DNA of 63,971 nt, counting the filler, from Octopus bimaculoides (Eukaryota), in NCBI RefSeq assembly GCF_001194135.2. It is 6 parts of 6 records of this genome, joined end to end, with 100 filler letters (N's around TTAATTAATTAA, not from the genome) between each part and the next. Parts side by side here need not be neighbours in the genome. Positions count along the whole stretch, not along the records: positions 21,455 to 52,553 come from NC_068992.1; 5 more parts are not named here. One strand, 5' to 3'. Positions 1 through 63,971 of the stretch are shown piece after piece. Each line of letters opens with the position of its first letter. Position 1 is the stretch's first letter. The position numbers and the translations under genes are program-made. The notes beneath the pieces are model-generated. The model made no database searches, had not been told where the DNA came from, and saw nothing but the letters and a program-made list of their open reading frames with translations.

Positions 1-2799
1 TATATTCATATATACCTGTCCTTTTCTTATGAAAGATATTTCCCTGCTAGTCTTCAAACATGAATAACACATACAAATCTGTACATTTGTATGACTGATT
101 TCTGTTCACAATTTGCAAATGGTGTCAAAACAAGGAAACATAAACCCACCCACACATGTACCTGCATATATGTGTCTCTCCTTGTTATATGCATGTGTGT
201 ATATCGTTTGCTTATATGAAATAATGGATGCAAACAGCAATGAAAAAGAATTAAAAAAAATTTTAACTATCAGAAATTCAGTGAATCACTTCTAGGCCCA
301 TATGTAACCAACAACACTGCTTTTCACCAATTGTAATATATAAAAAATAAATATATAAATAATTTGATAACTAAATAAACTGGCAAAATGACTAAAAGTT
401 AAGGACATGAGCTATTGTTTAACAAAATAATAAACAGCTAGTATTGATGTATGAAGAAGAAACAAGTTAACGAAAACTGAGTAGATAGCCAGTGGTACAC
501 AAAAAAAAATGCACCAAAAGCAAACTAGCAAAACAGTTGCTATCATGTTGGTTAAATTAGAGAAATAGATGAAGTGATATTTGTATGTGATGAGAATTCA
601 TTTTGAGAATAGCAGAAACGGTGTTCTTAGCAAATCACAGCTGACAGTAGTCAGAATCAAAGTGGATCAATATACATAAGTGTGTGATGAGAATTGATGA
701 AAAAGTGGTCCAGATTAAGAGAATTAATCAGCCAAGTTAAAGTTAAATAAAAAAAAAATTTGAAGATGGGACTATTTCTTACTAAGCTGTAAAATGGACA
801 ATCTGTATGACAACAATAATTCAGTAATAGAGATAATTTTCTTTTGAACTGAAGAAAGGAAAGCTATTGGAATCTATGGATGGATAAAAAGTGGTCAAGA
901 ATATCACAACTGCTGTAATGGAGAATTTTATCAGAACTGGTTGTAATGTAATGCAACTGATGATTGATAAAGACAAAACTCAGCATAGCAACTGCAAATA
1001 AGAGTAAGAAAACAATGTAATTCTAAATTCAGTTTTCACAACTGAATTTACCATGGCTTGATTGAATAAAATAACCCTATGATTCTGTTAAAAGAATTTT
1101 TTTATCTGTGCCCCAACCCACAAAAAAAAGAAAAGTGGAAACTAATTATATCTATAAAATGAATTTAAAAAATAGAAATGAAATATATATGCATCTGACA
1201 AAGTCATTACAGAAATAATTAGCTCACACATACATACATACACTTGCAATATATATATATATATACATATAAGTAAATTCTCAACTATATTACATTTATC
1301 TTTAGAAAGAGATTCTTAAATCCAATTTCATCTTTGAGAGAGTTTTGAAACAATGAACAAAAATAAAATAAAATAGAAATAATGAAAAACTGTTGCAGAT
1401 AATTTTCTATTTCCTGAAAGAAGTCTGAGACAAAAACATGAAATGCAAATCGATGACTATCTTAAATTAAAGAAAGAAAGAGAATTGGACAGATTAGCAA
1501 AATGTTAGTGACAAGTGAAGGAAAAAGTAAATTCTTCTTTGTTAAAGTTAAATGAATAATAATGCAGGAGCTTAAAATGTAGCTAAAAGTATTAAAAGAC
1601 TGAAAAACTAGACAAACAAATATTTACGTATTTCTCTGAACAAAGTTTCAAGCAAATAATTTTAAATACTTAAAGACTTCTACTTCAAAATCTCCATGGA
1701 TGTTTTTAGATAGTCTTCTATATCCGGGACTCACTCATGACATAGCTTCTACATTCAATCTGATTGAAATAGCTGACAAACATCCCTCTAATTACAAACA
1801 TGTGTGTGCACGTCTACTTCTGCCATAAATAAGAATAGACACATTTGGAAACGTTATCCAAGATATGCTTCATAAAAAAAGACATTTGGAGTGAACATGA
1901 CTGGAATATCTTTCATAGTAGATCTGTTAATCAGTGTTGATCTTCACTTGAATAGTGAAAGCAACATGGTTGATACATTTGACAATGTTGTAGTCATTGA
2001 TGTACAAAAAAGAGAAAACAGTATGTCATAGCTGGAATGTATTTGATCATAGTTCTAGTTGCTCAAGACTAACCTGGGGTTAAACAACAAAAAACAAGTA
2101 TCCTGATATTTATTTCTTGTAGCTGCTTCCATATTTTGCAAAAAGAATTTTAAAAAATTTTTTTTTCCTCAAAAATCATAATGATGTTGCTCTTGTTATT
2201 CTGGCTCATCAATCTCACTTCCTTTATTTCTATATTTACTTAAGAGTCAAACTACCAGCATGAGGCATTCATGTATAGTAATGCCCTTATATAAATAAAT
2301 ATATTTTGGGGAATAAATGATGGATTTTTCCCTTATGAGGTTTTTTCACGCTAGCTATTTGATAAATTCTTATAAAAGAATTCATCCTATTATTGAATTT
2401 ACTTAAGAGTCAACAGCTGTTTGATTAGCTCATTTGTATTTTCGTCATCATTTATCATTAATAGTATGGACATTAAAGTACCATATAAAGTACTGGATAA
2501 CCAAAAGGTACTCCTTAGTTCAAAACATCTCAATAGTTTTGCACTATGTCTATGAACAAAACACTTAACTCCCAACAACTGAGACCACTTAGTTCAAAAG
2601 AGATACCATTGGAACGTACATGTAGTCCACTAGTGTAGACAGTAGCAAAATTGTAGGTGGTTAGCAAAATTGTAGGTTGCTGAGAACAAGAACAATGTCT
2701 CCCATGTCAAAGCTTAAAATTACAGAAACTAGAGCACTGTATCAGTTCTTTGGGTGCTTGTTCTCAAGAAGAAAAGATCTATCATCATTATTATTTAAG

Positions 2800-3125
2800 G
2801 TGACAAGCTGGCAGAATCATTAACAGCGTTTCACCAATTTTTACATTCTGAGTTCAAGCTCCACCAAGCTCAACTTTGCCTTTCATCATTTCAGGGTCGA
2901 TAAAATAAGTACCAATTGAGCAACTGTGGTTGATGTAATTGACTTTACCAATTCCCAAAAGATGCTGACCTTGTGCCAAAATTTGAAGCTATAATTATCA
3001 TAATTATTTATGGTGCCAAGCTAGTAGAATCATTAACATGCTGGACAAAACGCTTAGCAGCATTTCATCTATCCTTACATTCTGAGTTCATATTCTGCCA
3101 AGGTCACCTTTCTCTTTCATTTGTA
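2800..3125 (+). mobile_element. Two tandem SINE family B copies in plus orientation
   Basis: GCTGGCAGAATCATTAAC...CTGAGTTCA...TTGCCTTTCATC, twice. Weaker copies at about 3180 and 3600-3750; another plus pair at about 22330-22690. Confidence 0.8.
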
Positions 3126-5589
3126 AATAAATAAATTGTAAAATTGGAGGAATGAAAGTGTGTTTCATGGGCTTTCATTTTACATTTTTACATTCTGTAT
3201 TCAAATGTCACAGAAGTGTATGTTTTCACTCATCCCTCAGATCACAATTAAATAGACATCAGTCATTGTGATTGATTCAGTTAAATAAGCTTTAGTCAGT
3301 TAAGAAAGTCATATATTGTGATTGACTGATTTAATTATAAATGGAGTCAATTAAATGAGCATTAGTCATGTACTATTGTGGACTTAATTGACTATAAGTA
3401 TAGTCCATCAATTAAATAAGATTATCCACATATTGTAGTCAATATAATTGATTCTAACTCTCACAAGATTATGGCCATGAAGCAAAGCTAGATATTATCA
3501 GAATAGAAACAATAATGGCAACCACATTTTCTTTACCTTATAACCAGTAAATAAAAACTATTGGAATGGAATTTTTAGGGTGTGAGTTAAAATGACTTAC
3601 AGCATTTAGTCGCATACCTTTTATTTTTGAGATAAAATCCTAATTTAGCCTTTCATCTTCCTGGTATTGAGAAAATAAGTACCAGTTGAGTGCTAAAGTT
3701 GATCTATTTCACCATTCTCATTCCATAAATAAATAGACTTGTGCCTATGTCGGAAATCAACATTACAATCAATATTTTACGCAGTCAGTCATAATTCAGT
3801 TTTTATATTTTATCTTAACATGGATTGTTTTTTTACATGTAATGCAGGTTTTCCTAATTCTAATCTTATATTCCTTATTTATATTGTTTTTTTCTTTCCA
3901 TTTTGATTTCTTTCAAGTATTTGAATGTTCATGTCATTTTCTTTTTTTTTTAAATTTTATATTCAATAATCTGTCAAATTTGAAGATTAACATTTTATAC
4001 CTGTCAAAAGAAATGACTGGACAAGCATTAGGTAAGGCTGACAAATATAAAAGAATATTAGTGATTTTGGTAATTTTTTTATATTTTGAAAAATCAACAT
4101 CTGTCTTCAGTTTCATTGTCAGAATGTTCTGCTTATTCATCTACAGACACTTTAAGGGAACTAGCTAACAAAGAACTTAATATTGTAACATGTCATGTGT
4201 CTGATACTGAAGCAATTTTCTATTTGTTGAACAAATTTCCAACTTAAAGAGAAATTTTACACAGATTTAGCTATTCCTCTATTGAAATGGAGAATAAAGT
4301 TTATGATTCAATTAAATTGATGGAGAAATTACACAATTATATGGAAAGTGAAAGTACCTCCCTCTTTTACTAACACTACTGTGAACATATGTTATACTAT
4401 AAAAATAGGCTATACTATTCTATATAAATGCTGATCTTCTTTCTGGAGAGAAGAGAAAATTGATCTGAGAAATTCACATAAAATTTAGATTTTATTTTCC
4501 AAATTTAATACACTGATATATCAAAATAAAGGCTAGACAGGAATTATGGAAGAATAAATTTGGCATAATGTTATTGTGACTTATAGTGATAGTAATTTCT
4601 TTATTAGCCACAAGGGTCTGAATATACTTACCTATCATACTAAAGAATTAAAACACATATGGGGTTGTATACACACAAAAAGCTCACTTTGCAACCATGT
4701 GGTTTCAGGTTCAGTCCCACTGTGCAGCACCTTGGGCAAGTGTCTTCTACTATATAGCCACGAGCTGACCAATGCCTTGTGAATAGATCTAGTAGACAGA
4801 AATTATGTTGAAGCCCAGTGTGTGTGTATATATATATAAAAACATATATATATATATATCATCATCATCATCATTCATCACTTTAATGTTCAGTTTTCCA
4901 TGCTTGCTTAGGTCACATGGAGTTTATTGAGGCAGATTACTGTTAATTTTGATGCTTATTTATTTACATTGTCTTGAATTCATCATGTATTACCTCATAG
5001 CTTCAAAATTTCTATAATTTGATTGCTTATTTTTAGAATGACACTATAGACTAAGTGTGAGAGACTGAATGTGGCCAATTTCGTTATAAAACAAGTAGAA
5101 TACTTTGGCTAGATATGGCCAGTTTAAATGTTAAAGGGTTAAGTCTGCATATTTTGCCATTTTGTTTTCTTTTCTATTTCTCAAAATGTAACTATTTGTG
5201 TGTATAACTGTATTTAGTTGGGCAATTATCATTTCGCTTCTTTTCCTTAAATCTGTCTTTATGCTTGCAAAACTTTAGGGAGAGTATATTCACTTCAACT
5301 GTTATTGTGGCAAGAATCTCCTTAAGCTATCACTCTGTGATAGCTAGAGGCCACATTGAAACATGAGTAAACAAAGCAAGATGAATTTTTTTGCAGAAAT
5401 ATATAATAAAAATGTCTGAGAATGGAACTTCTTTTCCAGCCAAACAATGAGGGTGGCAGTCAAAATATCCTGAAGCTCTTTGTTAATTAAAAAGGAGAAA
5501 CGCGAAGACACTTTTTGCCTCTAAGTAATTCTAGAAGAATATCTTCTAAGTAGATCCCTACAAAATTTCTGTATCTATGAAAAGCAACA

Positions 5590-8045
5590 ACAATGAGTAT
5601 TATTAATGTGGTGTGGAGAATAGTGGATTATATTAACCCCATTACTTTATTTTATCAAATCTGGAGGGAAATAAGAAGCAAAGTTCACCTTGGTAGGATC
5701 TGAACACAGAATGTAAATAATCAGAATGAATGTTGCCAGACATTTTTCAACAATTCTATCAATCTGCCTAATGATTCTATCAATCCATTAGTCTGTCAAT
5801 TACTTCTAGTAAAGATACATGGGCTGAAATTTGAGAAGGTGGTTAATCAATTAAATCATCCCAGTATTTGATTAGTACTTTATTTCATTAGTCCCAGAGA
5901 AATTAAAAGGCAAAGTTTGACCTTAGTAGGATTTGAAACCAGAATACAGTAAGCCAGAAGACATAAGCAAAGCAGTTTGTCTAATAATTTAATTATTCTG
6001 TTAATCAATGGTTTCAAATTTTAGCACAAAGCCAGTAATGTCGGGAGAGTGCTTAACTCCAAAAGAATGAAAGGTAAAAATCAAACTCTAAGGAATTTGA
6101 ACTCAGAACATGAAGACAGATGAAATGCCACTAAGCATTTTGCCTGGATATGCTAACGACTCTTCCAGCTTACCATCTTTAGTTGTCCTAGTAACAATAA
6201 TAATTCTTTCTAGTGTAGGCATAAGGGCTGAAATTTTGTAGGGAAAGGACAAGTTGATTACATTGACCCAATGGCTACACTGGTATTTATTTCATTAGCC
6301 ATGAAAGGACTGAAGGCAAAGTCAACCTTGGTGGAATTTGAACTCAGATCATAAAGATGGACAAAATGCTGCAAAACATTTTGTTCAGTCTGCTAACAAT
6401 TCTGCTAGCTCACTGCCTTTTTATAACTAGTAATAAAAATAATCCATTCTGCTATAGACACAAAGCCTAAAATTTGGTGGGTGAAGATAGGGCTAGTTGA
6501 CCACATCATCTGCAGTCTGCACTGGATTAGCCATTAAACAAAATATGCACATGCTTAGGGCATCAAAGGCAGTGGGGCACTACAGAAATGGTAAATGGTT
6601 TACAGTACAAAAAAATTGCTTTAAACTTGCTAAAAAATTATTCGGGGTGCCTTATCTCTACTTAGTATAGAAGCAAATGTGTTATGTGAGATTAATTTTC
6701 AGGAGCTGATCAAAGACTTCAATTAACAAAAGTGGAAGAAAAGTTTTCAAATATAAGTAAAGTGAAAGTACACAAAAATAAACATTATTTTACGTCTTAC
6801 TGTTAGGTTTGATTCGTTTTGAAAAATAAAAACTTATACTGTTTATTATTGTTTATTATTTCTTTATTGCCCACAAGAGGCTAAACATAGAGACAAACAA
6901 GGACAGACAAAGGGATTAAGTCGATTACATCAACCCCAGTGTGTAACTGGTAATTATTTAATTGACCTTGAAAGGATGAAGGGCTAAGTTGACCTTGGCA
7001 GAATTTGAACTCAGAACGTAGCAGCAGACGAAATACTGTCAAGCATTTCGCCTGGTGTGCTAACGATTCTGCCAGCTCGCTGCCTTTAATTATTGTTTTA
7101 TTATTGTTTATGCTTTGAATTCCATATGTATGGGGACACCAAAAGTGCATAGGACCTCTATGGGTCTTAATCCAGTTCTGTCTGCAGTGATCTATTGTTA
7201 CTTATTTCATTGACCCCGCAAAAGGCTGAAAGACAAAGTCGGGTTTGATGGAATTTTGAACTCCCTACATAAAGCCAGAAGAAATGCTGTATGCACTTTG
7301 TCTGGTATGCCAAAAATTCTGCCAGCTTGCCACCATACTGATAACAATAATTATCCTTTCTACAATAGACTCAAGGCCTGAAATTTTGACAACAGTATGC
7401 AAGTAGTACCTTTTACTATTAACTCTGAAAGGATGAAAGGCAAAGTCACCTCCTGTAGAATTTGAACTCAGAATGTCAATCATCATCATCATCGTTTAAT
7501 GTCCGCTTTCCATGTTAGCATGAGTTGGACGATTTGATTGAGGACTGGCGAACCAGATGGCTGCACCAGGCTCCAATCTGATCTGACAGAGTTTCTATAG
7601 CTAGATGCCCTTCCTAACACCAACCACTCCGAGAGTGGAATAATAATAATAATAATAATAATCCTTTCTACTATAGGCACAAGGTCTGAAATTTTGGGGA
7701 AGGGGACCAGTCGATTACATCAACCTCAGTGATTGACTAGTATTTTGTTTTTGAGCCCAAAAGGATGAAAAGCAAAGTTGACCTCAGAAGAATTTGAACT
7801 CAGAACATAATGATGGGCAAAATGCCACTAAGCATTTTGTCCAACATGCAAATAATTCTGCCAGCTAACTGCCTTGATAATAATAATAGTAATAATAATT
7901 GATTCTGGTTTCAAATTTTGCAATAAGGGCAGCAATTTTGGAGTAGGGTGGGGAGGTCACTTTCATTGACCTCAGTCTTTTACTGGTATTAAATCTATTG
8001 AACCTGAAAGGATGAAAGGATGATTTTGCCAGCTCGCAGCCTTGA
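5590..8045 (-). repeat. Head-to-tail pile-up of about 10 tRNA-derived SINE family B copies
   Basis: Recurring GGATGAAAGGCAAAGT..ACCT..G..GAATTTGAACTCAGAA...GCCAGCTC (reverse complement of a B-box head) near 5700, 5935, 6100, 6340, 7005, 7255, 7460 and 7795, plus headless copies, separated by (AAT)n. Confidence 0.85.
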
Positions 8046-8289
8046 TAATAATAATAATAATAATAAAAGTGATATTTGATTCTCTAGAATATTATGCAAA
8101 TGCATATCAATAAAGAGCCATTATTTTAAGCTAACTAAGCTTCTTTACTGGAATTCAGGTCTTGTACATTAATTTCTGGAGCTTACCTAAATACTATTTT
8201 GGCAAACAAGGTAGAAATTCTCTCTAAATATAAATTCATTGAGATTGAATGATACAAATAGGAAATATAGACACAAGAATAGGTCCAGC

Positions 8290-8430
8290 TGTTATAGGTT
8301 GAGAAGAAGTTGTGAAGTAGGATACAGGAAAGACTCAAAGAACTACTTGGGAGATCTTCAAAAGGTGAAATCCAGAAAATGCTGCTTCCAGAAAGTGCTA
8401 ATATTCTGCATAAAACTCTTAATTTAAGTA
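8290..8430 (+). mobile_element. Old R4/Dong-like LINE C-terminal remnant
   Basis: One frame reads EIQKMLLPESANILHKTLNL, resembling the EIQK.AL.GTA.ILRK.L terminus of this clade. Heavily decayed. Confidence 0.5.
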
Positions 8431-9512
8431 AAGGAAAGAAAAGCTTATTATGAAATCTATTCTACAATAGAAATGTTCTGGTAGAGTATGTGAATTTTTA
8501 ATGACAGTTTAATTGTGATGGTGATAAAGATTAAAATGAGGATAATGATGACAATCATGATTTTGATGACAATAATTATGAAGTGTATTAAAATCACGTA
8601 AAAGCTTAAATGAAGACATTATCTGAAATGTGTACCAGATGGTAAATATTACACATTTTAAACATTACCATGATGTATAATTTATTGTAAATGGACAAAT
8701 TAAACAAATGACTTTTGTCTCCTCATGAGCATAAAAAGACAGATTAACTGAACATGTCTTGGTTTTAAATGTGTCTTGTTTAAAAGCCATGCACCAACTC
8801 CATCAATCCATACAGAGCATTATAGCTTATAATGATTAATAACTATAATATTATTATGACTTTGCTAACTTGGTTAGTCCAATTTGAGTATTAGTACTTT
8901 GTTAGCAATGTGGCCAATTAATTAATTAATTAATTAAGCACTAAACTGCACATTGCATTATGTGAAATGTGTGATATAACATATGCTGCCAAATATAAGC
9001 AAATGGCTTTTCTATCTGTCTTCATGGATAGAGAAAGAGAGATTATCCAGATTGGTTTCACCTCTATTGTAGTCTTCATCAAAGACTACATAACCATCAT
9101 TAAACATTCACTTTCCATGCTGACATGAGTTGAATGGTTTGACATGGGGCTGGCTAGCAGAAAGCTCTCCAGACTCCAGCTGCCTGTTGAGGCATGGTTC
9201 CTACAGCTGGATGGCCTTCCAAATGCCAACCACTAAACAGAGTGTGCTGGGTGCTTTTTACATGCCACCAGCATGGGTGCCTTTATGCAACACTAGCACA
9301 GGTGCATTAATATGGCAACAGCATCATGCCAAATAAGTAAGTAATAATAAAGAAGATATTTTCTTACATTTGTTTATATTAATAGATTACGTAATGTCTA
9401 AATTTTTTATGTTTCTTATGCTTAGTTTAGCCATCACTCACTAGTGAATATAAACTGGTTGCTTATACCATGTTTTGCAAATTGTTCAGGGTACCTGTGT
9501 AGTTTCAAGCAG

Positions 9513-9916
9513 GAGTGGCTGTGTGGTAAGTAGCTTGCTTACCAACCACATGGTTCCAGGTTCATTCCCACTGTGTGGCACCTTGGGCAAGTGTCTTCTA
9601 CTATAACCTCGGGCCGACCAAAGCCTTGTGAGTAGATTTGGTAGACAGAAACTGAAAGAAGCCCATCGTATATATATATATATATGTATGTATGTGTGTG
9701 AATATGTTTGTGTGTCTGTGTTTGTCCCCCCAACATTGCTTGACAACCGATGATAGTGTATTTATGTCCCCGTAACTTAGCGGTTCGGCAAAAGAGACCG
9801 ATAGAATAAGTACTAGGCTTACAAAGAATAAGTCCTGGGGTCGATTTGCTAGACTAAAGGCGGTACTCCAGCATGGTCACAGTCACATGACTGAAACAAG
9901 TAAAAAGAGCAGAGAG
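9513..9916 (+). mobile_element. tRNA-derived SINE family A, near-complete young copy
   Basis: A-box-like TGGCTGTGTGG, B-box-like GGTTCATTCCC, body GGCACCTTGGGCAAGTGTCTTCTACTATA, internal (TA)/(TG) tract, tail AACAAGTAAAAAGAG. Near-identical copies at 35477 and 43051. Confidence 0.9.
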
Positions 9917-10306
9917 TATTAATAGATTACGTAATGTCTAAATTTTTTTGATTTTCATACTTAGCTTAGCTTAGCCATCAGTCACTAGTGAATATAACCT
10001 GGTTGCTTATACCATGTTTTGCAAATTGTTTAGGGTACCTATGTAGTTGCAAGCAGACATTGGCACCTTCCCAGCCCTTCCAATCTTAATGGAAAATCAA
10101 GTGTGTGGCAGATGGAAGGAAAGATAACTGCCCAACTCTACCAACATTTGGCAGCTAGTACTCATTTTCAGCAAACAAAGTAGACCAGTGAAATGTAGAG
10201 CCCTACTCAAGAACACAACACATCACTCAGTTCCAGAATTGAACTCATGATCTTATGATAGTGAACCAAATATCCTTATCATTAGGCCATTATATATACC
10301 TTAATA

Positions 10307-10527
10307 CATCATCATCATCAATATCATCATCATCGTTTAACGTCCGTTTTCCATGCTGGCATGGGTTGGACGGTTTGACTGAGGTCTGGAGAGCCAGTAG
10401 TTGCACCAGGCTCCAATCTGATTTGGCAGAGTTTCTACAGATGGATGCCCTTCCTAATGCCAACCACTCTGAGAGTGTAGTGGGTGCTTTTTTACATGCC
10501 ACTGGCACAGGAGTCAGGCAGGCCTGC
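10307..10527 (-). mobile_element. SINE family C with RTE-type (GAT)n tail
   Basis: CATCATCATCGTTTAACGTCCGTTTTCCATGCTGGCATGGGTTGGACGG...GATGCCCTTCCTAATGCCAACCACT. Other minus copies at about 7481-7638, 9095-9330, 19818-20050, 20391-20760 and 50305-50450. Confidence 0.85.
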
Positions 10528-11677
10528 ATCATTCACGTACAGACAGACACACACACACACACACATATATGTATATATNNNNNNNNNNNNNNNNNNNNNN
10601 NNNNNNNNNNNNNNNNNNNNNNNNNNNNNNNNNNNNNNNNNNNNNNNNNNNNNNNNNNNNNNNNNNNNNNNNNNNNNNNNNNNNNNNNNNNNNNNNNNNN
10701 NNNNNNNNNNNNNNNNNNNNNNNNNNNNNNNNNNNNNNNNNNNNNNNNNNNNNNNNNNNNNNNNNNNNNNNNNNNNNNNNNNNNNNNNNNNNNNNNNNNN
10801 NNNNNNNNNNNNNNNNNNNNNNNNNNNNNNNNNNNNNNNNNNNNNNNNNNNNNNNNNNNNNNNNNNNNNNNNNNNNNNNNNNNNNNNNNNNNNNNNNNNN
10901 NNNNNNNNNNNNNNNNNNNNNNNNNNNNNNNNNNNNNNNNNNNNNNNNNNNNNNNNNNNNNNNNNNNNNNNNNNNNNNNNNNNNNNNNNNNNNNNNNNNN
11001 NNNNNNNNNNNNNNNNNNNNNNNNNNNNNNNNNNNNNNNNNNNNNNNNNNNNNNNNNNNNNNNNNNNNNNNNNNNNNNNNNNNNNNNNNNNNNNNNNNNN
11101 NNNNNNNNNNNNNNNNNNNNNNNNNNNNNNNNNNNNNNNNNNNNNNNNNNNNNNNNNNNNNNNNNNNNNNNNNNNNNNNNNNNNNNNNNNNNNNNNNNNN
11201 NNNNNNNNNNNNNNNNNNNNNNNNNNNNNNNNNNNNNNNNNNNNNNNNNNNNNNNNNNNNNNNNNNNNNNNNNNNNNNNNNNNNNNNNNNNNNNNNNNNN
11301 NNNNNNNNNNNNNNNNNNNNNNNNNNNNNNNNNNNNNNNNNNNNNNNNNNNNNNNNNNNNNNNNNNNNNNNNNNNNNNNNNNNNNNNNNNNNNNNNNNNN
11401 NNNNNNNNNNNNNNNNNNNNNNNNNCAGCTACACTTTCAGTGCACCCACCCCCACTACTAACTTGGTCGCCCAGATAGCGGAAGCTATCGACTACCTCTA
11501 GTTTTTCACCCTGGAATGAGATAGAAGTTGTTTCCTGTTTGTTTACAGTCTTTATTGCACCTAAACATCTGCCACAAACAAAAACTAACTTGCTAGTTAA
11601 CCTGCCTTTGATGTTGCTGCACCTCTTATGTGTCCATAGCTTGCACCGGGTACATCTTATAGAGTTACTACCTACTC

Positions 11678-11714
<37 letters not shown>

Positions 11715-13045
11715 TCCAGTTATACATGCTTTTTTGTGCATCATTAATTAATTAATTAACAAGGACATTGTCAATTCAATAAATACAATTTTCAACTCAA
11801 TGCTTTTCAAATTTATAGATTTATAACCATTTTCAAGGATTGCTATTTCTGGATTCATCCTTTTAAAGCCTTCAATTTCTTATAAAATAACATGAAAAAG
11901 AAATTCCTCTAAAAACTAATAAGATTGATTCCTTGCTATTATATTGTTAACTGCTTCACTAACATTTGTTTTGCAATAGTTTGCTATAAATAATGTAGCA
12001 TGCTATATGAACTTCCTGAGGCATCAGAAGAAGATAGTGAGACAGGCATTTCTAATATAGTTGATATTGAACCAAGATGTAAATTATTGTATAAAAAAAT
12101 AAACAAAATTCTGACATTTTTCAATCAATTAAATCTAGGGATAAATATGTTAGAACATAGGATTATAAACTGCAGTCAGTAAAAACCATAAGTGTTCATT
12201 TCAGAACTAGCTCTCCCGGGGAACTTTGAGAGGTGGATGAATAAATTTGTTTCTACAACACAATAAAAAGCCTTCGATAAACATTTGGAATTTGCAGAAA
12301 GAAGCAAGGATGAAGAAAGATAAAAATTGAACTAATCATTACAGTGGTTAGATTATTATTGTAAATAGTTTTATTATCAAAATAGCTATTCATAGTCCGT
12401 AGCAGTCTTGATGCTAACATTGCTATTACTTCAGTAAATAAGGTCAAGAGACAAGTTCATACAAATGATCAATCATTTTCCTATGAATTAAAAATGGCTT
12501 TATAATTTAAATTAGAAGAGGAAATTTGCATGGCAGCAACGTATTTACAACTAAAATAACAGAAGGGTAAGATAAATATGATTTACTGAATGAATTAAGA
12601 AAATGACTGGAATTTAAACATCTTTGAAAATACAATGGAAAAGAATGAAGTGATAAGCATATGCAGTGAAAATAGATACAGATGAATGAAGGAAATGCTA
12701 TGAGCTGTTTGCAGATAGCCAGATTAGTAACAAGTGAAATGTGACCAGAATATGTAATGAGAAAGAATGTTAAGATGTATGGAAGCAGATGTTAGTCAAA
12801 GGAAAAGTAGGTCAGTATAATATGGACATATGATGGGAATCAATACAAATAACTATATAGACAACTGGTAAATATTACTTATGGATATGAAGAAAATAAT
12901 GAACTGATGAGTAGTGGGAAGTCAGATAGAAAATACAATTTCAGAATAGAATGACAGAAATCTGAACAGCCATGAAATTAATTTTACTATGGGAGTATTG
13001 AATAAAATTTTAATAGTGTGAACAAAAATTATTTGGATATTAAAA

Positions 13046-13110
13046 AATATTCTTCCTCCAAATGTCATGAGGCCAGACAAAAATGTTAACATAATGTAGT
13101 CTTGCTTATT
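13046..13110 (-). pseudogene. Decayed partial duplicate of the FRMPD4-like exon at 14212-14431
   Basis: attcttcctccaaatgtcatgaggccagacaaaaatgttaacataatgtagtcttgctt aligns to attcttcctccgaatgtcatgaggtcagacaaaattttaatataatgtagccgtgctt (about 14232-14288), same orientation, with a 1-nt insertion. The matching donor site is lost. Confidence 0.8.
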
Positions 13111-13296
13111 CCCAGTTCAACTGTTGATCTTCTATAATGCATAAGTGAGACCCAAAATAAAATAATGTTTTTATATCTGTGAGGTGTTGGCTACATTCAC
13201 AGACACCACAAACTGCTTCAACAAAACAAACAAACAAAAACAAACATTTCATTGATTGGCATAAAATTACTCCAACTTTTTACCTGTAGATGTACA

Positions 13297-13520
13297 GTTT
13301 CTTATTGCTTTATTGCCCACAAGGGGCTACGCACAAAGGAGACAAACAAAGGGGTGAAGTTAATTACATTGACCCCAGTGCATAAATGGTACTTTACTTA
13401 TCGACCCTGAAAGGATGAAAGGCAAAGTCAACCCTGGCGGAATTTGAACTCAGAACGTAATGGCAGACGAAATACCGGTAAGCATTTCACCCGGCACGCT
13501 AACGTTTCTGCCAGCTCACC
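13297..13520 (-). mobile_element. SINE family B, single copy with 11-bp target-site duplication
   Basis: GTAGATGTACA at 13286-13296 and 13521-13531. Another minus copy at about 30640-30860. Confidence 0.9.
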
Positions 13521-14211
13521 GTAGATGTACATTTTCATCCCCTTACTTCTACTGCAGCGCCCTCTGCTCCTCAGTTCACAAGTCACATTCCATCTCTTCT
13601 TAAGCTCTCCTTTCTCATTCATCTTCACATTGGTCTCCACTGCACCTTACTTTGCACCAACCACTACATACAAACCTCCCTCCCTTCCTTCCTTCTCAGA
13701 ACATCAAACTCTCAAGAATTCCCTCTTATATATGTCCTCTAGCAACTGTCAACTTGATCATTAACCACACTGATTACTGATTTCACTAGTTTTTAGAAGG
13801 CCTCTGCAGGCCATGAGAACAATCCAAGAGAAAACATAAATAACTAAAACAACTAAGGGTTGTGAACGATCCAATGAAGTGAAAAATTAATGGAAAAAAA
13901 GGCACAGTTACTTTGGGAGAAGACTTAGAAAGAAATATATTTCAGCAGAGATGGATATAAACTTAGCATGATTCTGAAAATATTGTGTAATATTTTTGGC
14001 TTGAATCTGGATTTAATCAATATATTTAAATGTAGACATTGTGCAAGTAGTCATTAGAAATATAAGAAAGAAAATTGTGAGGAAAAAGGAAATAGAGTAA
14101 AAAAACACTTGAACAATTATTTTTTTTCATTTTTACATTTTTTTTTTTTTTTGGTGAAGTTAAGTTTTAAATTATTTTCTATTGGGTTGGAAAATAATGA
14201 ATAGAAATTAC

Positions 14212-14431
14212 CATAATAGTAGCAAGGAAAATTCTTCCTCCGAATGTCATGAGGTCAGACAAAATTTTAATATAATGTAGCCGTGCTTGTATTGAAGTCA
14301 AATTCTTCTGGCCAGGTACTGAGAGACTTTGGTTCTGCCTCAAATAGTGGGTCAATGTTCGCCGCACATCTTTCATTTTCATGTTTTCTAAAATTGTCCT
14401 TGGAACAAATCTGTTTAAACCAAATTCTTTT
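14212..14431 (-). CDS. FRMPD4: FRMPD4/Preso-like protein, next FERM exon (220 nt, phase 2-0)
   Basis: Acceptor ttgttatttatttttcag|A, donor ATG|gtaatt. Encodes KEFGLNRFVPRTILENMKMKDVRRTLTHYLRQNQSLSVPGQKNLTSIQARLHYIKILSDLMTFGGRIFLATIM, matching FRMPD4 KEWGLETFLP...[27 protein letters not shown]. In frame with the 19346 exon across a 4914-nt GT-AG intron (GA|A = E). Confidence 0.92.
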
Positions 14432-15252
14432 CTGAAAAATAAATAACAAATAAGAGTAATTTGTAGAAAATTCTAAGAAGTTTATAAAAAGGATTTAGTA
14501 AAAGTAGCAATATTTATCATTTTATTGTTTAGCTGCAAGTCAACCCTAATTAAGCACTGTCGAATGTGTCCTATAGTCGAATGTGTCCCAGTCATGACCA
14601 TCTCTTCTTTTCGATTTTAAATTGTGTATCTAGGATTACGTTAACCTGTGTATTCTTTTCTTATTTAGGATGCTATAAAGTCTAATTTTAAAGAGATTTG
14701 CTGCTATTTCAAGCTGCTGGAATGATCCTGTCAAATCTTTTTTTTTTTTTTGGCTCACAATGTAGTATCTGAATGAGATAGTCAATGGCTTATTGCAAAA
14801 CTGATACTTTGATTACATGCTTGTTCACTTAAGAACATCATATCTGATTAATTCTGAACTTAGAGCTCTAACAGATAAGTGGGTGTTAAGTAAACTGCTC
14901 ATTTGTTATACAAGAGCAAATGTGATAAGAACTTTGAAGATAAGTGTACACCTATCTTATTTCATATCAAAGTAGCCTTTGGGCAAACTAGAAAATCGAA
15001 TTTAATAACATCTTCTTTGCTCCTTTATTCCCAAGAAAGGAAATACAAATTACTAAAATGTTTATTTCTAAGACCATCAAATGTAATAATGTTAGCTGCT
15101 GTACTGATAAAGATTTCCTGAAGCAATTCTCAGATCAGCCGTGTTTTTTTTTTTTTTTTCCACTAACTTTTCCAGTCCATCAATTTTACAAATTTTCTCT
15201 AGCTGCCATTGTCCAAACTAAAAAAAGGGTATGATGAAATATTTCATATTGC

Positions 15253-15470
15253 AGGTGGCACGTAAAAACACCATTTGAGCATGGCTGTTGCAAGTACTGC
15301 CAGATTGGCCCTCGTGCCAGTGGCACGTAAAAGCACCCACTACACTCTCAGAGTGGTCAGCGTAAGGAAGGGCATCCAGCTGTAGAAACTCTGCCAGATC
15401 AGATTGGAGCCTGGTGCAGCCTTCTGGTTTGCCAGTCCTCGGTCAAATCGTCCAACCCATGCTAGCATGC
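15253..15470 (+). mobile_element. SINE family C, plus orientation, tail lost
   Basis: Reverse complement of the 10307 copy. Other plus copies at about 20868-21022 and 24620-24742. Confidence 0.85.
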
Positions 15471-17838
15471 AAAGTTTATTACAAACTCAGCTACTAGGTT
15501 AAGATTCATACTGAAATATTTCCCCTGTATTATTTTATAGCTACAACTATGTTTTTGTTTTCTTTCTTTAACTGAGAGGTAACTTTTAGTCAACTCTAAA
15601 TGGTTCTGCAAATATCATTGAGCACTTACTACCCCTGACTTATTTTTCTATATTCATACCATTAATCCATTTGAATAATTTACCTTACTTTTTTTTTGTT
15701 AATGTTAAGCAAATTTTTACTGACAAAAAGTCATTTGTTGCTGTACTGATGAAGTTCAATAATACTGAAACATGGAAACATGTCTATCGTTGCCTTCCTT
15801 GCCAGCAAGCAAAGATCAAATTTGTCCCCTGAGCAAGTAAATAAATTTTGTAAAATTTACACATAATTTCATGAAACTTTTCTTTTGCATTGAGAGTCTC
15901 CAGCTGTTGCTGCCAAGAGTTTGCTTATTTTCTCCAACCAAGAAGGAAAATTTCAATTATTTGTGAATATTTGGCATACATCATTCAGCACATTACAACC
16001 TCAAGTTTTTTTTTTTTATAATAATAATGTCATTTACTGCAGTTGAAAGACACATCTAAATATCACACAAGAATTGAATTAACAAATAATTATATTGAAA
16101 CCTTATAAAAGCATAGATTTAAATATTAGAATTAATATGTATCAAAAACGTGTTATTCAATTAAATTTTTTAAATGAATAAAAAAAATGAATTGAAAGTA
16201 ATTTGAAATGATTCATTAACTAATTGTTTACATCTCATTTCACATATCGAAAAAATCATTACGTATTGATAAAACAATTTCTTTTTTAGTTTACTTTTAC
16301 TGAAAATTTCACTGTATTGTTTCTTTAATTAAAAATGGTCCATAAATTTATAATATATGTATTTTCATAATCTTTTAATATATATATAAAGGTAACATTT
16401 TATCCTTTGCAGAATAAACACAGCATTTAAAATCTGACTGAATGTAAAAAAAAAAATTACTTTCTCAGCAATTGATAGAAAACTGTTTCAAACATTTTTA
16501 GTTGCTCAAGAAATAATCAATCTTTTTTTGCATTGTTTTCTTTAATTATAACAATTGCAACAAGCATAGATGAGCACCAATTACAGAATTATGCTTTATA
16601 TTGTATATGCTTGCTGGAAGCCTATCCCAAAGAATGCCACTTAAGGGCATAGAAAGTAAGAAATTAAAGAGACTGATTTAATTTTAGTTATCTAACAATT
16701 TGGTTTGTTATGAAGACACTTTTAATGAGCTGCAGCTAATGTAGCCTGACAACATTCAATAGTTAAATCAATAACTAAGAGTGTAAGCTAAGTATCTTAC
16801 CCATGGTGCCTGCTACAAATGGTTTCTCATAAGTTGTTATATAATGTTAGGCAATACTGGAATACAATATATGCATAATGTATACTAAACATTTGAGTAA
16901 ATTTATTTGAAATGAGTGATTGGTCTGTAATTTCTTACTGATAAATAATCAGAGTTAATTTACATTACAGTTTGCAATCCTTCTCTCCAGAGATACAAAG
17001 TTATCTGAAAATTCTCTGTATAACAGAAAATCAAAAATTTAATAAAGAAAAAATATTTATTGTCATTGGTCAGCTTCAAACACCTAATTTAAGTTATAAT
17101 CAGATCTAAAATAGCAAAGGTGAGAGAGTGGTGTTGGGAAATTTGAAAGATAGCAATATGCTTGAGCTATGTAGTCTTCAAAGGAAAAAATCTTCATTTA
17201 TCATTGCATTTCACCACATATGGAAACATTTAGTGAGAACAGTCTTCATTGTAGATCATATCTAAGGGAAGCAAAATCTGCTGATTTGTGTAAAAAGTTT
17301 GCAACCTACAAGTATAATCTAGTGTTCAAAGGTCAAAGATCAGCACAGCAAAGACCAAAGAAGTGGTTCTAGACTCTTTAAGCATCAATTTGACACAGAA
17401 AATGTAAGATGGTCAATGACCAGATTCAAACAATGTATTTATTGCTTGTGGATTGACTGCATCACCAGTTACTTTACAGACTGGCTTCCAATCCATTTTC
17501 TAAAATTAAGTACTATAAATTACTTCTGTTATGACCAAATAGCTTGGAAGTTCACAATCACAGGGTTCTAGATTTGATCCTATTGTGTGGAATCTACAAC
17601 TAGACATTTTCTACCATAGCTTTGAACTAATCTGAACCTTATGAATGAAACTGTGTGAATAGCTCTGAAAGTTTGCTACGTATTACATTGTATCTATAAT
17701 GAAAAGGACTAGACTTACCACACCATGACATGCTTATTCTACCCAAGGATGATATTTTGGGTTCATTTGTCTGTGGAATACTCAGCCACTAACATGCTAA
17801 TTCAATGAATTTAGTAGTTCGGTTGATATAAAAAAAAA

Positions 17839-18157
17839 CTGACACTCCATCAGTTATGATAATGAGGGTTCCAGATGATCTAATCAATGGAGCAGTCTGC
17901 TCATGAAATTAGCATGCAAGTGGTTGACCACTCCACAGATACATGTACCCCTCACGTAGTTCTCAGGGAGATTCAGCATGACACAGTGTGTGACAAAGCT
18001 AGCCCTTTGAAATACAGGTACTACTCATTTTTGCCAGCTAAGTGGAGTTGAGCAGCATGAAATAAAGTGTCTTGCTCAAGGACACAATGTGTCACTGGGA
18101 ATTGAACTCATGACCTTACGATCATGAGCTGAATACCCTAGCCACTGAGCCACATGC
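17839..18157 (-). mobile_element. tRNA-derived SINE family D, CpG-depleted copy in the FRMPD4-like intron
   Basis: Minus strand: A box TGGCTCAGTGG, B box GAGTTCAATTCC, then GTGTCCTTGAGCAAGACACTT central motif. Confidence 0.85.
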
Positions 18158-19345
18158 TACTGAATAATCATCATAAAAAGTGGTGGAAATGCATTTATAT
18201 TTTAGTACAAGATAATCTTTCTATAACTTTGTACAAGCATGATAGACTATTACACATAGCAAGGCAACCCAGCTCTCAACAAATATGTGGCTTAAGTTTT
18301 GTTAGTGGGCCTATTGTCCTTTTCTTGTCATCTCATATTCATCAAAAATTATATGAAGGAAGCGGCTTTGATTTGTTAATAGACATAGTGCGTATAATGT
18401 TTAATATTAATTACATTAAATTCTTAGCAACAGTGAGAATAAAATCCCTGTCATTAGGGAAGTAGTTTTGCTTGATATAAATGCTTAGGAATTTATAACA
18501 CACTGTTAAATATCATTCATAAATTATCTTAGAGCAATTTAACAAAAAGAGAATATGTAGGGAGCATTTAATTTTAATTTCAATAATGCATTTCACACAA
18601 TGCTTTATGAAATATCTGCAGTAACAATTGTTCTCTGTTGGAGAAAGTTGTTAAGTGATGGATTTCTTAACAAGGATAATAAATAAAATTTTGGATGCTT
18701 GTTTTTGTTGTTGCATCAACAGCTAACATTTTGTAATAAATTAGACATGCTTGAAAAACTATAAAAAGATGGAAACATTTTCAAAAGCTCGTTGAATTTC
18801 CTTAAATCTTTACAACTAAAATAGCTTTAGCTTTAAATAATTTTGTCTGAAAATTAAATTTTGTCGAATTTATGCAATATTATTTTTTAAAATTATTGTA
18901 TCAAAGAAGGTTTAAACTTTAATGAACGGAAACAAAAGCATGTTAAAAAAGGGTTCATTTGAATGGAAGATATTGGCAAGCATATCATTTCTGTTTTAGG
19001 ATAATAATGAGTACCTGAATAAAATTTATTACTTTAGGTGGCATGTTGAAAACAATTAAATGCTAGAAAGAATATAAATTCTCTCATCAAAATTATAAAT
19101 AAAATTAGAAGGTATAGTTAATATGATAGTTACTATGAGCCAAGATTTAGATTAATCTTAAAATTATTGAATGATAATTTAAACTAAGAATTTGTTAATT
19201 ATTAATTATCCAATTAATTATATCAAATCTTGTAATAAAGGAAATTGACAATTAAAAAATTAGACTTAAAACTAATTATTTTCTAAGTTGTTGATATAAA
19301 GAGAAGAGAAAAGACATTTATTGTTTTATAAGAAATTGAACTTAC

Positions 19346-19482
19346 TCAAATGACTTCAGAGAAAATTTTGTTTGGGTTCCTCGGCTTGTAATATGTTGTT
19401 GAATATGAAGGGCTGCTAAACGGAACATACTCTCATATTTAAGGTCTCCAGCAAATCGTTCTTGGACGACATCGTTACAACA
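19346..19482 (-). CDS. FRMPD4: FRMPD4/Preso-like FERM and PDZ protein, FERM central-lobe exon (137 nt, phase 0-2)
   Basis: Not in the ORF track (too short). Acceptor atattttttag|TGT, donor GA|gtaagt. Encodes [46 protein letters not shown], matching human FRMPD4 [28 protein letters not shown]...KISLKYIE as I recall it. Probably co-orthologous to FRMPD1/3/4. Confidence 0.9.
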
Positions 19483-21354
19483 CTAAAAAATATAATTATA
19501 TGTAAAATCATATAATGCATGATATAAAGTGACAGACAGACAGAGATGAGATGAGAATACATAGATGATATTTAAAGATATAAAGAGCAATTTTAGACAG
19601 TAAAAAGAAAATATAACAGGAGAGCTGTACCATTAGAATAGACGACCCCAAATTAAGACCAGCATGCTACTGCATAGATTGTACTACTTAAGATTAAGGA
19701 TCAGTGGCAATATTTCCTCAACTATTATTTTTATTCATTATATTAAGGTTATTCTTTTTTGTTATCAGTCCTAAAGGCATGGCTGTTCTATTATAAACAC
19801 AAGTTGACCAAAACCTTCATCATCATCATCATTTAGTGTCTGTTGTCCATGCTGGAATAAGTTGGATGGTTTTTACCAGAGCTGGCAAGCTGGGTAGCTN
19901 NNNNNNNNNGTTGTCCATGCTGGAATAAGTTGGATGGTTTGACCAGGGCTGGCAAGCTGGGTAGCTACACCAGACTCCTGTCTGATTTGGCATGGTCTCT
20001 ATGGCTGGATGCCCTTCCTAATGTCAATCACTTTAAAGTCTGTGGAGTGTTTTTACACAGTATCACATGGACACTTTTATATTTTCAAAACTGAAACAAA
20101 TTATATTTTCAAAACTGAAACAAGAAAGTATTTCATTCAAATGTTAAGAATATGTTGTAATGTAAAATGACCAAAAAACAATTAATTTTGAACTAGATAC
20201 TCAATTAGGAAATGGCAAATAAATCAAGCCTGTGAAGTAAAAATAATACTGGGACATTTTATAAATGCCAGATGTTTTTAAAACTGTGTTATGAAAAGTT
20301 AACTAAAGATAACAGCATGGTGGGTCCTCTTTCAATTCCACTTTTCAAAACCCTTGTCCAATATCAGTAGTACCAACATTGTTATAATCATCACCATCAT
20401 CGTCATCATTAAGTTACCTCCACTCTCCATGTTGTTTTGAGTTGAATGAGTCATCATAACCTGAGCAAATTCTTATTCACAATTACTGCTTCCACCAGGC
20501 ATGGTTAAAGGATCATGCCTTGCACCTCTATTTCATTCTGGTATGGCTTCTATAGCTGAATGCCCTCCCTAACAACGAACATTTTCAGAGTGTACTGGGC
20601 ATTTTCAGAGTGTACTAGAAAGATTATCATGTCCTTCACAAGACCAAAGGAGTCTCCTGGCCTTATGATCTCCATTCATTCACCAACCACTTTAGAGAGT
20701 GTGTTTGGTGTATTTTGTTATAATACCAGCACTAGTGAGATTAGCTTGTAACCTACAAAATAGATGTGCTCACTACCCTGCATTGTTTCCATTCATGTAG
20801 GGCAATGTAAACAATATATTGAGTAGGAGAGAGTGCAGAATATGAATTAGGCTATACCTGTAAAATGGCTGGCATTAGGAAGGGCATCCTGCCATAAAAA
20901 CCATGCTAAAGCAAAGAAATGGTGCCTCGGCAGCTCTTCAGTTAGCTAGCTTCTGTCAAGCTGTCCAGCCCATACCAGCTTGGGAAGTGGACGTTAAATG
21001 ATGAAGATGATCATCATCATCGTAATCACTGTGACACTTCACACTACTCACATGAAATCATTTATGATATAACATTATCCATGCCATTCCCAGACCCTAA
21101 CATCACAATAATGCCTCTGTTACACTGCTGATAGTCTCTTTTCCTGTACCTCCATAACTGTCCTGAGTAATTACAACAATATAAGAAAAGATCAAAATGA
21201 AACAGATTAAAATAATCTATGTTGTTGAGTATTTTACCAAATACAATACACAAATTTATATGTGCATCTATGCATACATATTTGCACATATAGTAAACAC
21301 ACACACACAAACTCAAACATACAAGTGTATCTCTATATATTTATCTATCTACCT

Positions 21355-21454
21355 NNNNNNNNNNNNNNNNNNNNNNNNNNNNNNNNNNNNNNNNNNNNTT
21401 AATTAATTAANNNNNNNNNNNNNNNNNNNNNNNNNNNNNNNNNNNNNNNNNNNN
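21355..21454. other. Artificial scaffold join (44 N + TTAATTAATTAA + 44 N)
   Basis: Exactly 100 bp; the 12-mer has stop codons in all six frames. Confidence 0.95.
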
Positions 21455-23004
21455 CTGTTAATACTTCATATAGAGAATTAACATTGCTTGTTTTCACCTT
21501 TTCAATATCAGTGAAGAATGTCACTGGAAAAGAAGATATAAGGTTTGCCAGATTTGTCTCTCTCACCAAGGTCATCAGCTGTCGAACGCCGACGAAGGGA
21601 AATAACCCTGAAATCCGGATACGTTCGTGCTGCTGGTCGAGGTGAGAGGGATAACTCCCTTGGCAAACAGGACACAGTCGTGTGTCGATAAGCCAGCTGG
21701 AGGAGATGTCCTCCTGGGGCTAAAAGCAACAGTAACATCCACCCCTAGGGGTCAGCCACACTTAAGTGGCAATATACTACACTTTATCGTGCAGTTACTG
21801 TTAATACTTCATATAGAGAATTAACATTTTTCTTATCTTTTTCCTTTAATTCTAAGATTTTAAATATTTTGAATATTTCATATAAATTTACTGGTTAAAT
21901 AAGATAAAAGAAAATTATTTCCTCTTGCATAGCCTTTTGTATATCCTTTTTAACGCAGTTGTAACAAATGCAACGTTTTTGCTCTTGTTTATTTTATTCT
22001 CTATTATTCGTCAACAATATATTTTCGTTAAAGTTCAAACTTAAAAGAATTTATTTCTGTAGCTTCTACTTTATTTTTTTTTTCTTACAATAATTCTAAT
22101 TGTAAATTTTCAAAAGAAGTGGGAAATGTCGATCGTGCTTAAGGAATTTTATAAGATTCTTTTTCCTTTAAGAAGAGTTTTAAAATTAGTTATATAGAAG
22201 AAAAGTTTGGTAATACAAGAGAATAACTTGAAGAAATCAGTGAGTTAAGCATGTGAAAACTATACGGAAACATAAAGTAGTTGCAAATGGGTCTACAGTG
22301 GCATTATTTGAGCATAATGCAGGAAAGGGTAGTGAGCTGGTAGAATCGTTAAAGGAGTTGAAAAAATTGCTTTGCACTATATTTTATGATTCTTCGTGTT
22401 CTGCGTTCAAATTCCACCGAGGTCAACATTGCCTTTCATCCTTCCAGAGTTGATGATATAATGGACTTTATCAAGTACAAAGGTCGATATAATCGATTAA
22501 TGCCTTCTTTTCACCAATTGCTGGCCTTGTACCAAAATCAGAAACCATTCTTTTAACACAATGCTTGGAAGGCCTTGGATTAACGGATTCGTTAGAGTAT
22601 TGGTTAAAATACCTTGTGGCATTTAATCGCAGCCCATTATGTTCAGAATTCAAATCACTCTGAGATCCCATTTAACATTCATCCTTTGGAATTTATGAAT
22701 ATAATTGCCTCTTTCCCTCCACCCGCAAAAGATGTTACTTTAGGTCTATATTAGACATCTTATATCTAATATCTTTTACTCGTTTCAGTTATTAGACTGC
22801 GGCCATGCTGGGTTACCGTCTTGAAGAACTTATTTTTTAAGCTTGGTATTTACTCTATCGATTTCTTGCCGAACCGCTAGATTACTGGGGCATAAACATA
22901 CCAACACCACAAATAAAGTATATTCTTTTTCTCTTTTTAATTTAGAGTAAATTTTGATCGGTCACCTACTTGGTAGCAAGGTTGTGAAGGGAAGCATCTT
23001 ATTT

Positions 23005-23790
23005 TACTCATCGTCTTTTAAATCTTAAGAAGGTCTTTCAGACTTTTATAGTCCTAGATATCGTAATCAATTGTAGAGTGTGAATTAAGGATTTGCCATC
23101 TCTCCCCAAGATCCCAAATTCAGTCATATTTTGCTCCAGACGGGTCGGTATGTATCGTGTTGTTCCAACAATAATAGGTATGAAGCTGAAAGTGTATCTT
23201 GAGTATTGGATTTACAAACTCCTTATTAGTGGTCCCTAGCTGTCCTCTTCCTCTTGGATTTTTCGAAACACATTTGTGTTCCAGAGGGCAGCTGATTTCC
23301 ACAACAGAACATATCTCTTCTGTCTAGTCCCACACAACAATATTTGGCCAGTTGTGTTTTAACTTGGTTGTTGTTTTAATTTTTTTAAGTTCCACCAATA
23401 TTCTTTTGACCCATCGCTTTCAATAAAGTCAACTTTGTCTGTAGATGTTTTCTTTCTGGTTATTCTATTCTAGATCGTTCTGCCCACTGCATCATACCTC
23501 ATGGGAAAATAATATCTGGAAGACATCCTCTTACAGTTGACGATAATGTGGTTGGTGTCTTCAGTCTTGATCTTGCACAGCCTACATTTGTAGTCTGCCA
23601 GCGTTTTCTATCTCTTATGCTGTAAGTACTTGGTGGAGATCTCTTGTGCTTGAATTCCGTGGAGGTAGCCTTCAAAGTGGTGTGGGAGGGAGTCAACTCT
23701 TGATCAAGTCGTAAGTACACCGTCGATATATATGCCGACCGTTGCACTTCTGAATCCAACGGATGTAATTTCTCATTCTATCCAATACTG
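23005..23790 (-). mobile_element. R4/Dong-like non-LTR retrotransposon 3' fragment (CCHC knuckle plus REL endonuclease region)
   Basis: Translates to EGYLHGIQAQEISTKYL..*..CRLCKIKTEDTNHIIVNC..MSSRYY..MRYDAVGRTI, later FSFIPIIVGTT. Interrupted by stops. Confidence 0.8.
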
Positions 23791-23878
23791 TATTAATTCT
23801 GCCAGTTATCCATCTTCACTCATGTGTGTGCATGTATGTATGTAATGTATGTATATACCTACATACATTTAAGAGGAG

Positions 23879-24057
23879 GAGCACTCCGTCGGTTACGACT
23901 ACGAGGATCCCAGATGATACGATCAACAGAACAGCTTGCTCGTGAAATTAACGTTCAAGTGGCTGAGCACTCCACAGACACGTGTACCTTTAACTTAGTT
24001 CTCAAGGAGACTCAGCGTGACACAGAGTGTGACAAGACTGGCCTTTTGAAATACAGT
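23879..24057 (-). mobile_element. SINE family D 3' fragment, CpG-intact
   Basis: Aligns to 17839-18020. Further fragments at about 10140-10290 (-) and 61092-61143 (+). Confidence 0.85.
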
Positions 24058-24758
24058 GAAATACATTAAACGTGTCATAACGTAACATTGTATGGTTGAA
24101 TACGTTGAGTATAATAAAATACTCAATCGATGTTATGTCCGCCTCCGAACGTTTTATAGTCGTTTGGAGTACAAAAGTGAAATGTGTTAAATGTGAAATG
24201 CATTAAATGTGTCATGGCGCAACATTGGTTGAATGCGTGGAAAGCTTTATAGTCAGTAAACGTACAGAAGTTACTTCCCTTGCATAAGGGAAGTAACTCA
24301 TTGTTCAATTTTCATTTTGTTAGAAATGGAATGCACGAAATACATTAATGTAATCAAGTTTTCTATAAATAAGAGACTGGATAAAAAAAAAAGTCACATT
24401 ACACAATAGAAAAACCCAAAGAAGGAAAGAGAAAAAAGAAATAAAGGAGATTACAGTTGAACAAGTATCTAGAGAAGGGGACGAGCAATCAAAGATAACC
24501 TAAAAATATTTTTTAAATAATAAATATTAAAAAAATTACTTATTCTTTTCTCAAGTTTATTGTTTGTGTATTTATTTATTCTTTTATTTAATTATACATT
24601 ATTTTTTGTATATTTTTAGGCCAGTGGCATGTTAAAGCATGTAAAAAGCACTCGGAGTGGTTGGCCTTAGGAAGGGCAGCCTTCAGTCAAACCGTCCAAC
24701 CCATGCCAGCTTGGAAATCAGACGTTAAACGACAATGATGATCATTAATTGCTCCTCC

Positions 24759-25056
24759 TGGTCTTGTGTGGTCAGGAGAAACTATGTTGTGGTTTACCAA
24801 CCGCTTATGAGAGCTAAAATGCTAGAAAGAGATGTCCAACTTCAACAGGAGGCTTTGCAATTTTAGAATTAATAATTAGAAACGATATTCATAGATTAAT
24901 GTGGCTAGAGTACATTTTAAAAAGTATATATTTTGACTGAACAGGTACCAGTGAAATAAAAAGATACAAATTTAACTTAAAAATAAAGAGCATTTTATCT
25001 CTCATTAGTGGCTGGTAAACCATGACAACATAGTTCCTTCTGACCACACAAGACCA
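24759..25056. mobile_element. Foldback MITE with about 65-bp terminal inverted repeats
   Basis: TGGTCTTGTGTGGTCAG...GAGAGCTAAAATGCT (24759-24823) versus AGCATTTTATCTCTC...CTGACCACACAAGACCA (24989-25056). Superfamily not determined. Confidence 0.8.
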
Positions 25057-25970
25057 ATACTCATCTATTTGACCTTTCTCCCGACCTCCATTTTATTACC
25101 CTTACCCTTTCCCCCCTACCTTCAATAGCCTACCTCCATAATATATCATTTGCTTTATTTCTCCTTGACTTTATCAATCCCTATGAACTCTCACCCTTAC
25201 CCTACCCTGTTGAATGGTAATGCCAGCCTCTCTTAACAATCTATTATCTATCTATTTATCTTATTTATTTTTACTTACAAACCTCCCCCCCCCCCTTTCA
25301 CTCAGATCTACAAATCTATTATGATGCCTTGTGTATCTGCTGATCTCTCGACTCTTCTCCCATGAATATCAAACTGCTACATCTCTTCTCTCAGCTGGAT
25401 GCATTACTCAACCCACTTTCTGACTTACCTAGGAATATACATAAGGAGGTACACCTTCACGGGGATATGGATAAACCCCCTACACCCTCCAAAACAGAAT
25501 GAATTGAGCTATAACAAACCTGAACTTTATACCTTGTTACACATTTCTCTACAGCTCCTCATAAGTTTCCTGCTTATATATATTCTTATATTTTTCTATA
25601 TATATTCTTTATATTTTGTCTCCAATGACGGAATAACCAGTATAAGGAATATGTGGATCAACACATTGATCCATTACCTGGGATATCCCAGAAACAGCAA
25701 TAAGACACTATTATTTATTTTTGCTTACTTTCCTTCCCCAGCAAACTAATCTAAATAAACTGATAAGCTTGTCTTGCCTTGATTTTGCTTTCCTCTTCTT
25801 TAAATTATACTAACTCAGAGATAGGCTATGAGTCCCCAGATCTCTCCCTACTGGACAGTGGCAACCACAACTCCAGCCCCTGTTGTGAACTTGGATCTTA
25901 GCAGTTTTTCAATTGGAACACTCACACTGAATACCTATTATTTTAGATCATCAGCGACCTAAGCTTTTCC

Positions 25971-26008
<38 letters not shown>

Positions 26009-26026
26009 NNNNNNNNNNGCACACAC

Positions 26027-26061
<35 letters not shown>

Positions 26062-26067
<6 letters not shown>

Positions 26068-27250
26068 CCCGAAAAAATATATACACATTGAATGGTTCTA
26101 CTCTGAGTGTTTATTAAAATACATTTTATATTCAAACTTTAATAGAATCTACAGACACCACTTAATATTTTATGAACGTCTGTCTCCAAATGGATGACCG
26201 TTCTAGTCCAGGCACAACTGATAATGCGAAGTAAAAGAATTGCAAAACATCAAGAAACATTTTATCCTGTATTTTTGTTCAATGGCTGCCCTCAATTTGC
26301 TAATTGTTTCCGATTTTGTACTGTAAACTTTATCTTTTAAGTATCTCCATAAAAAATCGTCCAGAGGTAAGGTTCAGTAAATGCGGAGAGTATTCCATAA
26401 AACCTCTTTGTCCAATCCACAGGTTTGGCAAAATCTCATTAAGGCAGGCCTTTACATAACTATCATAGTGTAGCGGTGTACCATCTTGCTAGAAATAAAA
26501 CCCTATATCTTCGAAGTCCACTTGGCATAACAGGTTGTCACAGCAAGTTCAAGTAAATGGGACCAGTTACAATAGAGCTAAAAAAGAATGATCCAATTAA
26601 TCCTTTTGATGATAAGCTGCACCATACTGTAAACTCCTGATAAATAACATGATGTTCTTCTGCAATATGTGGATTCTCAGATCCCCAGTAGGTGCAATTG
26701 TGGAAGTTAATTGGGCAATTTAAAAATAGCCTCGTCACTCCAAACAATCTTCGTTCTTGTGCATCTTCTATACATCTTGTCAAGTACTCTTCGGTCTGGA
26801 TCATCTTCATTGAGAGTACAAACTATATTTGGAATGTAACTTTTCCGTTGACAGCATTTCAAAATTCAAGGGACGTTTGATTTTGAAATTCCAATCTCAC
26901 GCCTTGCTTGCTGAAAATTTTCTTGAATTCTGACAATATGTTTCTAGTATCCTTTCTTGTTTTGATGTGCTGGTCAATATCTGCAGTCTTCTGAAACATT
27001 TCTTGTGGACAGTCTGAACAGTTTCATCTGCTTCAAACTTGATTCAAGTGATGGCAAGTCGCATAGATGGATTAATTTGAAACTTCCTCCTAAACTGTCA
27101 GTGGACTCTGTGTTTTCAAACTTCAAATAGTAATTTAGGATAAATTTCTTTTGTGGCTCCCTTCATTATTTCTAATGGGTTAAATCTAAAAAGAAATGGA
27201 AATTAATTGAGTTATCACTTGTTAAAGTGTGGGTACATTTTTTTTGAAAC
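26062..27250 (-). mobile_element. Near full-length degenerate Tc1/mariner element, DD41D (rosa/Visitor)-like
   Basis: Minus-strand remnants: NFHNCTYWGSENPH..EEHH...FTVWC.LSSKGLIG.FFF, QDGTPLHY...LNEILPNLWIGQRG, then after a 1-nt frameshift PLDDFLWRYLKDKVYSTK. I count 41 residues between the QDG and PLD aspartates. Degenerate TIR-like ends at about 26062-26088 and 27223-27250. Confidence 0.75.
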
Positions 27251-28879
27251 ATCTTCAAAATTATACAAAAATAATCAATTGAAATATTTCAGTAGGCTAT
27301 TTGAAAAATATAACCATGACAATATTAAATAATAATTACAAAAGTGAAATGATAATCAAATGTTTTTATTTCTTTAATATATGTACCAATGTATATTAAA
27401 AGGTAAAAACTGGACAAATATGTTTTAATGAAAGTGTTGGGAGAGAAAAAAAAAAGAAATAAAAAATATGAATGAAAAAAACGTATTTTTATGAAATGGA
27501 CTCAGAATGTTATTTCAATAAAATAATAATTTTGTAACAAGTTTTTTTTAACTGTTCGTTTGTTTGTTTATTGTTTGCTACATAAAGCTACTTTGTCAAG
27601 TTTTATCAGACAACTTTCATTAATGGTGTGTTACGAACAATATACCTGGTTGAATGATATTTTTATGGTTTAGAGAACACACACACTCTCTCTCTCTCTC
27701 TCTCTCTTTCTTTCTCTCTCTGTTAACATAATCTACTTTGAAACAAGTAAGATCAGCTTTCCATAATATTCCATTCTGAATTAACAGCTCTAGTAATTTT
27801 TGTAGCAATTTCTAATTATTTTTTATTTTTTAATTAAATGCAACAGAAATAAAGTAAATGTAACATACCCACTCATTTACAACCTACCACCAGCCATAAC
27901 ATATTCCAAGATATAACAGCTTTATATATTACTTTAAAATAAAACTCACATATAAACTCGGTCGTTCTCAAGAACTTTTGCATTCTTTGATATAAGACTC
28001 ATTTACACACAAACATCCACAACTTGAATGAGATGGGACTAAAATAAACAATTTTAAATCATCAGCATAGGTTCCATTAAAGGAAAATTAAGAAGCATCA
28101 CTTTTTGGAAATGTTACCAAACCATTAACGTTAGGAACTCAATATAAACTGAAATAACAAGATACATCTCTGCTCAGTTAAATCTGTAGTCCTTTTACTG
28201 GTTTCAGTCATTGGACTGCAGCCACACTGCAGGTTTGCTGGTTTAGTTGATTATATCAACTTATGTTATAGATTTCTATAACCTTTATATATTTATAAAG
28301 AAACTTCTGATCTGGTTATCTTGTTACTCCAAAATTATGAAAGAACTCGATGTTGGCAATCAAGTAATTTGTAAACAGGTTTATTAATGTCTCCTACAAC
28401 TCTGATGAGGCTAAGTGAAAATTTGCTTTGCTGAAGAAACAGTATAAAACAATAGGCTGTAAAGAAATGAATAAACTCAGATACATGTGTCAAGGCACAA
28501 AAGGGGCATTTATTGCCAATAATGCTATCCATCCTGCTGAGTATAACCAAGATAAGTTAATGATTTTATACACCCACCAACTTTTAATCTATTCATCCTG
28601 ACAAGAAAATGGAATGTATATATATTCTCAACAACATTGATAAAGTGGCAGGCTCAGCTCAATGGGAACTTTTACTCTGTGCCACTTGCCAAAATAAACA
28701 TGAAATACTTAAAACATAGAATATAAATATGTAATATATTGATCAACTTTATCAAAAGACAATTGAAAGTGGAATGAAGCAAAGAAATGTAAATGTATTT
28801 ACAGAGTATAAAAAAATGGGTGGGAGTCAAATTGCAAATATTTTTACATGAACATGTGTATGTACATATATATATAGAA

Positions 28880-28881
<2 letters not shown>

Positions 28882-28937
<56 letters not shown>
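28882..28937. repeat. (TG)n microsatellite abutting a gap; representative of many (TA)n, (CA)n, (CT)n, (TACA)n and (AAT)n tracts
   Basis: Similar tracts at about 25977-26063, 36942-36998, 40545-40576, 40900-41030, 41745-41772, 52515-52553, 59281-59317, 59851-59906 and 61720-61800. Most N gaps start or end in such tracts. Confidence 0.95.
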
Positions 28938-31024
28938 NNNNNNNNNNNNNNNNNNNNNNNNNNNNNNNNNNNNNNNNNNNNNNNNNNNNNNNNNNNNNNN
29001 NNNNNNNNNNNNNNNNNNNNNNNNNNNNNNNNNNNNNNNNNNNNNNNNNNNNNNNNNNNNNNNNNNNNNNNNNNNNNNNNNNNNNNNNNNNNNNNNNNNN
29101 NNNNNNNNNNNNNNNNNNNNNNNNNNNNNNNNNNNNNNNNNNNNNNNNNNNNNNNNNNNNNNNNNNNNNNNNNNNNNNNNNNNNNNNNNNNNNNNNNNNN
29201 NNNNNNNNNNNNNNNNNNNNNNNNNNNNNNNNNNNNNNNNNNNNNNNNNNNNNNNNNNNNNNNNNNNNNNNNNNNNNNNNNNNNCCACCACTGACTGACA
29301 CCCAGTGTTGGTATGTTTACATCCCCCTAACTCAGAAACCAATTGAATAAGTGCCCGGTTTTAAAAAACAGAAAACAATACTGGGGGTCAATTTGTTCAA
29401 CTAAAAATTCTTCAAGGCAGTACCCCAGAATGGCCACAGTCTAATTACTGAAGCAAGTAAAAAGATTAAAAAAAAAAACAGAAAATAAATAAATTTGCAA
29501 ACAGCAGCTTAAAACAAAATATTTTCAGATTCAATAATAATATAAATAGTGTTGATCTGTTTCTTTCAAATAACCACCAATACCAGCCTGCTATTACATG
29601 TGATCAGAAAAACAGTTCAAAGGCTTATATGCAGAAATTTAAGATAAGGAAAAAAGTGATTTAATTTATGTTATGCAAGTTGCTTTAAATGGACGTTTTT
29701 TTTTTATTTTATCAGGAGGAAAAAAGTCACCACATGGCCACAAAATTGACTAGAGTTAACAGTCAAATTTCCCTCAAACAACACCTTCACATCATAAAAA
29801 ATGGGGCACATTACTAAATGATAGAGTCCAGTGTACAGTATTCATACAAATAAGAGATGGTAGAGTTTAAATGCTTTTGGTCATTGGTCTGCTCTATCAA
29901 CCCCAGCTGGCAACTCAACAACATCTTATATAACCTTTAGGCTCAAAGGCGATGTTGGAGTGAGCTTTCTTCTAGCTTCATTAAATACCATCAGAAAAAG
30001 CAATTCAATGAAATGAGAGCCACATATTGAGTACTACAACTAAAATTTCAAAGAAAATTACGTATTTTAAATTACTACATGTGAAATTACTACATGTGAA
30101 AGGGGAAAAAACCCTAAGCACATGGCTAAGCTTTACAGGACACAGTTAAGAAGTTTGCTTTGCAATCATGAGGTTTAAGGTTCAATCTTAGCACTGGGCA
30201 GTGGGAATGGAGCAACTTTTACCATATTCTCACATCAACACAAACTTTTGAGTGAAATTGAGTTGATGGAAACTGTGAGGAAGCCTGTTAGATTGTGTAT
30301 GTAATTTAAAGATCCAGCTTAATCACAATTACCTCATTAAGTCTACCTTAACAGTAAATACCAATTCAACAGATAGGTAGTTCATTTGATCAAATAAACG
30401 AAATAACCATTGGCAATAACCAATGAAGATCTATTATATTGCATATAGTTCACTGAAAAAGTCAGAATAAGACCAAAACATGTCCTGAATTATCTTATAT
30501 ATGCCAGAGAAAAGAATAATCATTTTCTTTTCTCACCCCATATTTAAACTGAATTAACTCTAAGATTTCGTATATTAAATGTTTTAACTAACCTATCTAT
30601 CAGTATTATACATTTATGCTATACTAATAACTGCTAGTAACTAAGTAGCTAAGGCATAAGCCCAACAATTTTGGAGGGTGAAGGTTAGTCACTACCAACA
30701 ACCCAGCACTTAACTAGTGTTGTATTTTATTGACCCTGGAGGGATGAAAGGCGAAGTTAACCTCAGCAGGATTTGAACTCTGAATGCAAAGAACCACAAC
30801 AATACTGCAAGCATTTTTTCCAATGCTCTAACAATTCTGCCAGCTCACCACCTTAATGTTGCAGAAGGATACATATAGTCCCCTTATTATTTATATATTA
30901 GGAGAGGGTTTGATAGATTAAAACAACCCCAGAATATATAATGCAAACTTCAAACAGATAAAAGATCAAGTCATGGCAGGAACTGAATACAAGCAACTGA
31001 AGATTGACAACATATGGTTTAGAC

Positions 31025-31264
31025 CAGGGGTTTTCAAACTGTGGTCCCTGGACCACAGGGGGTCCGCAAGGACAAAACAGGGGGTCTGTGGACAGCAAAT
31101 ACATTTTATGGGCAATTTGATTTTATATATGTTTTTTTAATCGAAATCTTTTAATTGACAATAAACCTATTTGTTAAATACTGTTAAATAAATAAATGTA
31201 AAAATATGTTATTTTAAGCAAATATTTATGTATAAATTTCATAAGCGTTTATAAGGGGGTCCCT
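31025..31264. mobile_element. hAT (Charlie-like) MITE, right end in a gap
   Basis: Starts CAGGGGTTTTCAAACTGTGGTCC after GTTTAGAC, a Charlie-type target. Confidence 0.7.
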
Positions 31265-31522
31265 NNNNNNNNNNNNNNNNNNNNNNNNNNNNNNNNNNNN
31301 NNNNNNNNNNNNNNNNNNNNNNNNNNNNNNNNNNNNNNNNNNNNNNNNNNNNNNNNNNNNNNNNNNNNNNNNNNNNNNNNNNNNNNNNNNNNNNNNNNNN
31401 NNNNGGATTTCAGAAATTTACTTTCATTTTTTTTTCTCTTTTTCATCACCGAGGTGTTTGAGACGTAAAAGATTTTACATAAAACTAGGATAAAAACTAA
31501 AGAGTTTTAATTTAAATATGAA

Positions 31523-31835
31523 GGTGTGGCTGTGTGGTAAGAAGTTCGCTTCCTAACCACATGGTTCCAGGTTCAATCCTACTACATGGCACCTAGGGAA
31601 CATGTTTTCTACAATAGTTTCAGGCCAGCCAAAGCCTTGAATGGATTTGGGAGATGGAAACTGAAAGAAGCCCCCCCCCCCAACACTGCTTGACAACCAG
31701 TGCTGGCATTTTTACATCCCCATAACTTAAGTAGCAGGTTTTAAAAAAAGTACTGGCGTCAATTCACTCAACTAAAACTCTTTAAGGCAGTGCCCCAGCA
31801 TGGCCAGTCTAATGACTGAAACAAGTCAGAGATAA
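31523..31835 (+). mobile_element. SINE family A, older copy
   Basis: Same head and body as 9513. Further copies or fragments at about 4690-4830, 22775-22910 (-), 29285-29465, 34195-34545, 35093-35280 and 36760-36910. Confidence 0.8.
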
Positions 31836-34800
31836 ATTTATAAATGCGCACTTTTAAATCCAAGAACAGGCAATATTCTCAGTCAGATTGTTGATATTGA
31901 AACAGTTAAACTGAGAATCAAACCCAGTTTCTGCCCCGTTTACAAGGAGCTTATCTTTTGATCTATAGTATGTATGACTATGTATGTATGTATGTATGTA
32001 TGTATGTATGTATAAATATATGCCTGTATGCACATAGATCTTTCATTGGGACTGAAATTGTAAGTTTGTCTTGCAACTCAAGCCACTGCTGTCTTCAAGC
32101 AAAACTGTTACAACTTGGTTTTTCTGATGGTGTATCTAGGTATATATGTATGTATGTATATCCATTGGTATGTGTGTCTATGGTTCTAGAACAAAGCCTC
32201 TGTAAGTCATCAGATGCAAGTACTAGACCATGCACACAAACCAATTGATATATACATACACCACCAGTACCAAGTTGTAATAGTTTTATCTAATGATCTC
32301 AGTGGTGTGAAACTCAAGTTGCAAGAAAAACTCTCAGTTCCAGTTTCAATAAAAAAAAAAAAAAAACATATCCTCTGCGACAGGTATTGAGCACTCCTCT
32401 CATGTATTCAACATAAACAACACATACACACATATATATTGTATTGATGGGGTGCAGCCTATTGAATAAACTCCAGTATTATAAAGGTACTGATATTAAC
32501 TACAATGTTTGCATAAATAACAAGAGCTCCATTGCAGGAATTTGTATTAAAAAATCAAAGGCACGAAATGAATTACTCTGTTGCTCTACCATTTTTACCA
32601 TCTTACTGCTTTGGATAATATTGTTATTTAAAAGAAATGAAGGTGAATGTATACTTGAAATATTTTTATAATTTTCAAAGTTATTTCTAATTTAATTATA
32701 TTCATAATAATCAAATTTTAAACGAGTAGAGAAATTGAAGTTGCTGCCTTTTTTGTAATGTAATAGCTTCTTAAAATTAATGCATCACTTCAGGAAAAAG
32801 TAAAAAAAAAAAAAAATCTTTTTAAAAGAGGGAAAAATTTTAAACATTTTTCTCAAATATTCACATTATGCAAAAAGAAGGAAAGAAGGAAGGAAGGAAG
32901 GAAGGAAGGAAATGATTTTAAAATAAATCAATGTAGGTATTTTTCAGGCCAGAATAAAGAAAAAAAATTATTCTAACTTTTTAGCATTTAAACTGGTCAT
33001 ATCCAATCAAAATATTCTGTTTCATGTTCGAACAGGCCAGACCCAGCCTCACACACCTACCCTACAATATCACTCTAAAAATAAACAATCACACCATTGA
33101 AATCTTGAAGTTACAAGATAAAGATTACATTTGACAGAGTAACCTGAATGCTAAAGAGTTAAACCACTTTTGATATAGCAATTAATAATTCATGACGTCT
33201 AAATATATATTAAAAGGAATAATTTCAAAACACTGATTATATAACAATTCTTTGGTCGAGATGAAATGTTCCAAGTTGATTGTTAATGAAGACAAGTAAA
33301 GTGAAATATGTCTGTACAGCTGCCAAAAAGTGGACTTAGATATTTATAATCATCACTCTTATTTATTTCTGTCAATATTTATTTACCTTTCTCATTAATA
33401 AAAAAAAAAATTTAATTACAAAATACAGCTTATTTTACAATTAGAAATAATTAATGTTATGAAGTTAAAACAAAAAATTCACTAAATACAATTGTTGTTT
33501 TTTTAATTATTCACTTTCCAAAAGTACCATATTTTCAACTCATTAAGCCTCAAATTTTGACACTCTATCAACAACCTAGAGCCTAACAGGGTTTACAAAA
33601 TACTGGCTAAATGTCTGGGACATTTATATTTTCCATGGAAAAAAGGGCACCTTATAAGCAGTCAAACATGGTAACTGTTATAAGAATAATAATAATAATA
33701 ATAACAACGAGCATGTTGATAGTGCTCAGGTGCACCAAAACTTACTTGCTTTGATTTTTTTTTTTTTGTTTCTTGTTTTTAATAAACAGTTTTTCAGGTA
33801 TTTTACAACCGTTGAGCTCACATTTCTCAAGAAATGAAAATATTGCAATATACAACTTCTCATGTAGAATATCCCAATTGGAGTTTATATCGGTGACATA
33901 GCATGTGGTGAAATATGTGTAATAAAATTAATTGTACCCAACTATACAAAAATCTGATACCATACTGTGTTCATGACACATCTTTGAGTTAGAAAACCTA
34001 CACAAAAAGAAATGTCTTACAATTTCAAAACAAAAAGATTGTTTTTAATGTATGGAAAAGAAATAGTAAATTATGAGAGTAAAAAAGAGACAGCTTTAAT
34101 GAAGAACTCTATGCATGCATGCATATATATATATACATATATATATATTATATCACTTACAAAACTTACATTTTTATAACAAAAAGATATATATGCGTTC
34201 TGTGGTAAGAACTTTGTTTCCCAACCACATGGTTTCAGGTTCAGTCCCACTGCGTGGCACCTTGGGCAAGTGTGTTCTACTATAGCCCAAGGCTGACCAA
34301 AGCCTTTGGAATGGATTCGGTAGACAGAAACTGGAAGAAGCCCATAATATGCATGTGTTTGTGTGCCCCCCACCACCACCACTGCTTGACAACTGGTGTT
34401 GCTTTGTTTATGTCCCTGTAACTCAGCAGTTCACCAAAACAGAGTGACAGACTAAGTACCAGGCTTATAAAAAATAAAAATAAGTATTGGGATTGATTCA
34501 CTCAACTAAAAATTCTTAAAGGTGAGGCCCCAGCATGAAACAAATAACAGATATAAGACACAATAAATACATTTTAAAATTCTTAAAGGTGAGGCCCCAG
34601 CATGAAACAAATAACAGATATAAGACACAATAAATACATTTTAAAACTCATGCAAATTTATCGATACTACCAACATTATTATTACAAAGTTCTTGTATAT
34701 TCACAATGTATTTTTACATATAATAATTATTATCATTATTATTATTATTATTACTACTATAATTGTAGCTTTAGAATTCTGAAGTGATGGGACAAAATAA

Positions 34801-35476
34801 ATACATTGAAAGTTTCCAAAAATCAGCAATAAATAGACATTTATATGATCAAATATTATTGATATCATATGAAAACAGTCTTTCAACATGAAAATGCTAT
34901 TTGTTTGGTTATTCAAATAAGATTTTGATGAAATATAATTAAATTTCAGTATTCAGGAGAAAATATAACAGAACCACAGTTACTATAGAAACAGAGGCTG
35001 GGTGGGGAGGTTTCCATTGCTCTAGACCTGGTCAGAATATTATTTCTTTCATTTAGGTTTTTAAATGTGAGATTATCAAATACATTCAACAAGAAATGGC
35101 TGTGTGGTAAGAAGCTTGCTTCCTACCCACATGATTCAGGGTTCAGTCCCACTGCATGGCACCTTCCTTGAGCAAGCGTCTTCTACTATAGCCTCAAGTA
35201 TATTTGGTAGTCTTCTACTATAGCCTTGCAAGTATATTTGGTAGGCGGAAACTGAAAGAAGCCCGTCATATATATATATATTGCTGCTTATTATGCAAAA
35301 GTGTCGTAAGTCCAAAACGTTGCTTTTTCAGAAAACAAAACTAGTTTCATCATTCCATTTCTTTTTACATTAGCAACAGTTTCAGCTCAACAATAATACT
35401 TTGTTGGGTGCAAGAAATCATAACTCCATGCATGTATGATATTTCCAGTCAGAATAATTTTTGCAAAACTGTCATA

Positions 35477-35900
35477 GGCACGGGAGTGGCTGTGTGGTAA
35501 GTAGCTTGCTTACCAACCACATGGTTCTGGGTTCAGTCCCACTGCGTGGCACCTTGGGCAAGTGTCTTCTACTATAGCTTCAGGCCAACCAAAGCCTTGC
35601 AAGTATATTTGGTAGGCAGAAACTGAAAGAAGCCCGTCGTATATATATATATATATATATATAATGTATGTATGTGTATATGTTTGTGTGTCTGTGTTTG
35701 TCCCCCCAACATCGCTTGACAACCGATGCTGGTGTGTTTACATCCCCGTAACTTAGCGGTTCAGCAAAAGAGACCGATACAATAAGTACTAGGCTTCCAA
35801 AGAATAAATCCTGGGGTCGATGAGCTCGACTAAAGGCGATGCTCCAGCATGGCCACAGTCAAATGACTGAAACAAGTAAAAGAGTAAAAGAGAAAGAGTA
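35477..35900 (+). mobile_element. SINE family A, complete young copy
   Basis: Colinear with 9513-9916; (AAAGAGT)n-like tail. Confidence 0.9.
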
Positions 35901-36110
35901 TATGAGGGACTTACTACACTTTTGAAAAATGCTAAACCGTTGTACTACACTTTGACAATTTTCGTCTGAAACAGCTGGAGATACGATAGTTTGACCAAAA
36001 GAACCGACTATTGCAAGCAAAATTAAATATTAAAAAAAACACATTTGGCCAAATATGGACATATGACAGTTTAACATAACAGCAACAATATGTGTATTTA
36101 TGTGTGCATC

Positions 36111-36318
36111 CAAAAGTAGGTTTACAGTTATCACGTAGGCACTTTAAATTTCTTTTAAAACATTTTATTGCATTTAAATTTCTATCTTACAAACTTGAAA
36201 AGGGAGCTTGACAAAATTAGCACAAGATAATGGTTTCGTATTTTCTTTATAATCAAGATCTAAACTGTTAATATATGAATGCGAAAGAGATAGTTGAATA
36301 ACTGTAAACCTACTTTTG
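36111..36318. mobile_element. Tc1/mariner-type MITE with perfect 21-bp inverted repeat
   Basis: CAAAAGTAGGTTTACAGTTAT (36111-36131) and ATAACTGTAAACCTACTTTTG (36298-36318). The right side continues AGTCACCTTGTA, a TACARGGTG-type end. Confidence 0.75.
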
Positions 36319-36465
36319 AGTCACCTTGTATATAAGGGATCAAATCTTTTGTAAAGATTAATCTAGTATTACTATGTCCTAAGACACAGCTTGTTGAGTT
36401 GGGTAGAAGCTTTATAATAGTGGGAATTGAAACAATGTTAATTCAAACAAAATACAAGTGAATAT

Positions 36466-36680
36466 TCTTTTCTACTCTAGGCACAAGGCCCAAAATTTTG
36501 GGGGAGGGGAGCTAGTCAATTAGATTGATCCCCAGTATGCAACTGGTACTTAATTTATCAACCCAGAAAGGATGAAAGGCAAAGTCAACCTCAGCGGAAT
36601 TTGAACTCAGAACCTAGACAGACGAAATACTGCTAAGCATTTCGCTCGGTGTGCTAATTTTCTGCCAGCTCACTGCCTTA
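36466..36680 (-). mobile_element. SINE family B, single copy with 17-bp target-site duplication
   Basis: AAAATACAAGTGAATAT at 36449-36465 and 36681-36697 flanks the element. Confidence 0.9.
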
Positions 36681-36939
36681 AAAATACAAGTGAATATACA
36701 ATACGAATGAAATAATTTTGACTCATTCAACAGCTTCCAACTAGGTGGACACATTGTGGAGGCACAGGCATGACTGTGTGGTTAAGAAGTATACTTCACA
36801 ACCATATGGTCTCAGGTTCAGTCCAACAGCAAGAACTTTTGAACAAAGATCTTCTACTTTAGCACTGTCCCTACCAATACCTTATAAGTGAATCTGATAA
36901 GCAGAACCTGCAGAAAGCTTATTGTATATGGACAAGCAT

Positions 36940-37003
<64 letters not shown>

Positions 37004-37326
37004 CTTTTTTCTTTCAAAGATTTAGGGGATAAAAAAAAATTCCAGCTTGGAAAAATTAAGGGTTCGTGACAAAAAGGGTATCTGACCCACAAATTCTGAA
37101 ACAAATGTGTTCCCAGTCCAACACTGACATAACAGAAGAAATTCAGAATAAGTAAGTGACAAGAGAGGAAAATGAAATAGCAGAACTCACAGCTACCAAG
37201 CCACCATCTAATGACTGGAACACATAAAAGAAAATAATGAATTATATCAAAATGCTTTCTCTGAGTTTTTGAGTCAATAATTTTTGACTCGATGAAAGTC
37301 AATAAAGAATCTTATATTTATATGTA

Positions 37327-37823
37327 TACTAGCTGAAAAGCCGCTCTCCATGAGGACTTTTGAGCTAGCTCCTGGAGGGTTAATTGGGCCGGCAGCCCAA
37401 AACTAAAGGAAGCTAATAGCATGACTATATGCTCAAGGACGGATGAGAATTAATTCTGTGATGCAGTCATTCTATTGTTTCAGTCCCAAGTTGAATTTAC
37501 ACTGTTGACCAATTTGTCCCAAAGTTCTTATCTTGACATAAAATTAACAACGTGAATGTCATTTATCTCCCCCTTGATCTCTGATGTCATCTGACAAATG
37601 CCAACCAAGATGGCATGAATCAGCCAAGCTTTACCTGTGGAAAATAACATCCCAAATGCTTTTAAATCAGATACCAATGCTGGATGTTCAAGAACCAAAT
37701 GAAGGGCAGATTTTCAATCCCAGGATCATCCAAATTCCAAAAGGAATATGTCTATGTAGAGCAAATGTAGACTGAGATACAAGGGTCCTGGACAGACAGA
37801 ATTTCACATTTATTATTATAGAT
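37327..37823 (+). mobile_element. Helentron-associated (HINE/DINE-like) non-autonomous element
   Basis: Begins TACTAGCTG...CCG and ends GGACAGACAGAATTTCACATTTATTATTATAGAT, the end pattern I associate with these elements. No TSD seen. Confidence 0.55.
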
Positions 37824-37825
37824 AT

Positions 37826-38345
37826 CTTTTATTTGTTACTTGTTTCAGTCATTGGACTGCAACCATGCTATGGCACTCCCTTGAAGGGTTTAGTCCAGTG
37901 GTTCTCAACCTGGGGTCTGTAGACCCCTGGTGATCCATGAAGGTAGTACTGGGAGTCCATGAACAGAACTCAAAATTCGATGTATATATATATACACACA
38001 CATAAGGATAAGTATATTAAAAGGGGTTCATGAAAAAACTCATTTAAATAAAAGGGTTGAGAACCATTGTTGGGAACCACTGGTTTGGTCAAACAAATTA
38101 ACCCCAGTACTAATTTTTTAAGCCTGATACTTATTCTATCAGTCTCTTGAGAACCAACACTCGTTCTCAAATAGTGATGAGGGACACACGCACACACACA
38201 CACACCAAACATCTATACAATGAGATTCTTTCAGTTTCTGTCTACCAATGTTACTGACAAGGCTTTAATTGGCCCAGGGCTATAGCAGATGCACTTGCCC
38301 AAGATGCCATGCAGTAGGGCTAAACCCAGAAGAACCATGTAGTTG
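37826..38345 (-). mobile_element. SINE family A, old copy interrupted by a hAT MITE
   Basis: Family A 3' end at 37826-37895 continues at 38083-38345. Confidence 0.8.
37896..38082. mobile_element. hAT (Charlie-like) MITE with 8-bp TSD and doubled right end
   Basis: Left TIR CAGTGGTTCTCAACC; right ends GGTTGAGAACCATTG (38055-38069) and TTGGGAACCACTG (38070-38082). TSD GTTTAGTC / GTTTGGTC. Confidence 0.85.
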
Positions 38346-40541
38346 GGAAATGAAAATATAAAGAAGCATAAGAAATTAAAATGCATATCTTATAACTGTA
38401 GTAGAAATTAAGAAGTATAAAGTAGCCTTTAATAAAGATTTCAATGTGAGCTCAAATATTTTAGTGGCATACTTCAGTAAGGTAGAGCTTCAGATTGGCT
38501 CTCTGAAATGAAAAGTAAAATGTATAAAATGCCAGCTGGTGTGTATGAACTAGTGTATGAGGTTATTTCCATTGTAAATTACATAAAGGCTCAGTCATGA
38601 AGAGTAACAATACAGATTTGTTAGCAATTTGAAAAAAAAGGAAAGGCAAGAAAAACTGGGGTTTTCTTTTTTTTTTTTTTCTTTTCAAGTTATTTTTCAA
38701 AATTTATTTTTGTCAATATTATTTACACTCCTTTCTTCCAAAAGCTGCTTTCCTTAACCAAACCATCACCGACATTACCAGGCTTATCAGTTAATCACTT
38801 ACATTTATTTATTTAATAAAGCATTAACTATTAATTAAGAAATGGAGATTTTATTCCATACTTGCCCCATGATTACAAGACTGAATGTCTACATTTAATA
38901 TAAGAACATAAATAAATAAATGAAACAGTTTCTATTTTCAGAAAAATAACGAAATGTGAAATAGCACCAGAATATTAAAGAACTGAAGAGAGGTATCATT
39001 TAAAGACAATGGTTATAGCAAGTAACAATATGGAATGAATCGAAGTAAAATATCATTTTCTTTCATTTGTGTTTAGGTGTGTGTGTGTGTGTGTGTCTAT
39101 AATTTGCATGAAATGGTAAAGTACAGTAAGAAAGAATAACAAAAATATAAAATATAAAACATAGCAGTAGAAACTAAAAATAAATCTATACTGGTGAGTG
39201 TGTCAACAGTTTAAAGTCAATTCTTTAAATGTTATGAGATTTTGGCTTTTTTTCTTTCTTATTCTTTAAGAATCAGTTGATTGAAGGAATTGGTTTTGTA
39301 AAAAGAAGAGAGAATTAAATATAAAGATGACTTAAATAGTAAGGGATTGAAGATATAATGAAGAATATACAATGATAAATGGCTTTAAATGTGTATATGT
39401 CTGTCTATGCTTATTTATTTTTACAACATATATANNNNNNNNNNNNNNNNNNNNNNNNNNNNNNNNNNNNNNNNNNNNNNNNNNNNNNNNNNNNNNNNNN
39501 NNNNNNNNNNNNNNNNNNNNNNNNNNNNNNNNNNNNNNNNNNNNNNNNNNNNNNNNNNNNNNNNNNNNNNNNNNNNNNNNNNNNNNNNNNNNNNNNNNNN
39601 NNNNNNNNNNNNNNNNNNNNNNNNNNNNNNNNNNNNNNNNNNNNNNNNNNNNNNNNNNNNNNNNNNNNNNNNNNNNNNNNNNNNNNNNNNNNNNNNNNNN
39701 NNNNNNNNNNNNNNNNNNNNNNNNNNNNNNNNNNNNNNNNNNNNNNNNNNNNNNNNNNNNNNNNNNNNNNNNNNNNNNNNNNNNNNNNNNNNNNNNNNNN
39801 NNNNNNNNNNNNNNNNNNNNNNNNNNNNNNNNNNNNNNNNNNNNNNNNNNNNNNNNNNNNNNNNNNNNNNNNNNNNNNNNNNNNNNNNNNNNNNNNNNNN
39901 NNNNNNNNNNNNNNNNNNNNNNNNNNNNNNNNNNNNNNNNNNNNNNNNNNNNNNNNNNNNNNNNNNNNNNNNNNNNNNNNNNNNNNNNNNNNNNNNNNNN
40001 NNNNNNNNNNNNNNNNNNNNNNNNNNNNNNNNNNNNNNNNNNNNNNNNNNNNNNNNNNNNNNNNNNNNNNNNNNNNNNNNNNNNNNNNNNNNNNNNNNNN
40101 NNNNNNNNNNNNNNNNNNNNNNNNNNNNNNNNNNNNNNNNNNNNNNNNNNNNNNNNNNNNNNNNNNNNNNNNNNNNNNNNNNNNNNNNNNNNNNNNNNNN
40201 NNNNNNNNNNNNNNNNNNNNNNNNNNNNNNNNNNNNNNNNNNNNNNNNNNNNNNNNNNNNNNNNNNNNNNNNNNNNNNNNNNNNNNNNNNNNNNNNNNNN
40301 NNNNNNNNNNNNNNNNNNNNNNNNNNNNNNNNNNNNNNATATATATATATATATATATACATGCATATATATTTTCATAATATAATCTATTAAATGATAT
40401 ATTTGTGAAAATATAAAATAATCAAAATGCATATTTCATAATTGTAGTAAAAATTAAGAAGAATAAAGTGGCCTTTAGTATTAAATTTTATGTGAGCTCC
40501 AATGTTATAAAAAAGATTTAAACCTGGGTTTCTTTTTATTC

Positions 40542-40580
<39 letters not shown>

Positions 40581-40903
40581 GATGAGGTAGCATCATCACC
40601 ATCCTCATCATTTTACATCCACTTTACCATGCTTGCAATTTGTCAACAGAATTTCTCCACACTTGTCCATGAATTAAACATTTTCATCTAAGATGAACCA
40701 GCCACAATAAAATTTAGATCATGGAAATGTACCTAAAAATTAAAGTAATATTAGGCCATGAAATTTAAGTTGCCATATTTGTTTGGAGATGTCTATTTTC
40801 CTTCTTCCAACACACGTACATTATTTTAGTCAATATGCAATGTTTGTTTCAGTCCTTGTTGTTTTAAGGGCCATCATGCTTAATGATGTTACATAGACAT
40901 ACA

Positions 40904-40938
<35 letters not shown>

Positions 40939-40968
40939 GTGTGTGCGTGTGTGTGTATACATAAATAC

Positions 40969-41032
<64 letters not shown>

Positions 41033-41740
41033 GCACACACTGGCCAGATTTAGGAATATTTTCAGGGGTTATATACAGCTGAGAAAGGTAATAGAAAATG
41101 CACTCCAATCTACCCTGTAGATAAGACTCAATAGTATACACTGGAGTAGTTTCTTGGTTGTTTTATCCAGGTATGTATGGCTTCTAAAAATATTCCTAGA
41201 TCTGGCCAAAGGGAATTGAAGCTCAGCGTTTCGTGTCTTTCTCAAAAACACATCAAGACATCTGCAGCAGTTTTAAACTCAATTCACATATCATTATGTA
41301 TTAACTGTACACAAAATACAATCAGAGATGCAATTTGAACATTGGATAGGTACTAAACAAATTGGATGTTCGGTAAAGTAATTTAATAGTTCATGCTTTC
41401 AATCTTGAATGATGTTAGAAACTTGTAACAGATTAGCATAATAGCAGGTAGGGGATATGTCTTTCACAGTTTGTGACATAAAACCAAGCTTGGAGAATAT
41501 AATAGCATTAATAATTATAACTCCAACATGGCTTTAAACAAATCCTCACAAAAGTAACAGATCTCACTATATATGTGTGTTTGTGTATTTGCATGTAGAA
41601 ATATGAGACAAAAGTACTCAATACATGGAGAGTCTATTCATTCATTTGGCACTGAGGCTATGCTCTGTCATTTTTTAAACATGTTAAAAATGGGACACTC
41701 AGAGTAGCAACAGATCCAAACTTCAGTTCTGAATGGAATG

Positions 41741-41775
<35 letters not shown>

Positions 41776-42014
41776 TGAAATATGAAGACAATTAGAGACC
41801 TGGTGAGTAAGGGTTACAGTTTCGTAAAAACACAAGATAAAGTTGGTAATCTAATAAAAAAAAAATAATAAACTGGTTCACTAGTATGATCACTTGTTAC
41901 AGCTGTTATTGAGGAACCATTCCTTATAAACGTGGACACAGGTAGATGAACAGGAAGATATGATGCTTGTGAAAAGATCTGATGAGATTAACATATATAA
42001 CATTAACTAGTCGT

Positions 42015-42263
42015 TCAGACTGAGTCAAAATGAAGTTCTCCAGATCTGAAAGAAATGACTTGTTTGAAAGTGTAACGTGTGACTTCATAGTAACCAGGGC
42101 AATAGGTAGAATTTTGTGAAGCTAAACTAAGAGTGGATGCTGTACTGGAAGTATGTTGCAAAGCCTGAGATTCGGCTCCAGAGTTAGCTAATTTACGATA
42201 TTCCAACAAGTTCTTCCAGATTTTATTACGATGTCCGGTACCGATTCTCATACTTTGGAGATC
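42015..42263 (-). CDS. TP63: p53/p63/p73-family protein, terminal coding exon (end of SAM plus TID/HOMO-like motif)
   Basis: Acceptor ttttgcttcttttctag|GAT at 42263. Encodes DLQSMRIGTGHRNKIWKNLLEYRKLANSGAESQALQHTSSTASTLSLASQNSTYCPGYYEVTRYTFKQVISFRSGELHFDSV, stop TGA at 42017-42015. In frame with the SAM exon. Confidence 0.95.
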   Translation of the reverse strand, partial: DLQSMRIGTGHRNKIWKNLLEYRKLANSGAESQALQHTSSTASTLSLASQNSTYCPGYYEVTRYTFKQVISFRSGELHFDSV

Positions 42264-43050
42264 CTAGAAAAGAAGCAAAATTCAAGAAATAAATTTTCAG
42301 TCAAATGAAAAATTTTTTTCAAGCTAACATTGATTTTTACAAATTTAAGAAACTATATTTTATTGGGGCAAATAATTTTAGTGCACTTTTGGAATAAGAG
42401 TGAAACTAGTTGTTCACTAGGCTAACTAGTGCATAGGGAATACCAGGCTTTACTTTTAAATGCAATACACATATGTAAAGACTGAAGTAATGACAATGTG
42501 ATCAATGCAGCTGATGTCCTAGCAAATATTTTTCAGTGAATATCTCTGCACTGAAGATGTTAACTGTTTATATTTATTTACGTTTGATAACCAAACTGAA
42601 AATGGCTTCCTTCATCTCATATAAATACATAATTATATATATATATGTACCAATTAAAATGTTTTTGATTGAATAATGGTCACAACTTAAAACCTATTCA
42701 ATACCATTATAGGATTCTGCTCTTAAACTGTGGTGTGTAATTCAATTTGCCTATGTAAACCTCATTAAAAAGAACAGCTTTTTTCACATCCTTGCTTGCA
42801 TGAATAAGGTGGTTTCTGAAAACTACTCACACAGTTAGATAACTGTTGTATTATTAACCAGTCAGGTGGGTAATTTTGAGAGAAAAGTAGTCAAGTATCT
42901 TTTTTAAAAAATGCTAGTTAATAAGATCATAATGATCACCAAAATTTTTGTTTGTTGGGACTCTTAAAGGAGTGTTGCAAAATCATGGTTATATGAAACC
43001 AGTAACCTTCAATATATCTAAGCAGTACTGACAAAGAGAGCAAAGATATA

Positions 43051-43269
43051 CTCTTTACTCTTTTACTTGTTTCAGTCATTTAACTGTGGCCATGCTGGAG
43101 CACCACCTTTAGTCGAGAAAATCGACCCCAGGACTTATTCTTTGGAAGCCTAGTACTTATTCTATCGGTCTCTTTTTGCCGAACCGCTAAGTTACGGGGA
43201 CATAAACACACCAGCATCGGTTGTCAAGTGATGGTGGGGGGACAAACACAGACACACAAACACACATAC

Positions 43270-43310
<41 letters not shown>

Positions 43311-43337
43311 CATATATACGACGGGCTTCTTTCAGAG
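43051..43337 (-). mobile_element. SINE family A, 5'-truncated young copy in the last p53-family intron
   Basis: Reverse complement of the 3' two-thirds of the 9513 copy. Confidence 0.9.
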
Positions 43338-43661
43338 TTTTATCAAACCTACTATATATTTCCAAGTACAATATTACTAAGACTTATTTTGCTATCTATA
43401 CTACTATGGCTGTACCAGTAATACACTGGGCTCTATGGATTTGTTATATGGATTCTAGTCACAAATACATACATAAAATGAAAAGCCTACAGGTGACCTC
43501 ATTAATAAAAAAGTAATGAGATTCAGATCCAATTAACTCAAGAAAACAAGTGATATAGAAAATTAAACATGTATTTAATTGCAATGATATAACAAACATT
43601 TTTAAATTCCTCATCCTCATTAGTTTCCTAATTTTCCACGTTGGCATTAAGTGGAGAGGTT

Positions 43662-43876
43662 TTAACCCTTTTGATACCAACCCAGCTGAAACTGCCTCTG
43701 GCTCTGTAGTACAAATGTCTTGCTTTCAAAAGTTCTAAATTAAAATCTTCCACCAAACCTTTGTCACAATTTATGTTCCTAACACTAGCTTATTTTACTA
43801 AATTCTTTGTTATATTTAAAAGTAATTGAAAGAAACATAGAGCATCTCAACAGAAATACCGCAACAAAAAGTTTAA
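43662..43876. mobile_element. Second piggyBac-like MITE family
   Basis: TTAACCCTTTTGATACC...GCAACAAAAAGTTTAA: degenerate TIR between TTAA sites. Confidence 0.6.
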
Positions 43877-44462
43877 ATATAGTTATCTTCTACATTTGAG
43901 CCCATAATGCTCTCAGCATCAGTACACCCTTCTGTGGACTCTGTTGATTCCGTTGGCCACATTTAGAAAATTTTCAACCACATTGTTTTGCTTGAGGCTT
44001 AGGCATTAATCATCCTGATTAGATGTTCTTCCTATTATCAACTGCTACAACACAGAGCAGATAAGTTTATTGTAAATCAACACTCAGTAAATTCTATTAT
44101 AAAACTCAGAGATTTTGGAGTGGGTTTTTTTTCTACTCTTTATCAGCTTCAGTCCCTACAAGTGAAATGAAACAAAACAGATCCAGCAGCATGAGTTAAA
44201 ATGAATTTCTGGGCCAAGAGCGATTTACAATTTCAGCTTTCATAAATGAGATGATGAAGCAGGCTAAGTGTGTTTATTGAAGACCCCCCAACACTTTCGC
44301 TATCTAAGTTGAAGATATTCTGAAAATATTTCCTGAACTAAACTGCTGCAAGCAAGACAAAGTGATATAAACTGATGCATTCAAGAAAACTGATCAGCTG
44401 TCATTAACTGAAAAAAAAAAAATATCAACAAGAAATATAAAGTACATTGTACAAAATCTTAC

Positions 44463-44556
44463 CTCAAGTGAAAAATCATCCAGCTGGAACATATTATGTA
44501 AACCTTTCTGATGAAAATTATCGATATATGCCTGTAATCCGATTTTCGTTAACCAC
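44463..44556 (-). CDS. TP63: p53/p63/p73-family protein, SAM-domain exon (94 nt, phase 2-0)
   Basis: Acceptor tctctgtag|G at 44556, donor GAG|gtaaga at 44463. Encodes WLTKIGLQAYIDNFHQKGLHNMFQLDDFSLE, a recognisable SAM fold start equivalent to p63/p73 exon 13. Confidence 0.95.
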
Positions 44557-44761
44557 CTACAGAGATTTTGAGATATCAGTTTACATGCAACCACTTTATT
44601 GTGAGAGATACAAGCAAAAGAAAAAAAAGATAGTTTTAAACTTCTGACAATATCCCTAGTACTTCATGACCGTAACTTCACAACTCTGTATTTATTCAGC
44701 TGTTGCACCCTATCACATTCATATTTAATGTTTTAAGTGTATATTCACTAAGAATGACAGA

Positions 44762-44980
44762 TTAACCCTTTAATGTTTGCATTATTCTGCCAAAATTAAT
44801 GCTTTTTCATCCACATTGTTTTAAACTAATCATACATTATCTTGTAGCTATGAGATTTTGATGAGGTAGCTGTTAATTTTTAAAACGATATTGTAGGGTT
44901 GTTGTGAGAGACCAGATTTGGCCAGTTTGAACATAAAACAAGCAGAATACTTTTGGCCGGTTTAAATACTAAAGGGTTAA
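44762..44980. mobile_element. piggyBac-like MITE (TTAA-CCCTTTA...TAAAGGG-TTAA)
   Basis: TTAA at both ends with CCC/GGG termini. Related copies at about 4945-5141 and, inverted, about 32975-33162. Confidence 0.75.
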
Positions 44981-45311
44981 ACTTATCCACATACACTTAT
45001 AGATGGAGCCATTTAACTTAATGATATACATTCTTTTCACAACCCTAGTTCACATTATTTCTTTGTATCAATTATGGCCCAACCAAATCAACAAAATTTG
45101 TACAAAAATTAATGTTTAAAGACAAATTTAACCTTAAGCAACACAGTTAATGCAGTAGATAATATAGAGGTTCAAGACCCTCTTTGTTCCTGGTGTCTTG
45201 CAATCATGGCATCACACTTAGCTTTCTAAACAGACTCTAACAATGTTGTGTAGCTAACTTTATCCTTTACCTTTTACTTGTTTCAGTAATCAGACTGTGT
45301 CCATGAATCAC

Positions 45312-45500
45312 AGGTTTAAGGTTAACCCTGATGGAACAGACCTATGATCAAAGACGTTCCAAACACGACCACCCTATCGGTCCTTTAGGCATAGTATGTC
45401 TTGGCCCACCTTATCCTTTTTAAGCTGGTAGGATGATTAAACAGATTTGACGAGTATTTCTAGCATGACAACTAACCACACAAAGGCTTTCTTATCGGCA
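45312..45500. repeat. Unclassified dispersed repeat family E
   Basis: GTTTAA...CCCTGAT..A.CAGACCTATGATCAAAG motif. Relatives at about 2040-2090, 14527-14730, 29715-29925, 49460-49530 and 52215-52270, in both orientations. Confidence 0.55.
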
Positions 45501-46127
45501 TGCTGTTATACATAGTCTGCTTCTGAGGTAAAATCATTCTAAACAGGTGAGATGGAATTGAAGCTTTCACTATATCAAGCGGGTAAGAAACATCTCCAGG
45601 TATGTGTCCATACATGAATTTGAATCTTGCAAAGAACACCTTTTCATATCTAGTTATAGTAGCTTATCCTTATTGTTACGAAGCTCATCTTATTAGTTCA
45701 TCTAACAAAACACAGTTTAGCTCTCTCTCTCTCTCTCTCTCTCACACTCTTTGTGGCCTTGACTAGTTACCAGAGACGCTAATGCTCGCTTAAATTGTCA
45801 AAATTCATCAACCAGGCAAATTGACAGTCAGAATGCAATAATTCTAATATTACAGTGTATCATTCAAGAAAACACAAGTCATGCTACAAAATAGCAACGA
45901 TTTGCTTCATTTCAAGAAGTGAATATTGCCAACAATAGGTTAATATCAATCTTACTACAGTCATTGTGGTTTATGGCAGTAGCCATTTCTGATCATCCGA
46001 AACTAAAACTACTGTCCTAGAAACACCCACTGTGATCAGAAATCCACCCATTGAGTTTTTACAAAATTATTCTACCAGGCAAAAAAAAAACAAAAAAAAA
46101 ACATACATTTTAAATGAATTTACTTAC

Positions 46128-46340
46128 TGTTCTATACTATTTTCAGCAGGTTCTCGTTTTGTAATTGGAGGGTCATCATCATGAGTAGGCTGTTGCCCAT
46201 TCACCATTTGACTGTTCCCATTTTGGGTACTATTTACTTGGTTACTATCTGGAGAGAATGCTAAAGTAGACTGGCGGCTGCTATCCTGAGACTGAGAACT
46301 ACTGTAACTTGTACTTGGTAATGTTGATGTACGACCAGAT
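46128..46340 (-). CDS. TP63: p53/p63/p73-family protein, internal exon encoding the Ser/Gln-rich linker between oligomerization and SAM domains (213 nt, phase 2-2)
   Basis: Acceptor ttcttcttgtttcag|A at 46340, donor CA|gtaagt at 46128. Encodes SGRTSTLPSTSYSSSQSQDSSRQSTLAFSPDSNQVNSTQNGNSQMVNGQQPTHDDDPPITKREPAENSIEQ, colinear with the squid (Loligo) p53-family linker as I recall it. Joins the SAM exon in frame (CA|G TGG = QW). The symbol is a stand-in: molluscs have one p53/63/73 gene. Confidence 0.9.
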
Positions 46341-46409
46341 CTGAAACAAGAAGAAACTGCAACAATAACCAAAGCCAATAGCAAGCAGTCATCCTTTTAT
46401 CTCTGTAGC

Positions 46410-48003
46410 TATAATAATCCTTTCTTATATAGGTGCAAGGCTTCAAATTTTGGAGGAGGAAACAGTCAATTATATTGACCTCAGTACATGACTGGTACTT
46501 ATTTTATTGGCCCTGGAAGGGTGAAAAACAATTTGACGTCGGTGGAATTTGAACTTATAAGATAAAGGGCTGAAAAAATACTGCAAGGTTATTTTAGTGA
46601 ATTCTCTACCGATTTTGCTAATCTGATAATATGAGGGGATGCTGAAAAGTTCCTGATTTTAAGGGTATCGTGAAAGGCCTGGTTGGAGGCTTCCAAGTAC
46701 TTTTACAGGGCTAAGAAAAACTGGAGGATTGCTGCAATAAGTGTGTGAATCTGAGAGGGGAATATGTTGAATAAAATCATAATTAACTGATCCTCTTGTA
46801 TTCTCTTTTACCCAAAGCCAGGAACCGTTCAGCACCTCCTCATACAAGACCCATAATCTAGGGAAGAGGAACAGTCAAATACATAGACACCATTACTGGA
46901 CTGGTACTTTATTTCACTGGCCCAGGAGGGTGAAAGGAAAAGTTGATTTTGATGGGATTTGAACTCAAAACATAAAGACAACAAATACCACAAGGCATTG
47001 TATCTGACACTTTAATGATTTTGCTAAATAAGAATATTCCAGTGGTGCAATGTTACAAACTCAGATTAAGCCAAATCCTTAACTGGTGCTTATTTTTATC
47101 AACCCCAGATATATGAATTACACGGTTGAGCTAAATGTGATTTGAACTGAGATTGTAAAGAGATGCAACTAAATACCAAGAAACATTTATATCAATATTC
47201 TATCAATTCTACATTTCCAGAACTTTCTCAATAATAATGGTTTACTACATTAGCACCATGCTACAGATTTAAAGGAGAACAATATATTCAGTCATACCAT
47301 TGATGCTTTGTTCATGAAGCACCACAGCAGGATTTGAACCTGGAACAAAGACAAAACTAAAAGCTAATCAGCATTTAATACCATTTCTGCAACACTACAC
47401 CACTTTTATAATGGTTTCAGAATTAGGTACAAAGCCAGAAATTTTGTGGAGAGGGAACAGTCAATCATGGTAACTTTAATATTTGAATGGTATTTATTTT
47501 GTTGACTCCAGAAGAATTAACTATAAAATCAACCTCAAGAGTAAACCTAGAAGATAAAAGGCTGAAGAAGAAATAATATTTGTTTCAAATTTTGGCATAA
47601 AGTCAACAATCTTATGGGAAAAGCGCTTGTTAATTACATTGACCTCAGTATTTGACTGGTACTATATTTCATCAACCACAAAAGGATGAAAGGTAAAGTT
47701 AACTTCAGCTGGATTTGAACTCAGAACATAAAGAAAAAAATGCCACTATGCATTTTGTCCAATGCTTTAACAATTTTGCCAGCTCATCACCTTAATAACA
47801 GTAATAATTTTTTTCTAATCTTGACATAAGGTCAGCAATTTTGAGGGGAGGGAGTAAGCTGGTTACATTGACTTGTCTTCCAACTGGTACTTATTTTATC
47901 AGCCATAGAAGGATGAAAGGCAAACACTCAACCTTGGCAGAATTTGAACGCAGAATGTAAAGAGCCAGAAGAAATGTCACTACACATTTTGTCCAACATG
48001 CTA

Positions 48004-48034
<31 letters not shown>

Positions 48035-48335
48035 GTTTCAAATGTCGGCACATGTCCAGCAATTGGGGAAGGGGGCTAATCAAATAATAATAATTGTTTG
48101 AAATTTTGGCACAAAGTCAGCAATTTTTGTGAGGTGGGTGTGATTTAGAAAGGACTAGCTGCTAACAACTTAAATTACCTCAACGCCAGTATTTAACTGG
48201 TATTTTATTTGATCAACCCCAAAAGGATGAAATGCAAAGTTAACCTCAGCAGGATTTGAACTCGCATTAAGAAATGAAAGTAATGCAGCTAAATATTTTT
48301 GGCTGACACACTAATGATTCTGCCAGCTCACCATA
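46410..48335 (-). repeat. Second co-oriented pile-up of SINE family B (about 8-10 copies)
   Basis: TTTGAAC B-box remnants near 46550, 46960, 47140, 47335, 47715, 47945 and 48260, with family B bodies and (AAT)n spacers. One copy hosts the mariner MITE. Confidence 0.8.
46630..46844 (+). mobile_element. Non-autonomous mariner deletion derivative (MITE)
   Basis: About 31-bp imperfect TIRs (TATGAGGGGATGCTGAAAAGTTCCTGATTTT / AAAGCCAGGAACCGTTCAGCACCTCCTCATA) with TA at both ends. The interior keeps the transposase C-terminus (CNKCVNLRGEYVE*). Confidence 0.85.
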
Positions 48336-50744
48336 ATAACAATAATTGCATATAAAACATTATATAAGATGCAGAAACTACTTGTAAATAAACCTACTTG
48401 CTCAATCTATATTTAACGTTTTATGATCCTCATCAAATCTGCACCTGTAGGGAAACGTCTTGAATAGATTTTGTCGTTTAATTTCAACAAAAATTATTCA
48501 GAAAATAGCAGTGCCTATCATCCATTCTGGACTGGGTTGGATACTAAATGTTATTTTCATACCATGATTTCACAGTGATGTCCAGAAATTTGGACACGGT
48601 ATCCATCAACAAACCTTCACAGTATTTGAGGAGGGTTATATGTGTATTTCGAAGATGTATTTGCTAGGAAAGTGACTGGTTGTTAAAGTGAGGTTTCAGT
48701 CATTGTACCTTCAACCTTTTTTCAGATGCCTGTCATATTCAGAAATGTTCCTGAAATTTATTAAATCCATAAGAGTAAATTGTTCTCATCCTGCTATTTA
48801 TCCCAGGGATAAACTTCCCTCATGGATTTAATAAAGTGATTGGTTTTAAATTCTGAGAACATTTTCAAATATGACAGGCTCCTTGAAGAAGGCATGAGAA
48901 ACATTGTAAGTCTAACATACAAGATGAAGATCATTGACCAACACTATCAGTGTATAATAATAATAATTCCACATTTAAGAAATTCAAACAAAATGTGTGT
49001 GTGTACATATGGCTATACCTATGCCTACACTGATCTAACAAAATAAAGAAAATGTTATGTTGTGTCCTGGGTCAATGTGATCAGTTAAACCATCGAATTG
49101 GTGTCACAGCATGGCTGCAGTCCAATAAGTAAAGCCAGCTGATTGTAATTCATTAGTCTTTAACGCTATTATAACATCATTAAATTTTTATGCTTCTAAA
49201 GAAATTAATTCAATTACTTTGTCATTTAAGAAATTAGCTTCAGTATTTTACAACTACAAACAATCCTTTAATTTCATAACATTAGTAAATTATTTTGTAG
49301 ATATTATTGTCACAACTTGTAGGTGCCAGCTTGCATTCCATATCAATGGCAGAGTACCTACATGGTTGTTTGAGCTATTAGAAACAGCACACAAATCTTC
49401 CTCAATTCACATTCTAAACCTGCATATAAAACAGGAAGAATGCTTTGGATAATGTTGTCTTAGATATGTTGTGTCTGAAAAAAAGATGAGCTGATACCAG
49501 CTGAAACATCTTTGATCATAGTTCTGTGACATTCTAAAAAGTTAAATTTACTTCCATCACTCTATAAATTGTTTCTCAATCAGCTGGTTCTTCATCCAAT
49601 AGCACCTACAGAACCTCATAGAAAGATGCAGTTATAACAGATCAGCTTATGCTGTTATACCATGAAAAATTAAACTTGAAATGGATGATGATCTTGAAAT
49701 AGATTAAGTAATAGAAAATGAATTTAATAAAGTATATTGATTTTATATATGTGTGTATATATATAGTCCAAAATTAATGATGGTCTGAATTACCAAAATT
49801 CATTTAATAAAGTTTGCCAACTTGTATAGACCTGTATACTCATAAATGATTTGAATACTGTAGTTTCAATAAAGCCCTTCTTCAGAGAGAAAGAGATTTA
49901 AACTTAATACATGGGCTATTATAAACAGTTTGAAAACCTCCTTCTGAGGAGTTGATGGGCAACGTCATTGATTATGTTTGTCCATGATGTGAAATTATCC
50001 AAATGGCATCAGATCTCAATTACAATCATTCAAAATACAGACAAGACCACTGTTTATCTCCGAGTTATTTAACCATATTAAACTGCTTCAAATAATGTAT
50101 ATGACGTTAAATGATGATGATGAATTATGTATATTCAAATATTCAATAATATTCAAATTTTATTCAAATATTATTTGAATTATAATTATTAATCAAATAT
50201 AAAAAATATATTCAGATAATGTATTCAAATATTCAATAATATATTCAAATAATATGAATTTTGTTTTTTTAAGTATATTTTCATACCAGCATTTTTGTGC
50301 ATATATCACCATTTTAACATCCACTTGTCCATTCTTGCATGGCTCTGACAAAGTTTATTGAGGCAGATTTCCAATAGCCAGATGCCCTTCCTGTCACCAA
50401 TCCTCATGTTTCCAGGCAAAGTAACATTGCTCCAAAGTGAGACGTTGTCGCAGAATATTGGATATGACACAGCTAATGAAAGTGACACTCAAGTTAGAAA
50501 TAATCAGCCAAATCTTGCTACAATCATACATTCTCCAGCAGCAGATCATTTATACCTAATAGAAATAGTCAACAACTTTTTCTCAAATGACACCCTGTTG
50601 TCTCATGTATATATGTATGCATGTATGTCTGAGCCTACAGTAGACTTTCTATATGGTAGCTAGATACAACAAAAATAGTAGCCAAATATCTCTCAACTCA
50701 CACATAGTAACATCAAGTATAGACACACAGTAGTAACACTAATG

Positions 50745-51650
50745 TACATGGGTTGGCTGAAAAGTTTATAGGCTGACCAAGATACCCTCATGGAATATGA
50801 CCAAATAAGGTTTATTTCTCAACATAGTCCCCTTGTCGTCCACACACTTCTTCCATCAATGTTGCAGTGCTTGGATTCCATTAATGAAGCAGCTTTCGTC
50901 CTGCCAGTCAAAAGTGTCATCAACAGCAGATATGACATCATCACTGCAATACTGGTTCCCAAGTGTTTGTTCATATTGGGGAACAGATGATAGTTAACAG
51001 GGCCAAATCAAGAGAATAGGGAGGGTGATCAACTAGTTTAAAGCCACAGTCATGCACAACAGCCATCAAAATCAAGGATTTGTGTGCTGTCCTCATGAAA
51101 CAAAACCTTTTTGTCAGTTTGTCCTCATGAAACAAAAACCTTTTTGTCAGTTTTCCAGGACATTTGCTCTTGATAACCTTTAGTAACTGCCTCAGCAAGT
51201 TGACATAGTACTTACTCTCCATTAATGATCCAACCCTTCTGAAGATAATTAATAGATACAATGCCTTTTGCAGTCCAAAAAACTAAGGCCATCACCTTCC
51301 CTGCAGATGAAACGACCTTGGCTTTCTCTGGAGCAGGTGAGGAGTGTTTCTACTACATGGATTGTCTCATTGTCTCTGGTTCAAAGTAAAGAACCTAACA
51401 TTCATCCTGGCTTAGGAAATGTTCAAGGAAATCAGCTGAATCTGCCTCAAACGATGTTAGATTTTCCCAGGATGTGATCAGCCTAGTGCACTTTGGATCA
51501 GGTGTCAGAAGATGTGACAACCACTGAGCAGAAGCCTTTGTCATGCCAAGTTCATTGTGCAGAAAATTCAAAACTCTTCCACAGGATATGCTGATAGCAT
51601 TGGCTATTTGATTGTCATCCATCACCATGTGCTGAAGAGGTGAATACATG
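50745..51650 (-). mobile_element. Mariner (DD34D, Himar1/irritans-like) transposon fossil, 5'-truncated
   Basis: Terminus TA-CATGGGTTGGCTGAAAAGTT at 50745. Broken transposase with motifs LTPD..TRL, QDEC, AGKVMA.VFW.AKGI, YYVNLLRQL..IKSK.PGKLTK and VHDCGFKLVDHPPYSLDLA. Many stops and frameshifts; internal 32-33 bp tandem duplication at about 51088-51152. Confidence 0.9.
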
Positions 51651-52511
51651 GCTTTCCCCATCTGGGAAAAGAGAGGGAGAGATGTGAGGTCAAAGTATAT
51701 GGTGAATATGAAAAAGAGAAACAGGATACAGGAACAGAAAAGGTGCATTGGTAGGTAAGTGTGTAAGAGTGAAATTACTGTGATGGAAAATTAGTGATAG
51801 GAAAAGAGTTGGACACAGTGAAAAATAGTTTGCAGGACACACCCATGCATTAACTTTAAATCCATTTTTCCATGCTAGCATGAATTAGGTGAATACATAT
51901 CTACAACCAGATGTCCTTCATGTTGCTAATGTGTGTGTATGTGTGTGTGTGTGGATACTTATATAGGTGAAATGTAACAAAGTTATTGCATTATGAAACA
52001 CAGCTTCTAAGTAACCATAGAAAAAGGATCAAACATCTATGCTTAGTAGAATAACTATATTTTTACGTTCATATATTAAACAAGTTAATTGAGGAGAAAA
52101 CAAGTATTTGTTCAACAGTGTAATTAATTATTGCTCTTTTCACATGTAAAAAGAAAAATACACCAGTGACAAATTAATCAACTGAAATATATTTTATCAT
52201 TTCTAAATAGATGATTGTTTAGCTCCAAATCATCCTCAATCAAGTAGACTTTATGATCAAAGACAATCTAGAGTTTAAGAGGTTCAATTCAAATCAGTAA
52301 AATTGCCAAGAAACTGAAAACACATAACACTTTAAATTGTATGGTTGCTTTTATTAATTTATATCTTTATTAATTATTGATGCAAATATTTTATAACTGG
52401 TTATGTGGAAGTTTGCTTCCCTCTCATTAGTAATTAAGTTAAATCCCAGCAGATCTGGGCTAATCAAAGCCTTGTGAGTGGATTTAGTTGATGGAATCTG
52501 AAAGTCCATCA

Positions 52512-52553
<42 letters not shown>

Positions 52554-52653
52554 NNNNNNNNNNNNNNNNNNNNNNNNNNNNNNNNNNNNNNNNNNNNTTA
52601 ATTAATTAANNNNNNNNNNNNNNNNNNNNNNNNNNNNNNNNNNNNNNNNNNNN
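52554..52653. other. Artificial scaffold join
   Basis: Same 44 N / TTAATTAATTAA / 44 N layout. Confidence 0.95.
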
Positions 52654-55600
52654 ATATATATATATATATATATACATCTACACACAAACATACGCATATA
52701 TACATCTACAAACGCATGCATACGCAAACACATATATGTATATACATATATATGTATATATAAATATATATATGTATATATATAAACACATATTTTATTT
52801 TTATATTTTTATTTTCTTATTTCCCTCTATACTTCCTAAATCCACACTTTCCCAAAATAACTTATTATATTGAACTCTACTATTTCTCTCTAGTGAAGGC
52901 AGGGATATCCCTAATATCTCCAAAAGAGCTGTAAGATTACCATTCTCTTTATAAATATCCTATGAATTCTACATGACCTTGGTTTTCTTGTCTCATGTTA
53001 TTTAACACACACATATGTGTGTGTGTGTGTGTATGTGTGCGTGTGTGTGTGTGTGTGTCTGTGTTTGTGTGTTTGTATGTGTGCGTGTGTAAGAGCGTGT
53101 GTGTATGCATGTGTGAAAATTTGAAACGTTTATTTGGCCCCATCGAGGTTCAAAATCTGGAGGCCCGTGCGTAGACTTCCGTAAGAGAAAGAGATTATTG
53201 TTTCTATTTGCAAACGTAATCGACCACTAGGAAAAGTTATATAATCAAAAATCAACCAATGTTGTTTATACTGTTAGTGACAAATGTAATTCGAATAATT
53301 CCTTATCGATAGCCAATAGCAATTTAGAGTTGATACCCTTTACNNNNNNNNNNNNNNNNNNNNNNNNNNNNNNNNNNNNNNNNNNNNNNNNNNNNNNNNN
53401 NNNNNNNNNNNNNNNNNNNNNNNNNNNNNNNNNNNNNNNNNNNNNNNNNNNNNNNNNNNNNNNNNNNNNNNNNNNNNNNNNNNNNNNNNNNNNNNNNNNN
53501 NNNNNNNNNNNNNNNNNNNNNNNNNNNNNNNNNNNNNNNNNNNNNNNNNNNNNNNNNNNNNNNNNNNNNNNNNNNNNNNNNNNNNNNNNNNNNNNNNNNN
53601 NNNNNNNNNNNNNNNNNNNNNNNNNNNNNNNNNNNNNNNNNNNNNNNNNNNNNNNNNNNNNNNNNNNNNNNNNNNNNNNNNNNNNNNNNNNNNNNNNNNN
53701 NNNNNNNNNNNNNNNNNNNNNNNNNNNNNNNNNNNNNNNNNNNNNNNNNNNNNNNNNNNNNNNNNNNNNNNNNNNNNNNNNNNNNNNNNNNNNNNNNNNN
53801 NNNNNNNNNNNNNNNNNNNNNNNNNNNNNNNNNNNNNNNNNNNNNNNNNNNNNNNNNNNNNNNNNNNNNNNNNNNNNNNNNNNNNNNNNNNNNNNNNNNN
53901 NNNNNNNNNNNNNNNNNNNNNNNNNNNNNNNNNNNNNNNNNNNNNNNNNNNNNNNNNNNNNNNNNNNNNNNNNNNNNNNNNNNNNNNNNNNNNNNATATA
54001 TATATTTATGTATATGTATATTTATATATATGTATATATGCTTGAATTTGTACGTTTGTGTGTATGTGTGCACTTGTGTGCATATGTTGTTATTTCCCTT
54101 TGGCATAGCGACACTATTAATTCAATATGCGTATGCATCACTAAACAGCTTAAGTCAGGAACAGAAAGTAATAAGAAATAGAATAATGGGCAAGGGAACA
54201 AGTAATTATGTAACGATCTTTAGATTACAACTGTTTTGCTATAAGGTGCAATGCACACATATTCGAGTGCTTGTGTATCATAAAATAAGTTCTTTGAAAC
54301 ATAAAAGATGAAGTGCAAGTTTATTTGGGAAATTATTTATATATATTTATGGAAAAGATGACCGCTTATAAAAAATGTTTAAACGTAAGGAATATTACGG
54401 ATATTAGCCATTTCCAGAAATATTTCGATTTATATAACTCCGTGTTTGTGCTTGCAACTGATAATCACATTTCGTTTATTTAGAATTTATGTGTATGACT
54501 GTAATATTTTAATTGATTCCCGGACGGACATGTGGTATTCTTTGTCCCATGTATATGATTATATATTTTTTTGTGTTCCATCATTAAATACAGTAAGTGT
54601 TTTGATTTTCAGGGTGCTTGACATACTCATCCAGAAAAGTAGAATAGTTCAAATGAGGGTTTGTGAGGAGTGCGTATGTATACGAAAGGGTCTATACAAT
54701 TGTTGACTGCAGCACCTACGTATTTTGTCATAGGTGTATGCGTAATCATTTAACCCCTATATATGATGTTTTTGGGAAGAAATATATAAGTGTATACATA
54801 AATATATTGTCTTTCTTTCTATTTGAATAAAAAAATGATCAATGTAAGTGTACTTAGCATGTAGAGATATTCTCTGAAGTAATTTTTGTCGCAACTCTGA
54901 TTCTAATGACAATTCCCATATCCTATTTCCTTATGGAAAAAAGATTTTAGGATGCTAGTATGCATAGGTAAATTCAAGAATACATCCAACGAGGATAATG
55001 CTACCGATGTATAAACCTACTAAATTAGAAATTTATATCTGTTACTGTCCTTTTTCGCTTTATACTTGGGATATATTCTTCATACATGTTTAACGAATTT
55101 CATTCCAATAGACTAGGATATGATAAATCTAAGTATGAACGTTTTCTTGAAATCAAAAGTACATTCTATATTGTTGTTTCAATAGGCAGATTGAGAAATG
55201 TTATAGATGACAGACATATTATTCTGTAAGTTTTAAGTAAGAAAGTCTTGTCTCGTATTCAGATATATCAGATTTAAAAGAATGCATTCTGAACGTTCGT
55301 ACCATTCAGATTAATTCAAGACCCTTTCAAACAAGGATATTGTATATATTTCAAAGTATTACATAGAAACATAACCCCGATAGCTATGTAAATGCCCACA
55401 TATCCTTTAATTAACTGACATTATAATATAAATACATTGGTAGAATATCTACTATTTAACTATTAAAATCTCACTCACAAATAACGCATCTGTCACACTG
55501 TTGAATTGAAGTCACGAAACCACATTGGCAAAATTCATATGTTCACGGTCGTACGCAATTTATCTCAAACCCTTATCACATCTTTGTCGTCAAAAACTGT

Positions 55601-56923
55601 CATTGATTGAACATAACAGCTTGAAGAGTGCGGGCTTTACAGTTGAAAGAGAGGATATTAACTAACCAAACTTCCCATTTGACCGATCTATTATCAATTA
55701 TGTGCCTTCTCAGGGATTGCTTTGCTGAATGTTGATATTTTTCCTGGCTCTTTCTCCAAATGACTTTTCAAAGTTGTTGAGTGCATTATTCTGGCCTTCA
55801 CTATATATATCGTACCTTCATTTCTTGGAATATTCTAGTGAAGGGTGCATCTCTCAATCCTCACAAAAGTAAGCATATCCTTGTTTTTTTTTTTAACAGA
55901 TCGATGTCTCCTAAGGTTTTAGAAAGTGATTCCATTATTCAAATTGAACATTCGATTTCGGATCATATGACTACCACCAAGTTTACCACATATTAACAAA
56001 TTGGATTATAATATATTTACATTAGCTTCAAAAGCTCCCAGCAGTTCAAAGCTTTCTGAACTTCTTTCGTTCAAATAGAGAGCAAATTGTCGAGTTAACT
56101 ATGTTGCATGCAGTGTGAAGCTCTTAAATACTTACACGGTTTCCTGTAGACGCTGTCACCCAAGCAAAATTGAGTAGAAAGTTCATTTTGTGCCTAATCT
56201 TTCAGTGCAAATGAATTCTTAAACGTGTTGGCGATTTGCGTTATTGGACAAAGTATATTTTCATGAAATTGCATGGCCTATTTTCCATTCTTGTTCCACA
56301 TGCTTGAACTGTTTTCATTCATCTGGGCACATTTTTCTTCTCGATAGTGGAATCTTCCTAAATAAAACTGTATTCTTGTGGTTATGCGTAAGAGAGTTAA
56401 AATCATAGGTATTAAGAGGCGGTATATTACCACTGTTTCAATGACATTACTCTTCGGAAGATTTGTTGTTAATACGCGGCAGATGAAAGATCTAGTCACA
56501 TAAACAGGCATCTAAAGAGAACAATTCGGTTGATGTCAGAAAGCCTTCATCAGAATGCAAGCAGAAAACAAACGAACAAATTACGTTAATGGAAGACTTA
56601 CGTAACACGAATTTGAAATTTGGATGCTGATCGTCAATTAATGCAAAAATAGTATTGCCTTTGCAACACAGACTTTGCACATAAAATGGAGTGGTATGAA
56701 GAACAACCATATATACGTTGTGTGATAGTTAGAGGGAAGGTGCAGAAAGAGATAGATAGAGAGAGAGAGAGAGGATGATTATAATGATAACGTTGATGGA
56801 ATCAATTCGTATACGAATACGGACAAATCTAGCAGGAATGCAGTTCTCGCAGTCTACACTCTCCCTCTATCTCTCTCACGCATTTACACTCACAGATTTA
56901 AGCACACATACATATACACACAC

Positions 56924-56967
<44 letters not shown>

Positions 56968-57544
56968 CACATATATATGTATGAATATTTATTACTACTA
57001 TTATTATTGCTACTGTTATTATTATTATTCAGATATCAATATCTATATCAGCACACCTAAGTTTAATGTATATTGATGTTATATAAAAGAGTATTTACAT
57101 ATATGCATAAATGATTATGCATAGTTATTCATCTATATAACTATATGATTCCATCTTTTATTTGAATACAGGTACACTACTAATATACTAAAGTACATAC
57201 GTACACACATGAAACAATGAAACTATATCATCCTATTTCTGAATTTGTAATGACACATATGATATTCCAACGCGTATTTAATACATACATTCACACACAC
57301 AAACACATACAGACGTGCACGTTCGTATATGTACAAACGTTTTGCATATGTACTTATACATATATATANNNNNNNNNNNNNNNNNNNNNNNNNNNNNNNN
57401 NNNNNNNNNNNNNNNNNNNNNNNNNNNNNNNNNNNNNNNNNNNNNNNNNNNNNNNNNNNNNNNNNNNNNNNNNNNNNNNNNNNNNNNNNNNNNNNNNNNN
57501 NNNNNNNNNNNNNNNNNNNNNNNNNNNNNNNNNNNNNNNATATG

Positions 57545-57587
<43 letters not shown>

Positions 57588-58101
57588 ATCCTTATATTGG
57601 TGTACGTGTTATTGTAATGCAAAAGCGTTTGAGTTTATTTGTATTCGTCAATACTATATACTCATTTCAGAAACTTTTATTACAAAGATCCGAAGGGTGA
57701 GTCACGAATACAATACATAATTTTTCTAAAGAACGAGAAATGTATTATTACATTCCAGCATATCACTTGATATATACTGCTTGTAGATGAATTATTAATA
57801 AATCTGATAAAGACGTACGTCATAAAGAGAAAAGTTGAAATCGCTTATCTGAACTGAACCTGTTTACTTCATAGTCTTTCACTTACAAAGATGTTACCCA
57901 TATATATACACACACACATAGAGTCACACAGACACAGACACAAACACAGACACAGACACACACACACACACACTCGCACACGCACACACACACACACACA
58001 AACACACACAGACTTTTACATATATGTAAATATATTAATAAATACACATATACCTGTGCATGTACAAGTATATGTATATGTATATATATATGTATATATA
58101 T

Positions 58102-58201
58102 NNNNNNNNNNNNNNNNNNNNNNNNNNNNNNNNNNNNNNNNNNNNTTAATTAATTAANNNNNNNNNNNNNNNNNNNNNNNNNNNNNNNNNNNNNNNNNNN
58201 N
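58102..58201. other. Artificial scaffold join
   Basis: Same layout. Confidence 0.95.
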
Positions 58202-58323
58202 GCTAGCATGGAAAGCAGACATTAAACGATGATGATGATGATGATATATATGCATATATATATACATATATATGTGTAGAGTGTTAGGTGTGATGTACAA
58301 AATTAAAATATTGAAAAAAAGTC

Positions 58324-58998
58324 AATACAATGGCCCTTGTCTCTCTCTTTTACCACTCCTTAAAAACACCATTTCAATACAATGGCCCTTCTCTCTCTTT
58401 TTTACCACTCCTTAAAAACACCATTTCAATACAATGGCCCTTCTCTCTCTCTTTTACCACTCCTTAAAAACACCATTTCAATACAATGGCCCTTCTCTCT
58501 CTCTTTTACCACATCCTTAGAAACACCATTTCAATACAAAGGCCCTTCTCTCTCTCTCTTTTACCACTCCTTAAAAACACCATTTCAATACAATGGCCCT
58601 TCTCTCTCTCTTTTACCACTCCTTAAAAACACCATTTCAATACAATGGCCCTTCTCTCTCTCTTTTACCACATCCTTAANNNNNNNNNNATGGCCCTTCT
58701 CTCTCTCTTTTACCACTCCTTAAAAACACCATTTCAATACAATGGCCCTTCTCTCTCTCTTTTACCACTCCTTAAAAACACCATTTCAATACAATGGCCC
58801 TTCTCTCTCTCTTTTACCACATCCTTAAAAAGACCATTTCAATACAATGGCCCTTCTCTCTCTCTCTTTTTCCACTCCTTAAAAACACCATTTCAATACA
58901 ATGGCCCTTCTCTCTCTCTTTTACCACTCCTTAAAAACACCATTTCAATACAATGCTCCTTCTCTCTCTCTTTTACCACTCCTTAAAAACACCATTTC
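58324..58998. repeat. 52-bp minisatellite, at least 13 units, with a 10-N gap
   Basis: Unit AATACAATGGCCCTTCTCTCTCTCTTTTACCACTCCTTAAAAACACCATTTC, with length variants of 52-54 bp. Confidence 0.97.
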
Positions 58999-59275
58999 TA
59001 TTTAGCCCTAGGAAGCTAGACCGCTTCCTGTTGGCCTTCACACATTTCCTGTGTCCTTATATTTGTGACGGGGAGACAAGGTTCTCCACCCAGTTTTAGT
59101 CTGCATTCAGGAACATGTTTCTAAGTCATTGCACGTCATCAGGCTGAAGTAGCCAACCAGCTGGTTGAAAAAACCTGTCTAGCTTTAATGGGTCTGTCAC
59201 ATTAAGTTGACAGTAAACAACTGCTTTATCATAACACTGCTGCTTATATATCTCTGTGAGATTTCTAATTAGATC

Positions 59276-59317
<42 letters not shown>

Positions 59318-59851
59318 NNNNNNNNNNNNNNNNNNNNNNNNNNNNNNNNNNNNNNNNNNNNNNNNNNNNNNNNNNNNNNNNNNNNNNNNNNNNNNNNNNN
59401 NNNNNNNNNNNNNNNNNNNNNNNNNNNNNNNNNNNNNNNNNNNNNNNNNNNNNNNNNNNNNNNNNNNNNNNNNNNNNNNNNNNNNNNNNNNNNNNNNNNN
59501 NNNNNNNNNNNNNNNNNNNNNNNNNNNNNNNNNNNNNNNNNNNNNNNNNNNNNNNNNNNNNNNNNNNNNNNNNNNNNNNNNNNNNNNNNNNNNNNNNNNN
59601 NNNNNNNNNNNNNNNNNNNNNNNNNNNNNNNNNNNNNNNNNNNNNNNNNNNNNNNNNNNNNNNNNNNNNNNNNNNNNNNNNNNNNNNNNNNNNNNNNNNN
59701 NNNNNNNNNNNNNNNNNNNNNNNNNNNNNNNNNNNNNNNNNNNNNNNNNNNNNNNNNNNNNNNNNNNNNNNNNNNNNNNNNNNNNNNNNNNNNNNNNNNN
59801 NNNNNNNNNNNNNNNNNNNNNNNNNNNNNNNNNNNNNNNNNNNNNNNNNNN

Positions 59852-59912
<61 letters not shown>

Positions 59913-60991
59913 CATCTATATATATACATACATATACATACTACAAGGGTAAGGATTTTTGTCCTCTGTAACTTGGAGCTATTCCACATTCTTTTCTCCA
60001 AGAATAATTTAGTAAACCAGATAACACAGAGAGCATACAGATGCCAGCATTGGAGGAAACACACCTTCAGTTCTTTTCATTAATTTCTTCCTTCTTACTA
60101 ATTCTAGTTATTATTATTTTTATTTTTTCACCTAATGACATTCTCACTAGTGGACAGCCACCTTACAAGTGGAATGTACAATCACCCAGCTTAGTATTTA
60201 CCTTTAACTTTTGGCAATAACAATAATAGTAATAGTAATAACAATAAAAGTAAATTTGTTTTTATATTTATTACAATAATAATAATAACAATAACAAGAA
60301 TAATATCATTTAAACACTATCTTAAATAACAATTATATCTAACTCCAACGCCAGTTGTTTTTACTCTTTCCCCTTCCATAGTTGGTTCAGCAAGTCTTTC
60401 CATTCATTGAGTTTGAAGCATACTGGTATTTTTATGCACATACTTTCGATCCTGTTCTCGTAAACATGTTTTTTCTTATTACTTCATCACATTATAGTTT
60501 TGTACTTTGTATTACCATTCATTTAGGTTAATAACCGTATCTTAATATGATACAATGCTATGGTTGTTTAATTAATTATATTTACAATCTATTCTTTACT
60601 TTATTTTACCTCAGTATATAAGTTTGTTTACATAAGGAGTAATATATAAAGAATTCATTGGATTATCTCCCTTCCTCCTTTACTAAGATTTCTTGTCTAC
60701 CATTTTTTAAACTTTAGATTTTTGGATTTTACTGCGGTTCATTATGTCTTCTTTTTATTTTAAATTTTTAGCATAGCGTTCATAGCCTCTCTCCCTTAAC
60801 AGCTCCCTGTAAACTAGCGTTCTTGTTTCTAATGGTCATTTACTTAGCTATATAATGTTATAACTTGTACGCAACCTTAGCATTTAGCGCACGTCTTGCT
60901 TTTGTATGCTGGTTCCCTGACGATGAATTTATGTGCATATACCAGCACCTCTTACTTCTTTGGAGTAGAGTGCACATAAATTCTGAAACAT

Positions 60992-61091
60992 NNNNNNNNN
61001 NNNNNNNNNNNNNNNNNNNNNNNNNNNNNNNNNNNTTAATTAATTAANNNNNNNNNNNNNNNNNNNNNNNNNNNNNNNNNNNNNNNNNNNN
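60992..61091. other. Artificial scaffold join
   Basis: Same layout. Confidence 0.95.
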
Positions 61092-61526
61092 CGTTGATCG
61101 GATCAACTGGAACGCTCGTCGTTGTAACCGACGGAGTGCCAACGATTTCACAATTAAACGAAATTTTTCTAAATCGCTCTGTATCATATTCTCCATGATA
61201 CGGGTTGTACTAAATTGGTGTATATATTTATACTTACAGAGATTATTGTCGAAGGAGTTATAGTCACATATACACTCAATTTAATACCCAGTGTAAATAA
61301 AGACATCCGCTTTAACATCAGCATCATCTGAAAATACAGCAAGAAAACATCTATGGGGCACATAAATATACTCAAATCAAGGCAGCAAATACAGACATAT
61401 TTATGTATGCACGTATGTAAAGGCTAGCAGGTAAGTTTTTGTGAACACATACATCTATTTACCTATTGGGTTGCAAAATATAGTTCTTCATCACACTGCA
61501 TGCCTGCGTCTAAATAGTTAGTATTA

Positions 61527-61706
61527 GGTGCAGACGAGATTGCGTAGTAAGACGTTTACTTCTCAACCATATGGTTCCGGGTTCAGCCCTGCTGCATGTC
61601 ATCGTCAGCAAGTGTCTTATAATATAGCCTGTGGCCGGCCCACGTCTTGTAAATGAGTTTCATAGAAGGGAACCAAAAAAATACGTCGTATATGTGTATG
61701 TGTGCT

Positions 61707-61737
<31 letters not shown>

Positions 61738-62030
61738 ATGTATGTATGTATGTANNNNNNNNNNGTATGTATGTATGTATGTATGTATGTATGTATGTAT
61801 GTGTGTAGTGGTGGGGTGTTTGTGTGTCTTTGTGCATTTGATTGTCCTCACTACAGCTTGACAACGGGTGTTGGTGTGTTTACGTCCCCGTTACTTAGAC
61901 GTTTGGCAAAAAAAGACCCATAGAATAAGTAACACACTTAAAGAATATGTACAGGGGTTCATGCATTCGATTGAAAAATTTGCAAGGTGGTGCCCCAGGA
62001 TGGCTACTATCTTAAACTGAAACGAGTAAA
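61527..62030 (+). mobile_element. SINE family A, diverged copy that retains CpGs
   Basis: Head GGTGCAGACGAGATTGCGTAGTAAG...GGTTCCGGGTTCAGCCC; body and tail colinear with family A. Confidence 0.8.
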
Positions 62031-62279
62031 ATAAAAATAAGCAAATCGGGTAGAGACTCTTCATTCAAACAAAGCTTACCTTTAATTTAAAATCAGGTAT
62101 TTTAAAGCTGTGTTTAATTTTGAACACATTTCTACGTACTTCAGTTGTCTGCAAAATAAACAACCAATGCGTATGTAAACGATAACCAAATATTTGTTAT
62201 AACTGAAAATAAATATATTTAACTATTACATTATGATAAGTATATTTATTATAACAGAAACATACATTATTTACATTAT

Positions 62280-62436
62280 TTACATTATTTATATTTGACG
62301 GATATTTGCCCTCTACTTGTTTGTTGTTAACACAACGTTTCGATTGATATACCTTCCGGCCTTCATCAGGTGCCTTGGGAAATTTCGAACCTGGGTTCTC
62401 ATTCCTAAGGTATTTTCTATGTTATTATTATTATTA
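62280..62436 (-). mobile_element. Short Penelope-pLTR-like element carrying a hammerhead-like core
   Basis: Minus strand reads (AAT)n...GGCAC CTGATGA A GGCCG GAAGGTATAT CAATC GAAAC GTT GTGTT. CTGATGA...GAAAC is the hallmark of PLE-associated minimal hammerheads. The family assignment is inferred. Confidence 0.5.
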
Positions 62437-62645
62437 NNNNNNNNNNNNNNNNNNNNNNNNNNNNNNNNNNNNNNNNNNNNNNNNNNNNNNNNNNNNNNNN
62501 NNNNNNNNNNNNNNNNNNNNNNNNNNNNNNNNNNNNNNNNNNNNNNNNNNNNNNNNNNNNNNNNNNNNNNNNNNNNNNNNNNNNNNNNNNNNNNNNNNNN
62601 NNNNNNNNNNNNNNNNNNNNNNNNNNNNNNNNNNNNNNNNNNNNN

Positions 62646-62788
62646 GAATATTTTTTTATCATACCTAATGCGCCCACTATGATAGGAATTGTTTCCGTTT
62701 TTAGATTCCACATTCGAGTTACCTCCATTTCCAGGTCGTTGTATTTTGAAAGTTTCTCCATTTCGTTTAGAGAAACGTTGTCATCTGC
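62646..62788 (-). mobile_element. R4/Dong-like LINE fragment (REL region)
   Basis: MEKLSKYNDLEMEVTRMWNLKTETIPIIVGALGMIKKY: typical EK..KY.DL...W......IPIIVGALG motif. Bounded by gaps. Confidence 0.85.
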
Positions 62789-62888
62789 NNNNNNNNNNNN
62801 NNNNNNNNNNNNNNNNNNNNNNNNNNNNNNNNTTAATTAATTAANNNNNNNNNNNNNNNNNNNNNNNNNNNNNNNNNNNNNNNNNNNN
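62789..62888. other. Artificial scaffold join
   Basis: Same layout. Confidence 0.95.
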
Positions 62889-63971
62889 TGTATATATATA
62901 TATGTATATAAATTTGTTTTAAATTTTTTGTTTCAATTGTTTGTCTTTCAATGTTAAATTAGTTGTTTTTATTTTCATTTTTTTTTCAAATTATTCTTTA
63001 TAAAAGCCATATTTCCTAAATTAAGAGATATATAATTATATGTTAGTTCTTTAGTAATGGAGTGGGTTTAATTTCCTACTGTTTCAAATCACTGTAAATA
63101 ATCGCGATGCAAAATGGTATTTTACATTTGAAGTATTTACATTAATCATTTTTATATTTTAAACATTTAAAAAAAATAAATTAAGCTACAATAGTTTATC
63201 AATATCAAATTATTCCAATTTCTCTGTTTTTCATAAGTAGTTAGGTAATGAAATAATGGAAAACTGTACTTATGAAACAGATTAACTAGCTCTAAGTTGT
63301 ACATGTTTCTGTAATGTCCTATTCCTTAACTGATACCAATTTCCTTTTACCTGAATATCATATAAGGTAATACAGGATTTAAGAGTGATTCAGCATTGGT
63401 AAATAATGTTAGCATGGCATGCTGGGTTCAAATCATGCATTGTACTCTTACACAGTTCCATTTTCTAAATAATTAAGCAGTTGCATAAAAAAATTTCAGT
63501 TGTGAATCGCAGCCATGTGAAAGATGCATAATTTGAACACTTGCCTCAGCTAATCAAAATTATCATAAATGTTTTTTTTTTTTGTAAGAGCCAAATAGGT
63601 AGTCATAAAGTTTGTTTGATCAAGTTTCTTTCTTGGTACCTAGAAGTCAGGTCCTTGGTAATGAATTAGTTTAAATTTAATAATCATATGTGTTTAAAAA
63701 AAATGAGTTAAAATGTTAAATACTTAAAATATACAGTAAATCAATGTTCATTAAATCTGTTATTTAAACTACATGAAACGGTTTCATGACAGGAGGTATA
63801 TCACAATTGCTTATTGACTCAGATTATTAATTATTTTAATAACGAATAAGAGTACTTGGACCATTAATTATAATATCAATAAGGGAAACATCAATTATTG
63901 AATTGATAACGAATAGAAATTCTTGAAATAGTAAAAGTAAAGTATGTGTATATATGTATATATATATATAT

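What the first reader, a model, noticed from the sequence alone, without database searches (positions are those of the whole stretch)
42248..46128. Octopus p53-family gene has the exon geometry needed for a p63/p73 beta isoform
Seen: the SAM exon is 94 nt, phase 2 to 0. Skipping it joins GAA CA to G ATC TCC AAA GTA TGA, giving a SAM-less protein ending ...SIEQISKV* with the stop at 42250-42248, inside the last exon and so not an obvious NMD target. Established: human p63-beta and p73-beta arise by skipping the 94-nt exon 13 and end after four frameshifted residues (p63 ..RIWQV*, p73 ..RTWGP*, from memory). Exon size, phases and stop position match here. Inference: the alpha/beta switch, or at least the capacity for it, may predate the protostome-deuterostome split. 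I do not recall a beta isoform reported for cephalopods. Caveat: the out-of-frame stop could be a by-product of the conserved (M/L)-(R/K) codons.
Basis: partly seen in the sequence, partly recalled or inferred. Interest (0 to 1): 0.78.

Follow-up and report, generated by a model that had tools for sequence, protein, structure and literature searches.

The report
Conserved p63-type SAM exon in mollusc gene
The 3' end of this mollusc (probably octopus) p53/p63/p73-family gene has the same 94-base skippable exon as human p63 and p73. That layout is an old feature shared with limpets, a tube worm, carp and a monkey, and nothing here shows that the short "beta" protein is actually made.

Summary
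On the minus strand an upstream exon ends GAA CA|gtaagt at 46128. A 94-nt exon (44556-44463, phase 2 to 0) encodes the first 31 residues of a p63/p73-type SAM domain. The last exon starts at 42263. Skipping the 94-nt exon gives ...SIEQISKV* with TGA at 42250-42248.

The layout is not special to octopus. I found exactly 94 nt, the same phases and an early shifted-frame stop in Patella, two unnamed molluscs, the annelid Lamellibrachia, carp tp63 (..RTCPG*) and tamarin TP73 (..RTWGP*). So the capacity for a beta-type skip does predate the protostome-deuterostome split, as a consequence of conserved intron positions.

The stop comes from the conserved residue pair M/L-K/R. ATG followed by AAR must contain TGA. 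It persists in two loci that have lost the downstream intron and cannot skip. For the octopus M-R pair, synonymous recoding still gives a stop this early in about 30% of trials.

No cephalopod sequence was reachable, so use of the skip junction is untested. No invertebrate beta isoform turned up in the papers I could search. In bivalves the SAM-less isoforms are attributed to poly(A)-site choice.

Verdict: real but ordinary anatomy. The isoform hypothesis remains open and is cheap to test.

The parts
46128..46340 (-). Upstream coding exon, the equivalent of vertebrate exon 12. It is 213 nt, S/Q-rich, and ends GAA CA|gtaagt in phase 2.
   Evidence: It is homologous to the upstream exons of two unnamed molluscs (L001, L011) by tblastn and has the same start phase.
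44557..46127 (-). Intron 1, 1571 nt. It begins gtaagt, so the reading frame continues CA|G TAA. There is an in-frame stop at 46126-46124 if the intron is retained.
44463..44556 (-). The 94-nt 'SAM exon', the equivalent of vertebrate exon 13. It is phase 2 to 0 and encodes (Q)WLTKIGLQAYIDNFHQKGLHNMFQLDDFSLE, the first 31 residues of the SAM domain.
   Evidence: Pfam SAM_2 and SAM_1 match. The best solved-structure match is the human TP63 SAM domain, aligned without gaps. The same 94-nt exon is present in 6 other loci.
42264..44462 (-). Intron 2, 2199 nt, donor GAG|gtaaga, acceptor ttgcttcttttctag|G. It contains a dispersed SINE-like repeat (43040-43260) and a TA/TG microsatellite.
42015..42263 (-). 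Coding part of the last exon. It carries the rest of the SAM domain (DLQSMRIGTGHRNKIWKNLLEYRKL), the tail, and the alpha stop TGA at 42017-42015.
42246..42251 (-). Codons ATG AGA (Met-Arg). They contain the shifted-frame TGA at 42250-42248 that would end a skip product ...SIEQISKV*.
   Evidence: The same codon pair gives the stop in L001, L003, L004, L014, L015 and L016.
42048..42104 (-). YCPGYYEVTRYTFKQVISF. This motif aligns with the core of the vertebrate p63/p73 transactivation-inhibitory domain (RVIDAVRFTLRQTISF). A skip product would lose it together with the SAM domain.
   Evidence: Alignment A1; coordinates

Best explanation
The region is the 3' end of a molluscan p53/p63/p73-family gene, probably from an octopus. 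Its default product is an alpha-type protein with a SAM domain and an inhibitory-domain-like tail.

The 94-nt, phase 2-to-0 penultimate exon is inherited from the bilaterian ancestor. Both flanking introns sit at exactly the positions of vertebrate p63/p73 introns 12 and 13, and the exon encodes 31 structured SAM residues that tolerate no insertions or deletions.

The shifted-frame TGA five codons into the last exon is a side effect of the conserved Met/Leu-Lys/Arg pair. It is not a feature selected for a beta isoform.

Skipping the exon would mechanically give a protein lacking SAM and the inhibitory-like motif. By analogy with p63-beta and p73-beta, that protein would be a constitutively open, more active tetramer (inference). 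The sequence only permits this. It does not show that it happens.
For: Shown by tool results:
- Exact coordinates, phases and skip product in the window.
- SAM identity, with human TP63 SAM as the best solved-structure match, aligned without gaps.
- A 94-nt exon with the same phases in Patella caerulea L007, unnamed molluscs L001 and L011, the annelid Lamellibrachia satsuma L014, tamarin TP73 L015 and carp tp63 L016. Every locus has an early shifted-frame stop. The tails are I*, RTSRK*, RISRK*, RTCRR*, RTWGP* and RTCPG*.
- In Patella, tamarin and carp, genes with Pfam P53 (and in Patella P53_tetramer) domains lie directly upstream.
- Among 134 related ORFs the critical pair is M-K in 44, M-R in 12, M-N in 1 and M-Q in 2 invertebrate-type sequences. 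It is L-K in 58, M-K in 3 and L-E in 3 vertebrate-type sequences. For M-K and M-N the TGA is unavoidable.
- Loci L008 and L009 lack the downstream intron yet keep ATG AAA, and so keep the TGA.
- Recoding simulation gives P(stop this early) of 0.28-0.33.
- The first codons of the last exon vary synonymously between species (GAT/GAC; CTC/TTA/CTG/TTG), so there is no sign of dual-frame constraint.

From the literature:
- Beta isoforms arise from exon-13 skipping (PMC12304987, PMC5995411, PMC9091270).
- Intron positions in the DNA-binding and oligomerisation exons are conserved from sea anemone to human (PMC1964547).
Against: - The three intron-bearing species with M-R (window, L003, L004/L011) all use AGA, while the only intron-less M-R locus (L017) uses CGG. 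That pattern would also fit selection to keep the stop where skipping is possible. It is confounded by GC content (0.31-0.34 against 0.49) and by the relatedness of two of the species.
- The acceptor of the octopus SAM exon has a weaker pyrimidine tract than the last exon's acceptor (0.61 against 0.78), as expected for a skippable exon. The same holds in Patella and weakly in unnamed mollusc A, but not in the other loci.
- No transcript data were available, so real use of the skip cannot be excluded.
Confidence: 0.78

Rival explanations
1. A regulated beta-type isoform is really made in octopus by skipping the 94-nt exon. In this reading the alpha/beta switch is an ancestral bilaterian mechanism for releasing a p53-family factor from inhibition by its SAM domain and inhibitory domain.
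For: - The layout is complete and conserved across Mollusca, Annelida and Vertebrata.
- The octopus alpha tail carries an inhibitory-domain-like motif that the skip would remove.
- The SAM exon has the weaker acceptor in octopus.
- AGA is used at M-R in all three intron-bearing M-R species.
- In vertebrates the beta forms are expressed and functionally distinct (PMC9091270, PMC12304987, 10.1101/2024.12.03.626646).
Against: - No skip-junction transcript or beta-type protein was found for any invertebrate. The databases reachable here held only genomic ORFs.
- The stop is forced by conserved residues and persists in two loci without the intron.
- The would-be beta tails are not conserved in length or sequence, ranging from 1 to 5 residues.
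- At least one invertebrate lineage lost the intron, and with it the capacity to skip.
- A lamprey p63 study based on 5' RACE found no beta-like form (PMC4743058).
Confidence: 0.2
2. Octopus does make SAM-less isoforms, but by another route, as reported for bivalves. The route would be an alternative 3' exon or intronic polyadenylation upstream of, or within, this region. The 94-nt exon itself would be constitutive.
For: - In molluscs one gene encodes both p53-like (SAM-less) and p63/73-like proteins (Kelley 2001, as cited in PMC10564563).
- Muttray 2007, by its title as cited in PMC10564563, describes polyadenylation-site choice variants.
- My recollection is that Stifanic 2009 classed molluscan short forms as gamma-like. 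I did not read that paper here.
- In the window the upstream exon's donor is followed at once by an in-frame TAA (CA|G TAA). The same 'AG|G TAA' occurs in L001, L011 and L014. Retention or intronic polyadenylation would therefore give ...ENSIEQ*.
Against: - No canonical AATAAA or ATTAAA lies in the first ~1350 nt of intron 1. The first hit is at 44774.
- The region where a gamma-type exon would lie, upstream of the exon-12 equivalent, is mostly outside the piece.
- No transcript data were available.
Confidence: 0.35
3. Skipping occurs only as low-level splicing noise. The product is tolerated because it ends in the last exon, but it has no function.
For: - Short internal exons are commonly skipped at low frequency (general knowledge).
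- There is no conservation of the beta tail and no dual-coding constraint.
- Loss of the intron is tolerated in one lineage.
Against: - In vertebrates the same skip gives abundant, functional isoforms (PMC9091270).
- Noise and function cannot be told apart without expression data.
Confidence: 0.4

Closest known systems
Vertebrate TP63 exon 13 / p63-beta
   Same: - It is a 94-nt penultimate exon, phase 2 to 0, encoding the first 31 SAM residues. This was verified on carp tp63 DNA and by gap-free alignment to human p63 SAM.
- Skipping shifts the frame into a TGA made by the (L/M)(K/R) codons five codons into the last exon.
- SAM and the inhibitory domain are lost.
   Different: - In vertebrates the skip is documented, and the beta protein is expressed and functionally distinct (PMC12304987, 10.1101/2024.12.03.626646). 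Here it is only possible.
- The octopus tail would be ISKV after an unchanged Q. Human has five new residues, RIWQV.
- According to PMC7531772, lophotrochozoan genes are co-orthologues of p53, p63 and p73 together, not p63 orthologues.
Vertebrate TP73 exon 13 / p73-beta
   Same: The 94-nt exon and the stop position are the same. Tamarin TP73 gives ..DPSLV-RTWGP*.
   Different: As for p63. In addition, some p73 sequences have L-E at the critical pair, where the TGA cannot form. So the stop position is not universal even in vertebrates.
Bivalve p53-like and p63/73-like isoforms (Mya arenaria, Mytilus)
   Same: One molluscan gene produces proteins with and without the SAM domain (PMC10564563 citing Kelley 2001 and Muttray 2007).
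   Different: The short forms are attributed to poly(A)-site or alternative 3'-end choice, not to skipping of the 94-nt exon. I did not read the primary papers here.
Nematostella nvp63
   Same: The p53-family gene structure is deeply conserved. Five introns in the DNA-binding and oligomerisation exons sit at positions identical to the human genes, and a putative inhibitory domain is present (PMC1964547).
   Different: That paper does not address the SAM-region introns or a beta-type skip.

Membership tests
p53/p63/p73 family, alpha-type C-terminus | A SAM domain most similar to the p63/p73 SAM domain | tested here: met
   Pfam SAM_2 at 3.4e-11 and SAM_1 at 1.2e-9. The top solved-structure hits are human TP63 SAM (2y9t, 1rg6), with p73 SAM also hit.
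p53/p63/p73 family, alpha-type C-terminus | A post-SAM motif resembling the transactivation-inhibitory domain | tested here: inconclusive
   YCPGYYEVTRYTFKQVISF aligns with RVIDAVRFTLRQTISF of p63 and p73 in alignment A1. This is sequence resemblance only, with no functional test.
p53/p63/p73 family, alpha-type C-terminus | A p53 DNA-binding domain and an oligomerisation domain encoded upstream in the same gene | not testable with these tools
   No such exons lie at 46341-52553, so they are beyond the edge of the piece. In the orthologous loci of Patella, tamarin and carp, called genes with Pfam P53 (and in Patella P53_tetramer) lie directly upstream.
p63/p73 exon-13 cassette (beta-isoform mechanism) | A 94-nt penultimate exon, phase 2 to 0, at the homologous position | tested here: met
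   plus the gap-free alignment to human p63.
p63/p73 exon-13 cassette (beta-isoform mechanism) | A frameshift stop a few codons into the last exon | tested here: met
   TGA at 42250-42248. It is expected in about 30% of synonymous recodings.
p63/p73 exon-13 cassette (beta-isoform mechanism) | The skip junction is actually present in mRNA | not testable with these tools
   There are no cephalopod sequences in the protein or contig collections. A search with upstream-exon peptides returned only genomic ORFs.
p63/p73 exon-13 cassette (beta-isoform mechanism) | The beta-specific tail is conserved or constrained | tested here: not met
   The tails are ISKV, I, TSRK, ISRK, TCRR, TCPG and TWGP. Synonymous sites in the first last-exon codons vary freely.

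The most novel reading that the evidence does not exclude
Regulated skipping of the 94-nt SAM exon is an ancestral bilaterian switch. It would convert an auto-inhibited alpha-type p53-family factor into a constitutively active form lacking SAM and the inhibitory domain. Under this reading it still operates in cephalopods and other lophotrochozoans, for example in germ-line quality control.
Probability: 0.15. Interest if true: 0.65.

Novelty: new member of a known kind. Interest (0 to 1): 0.3.

Why it matters
If octopus, limpets or tube worms really use the skip, the alpha/beta isoform logic of p63 and p73 would date to the bilaterian ancestor. That logic releases the protein from inhibition by its SAM domain and inhibitory domain. 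A recent review (PMC9091270) lists as open questions whether TAp63-alpha-type auto-inhibition is conserved in invertebrates and whether the short isoforms have physiological roles. Use of the skip in invertebrates would bear on both.

As it stands, the result is more modest. It shows that the two SAM-region introns and the 94-nt exon are conserved to the nucleotide across molluscs, an annelid and vertebrates. It shows that one invertebrate lineage lost the downstream intron. It also shows that the 'beta stop' needs no special explanation.

Tried and rejected
1. I looked for octopus transcripts or proteins. The alpha C-terminus search gave only 6 hits, none cephalopod. An exact look-up of the 78-aa last-exon ORF found nothing. 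The best identity among 134 relatives was 64%. Junction usage therefore could not be tested.

2. I searched with upstream-exon peptides of five invertebrates, hoping for transcript ORFs ending in a beta tail. Only genomic ORFs ending ...IAR*/...ISR* at the donor came back.

3. I tried to name the anonymous assemblies and runs through the literature (GCA_029979845.1, GCA_013332975.1, and the ERZ and SRR records). There were no hits. The lineage that lost the intron stays unidentified.

4. I used L017, an intron-less locus with M-R, as a codon control. It has ATG CGG and so no TGA. Its genome is GC-rich (0.49), so the result does not separate selection from codon bias.

5. I looked for inverted repeats bracketing the SAM exon that might promote skipping or back-splicing. 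Only TA/TG microsatellite matches came up. The SINE-like copies in the two introns have the same orientation.

6. I considered chance as the sole explanation for the stop. It is rejected as the whole story, because the stop is at the homologous codon pair in all taxa. That in turn is explained by amino-acid conservation.

7. The transposase-like ORFs upstream (50971-51790) had no Pfam match.
Full report
**What is in the window.** I read the minus strand across the finding and rebuilt the exons by script.

| Feature | Coordinates | Notes |
|---|---|---|
| Upstream exon | 46340-46128 | 213 nt; ends ...ATA GAA CA, followed by gtaagt |
| Intron 1 | 46127-44557 | 1571 nt |
| SAM exon | 44556-44463 | exactly 94 nt; acceptor ctctgtag, donor GAG\|gtaaga; phase 2 to 0 |
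| Intron 2 | 44462-42264 | 2199 nt |
| Last exon (coding) | 42263-42015 | acceptor ttttctag; starts GAT CTC CAA AGT ATG AGA ATC; alpha stop at 42017-42015 |

The spliced alpha reading is ...ENSIEQ WLTKIGLQAYIDNFHQKGLHNMFQLDDFSLE DLQSMRIGTGHRNKIWKNLLEYRKL...YCPGYYEVTRYTFKQVISFRSGELHFDSV*. Joining 46128 directly to 42263 gives ...ENSIEQISKV*, with TGA at 42250-42248.

No further p53-family exons are visible at 46341-52553. The piece carries only the last three coding exons.

**Identity.** The spliced C-terminus matches Pfam SAM_2 and SAM_1. Its best solved-structure matches are the human TP63 SAM domain (2y9t, 1rg6), followed by p73 SAM.

The alignment to human p63 has no gaps. Octopus SIEQ|WLTK lies on human SIVS|FLAR, and SLE|DLQSMR lies on SMD|DLASLK. 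Both octopus introns therefore fall at the residues where human exon 13 begins and ends.

In an alignment with molluscan, annelid and human sequences, the molluscan YCPGYYEVTRYTFKHTIS motif (window 42104-42048) lines up with the core of the vertebrate transactivation-inhibitory domain, RVIDAVRFTLRQTISF.

The closest proteins in the 5.8-billion-protein collection are molluscan, for example Patella caerulea KAK6176065. None exceeds 64% identity and none is a cephalopod. I can confirm a lophotrochozoan p53-family gene but not the species.

**Is the layout special?** I recovered genomic DNA for related loci and mapped the splice sites.

| Locus | SAM exon | Skip product |
|---|---|---|
| Window (octopus-like) | 94 nt | ..SIEQ-ISKV* |
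| Patella caerulea L007 | 94 nt | ..SVAG-I* (a TAG even earlier) |
| Unnamed mollusc A, L001 | 94 nt | ..SIA-RTSRK* |
| Unnamed mollusc B, L011 (last exon also in L004) | 94 nt | ..SIS-RISRK* |
| Annelid Lamellibrachia satsuma L014 | 94 nt | ..TIA-RTCRR* |
| Carp tp63 L016 | 94 nt | ..SIS-RTCPG* |
| Tamarin TP73 L015 | 94 nt | ..DPSLV-RTWGP* |

All seven loci have phase 2 to 0. In Patella, tamarin and carp, called genes with Pfam P53 (and in Patella P53_tetramer) domains lie immediately upstream, which confirms orthology.

The p63 pattern is verified on fish DNA and on the human protein alignment.

The layout is thus a shared inheritance of Mollusca, Annelida and Vertebrata. Conservation of p53-family intron positions from sea anemone to human was already reported for the DNA-binding and oligomerisation exons (PMC1964547). 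Conserved intron positions and phases were also reported among the three lamprey paralogues (PMC4743058). So this is an extension, not a surprise.

**Is the stop more than a by-product?** The TGA is formed by the last two bases of the Met/Leu codon and the first base of the next Lys/Arg codon.

Among 134 related ORFs the critical pair is distributed as follows.

| Pair | Invertebrate-type | Vertebrate-type |
|---|---|---|
| M-K | 44 | 3 |
| M-R | 12 | - |
| M-N | 1 | - |
| M-Q | 2 | - |
| L-K | - | 58 |
| L-E | - | 3 |

- With M-K or M-N the TGA is unavoidable. With M-Q or L-E it cannot form.
- There is a natural control. Three loci (L008, L009, L017) have the upstream acceptor but no intron between the SAM exon and the last exon, so skipping is impossible. 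L008 and L009 still read ATG AAA and so keep the TGA. L017 reads ATG CGG, in a GC-rich genome.
- For octopus M-R, I recoded the last exon synonymously under three codon-usage models. A stop falls at or before the observed position in 28-33% of trials, and somewhere in the exon in about 98%.
- The would-be beta tails share nothing beyond what the alpha frame dictates. Their length ranges from one to five residues. The first codons of the last exon vary synonymously between species. So there is no sign of dual-frame constraint.
- That the stop lies in the last exon follows automatically from skipping a penultimate exon.
- The inference 'not an NMD target' rests on the vertebrate exon-junction rule. 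Whether that rule applies in molluscs is not established (general knowledge).

**Small signals the other way.**
- All three intron-bearing M-R species use AGA, while the intron-less one uses CGG.
- The octopus SAM-exon acceptor has a weaker pyrimidine tract than the last-exon acceptor (0.61 against 0.78). Patella is similar (0.50 against 0.72).
- Both signals are weak. They are confounded by base composition and by the relatedness of the species.

**Is the skip used?** I could not test this.
- The collections contain no cephalopod sequence for this gene.
- A search with the upstream-exon peptides of five invertebrates returned only genomic ORFs that stop at the donor (AG|G TAA).
- In the literature I could search, beta isoforms are described only for vertebrates (PMC9091270, PMC5995411, PMC12304987). 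Their five beta-specific residues contribute to activity in those species (10.1101/2024.12.03.626646).
- For molluscs, one gene is said to give both p53-like and p63/73-like proteins (PMC10564563, citing Kelley 2001). A paper cited there describes poly(A)-site choice variants (Muttray 2007). I found no report of a beta-type skip in any invertebrate, and no cephalopod isoform study.

**A rival route is visible in the sequence.** The upstream exon's donor is followed at once by an in-frame TAA (CA|G TAA, 46126-46124). Retention or intronic polyadenylation would therefore give ...ENSIEQ*. However, the first canonical poly(A) hexamer in that intron is about 1350 nt downstream, at 44774.

**Mechanism and verdict.**
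- Shown: the exon layout, its exact conservation, and the origin of the stop.
- Inferred: that a skip product would lack SAM and the inhibitory-like motif and so behave like a constitutively open beta form.
- Untested: that it is made.

The strong claim, an ancient functional switch, remains a hypothesis. I put it at roughly 15-20%. The anatomy is ordinary for this gene family, and the idea is cheap to test with existing RNA-seq.

Noticed in passing
L008 7464-7604; L009 2647-2787; L017 around 8070-8220: An unidentified invertebrate lineage has lost the intron between the 94-nt SAM exon and the last exon while keeping the upstream acceptor. The records are assemblies GCA_029979845.1 and GCA_013332975.1 and an ENA contig. 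A beta-type skip is impossible there.
   Followed up: partly
window 46124-46126 (minus strand): An in-frame TAA lies directly after the upstream exon's donor (CA|G TAA). Intron retention or intronic polyadenylation would also give a SAM-less protein, ...ENSIEQ*. The same AG|G TAA occurs in L001, L011 and L014.
   Followed up: partly
window 43040-43260, with copies at 35683-35888, 34354-34510, 22772-22906, 38084-38148, 31745-31836, 29414-29470, 45265-45305 and 37825-37882: A dispersed SINE-like repeat with at least 8 further full or partial copies in the piece. One lies in each intron flanking the SAM exon, in the same orientation.
   Followed up: partly
window 42048-42104 (minus strand): The C-terminal motif YCPGYYEVTRYTFKQVISF is nearly invariant in the molluscan and annelid sequences recovered. 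It aligns with the vertebrate p63/p73 transactivation-inhibitory domain core. This bears on whether alpha-type auto-inhibition is ancient.
   Followed up: partly
window 26009-26018, 28938-29284, 31265-31404, 39435-40338: Runs of N (scaffold gaps) flanked by TG/CA and TA microsatellites. The piece comes from a gapped draft assembly.
   Followed up: no
window 50971-51261 and 51395-51790 (minus strand): Two adjacent open frames of 96-131 aa looked like a decayed transposase. Neither matched any Pfam family.
   Followed up: partly
L010 and L011, about 3000-6800: The unnamed mollusc B locus carries a long tandem array upstream of its exon-12 equivalent. Its reverse-strand translation repeats RHLHPLTRLDIYTL every 26 nt (spurious tblastn hits).
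   Followed up: no
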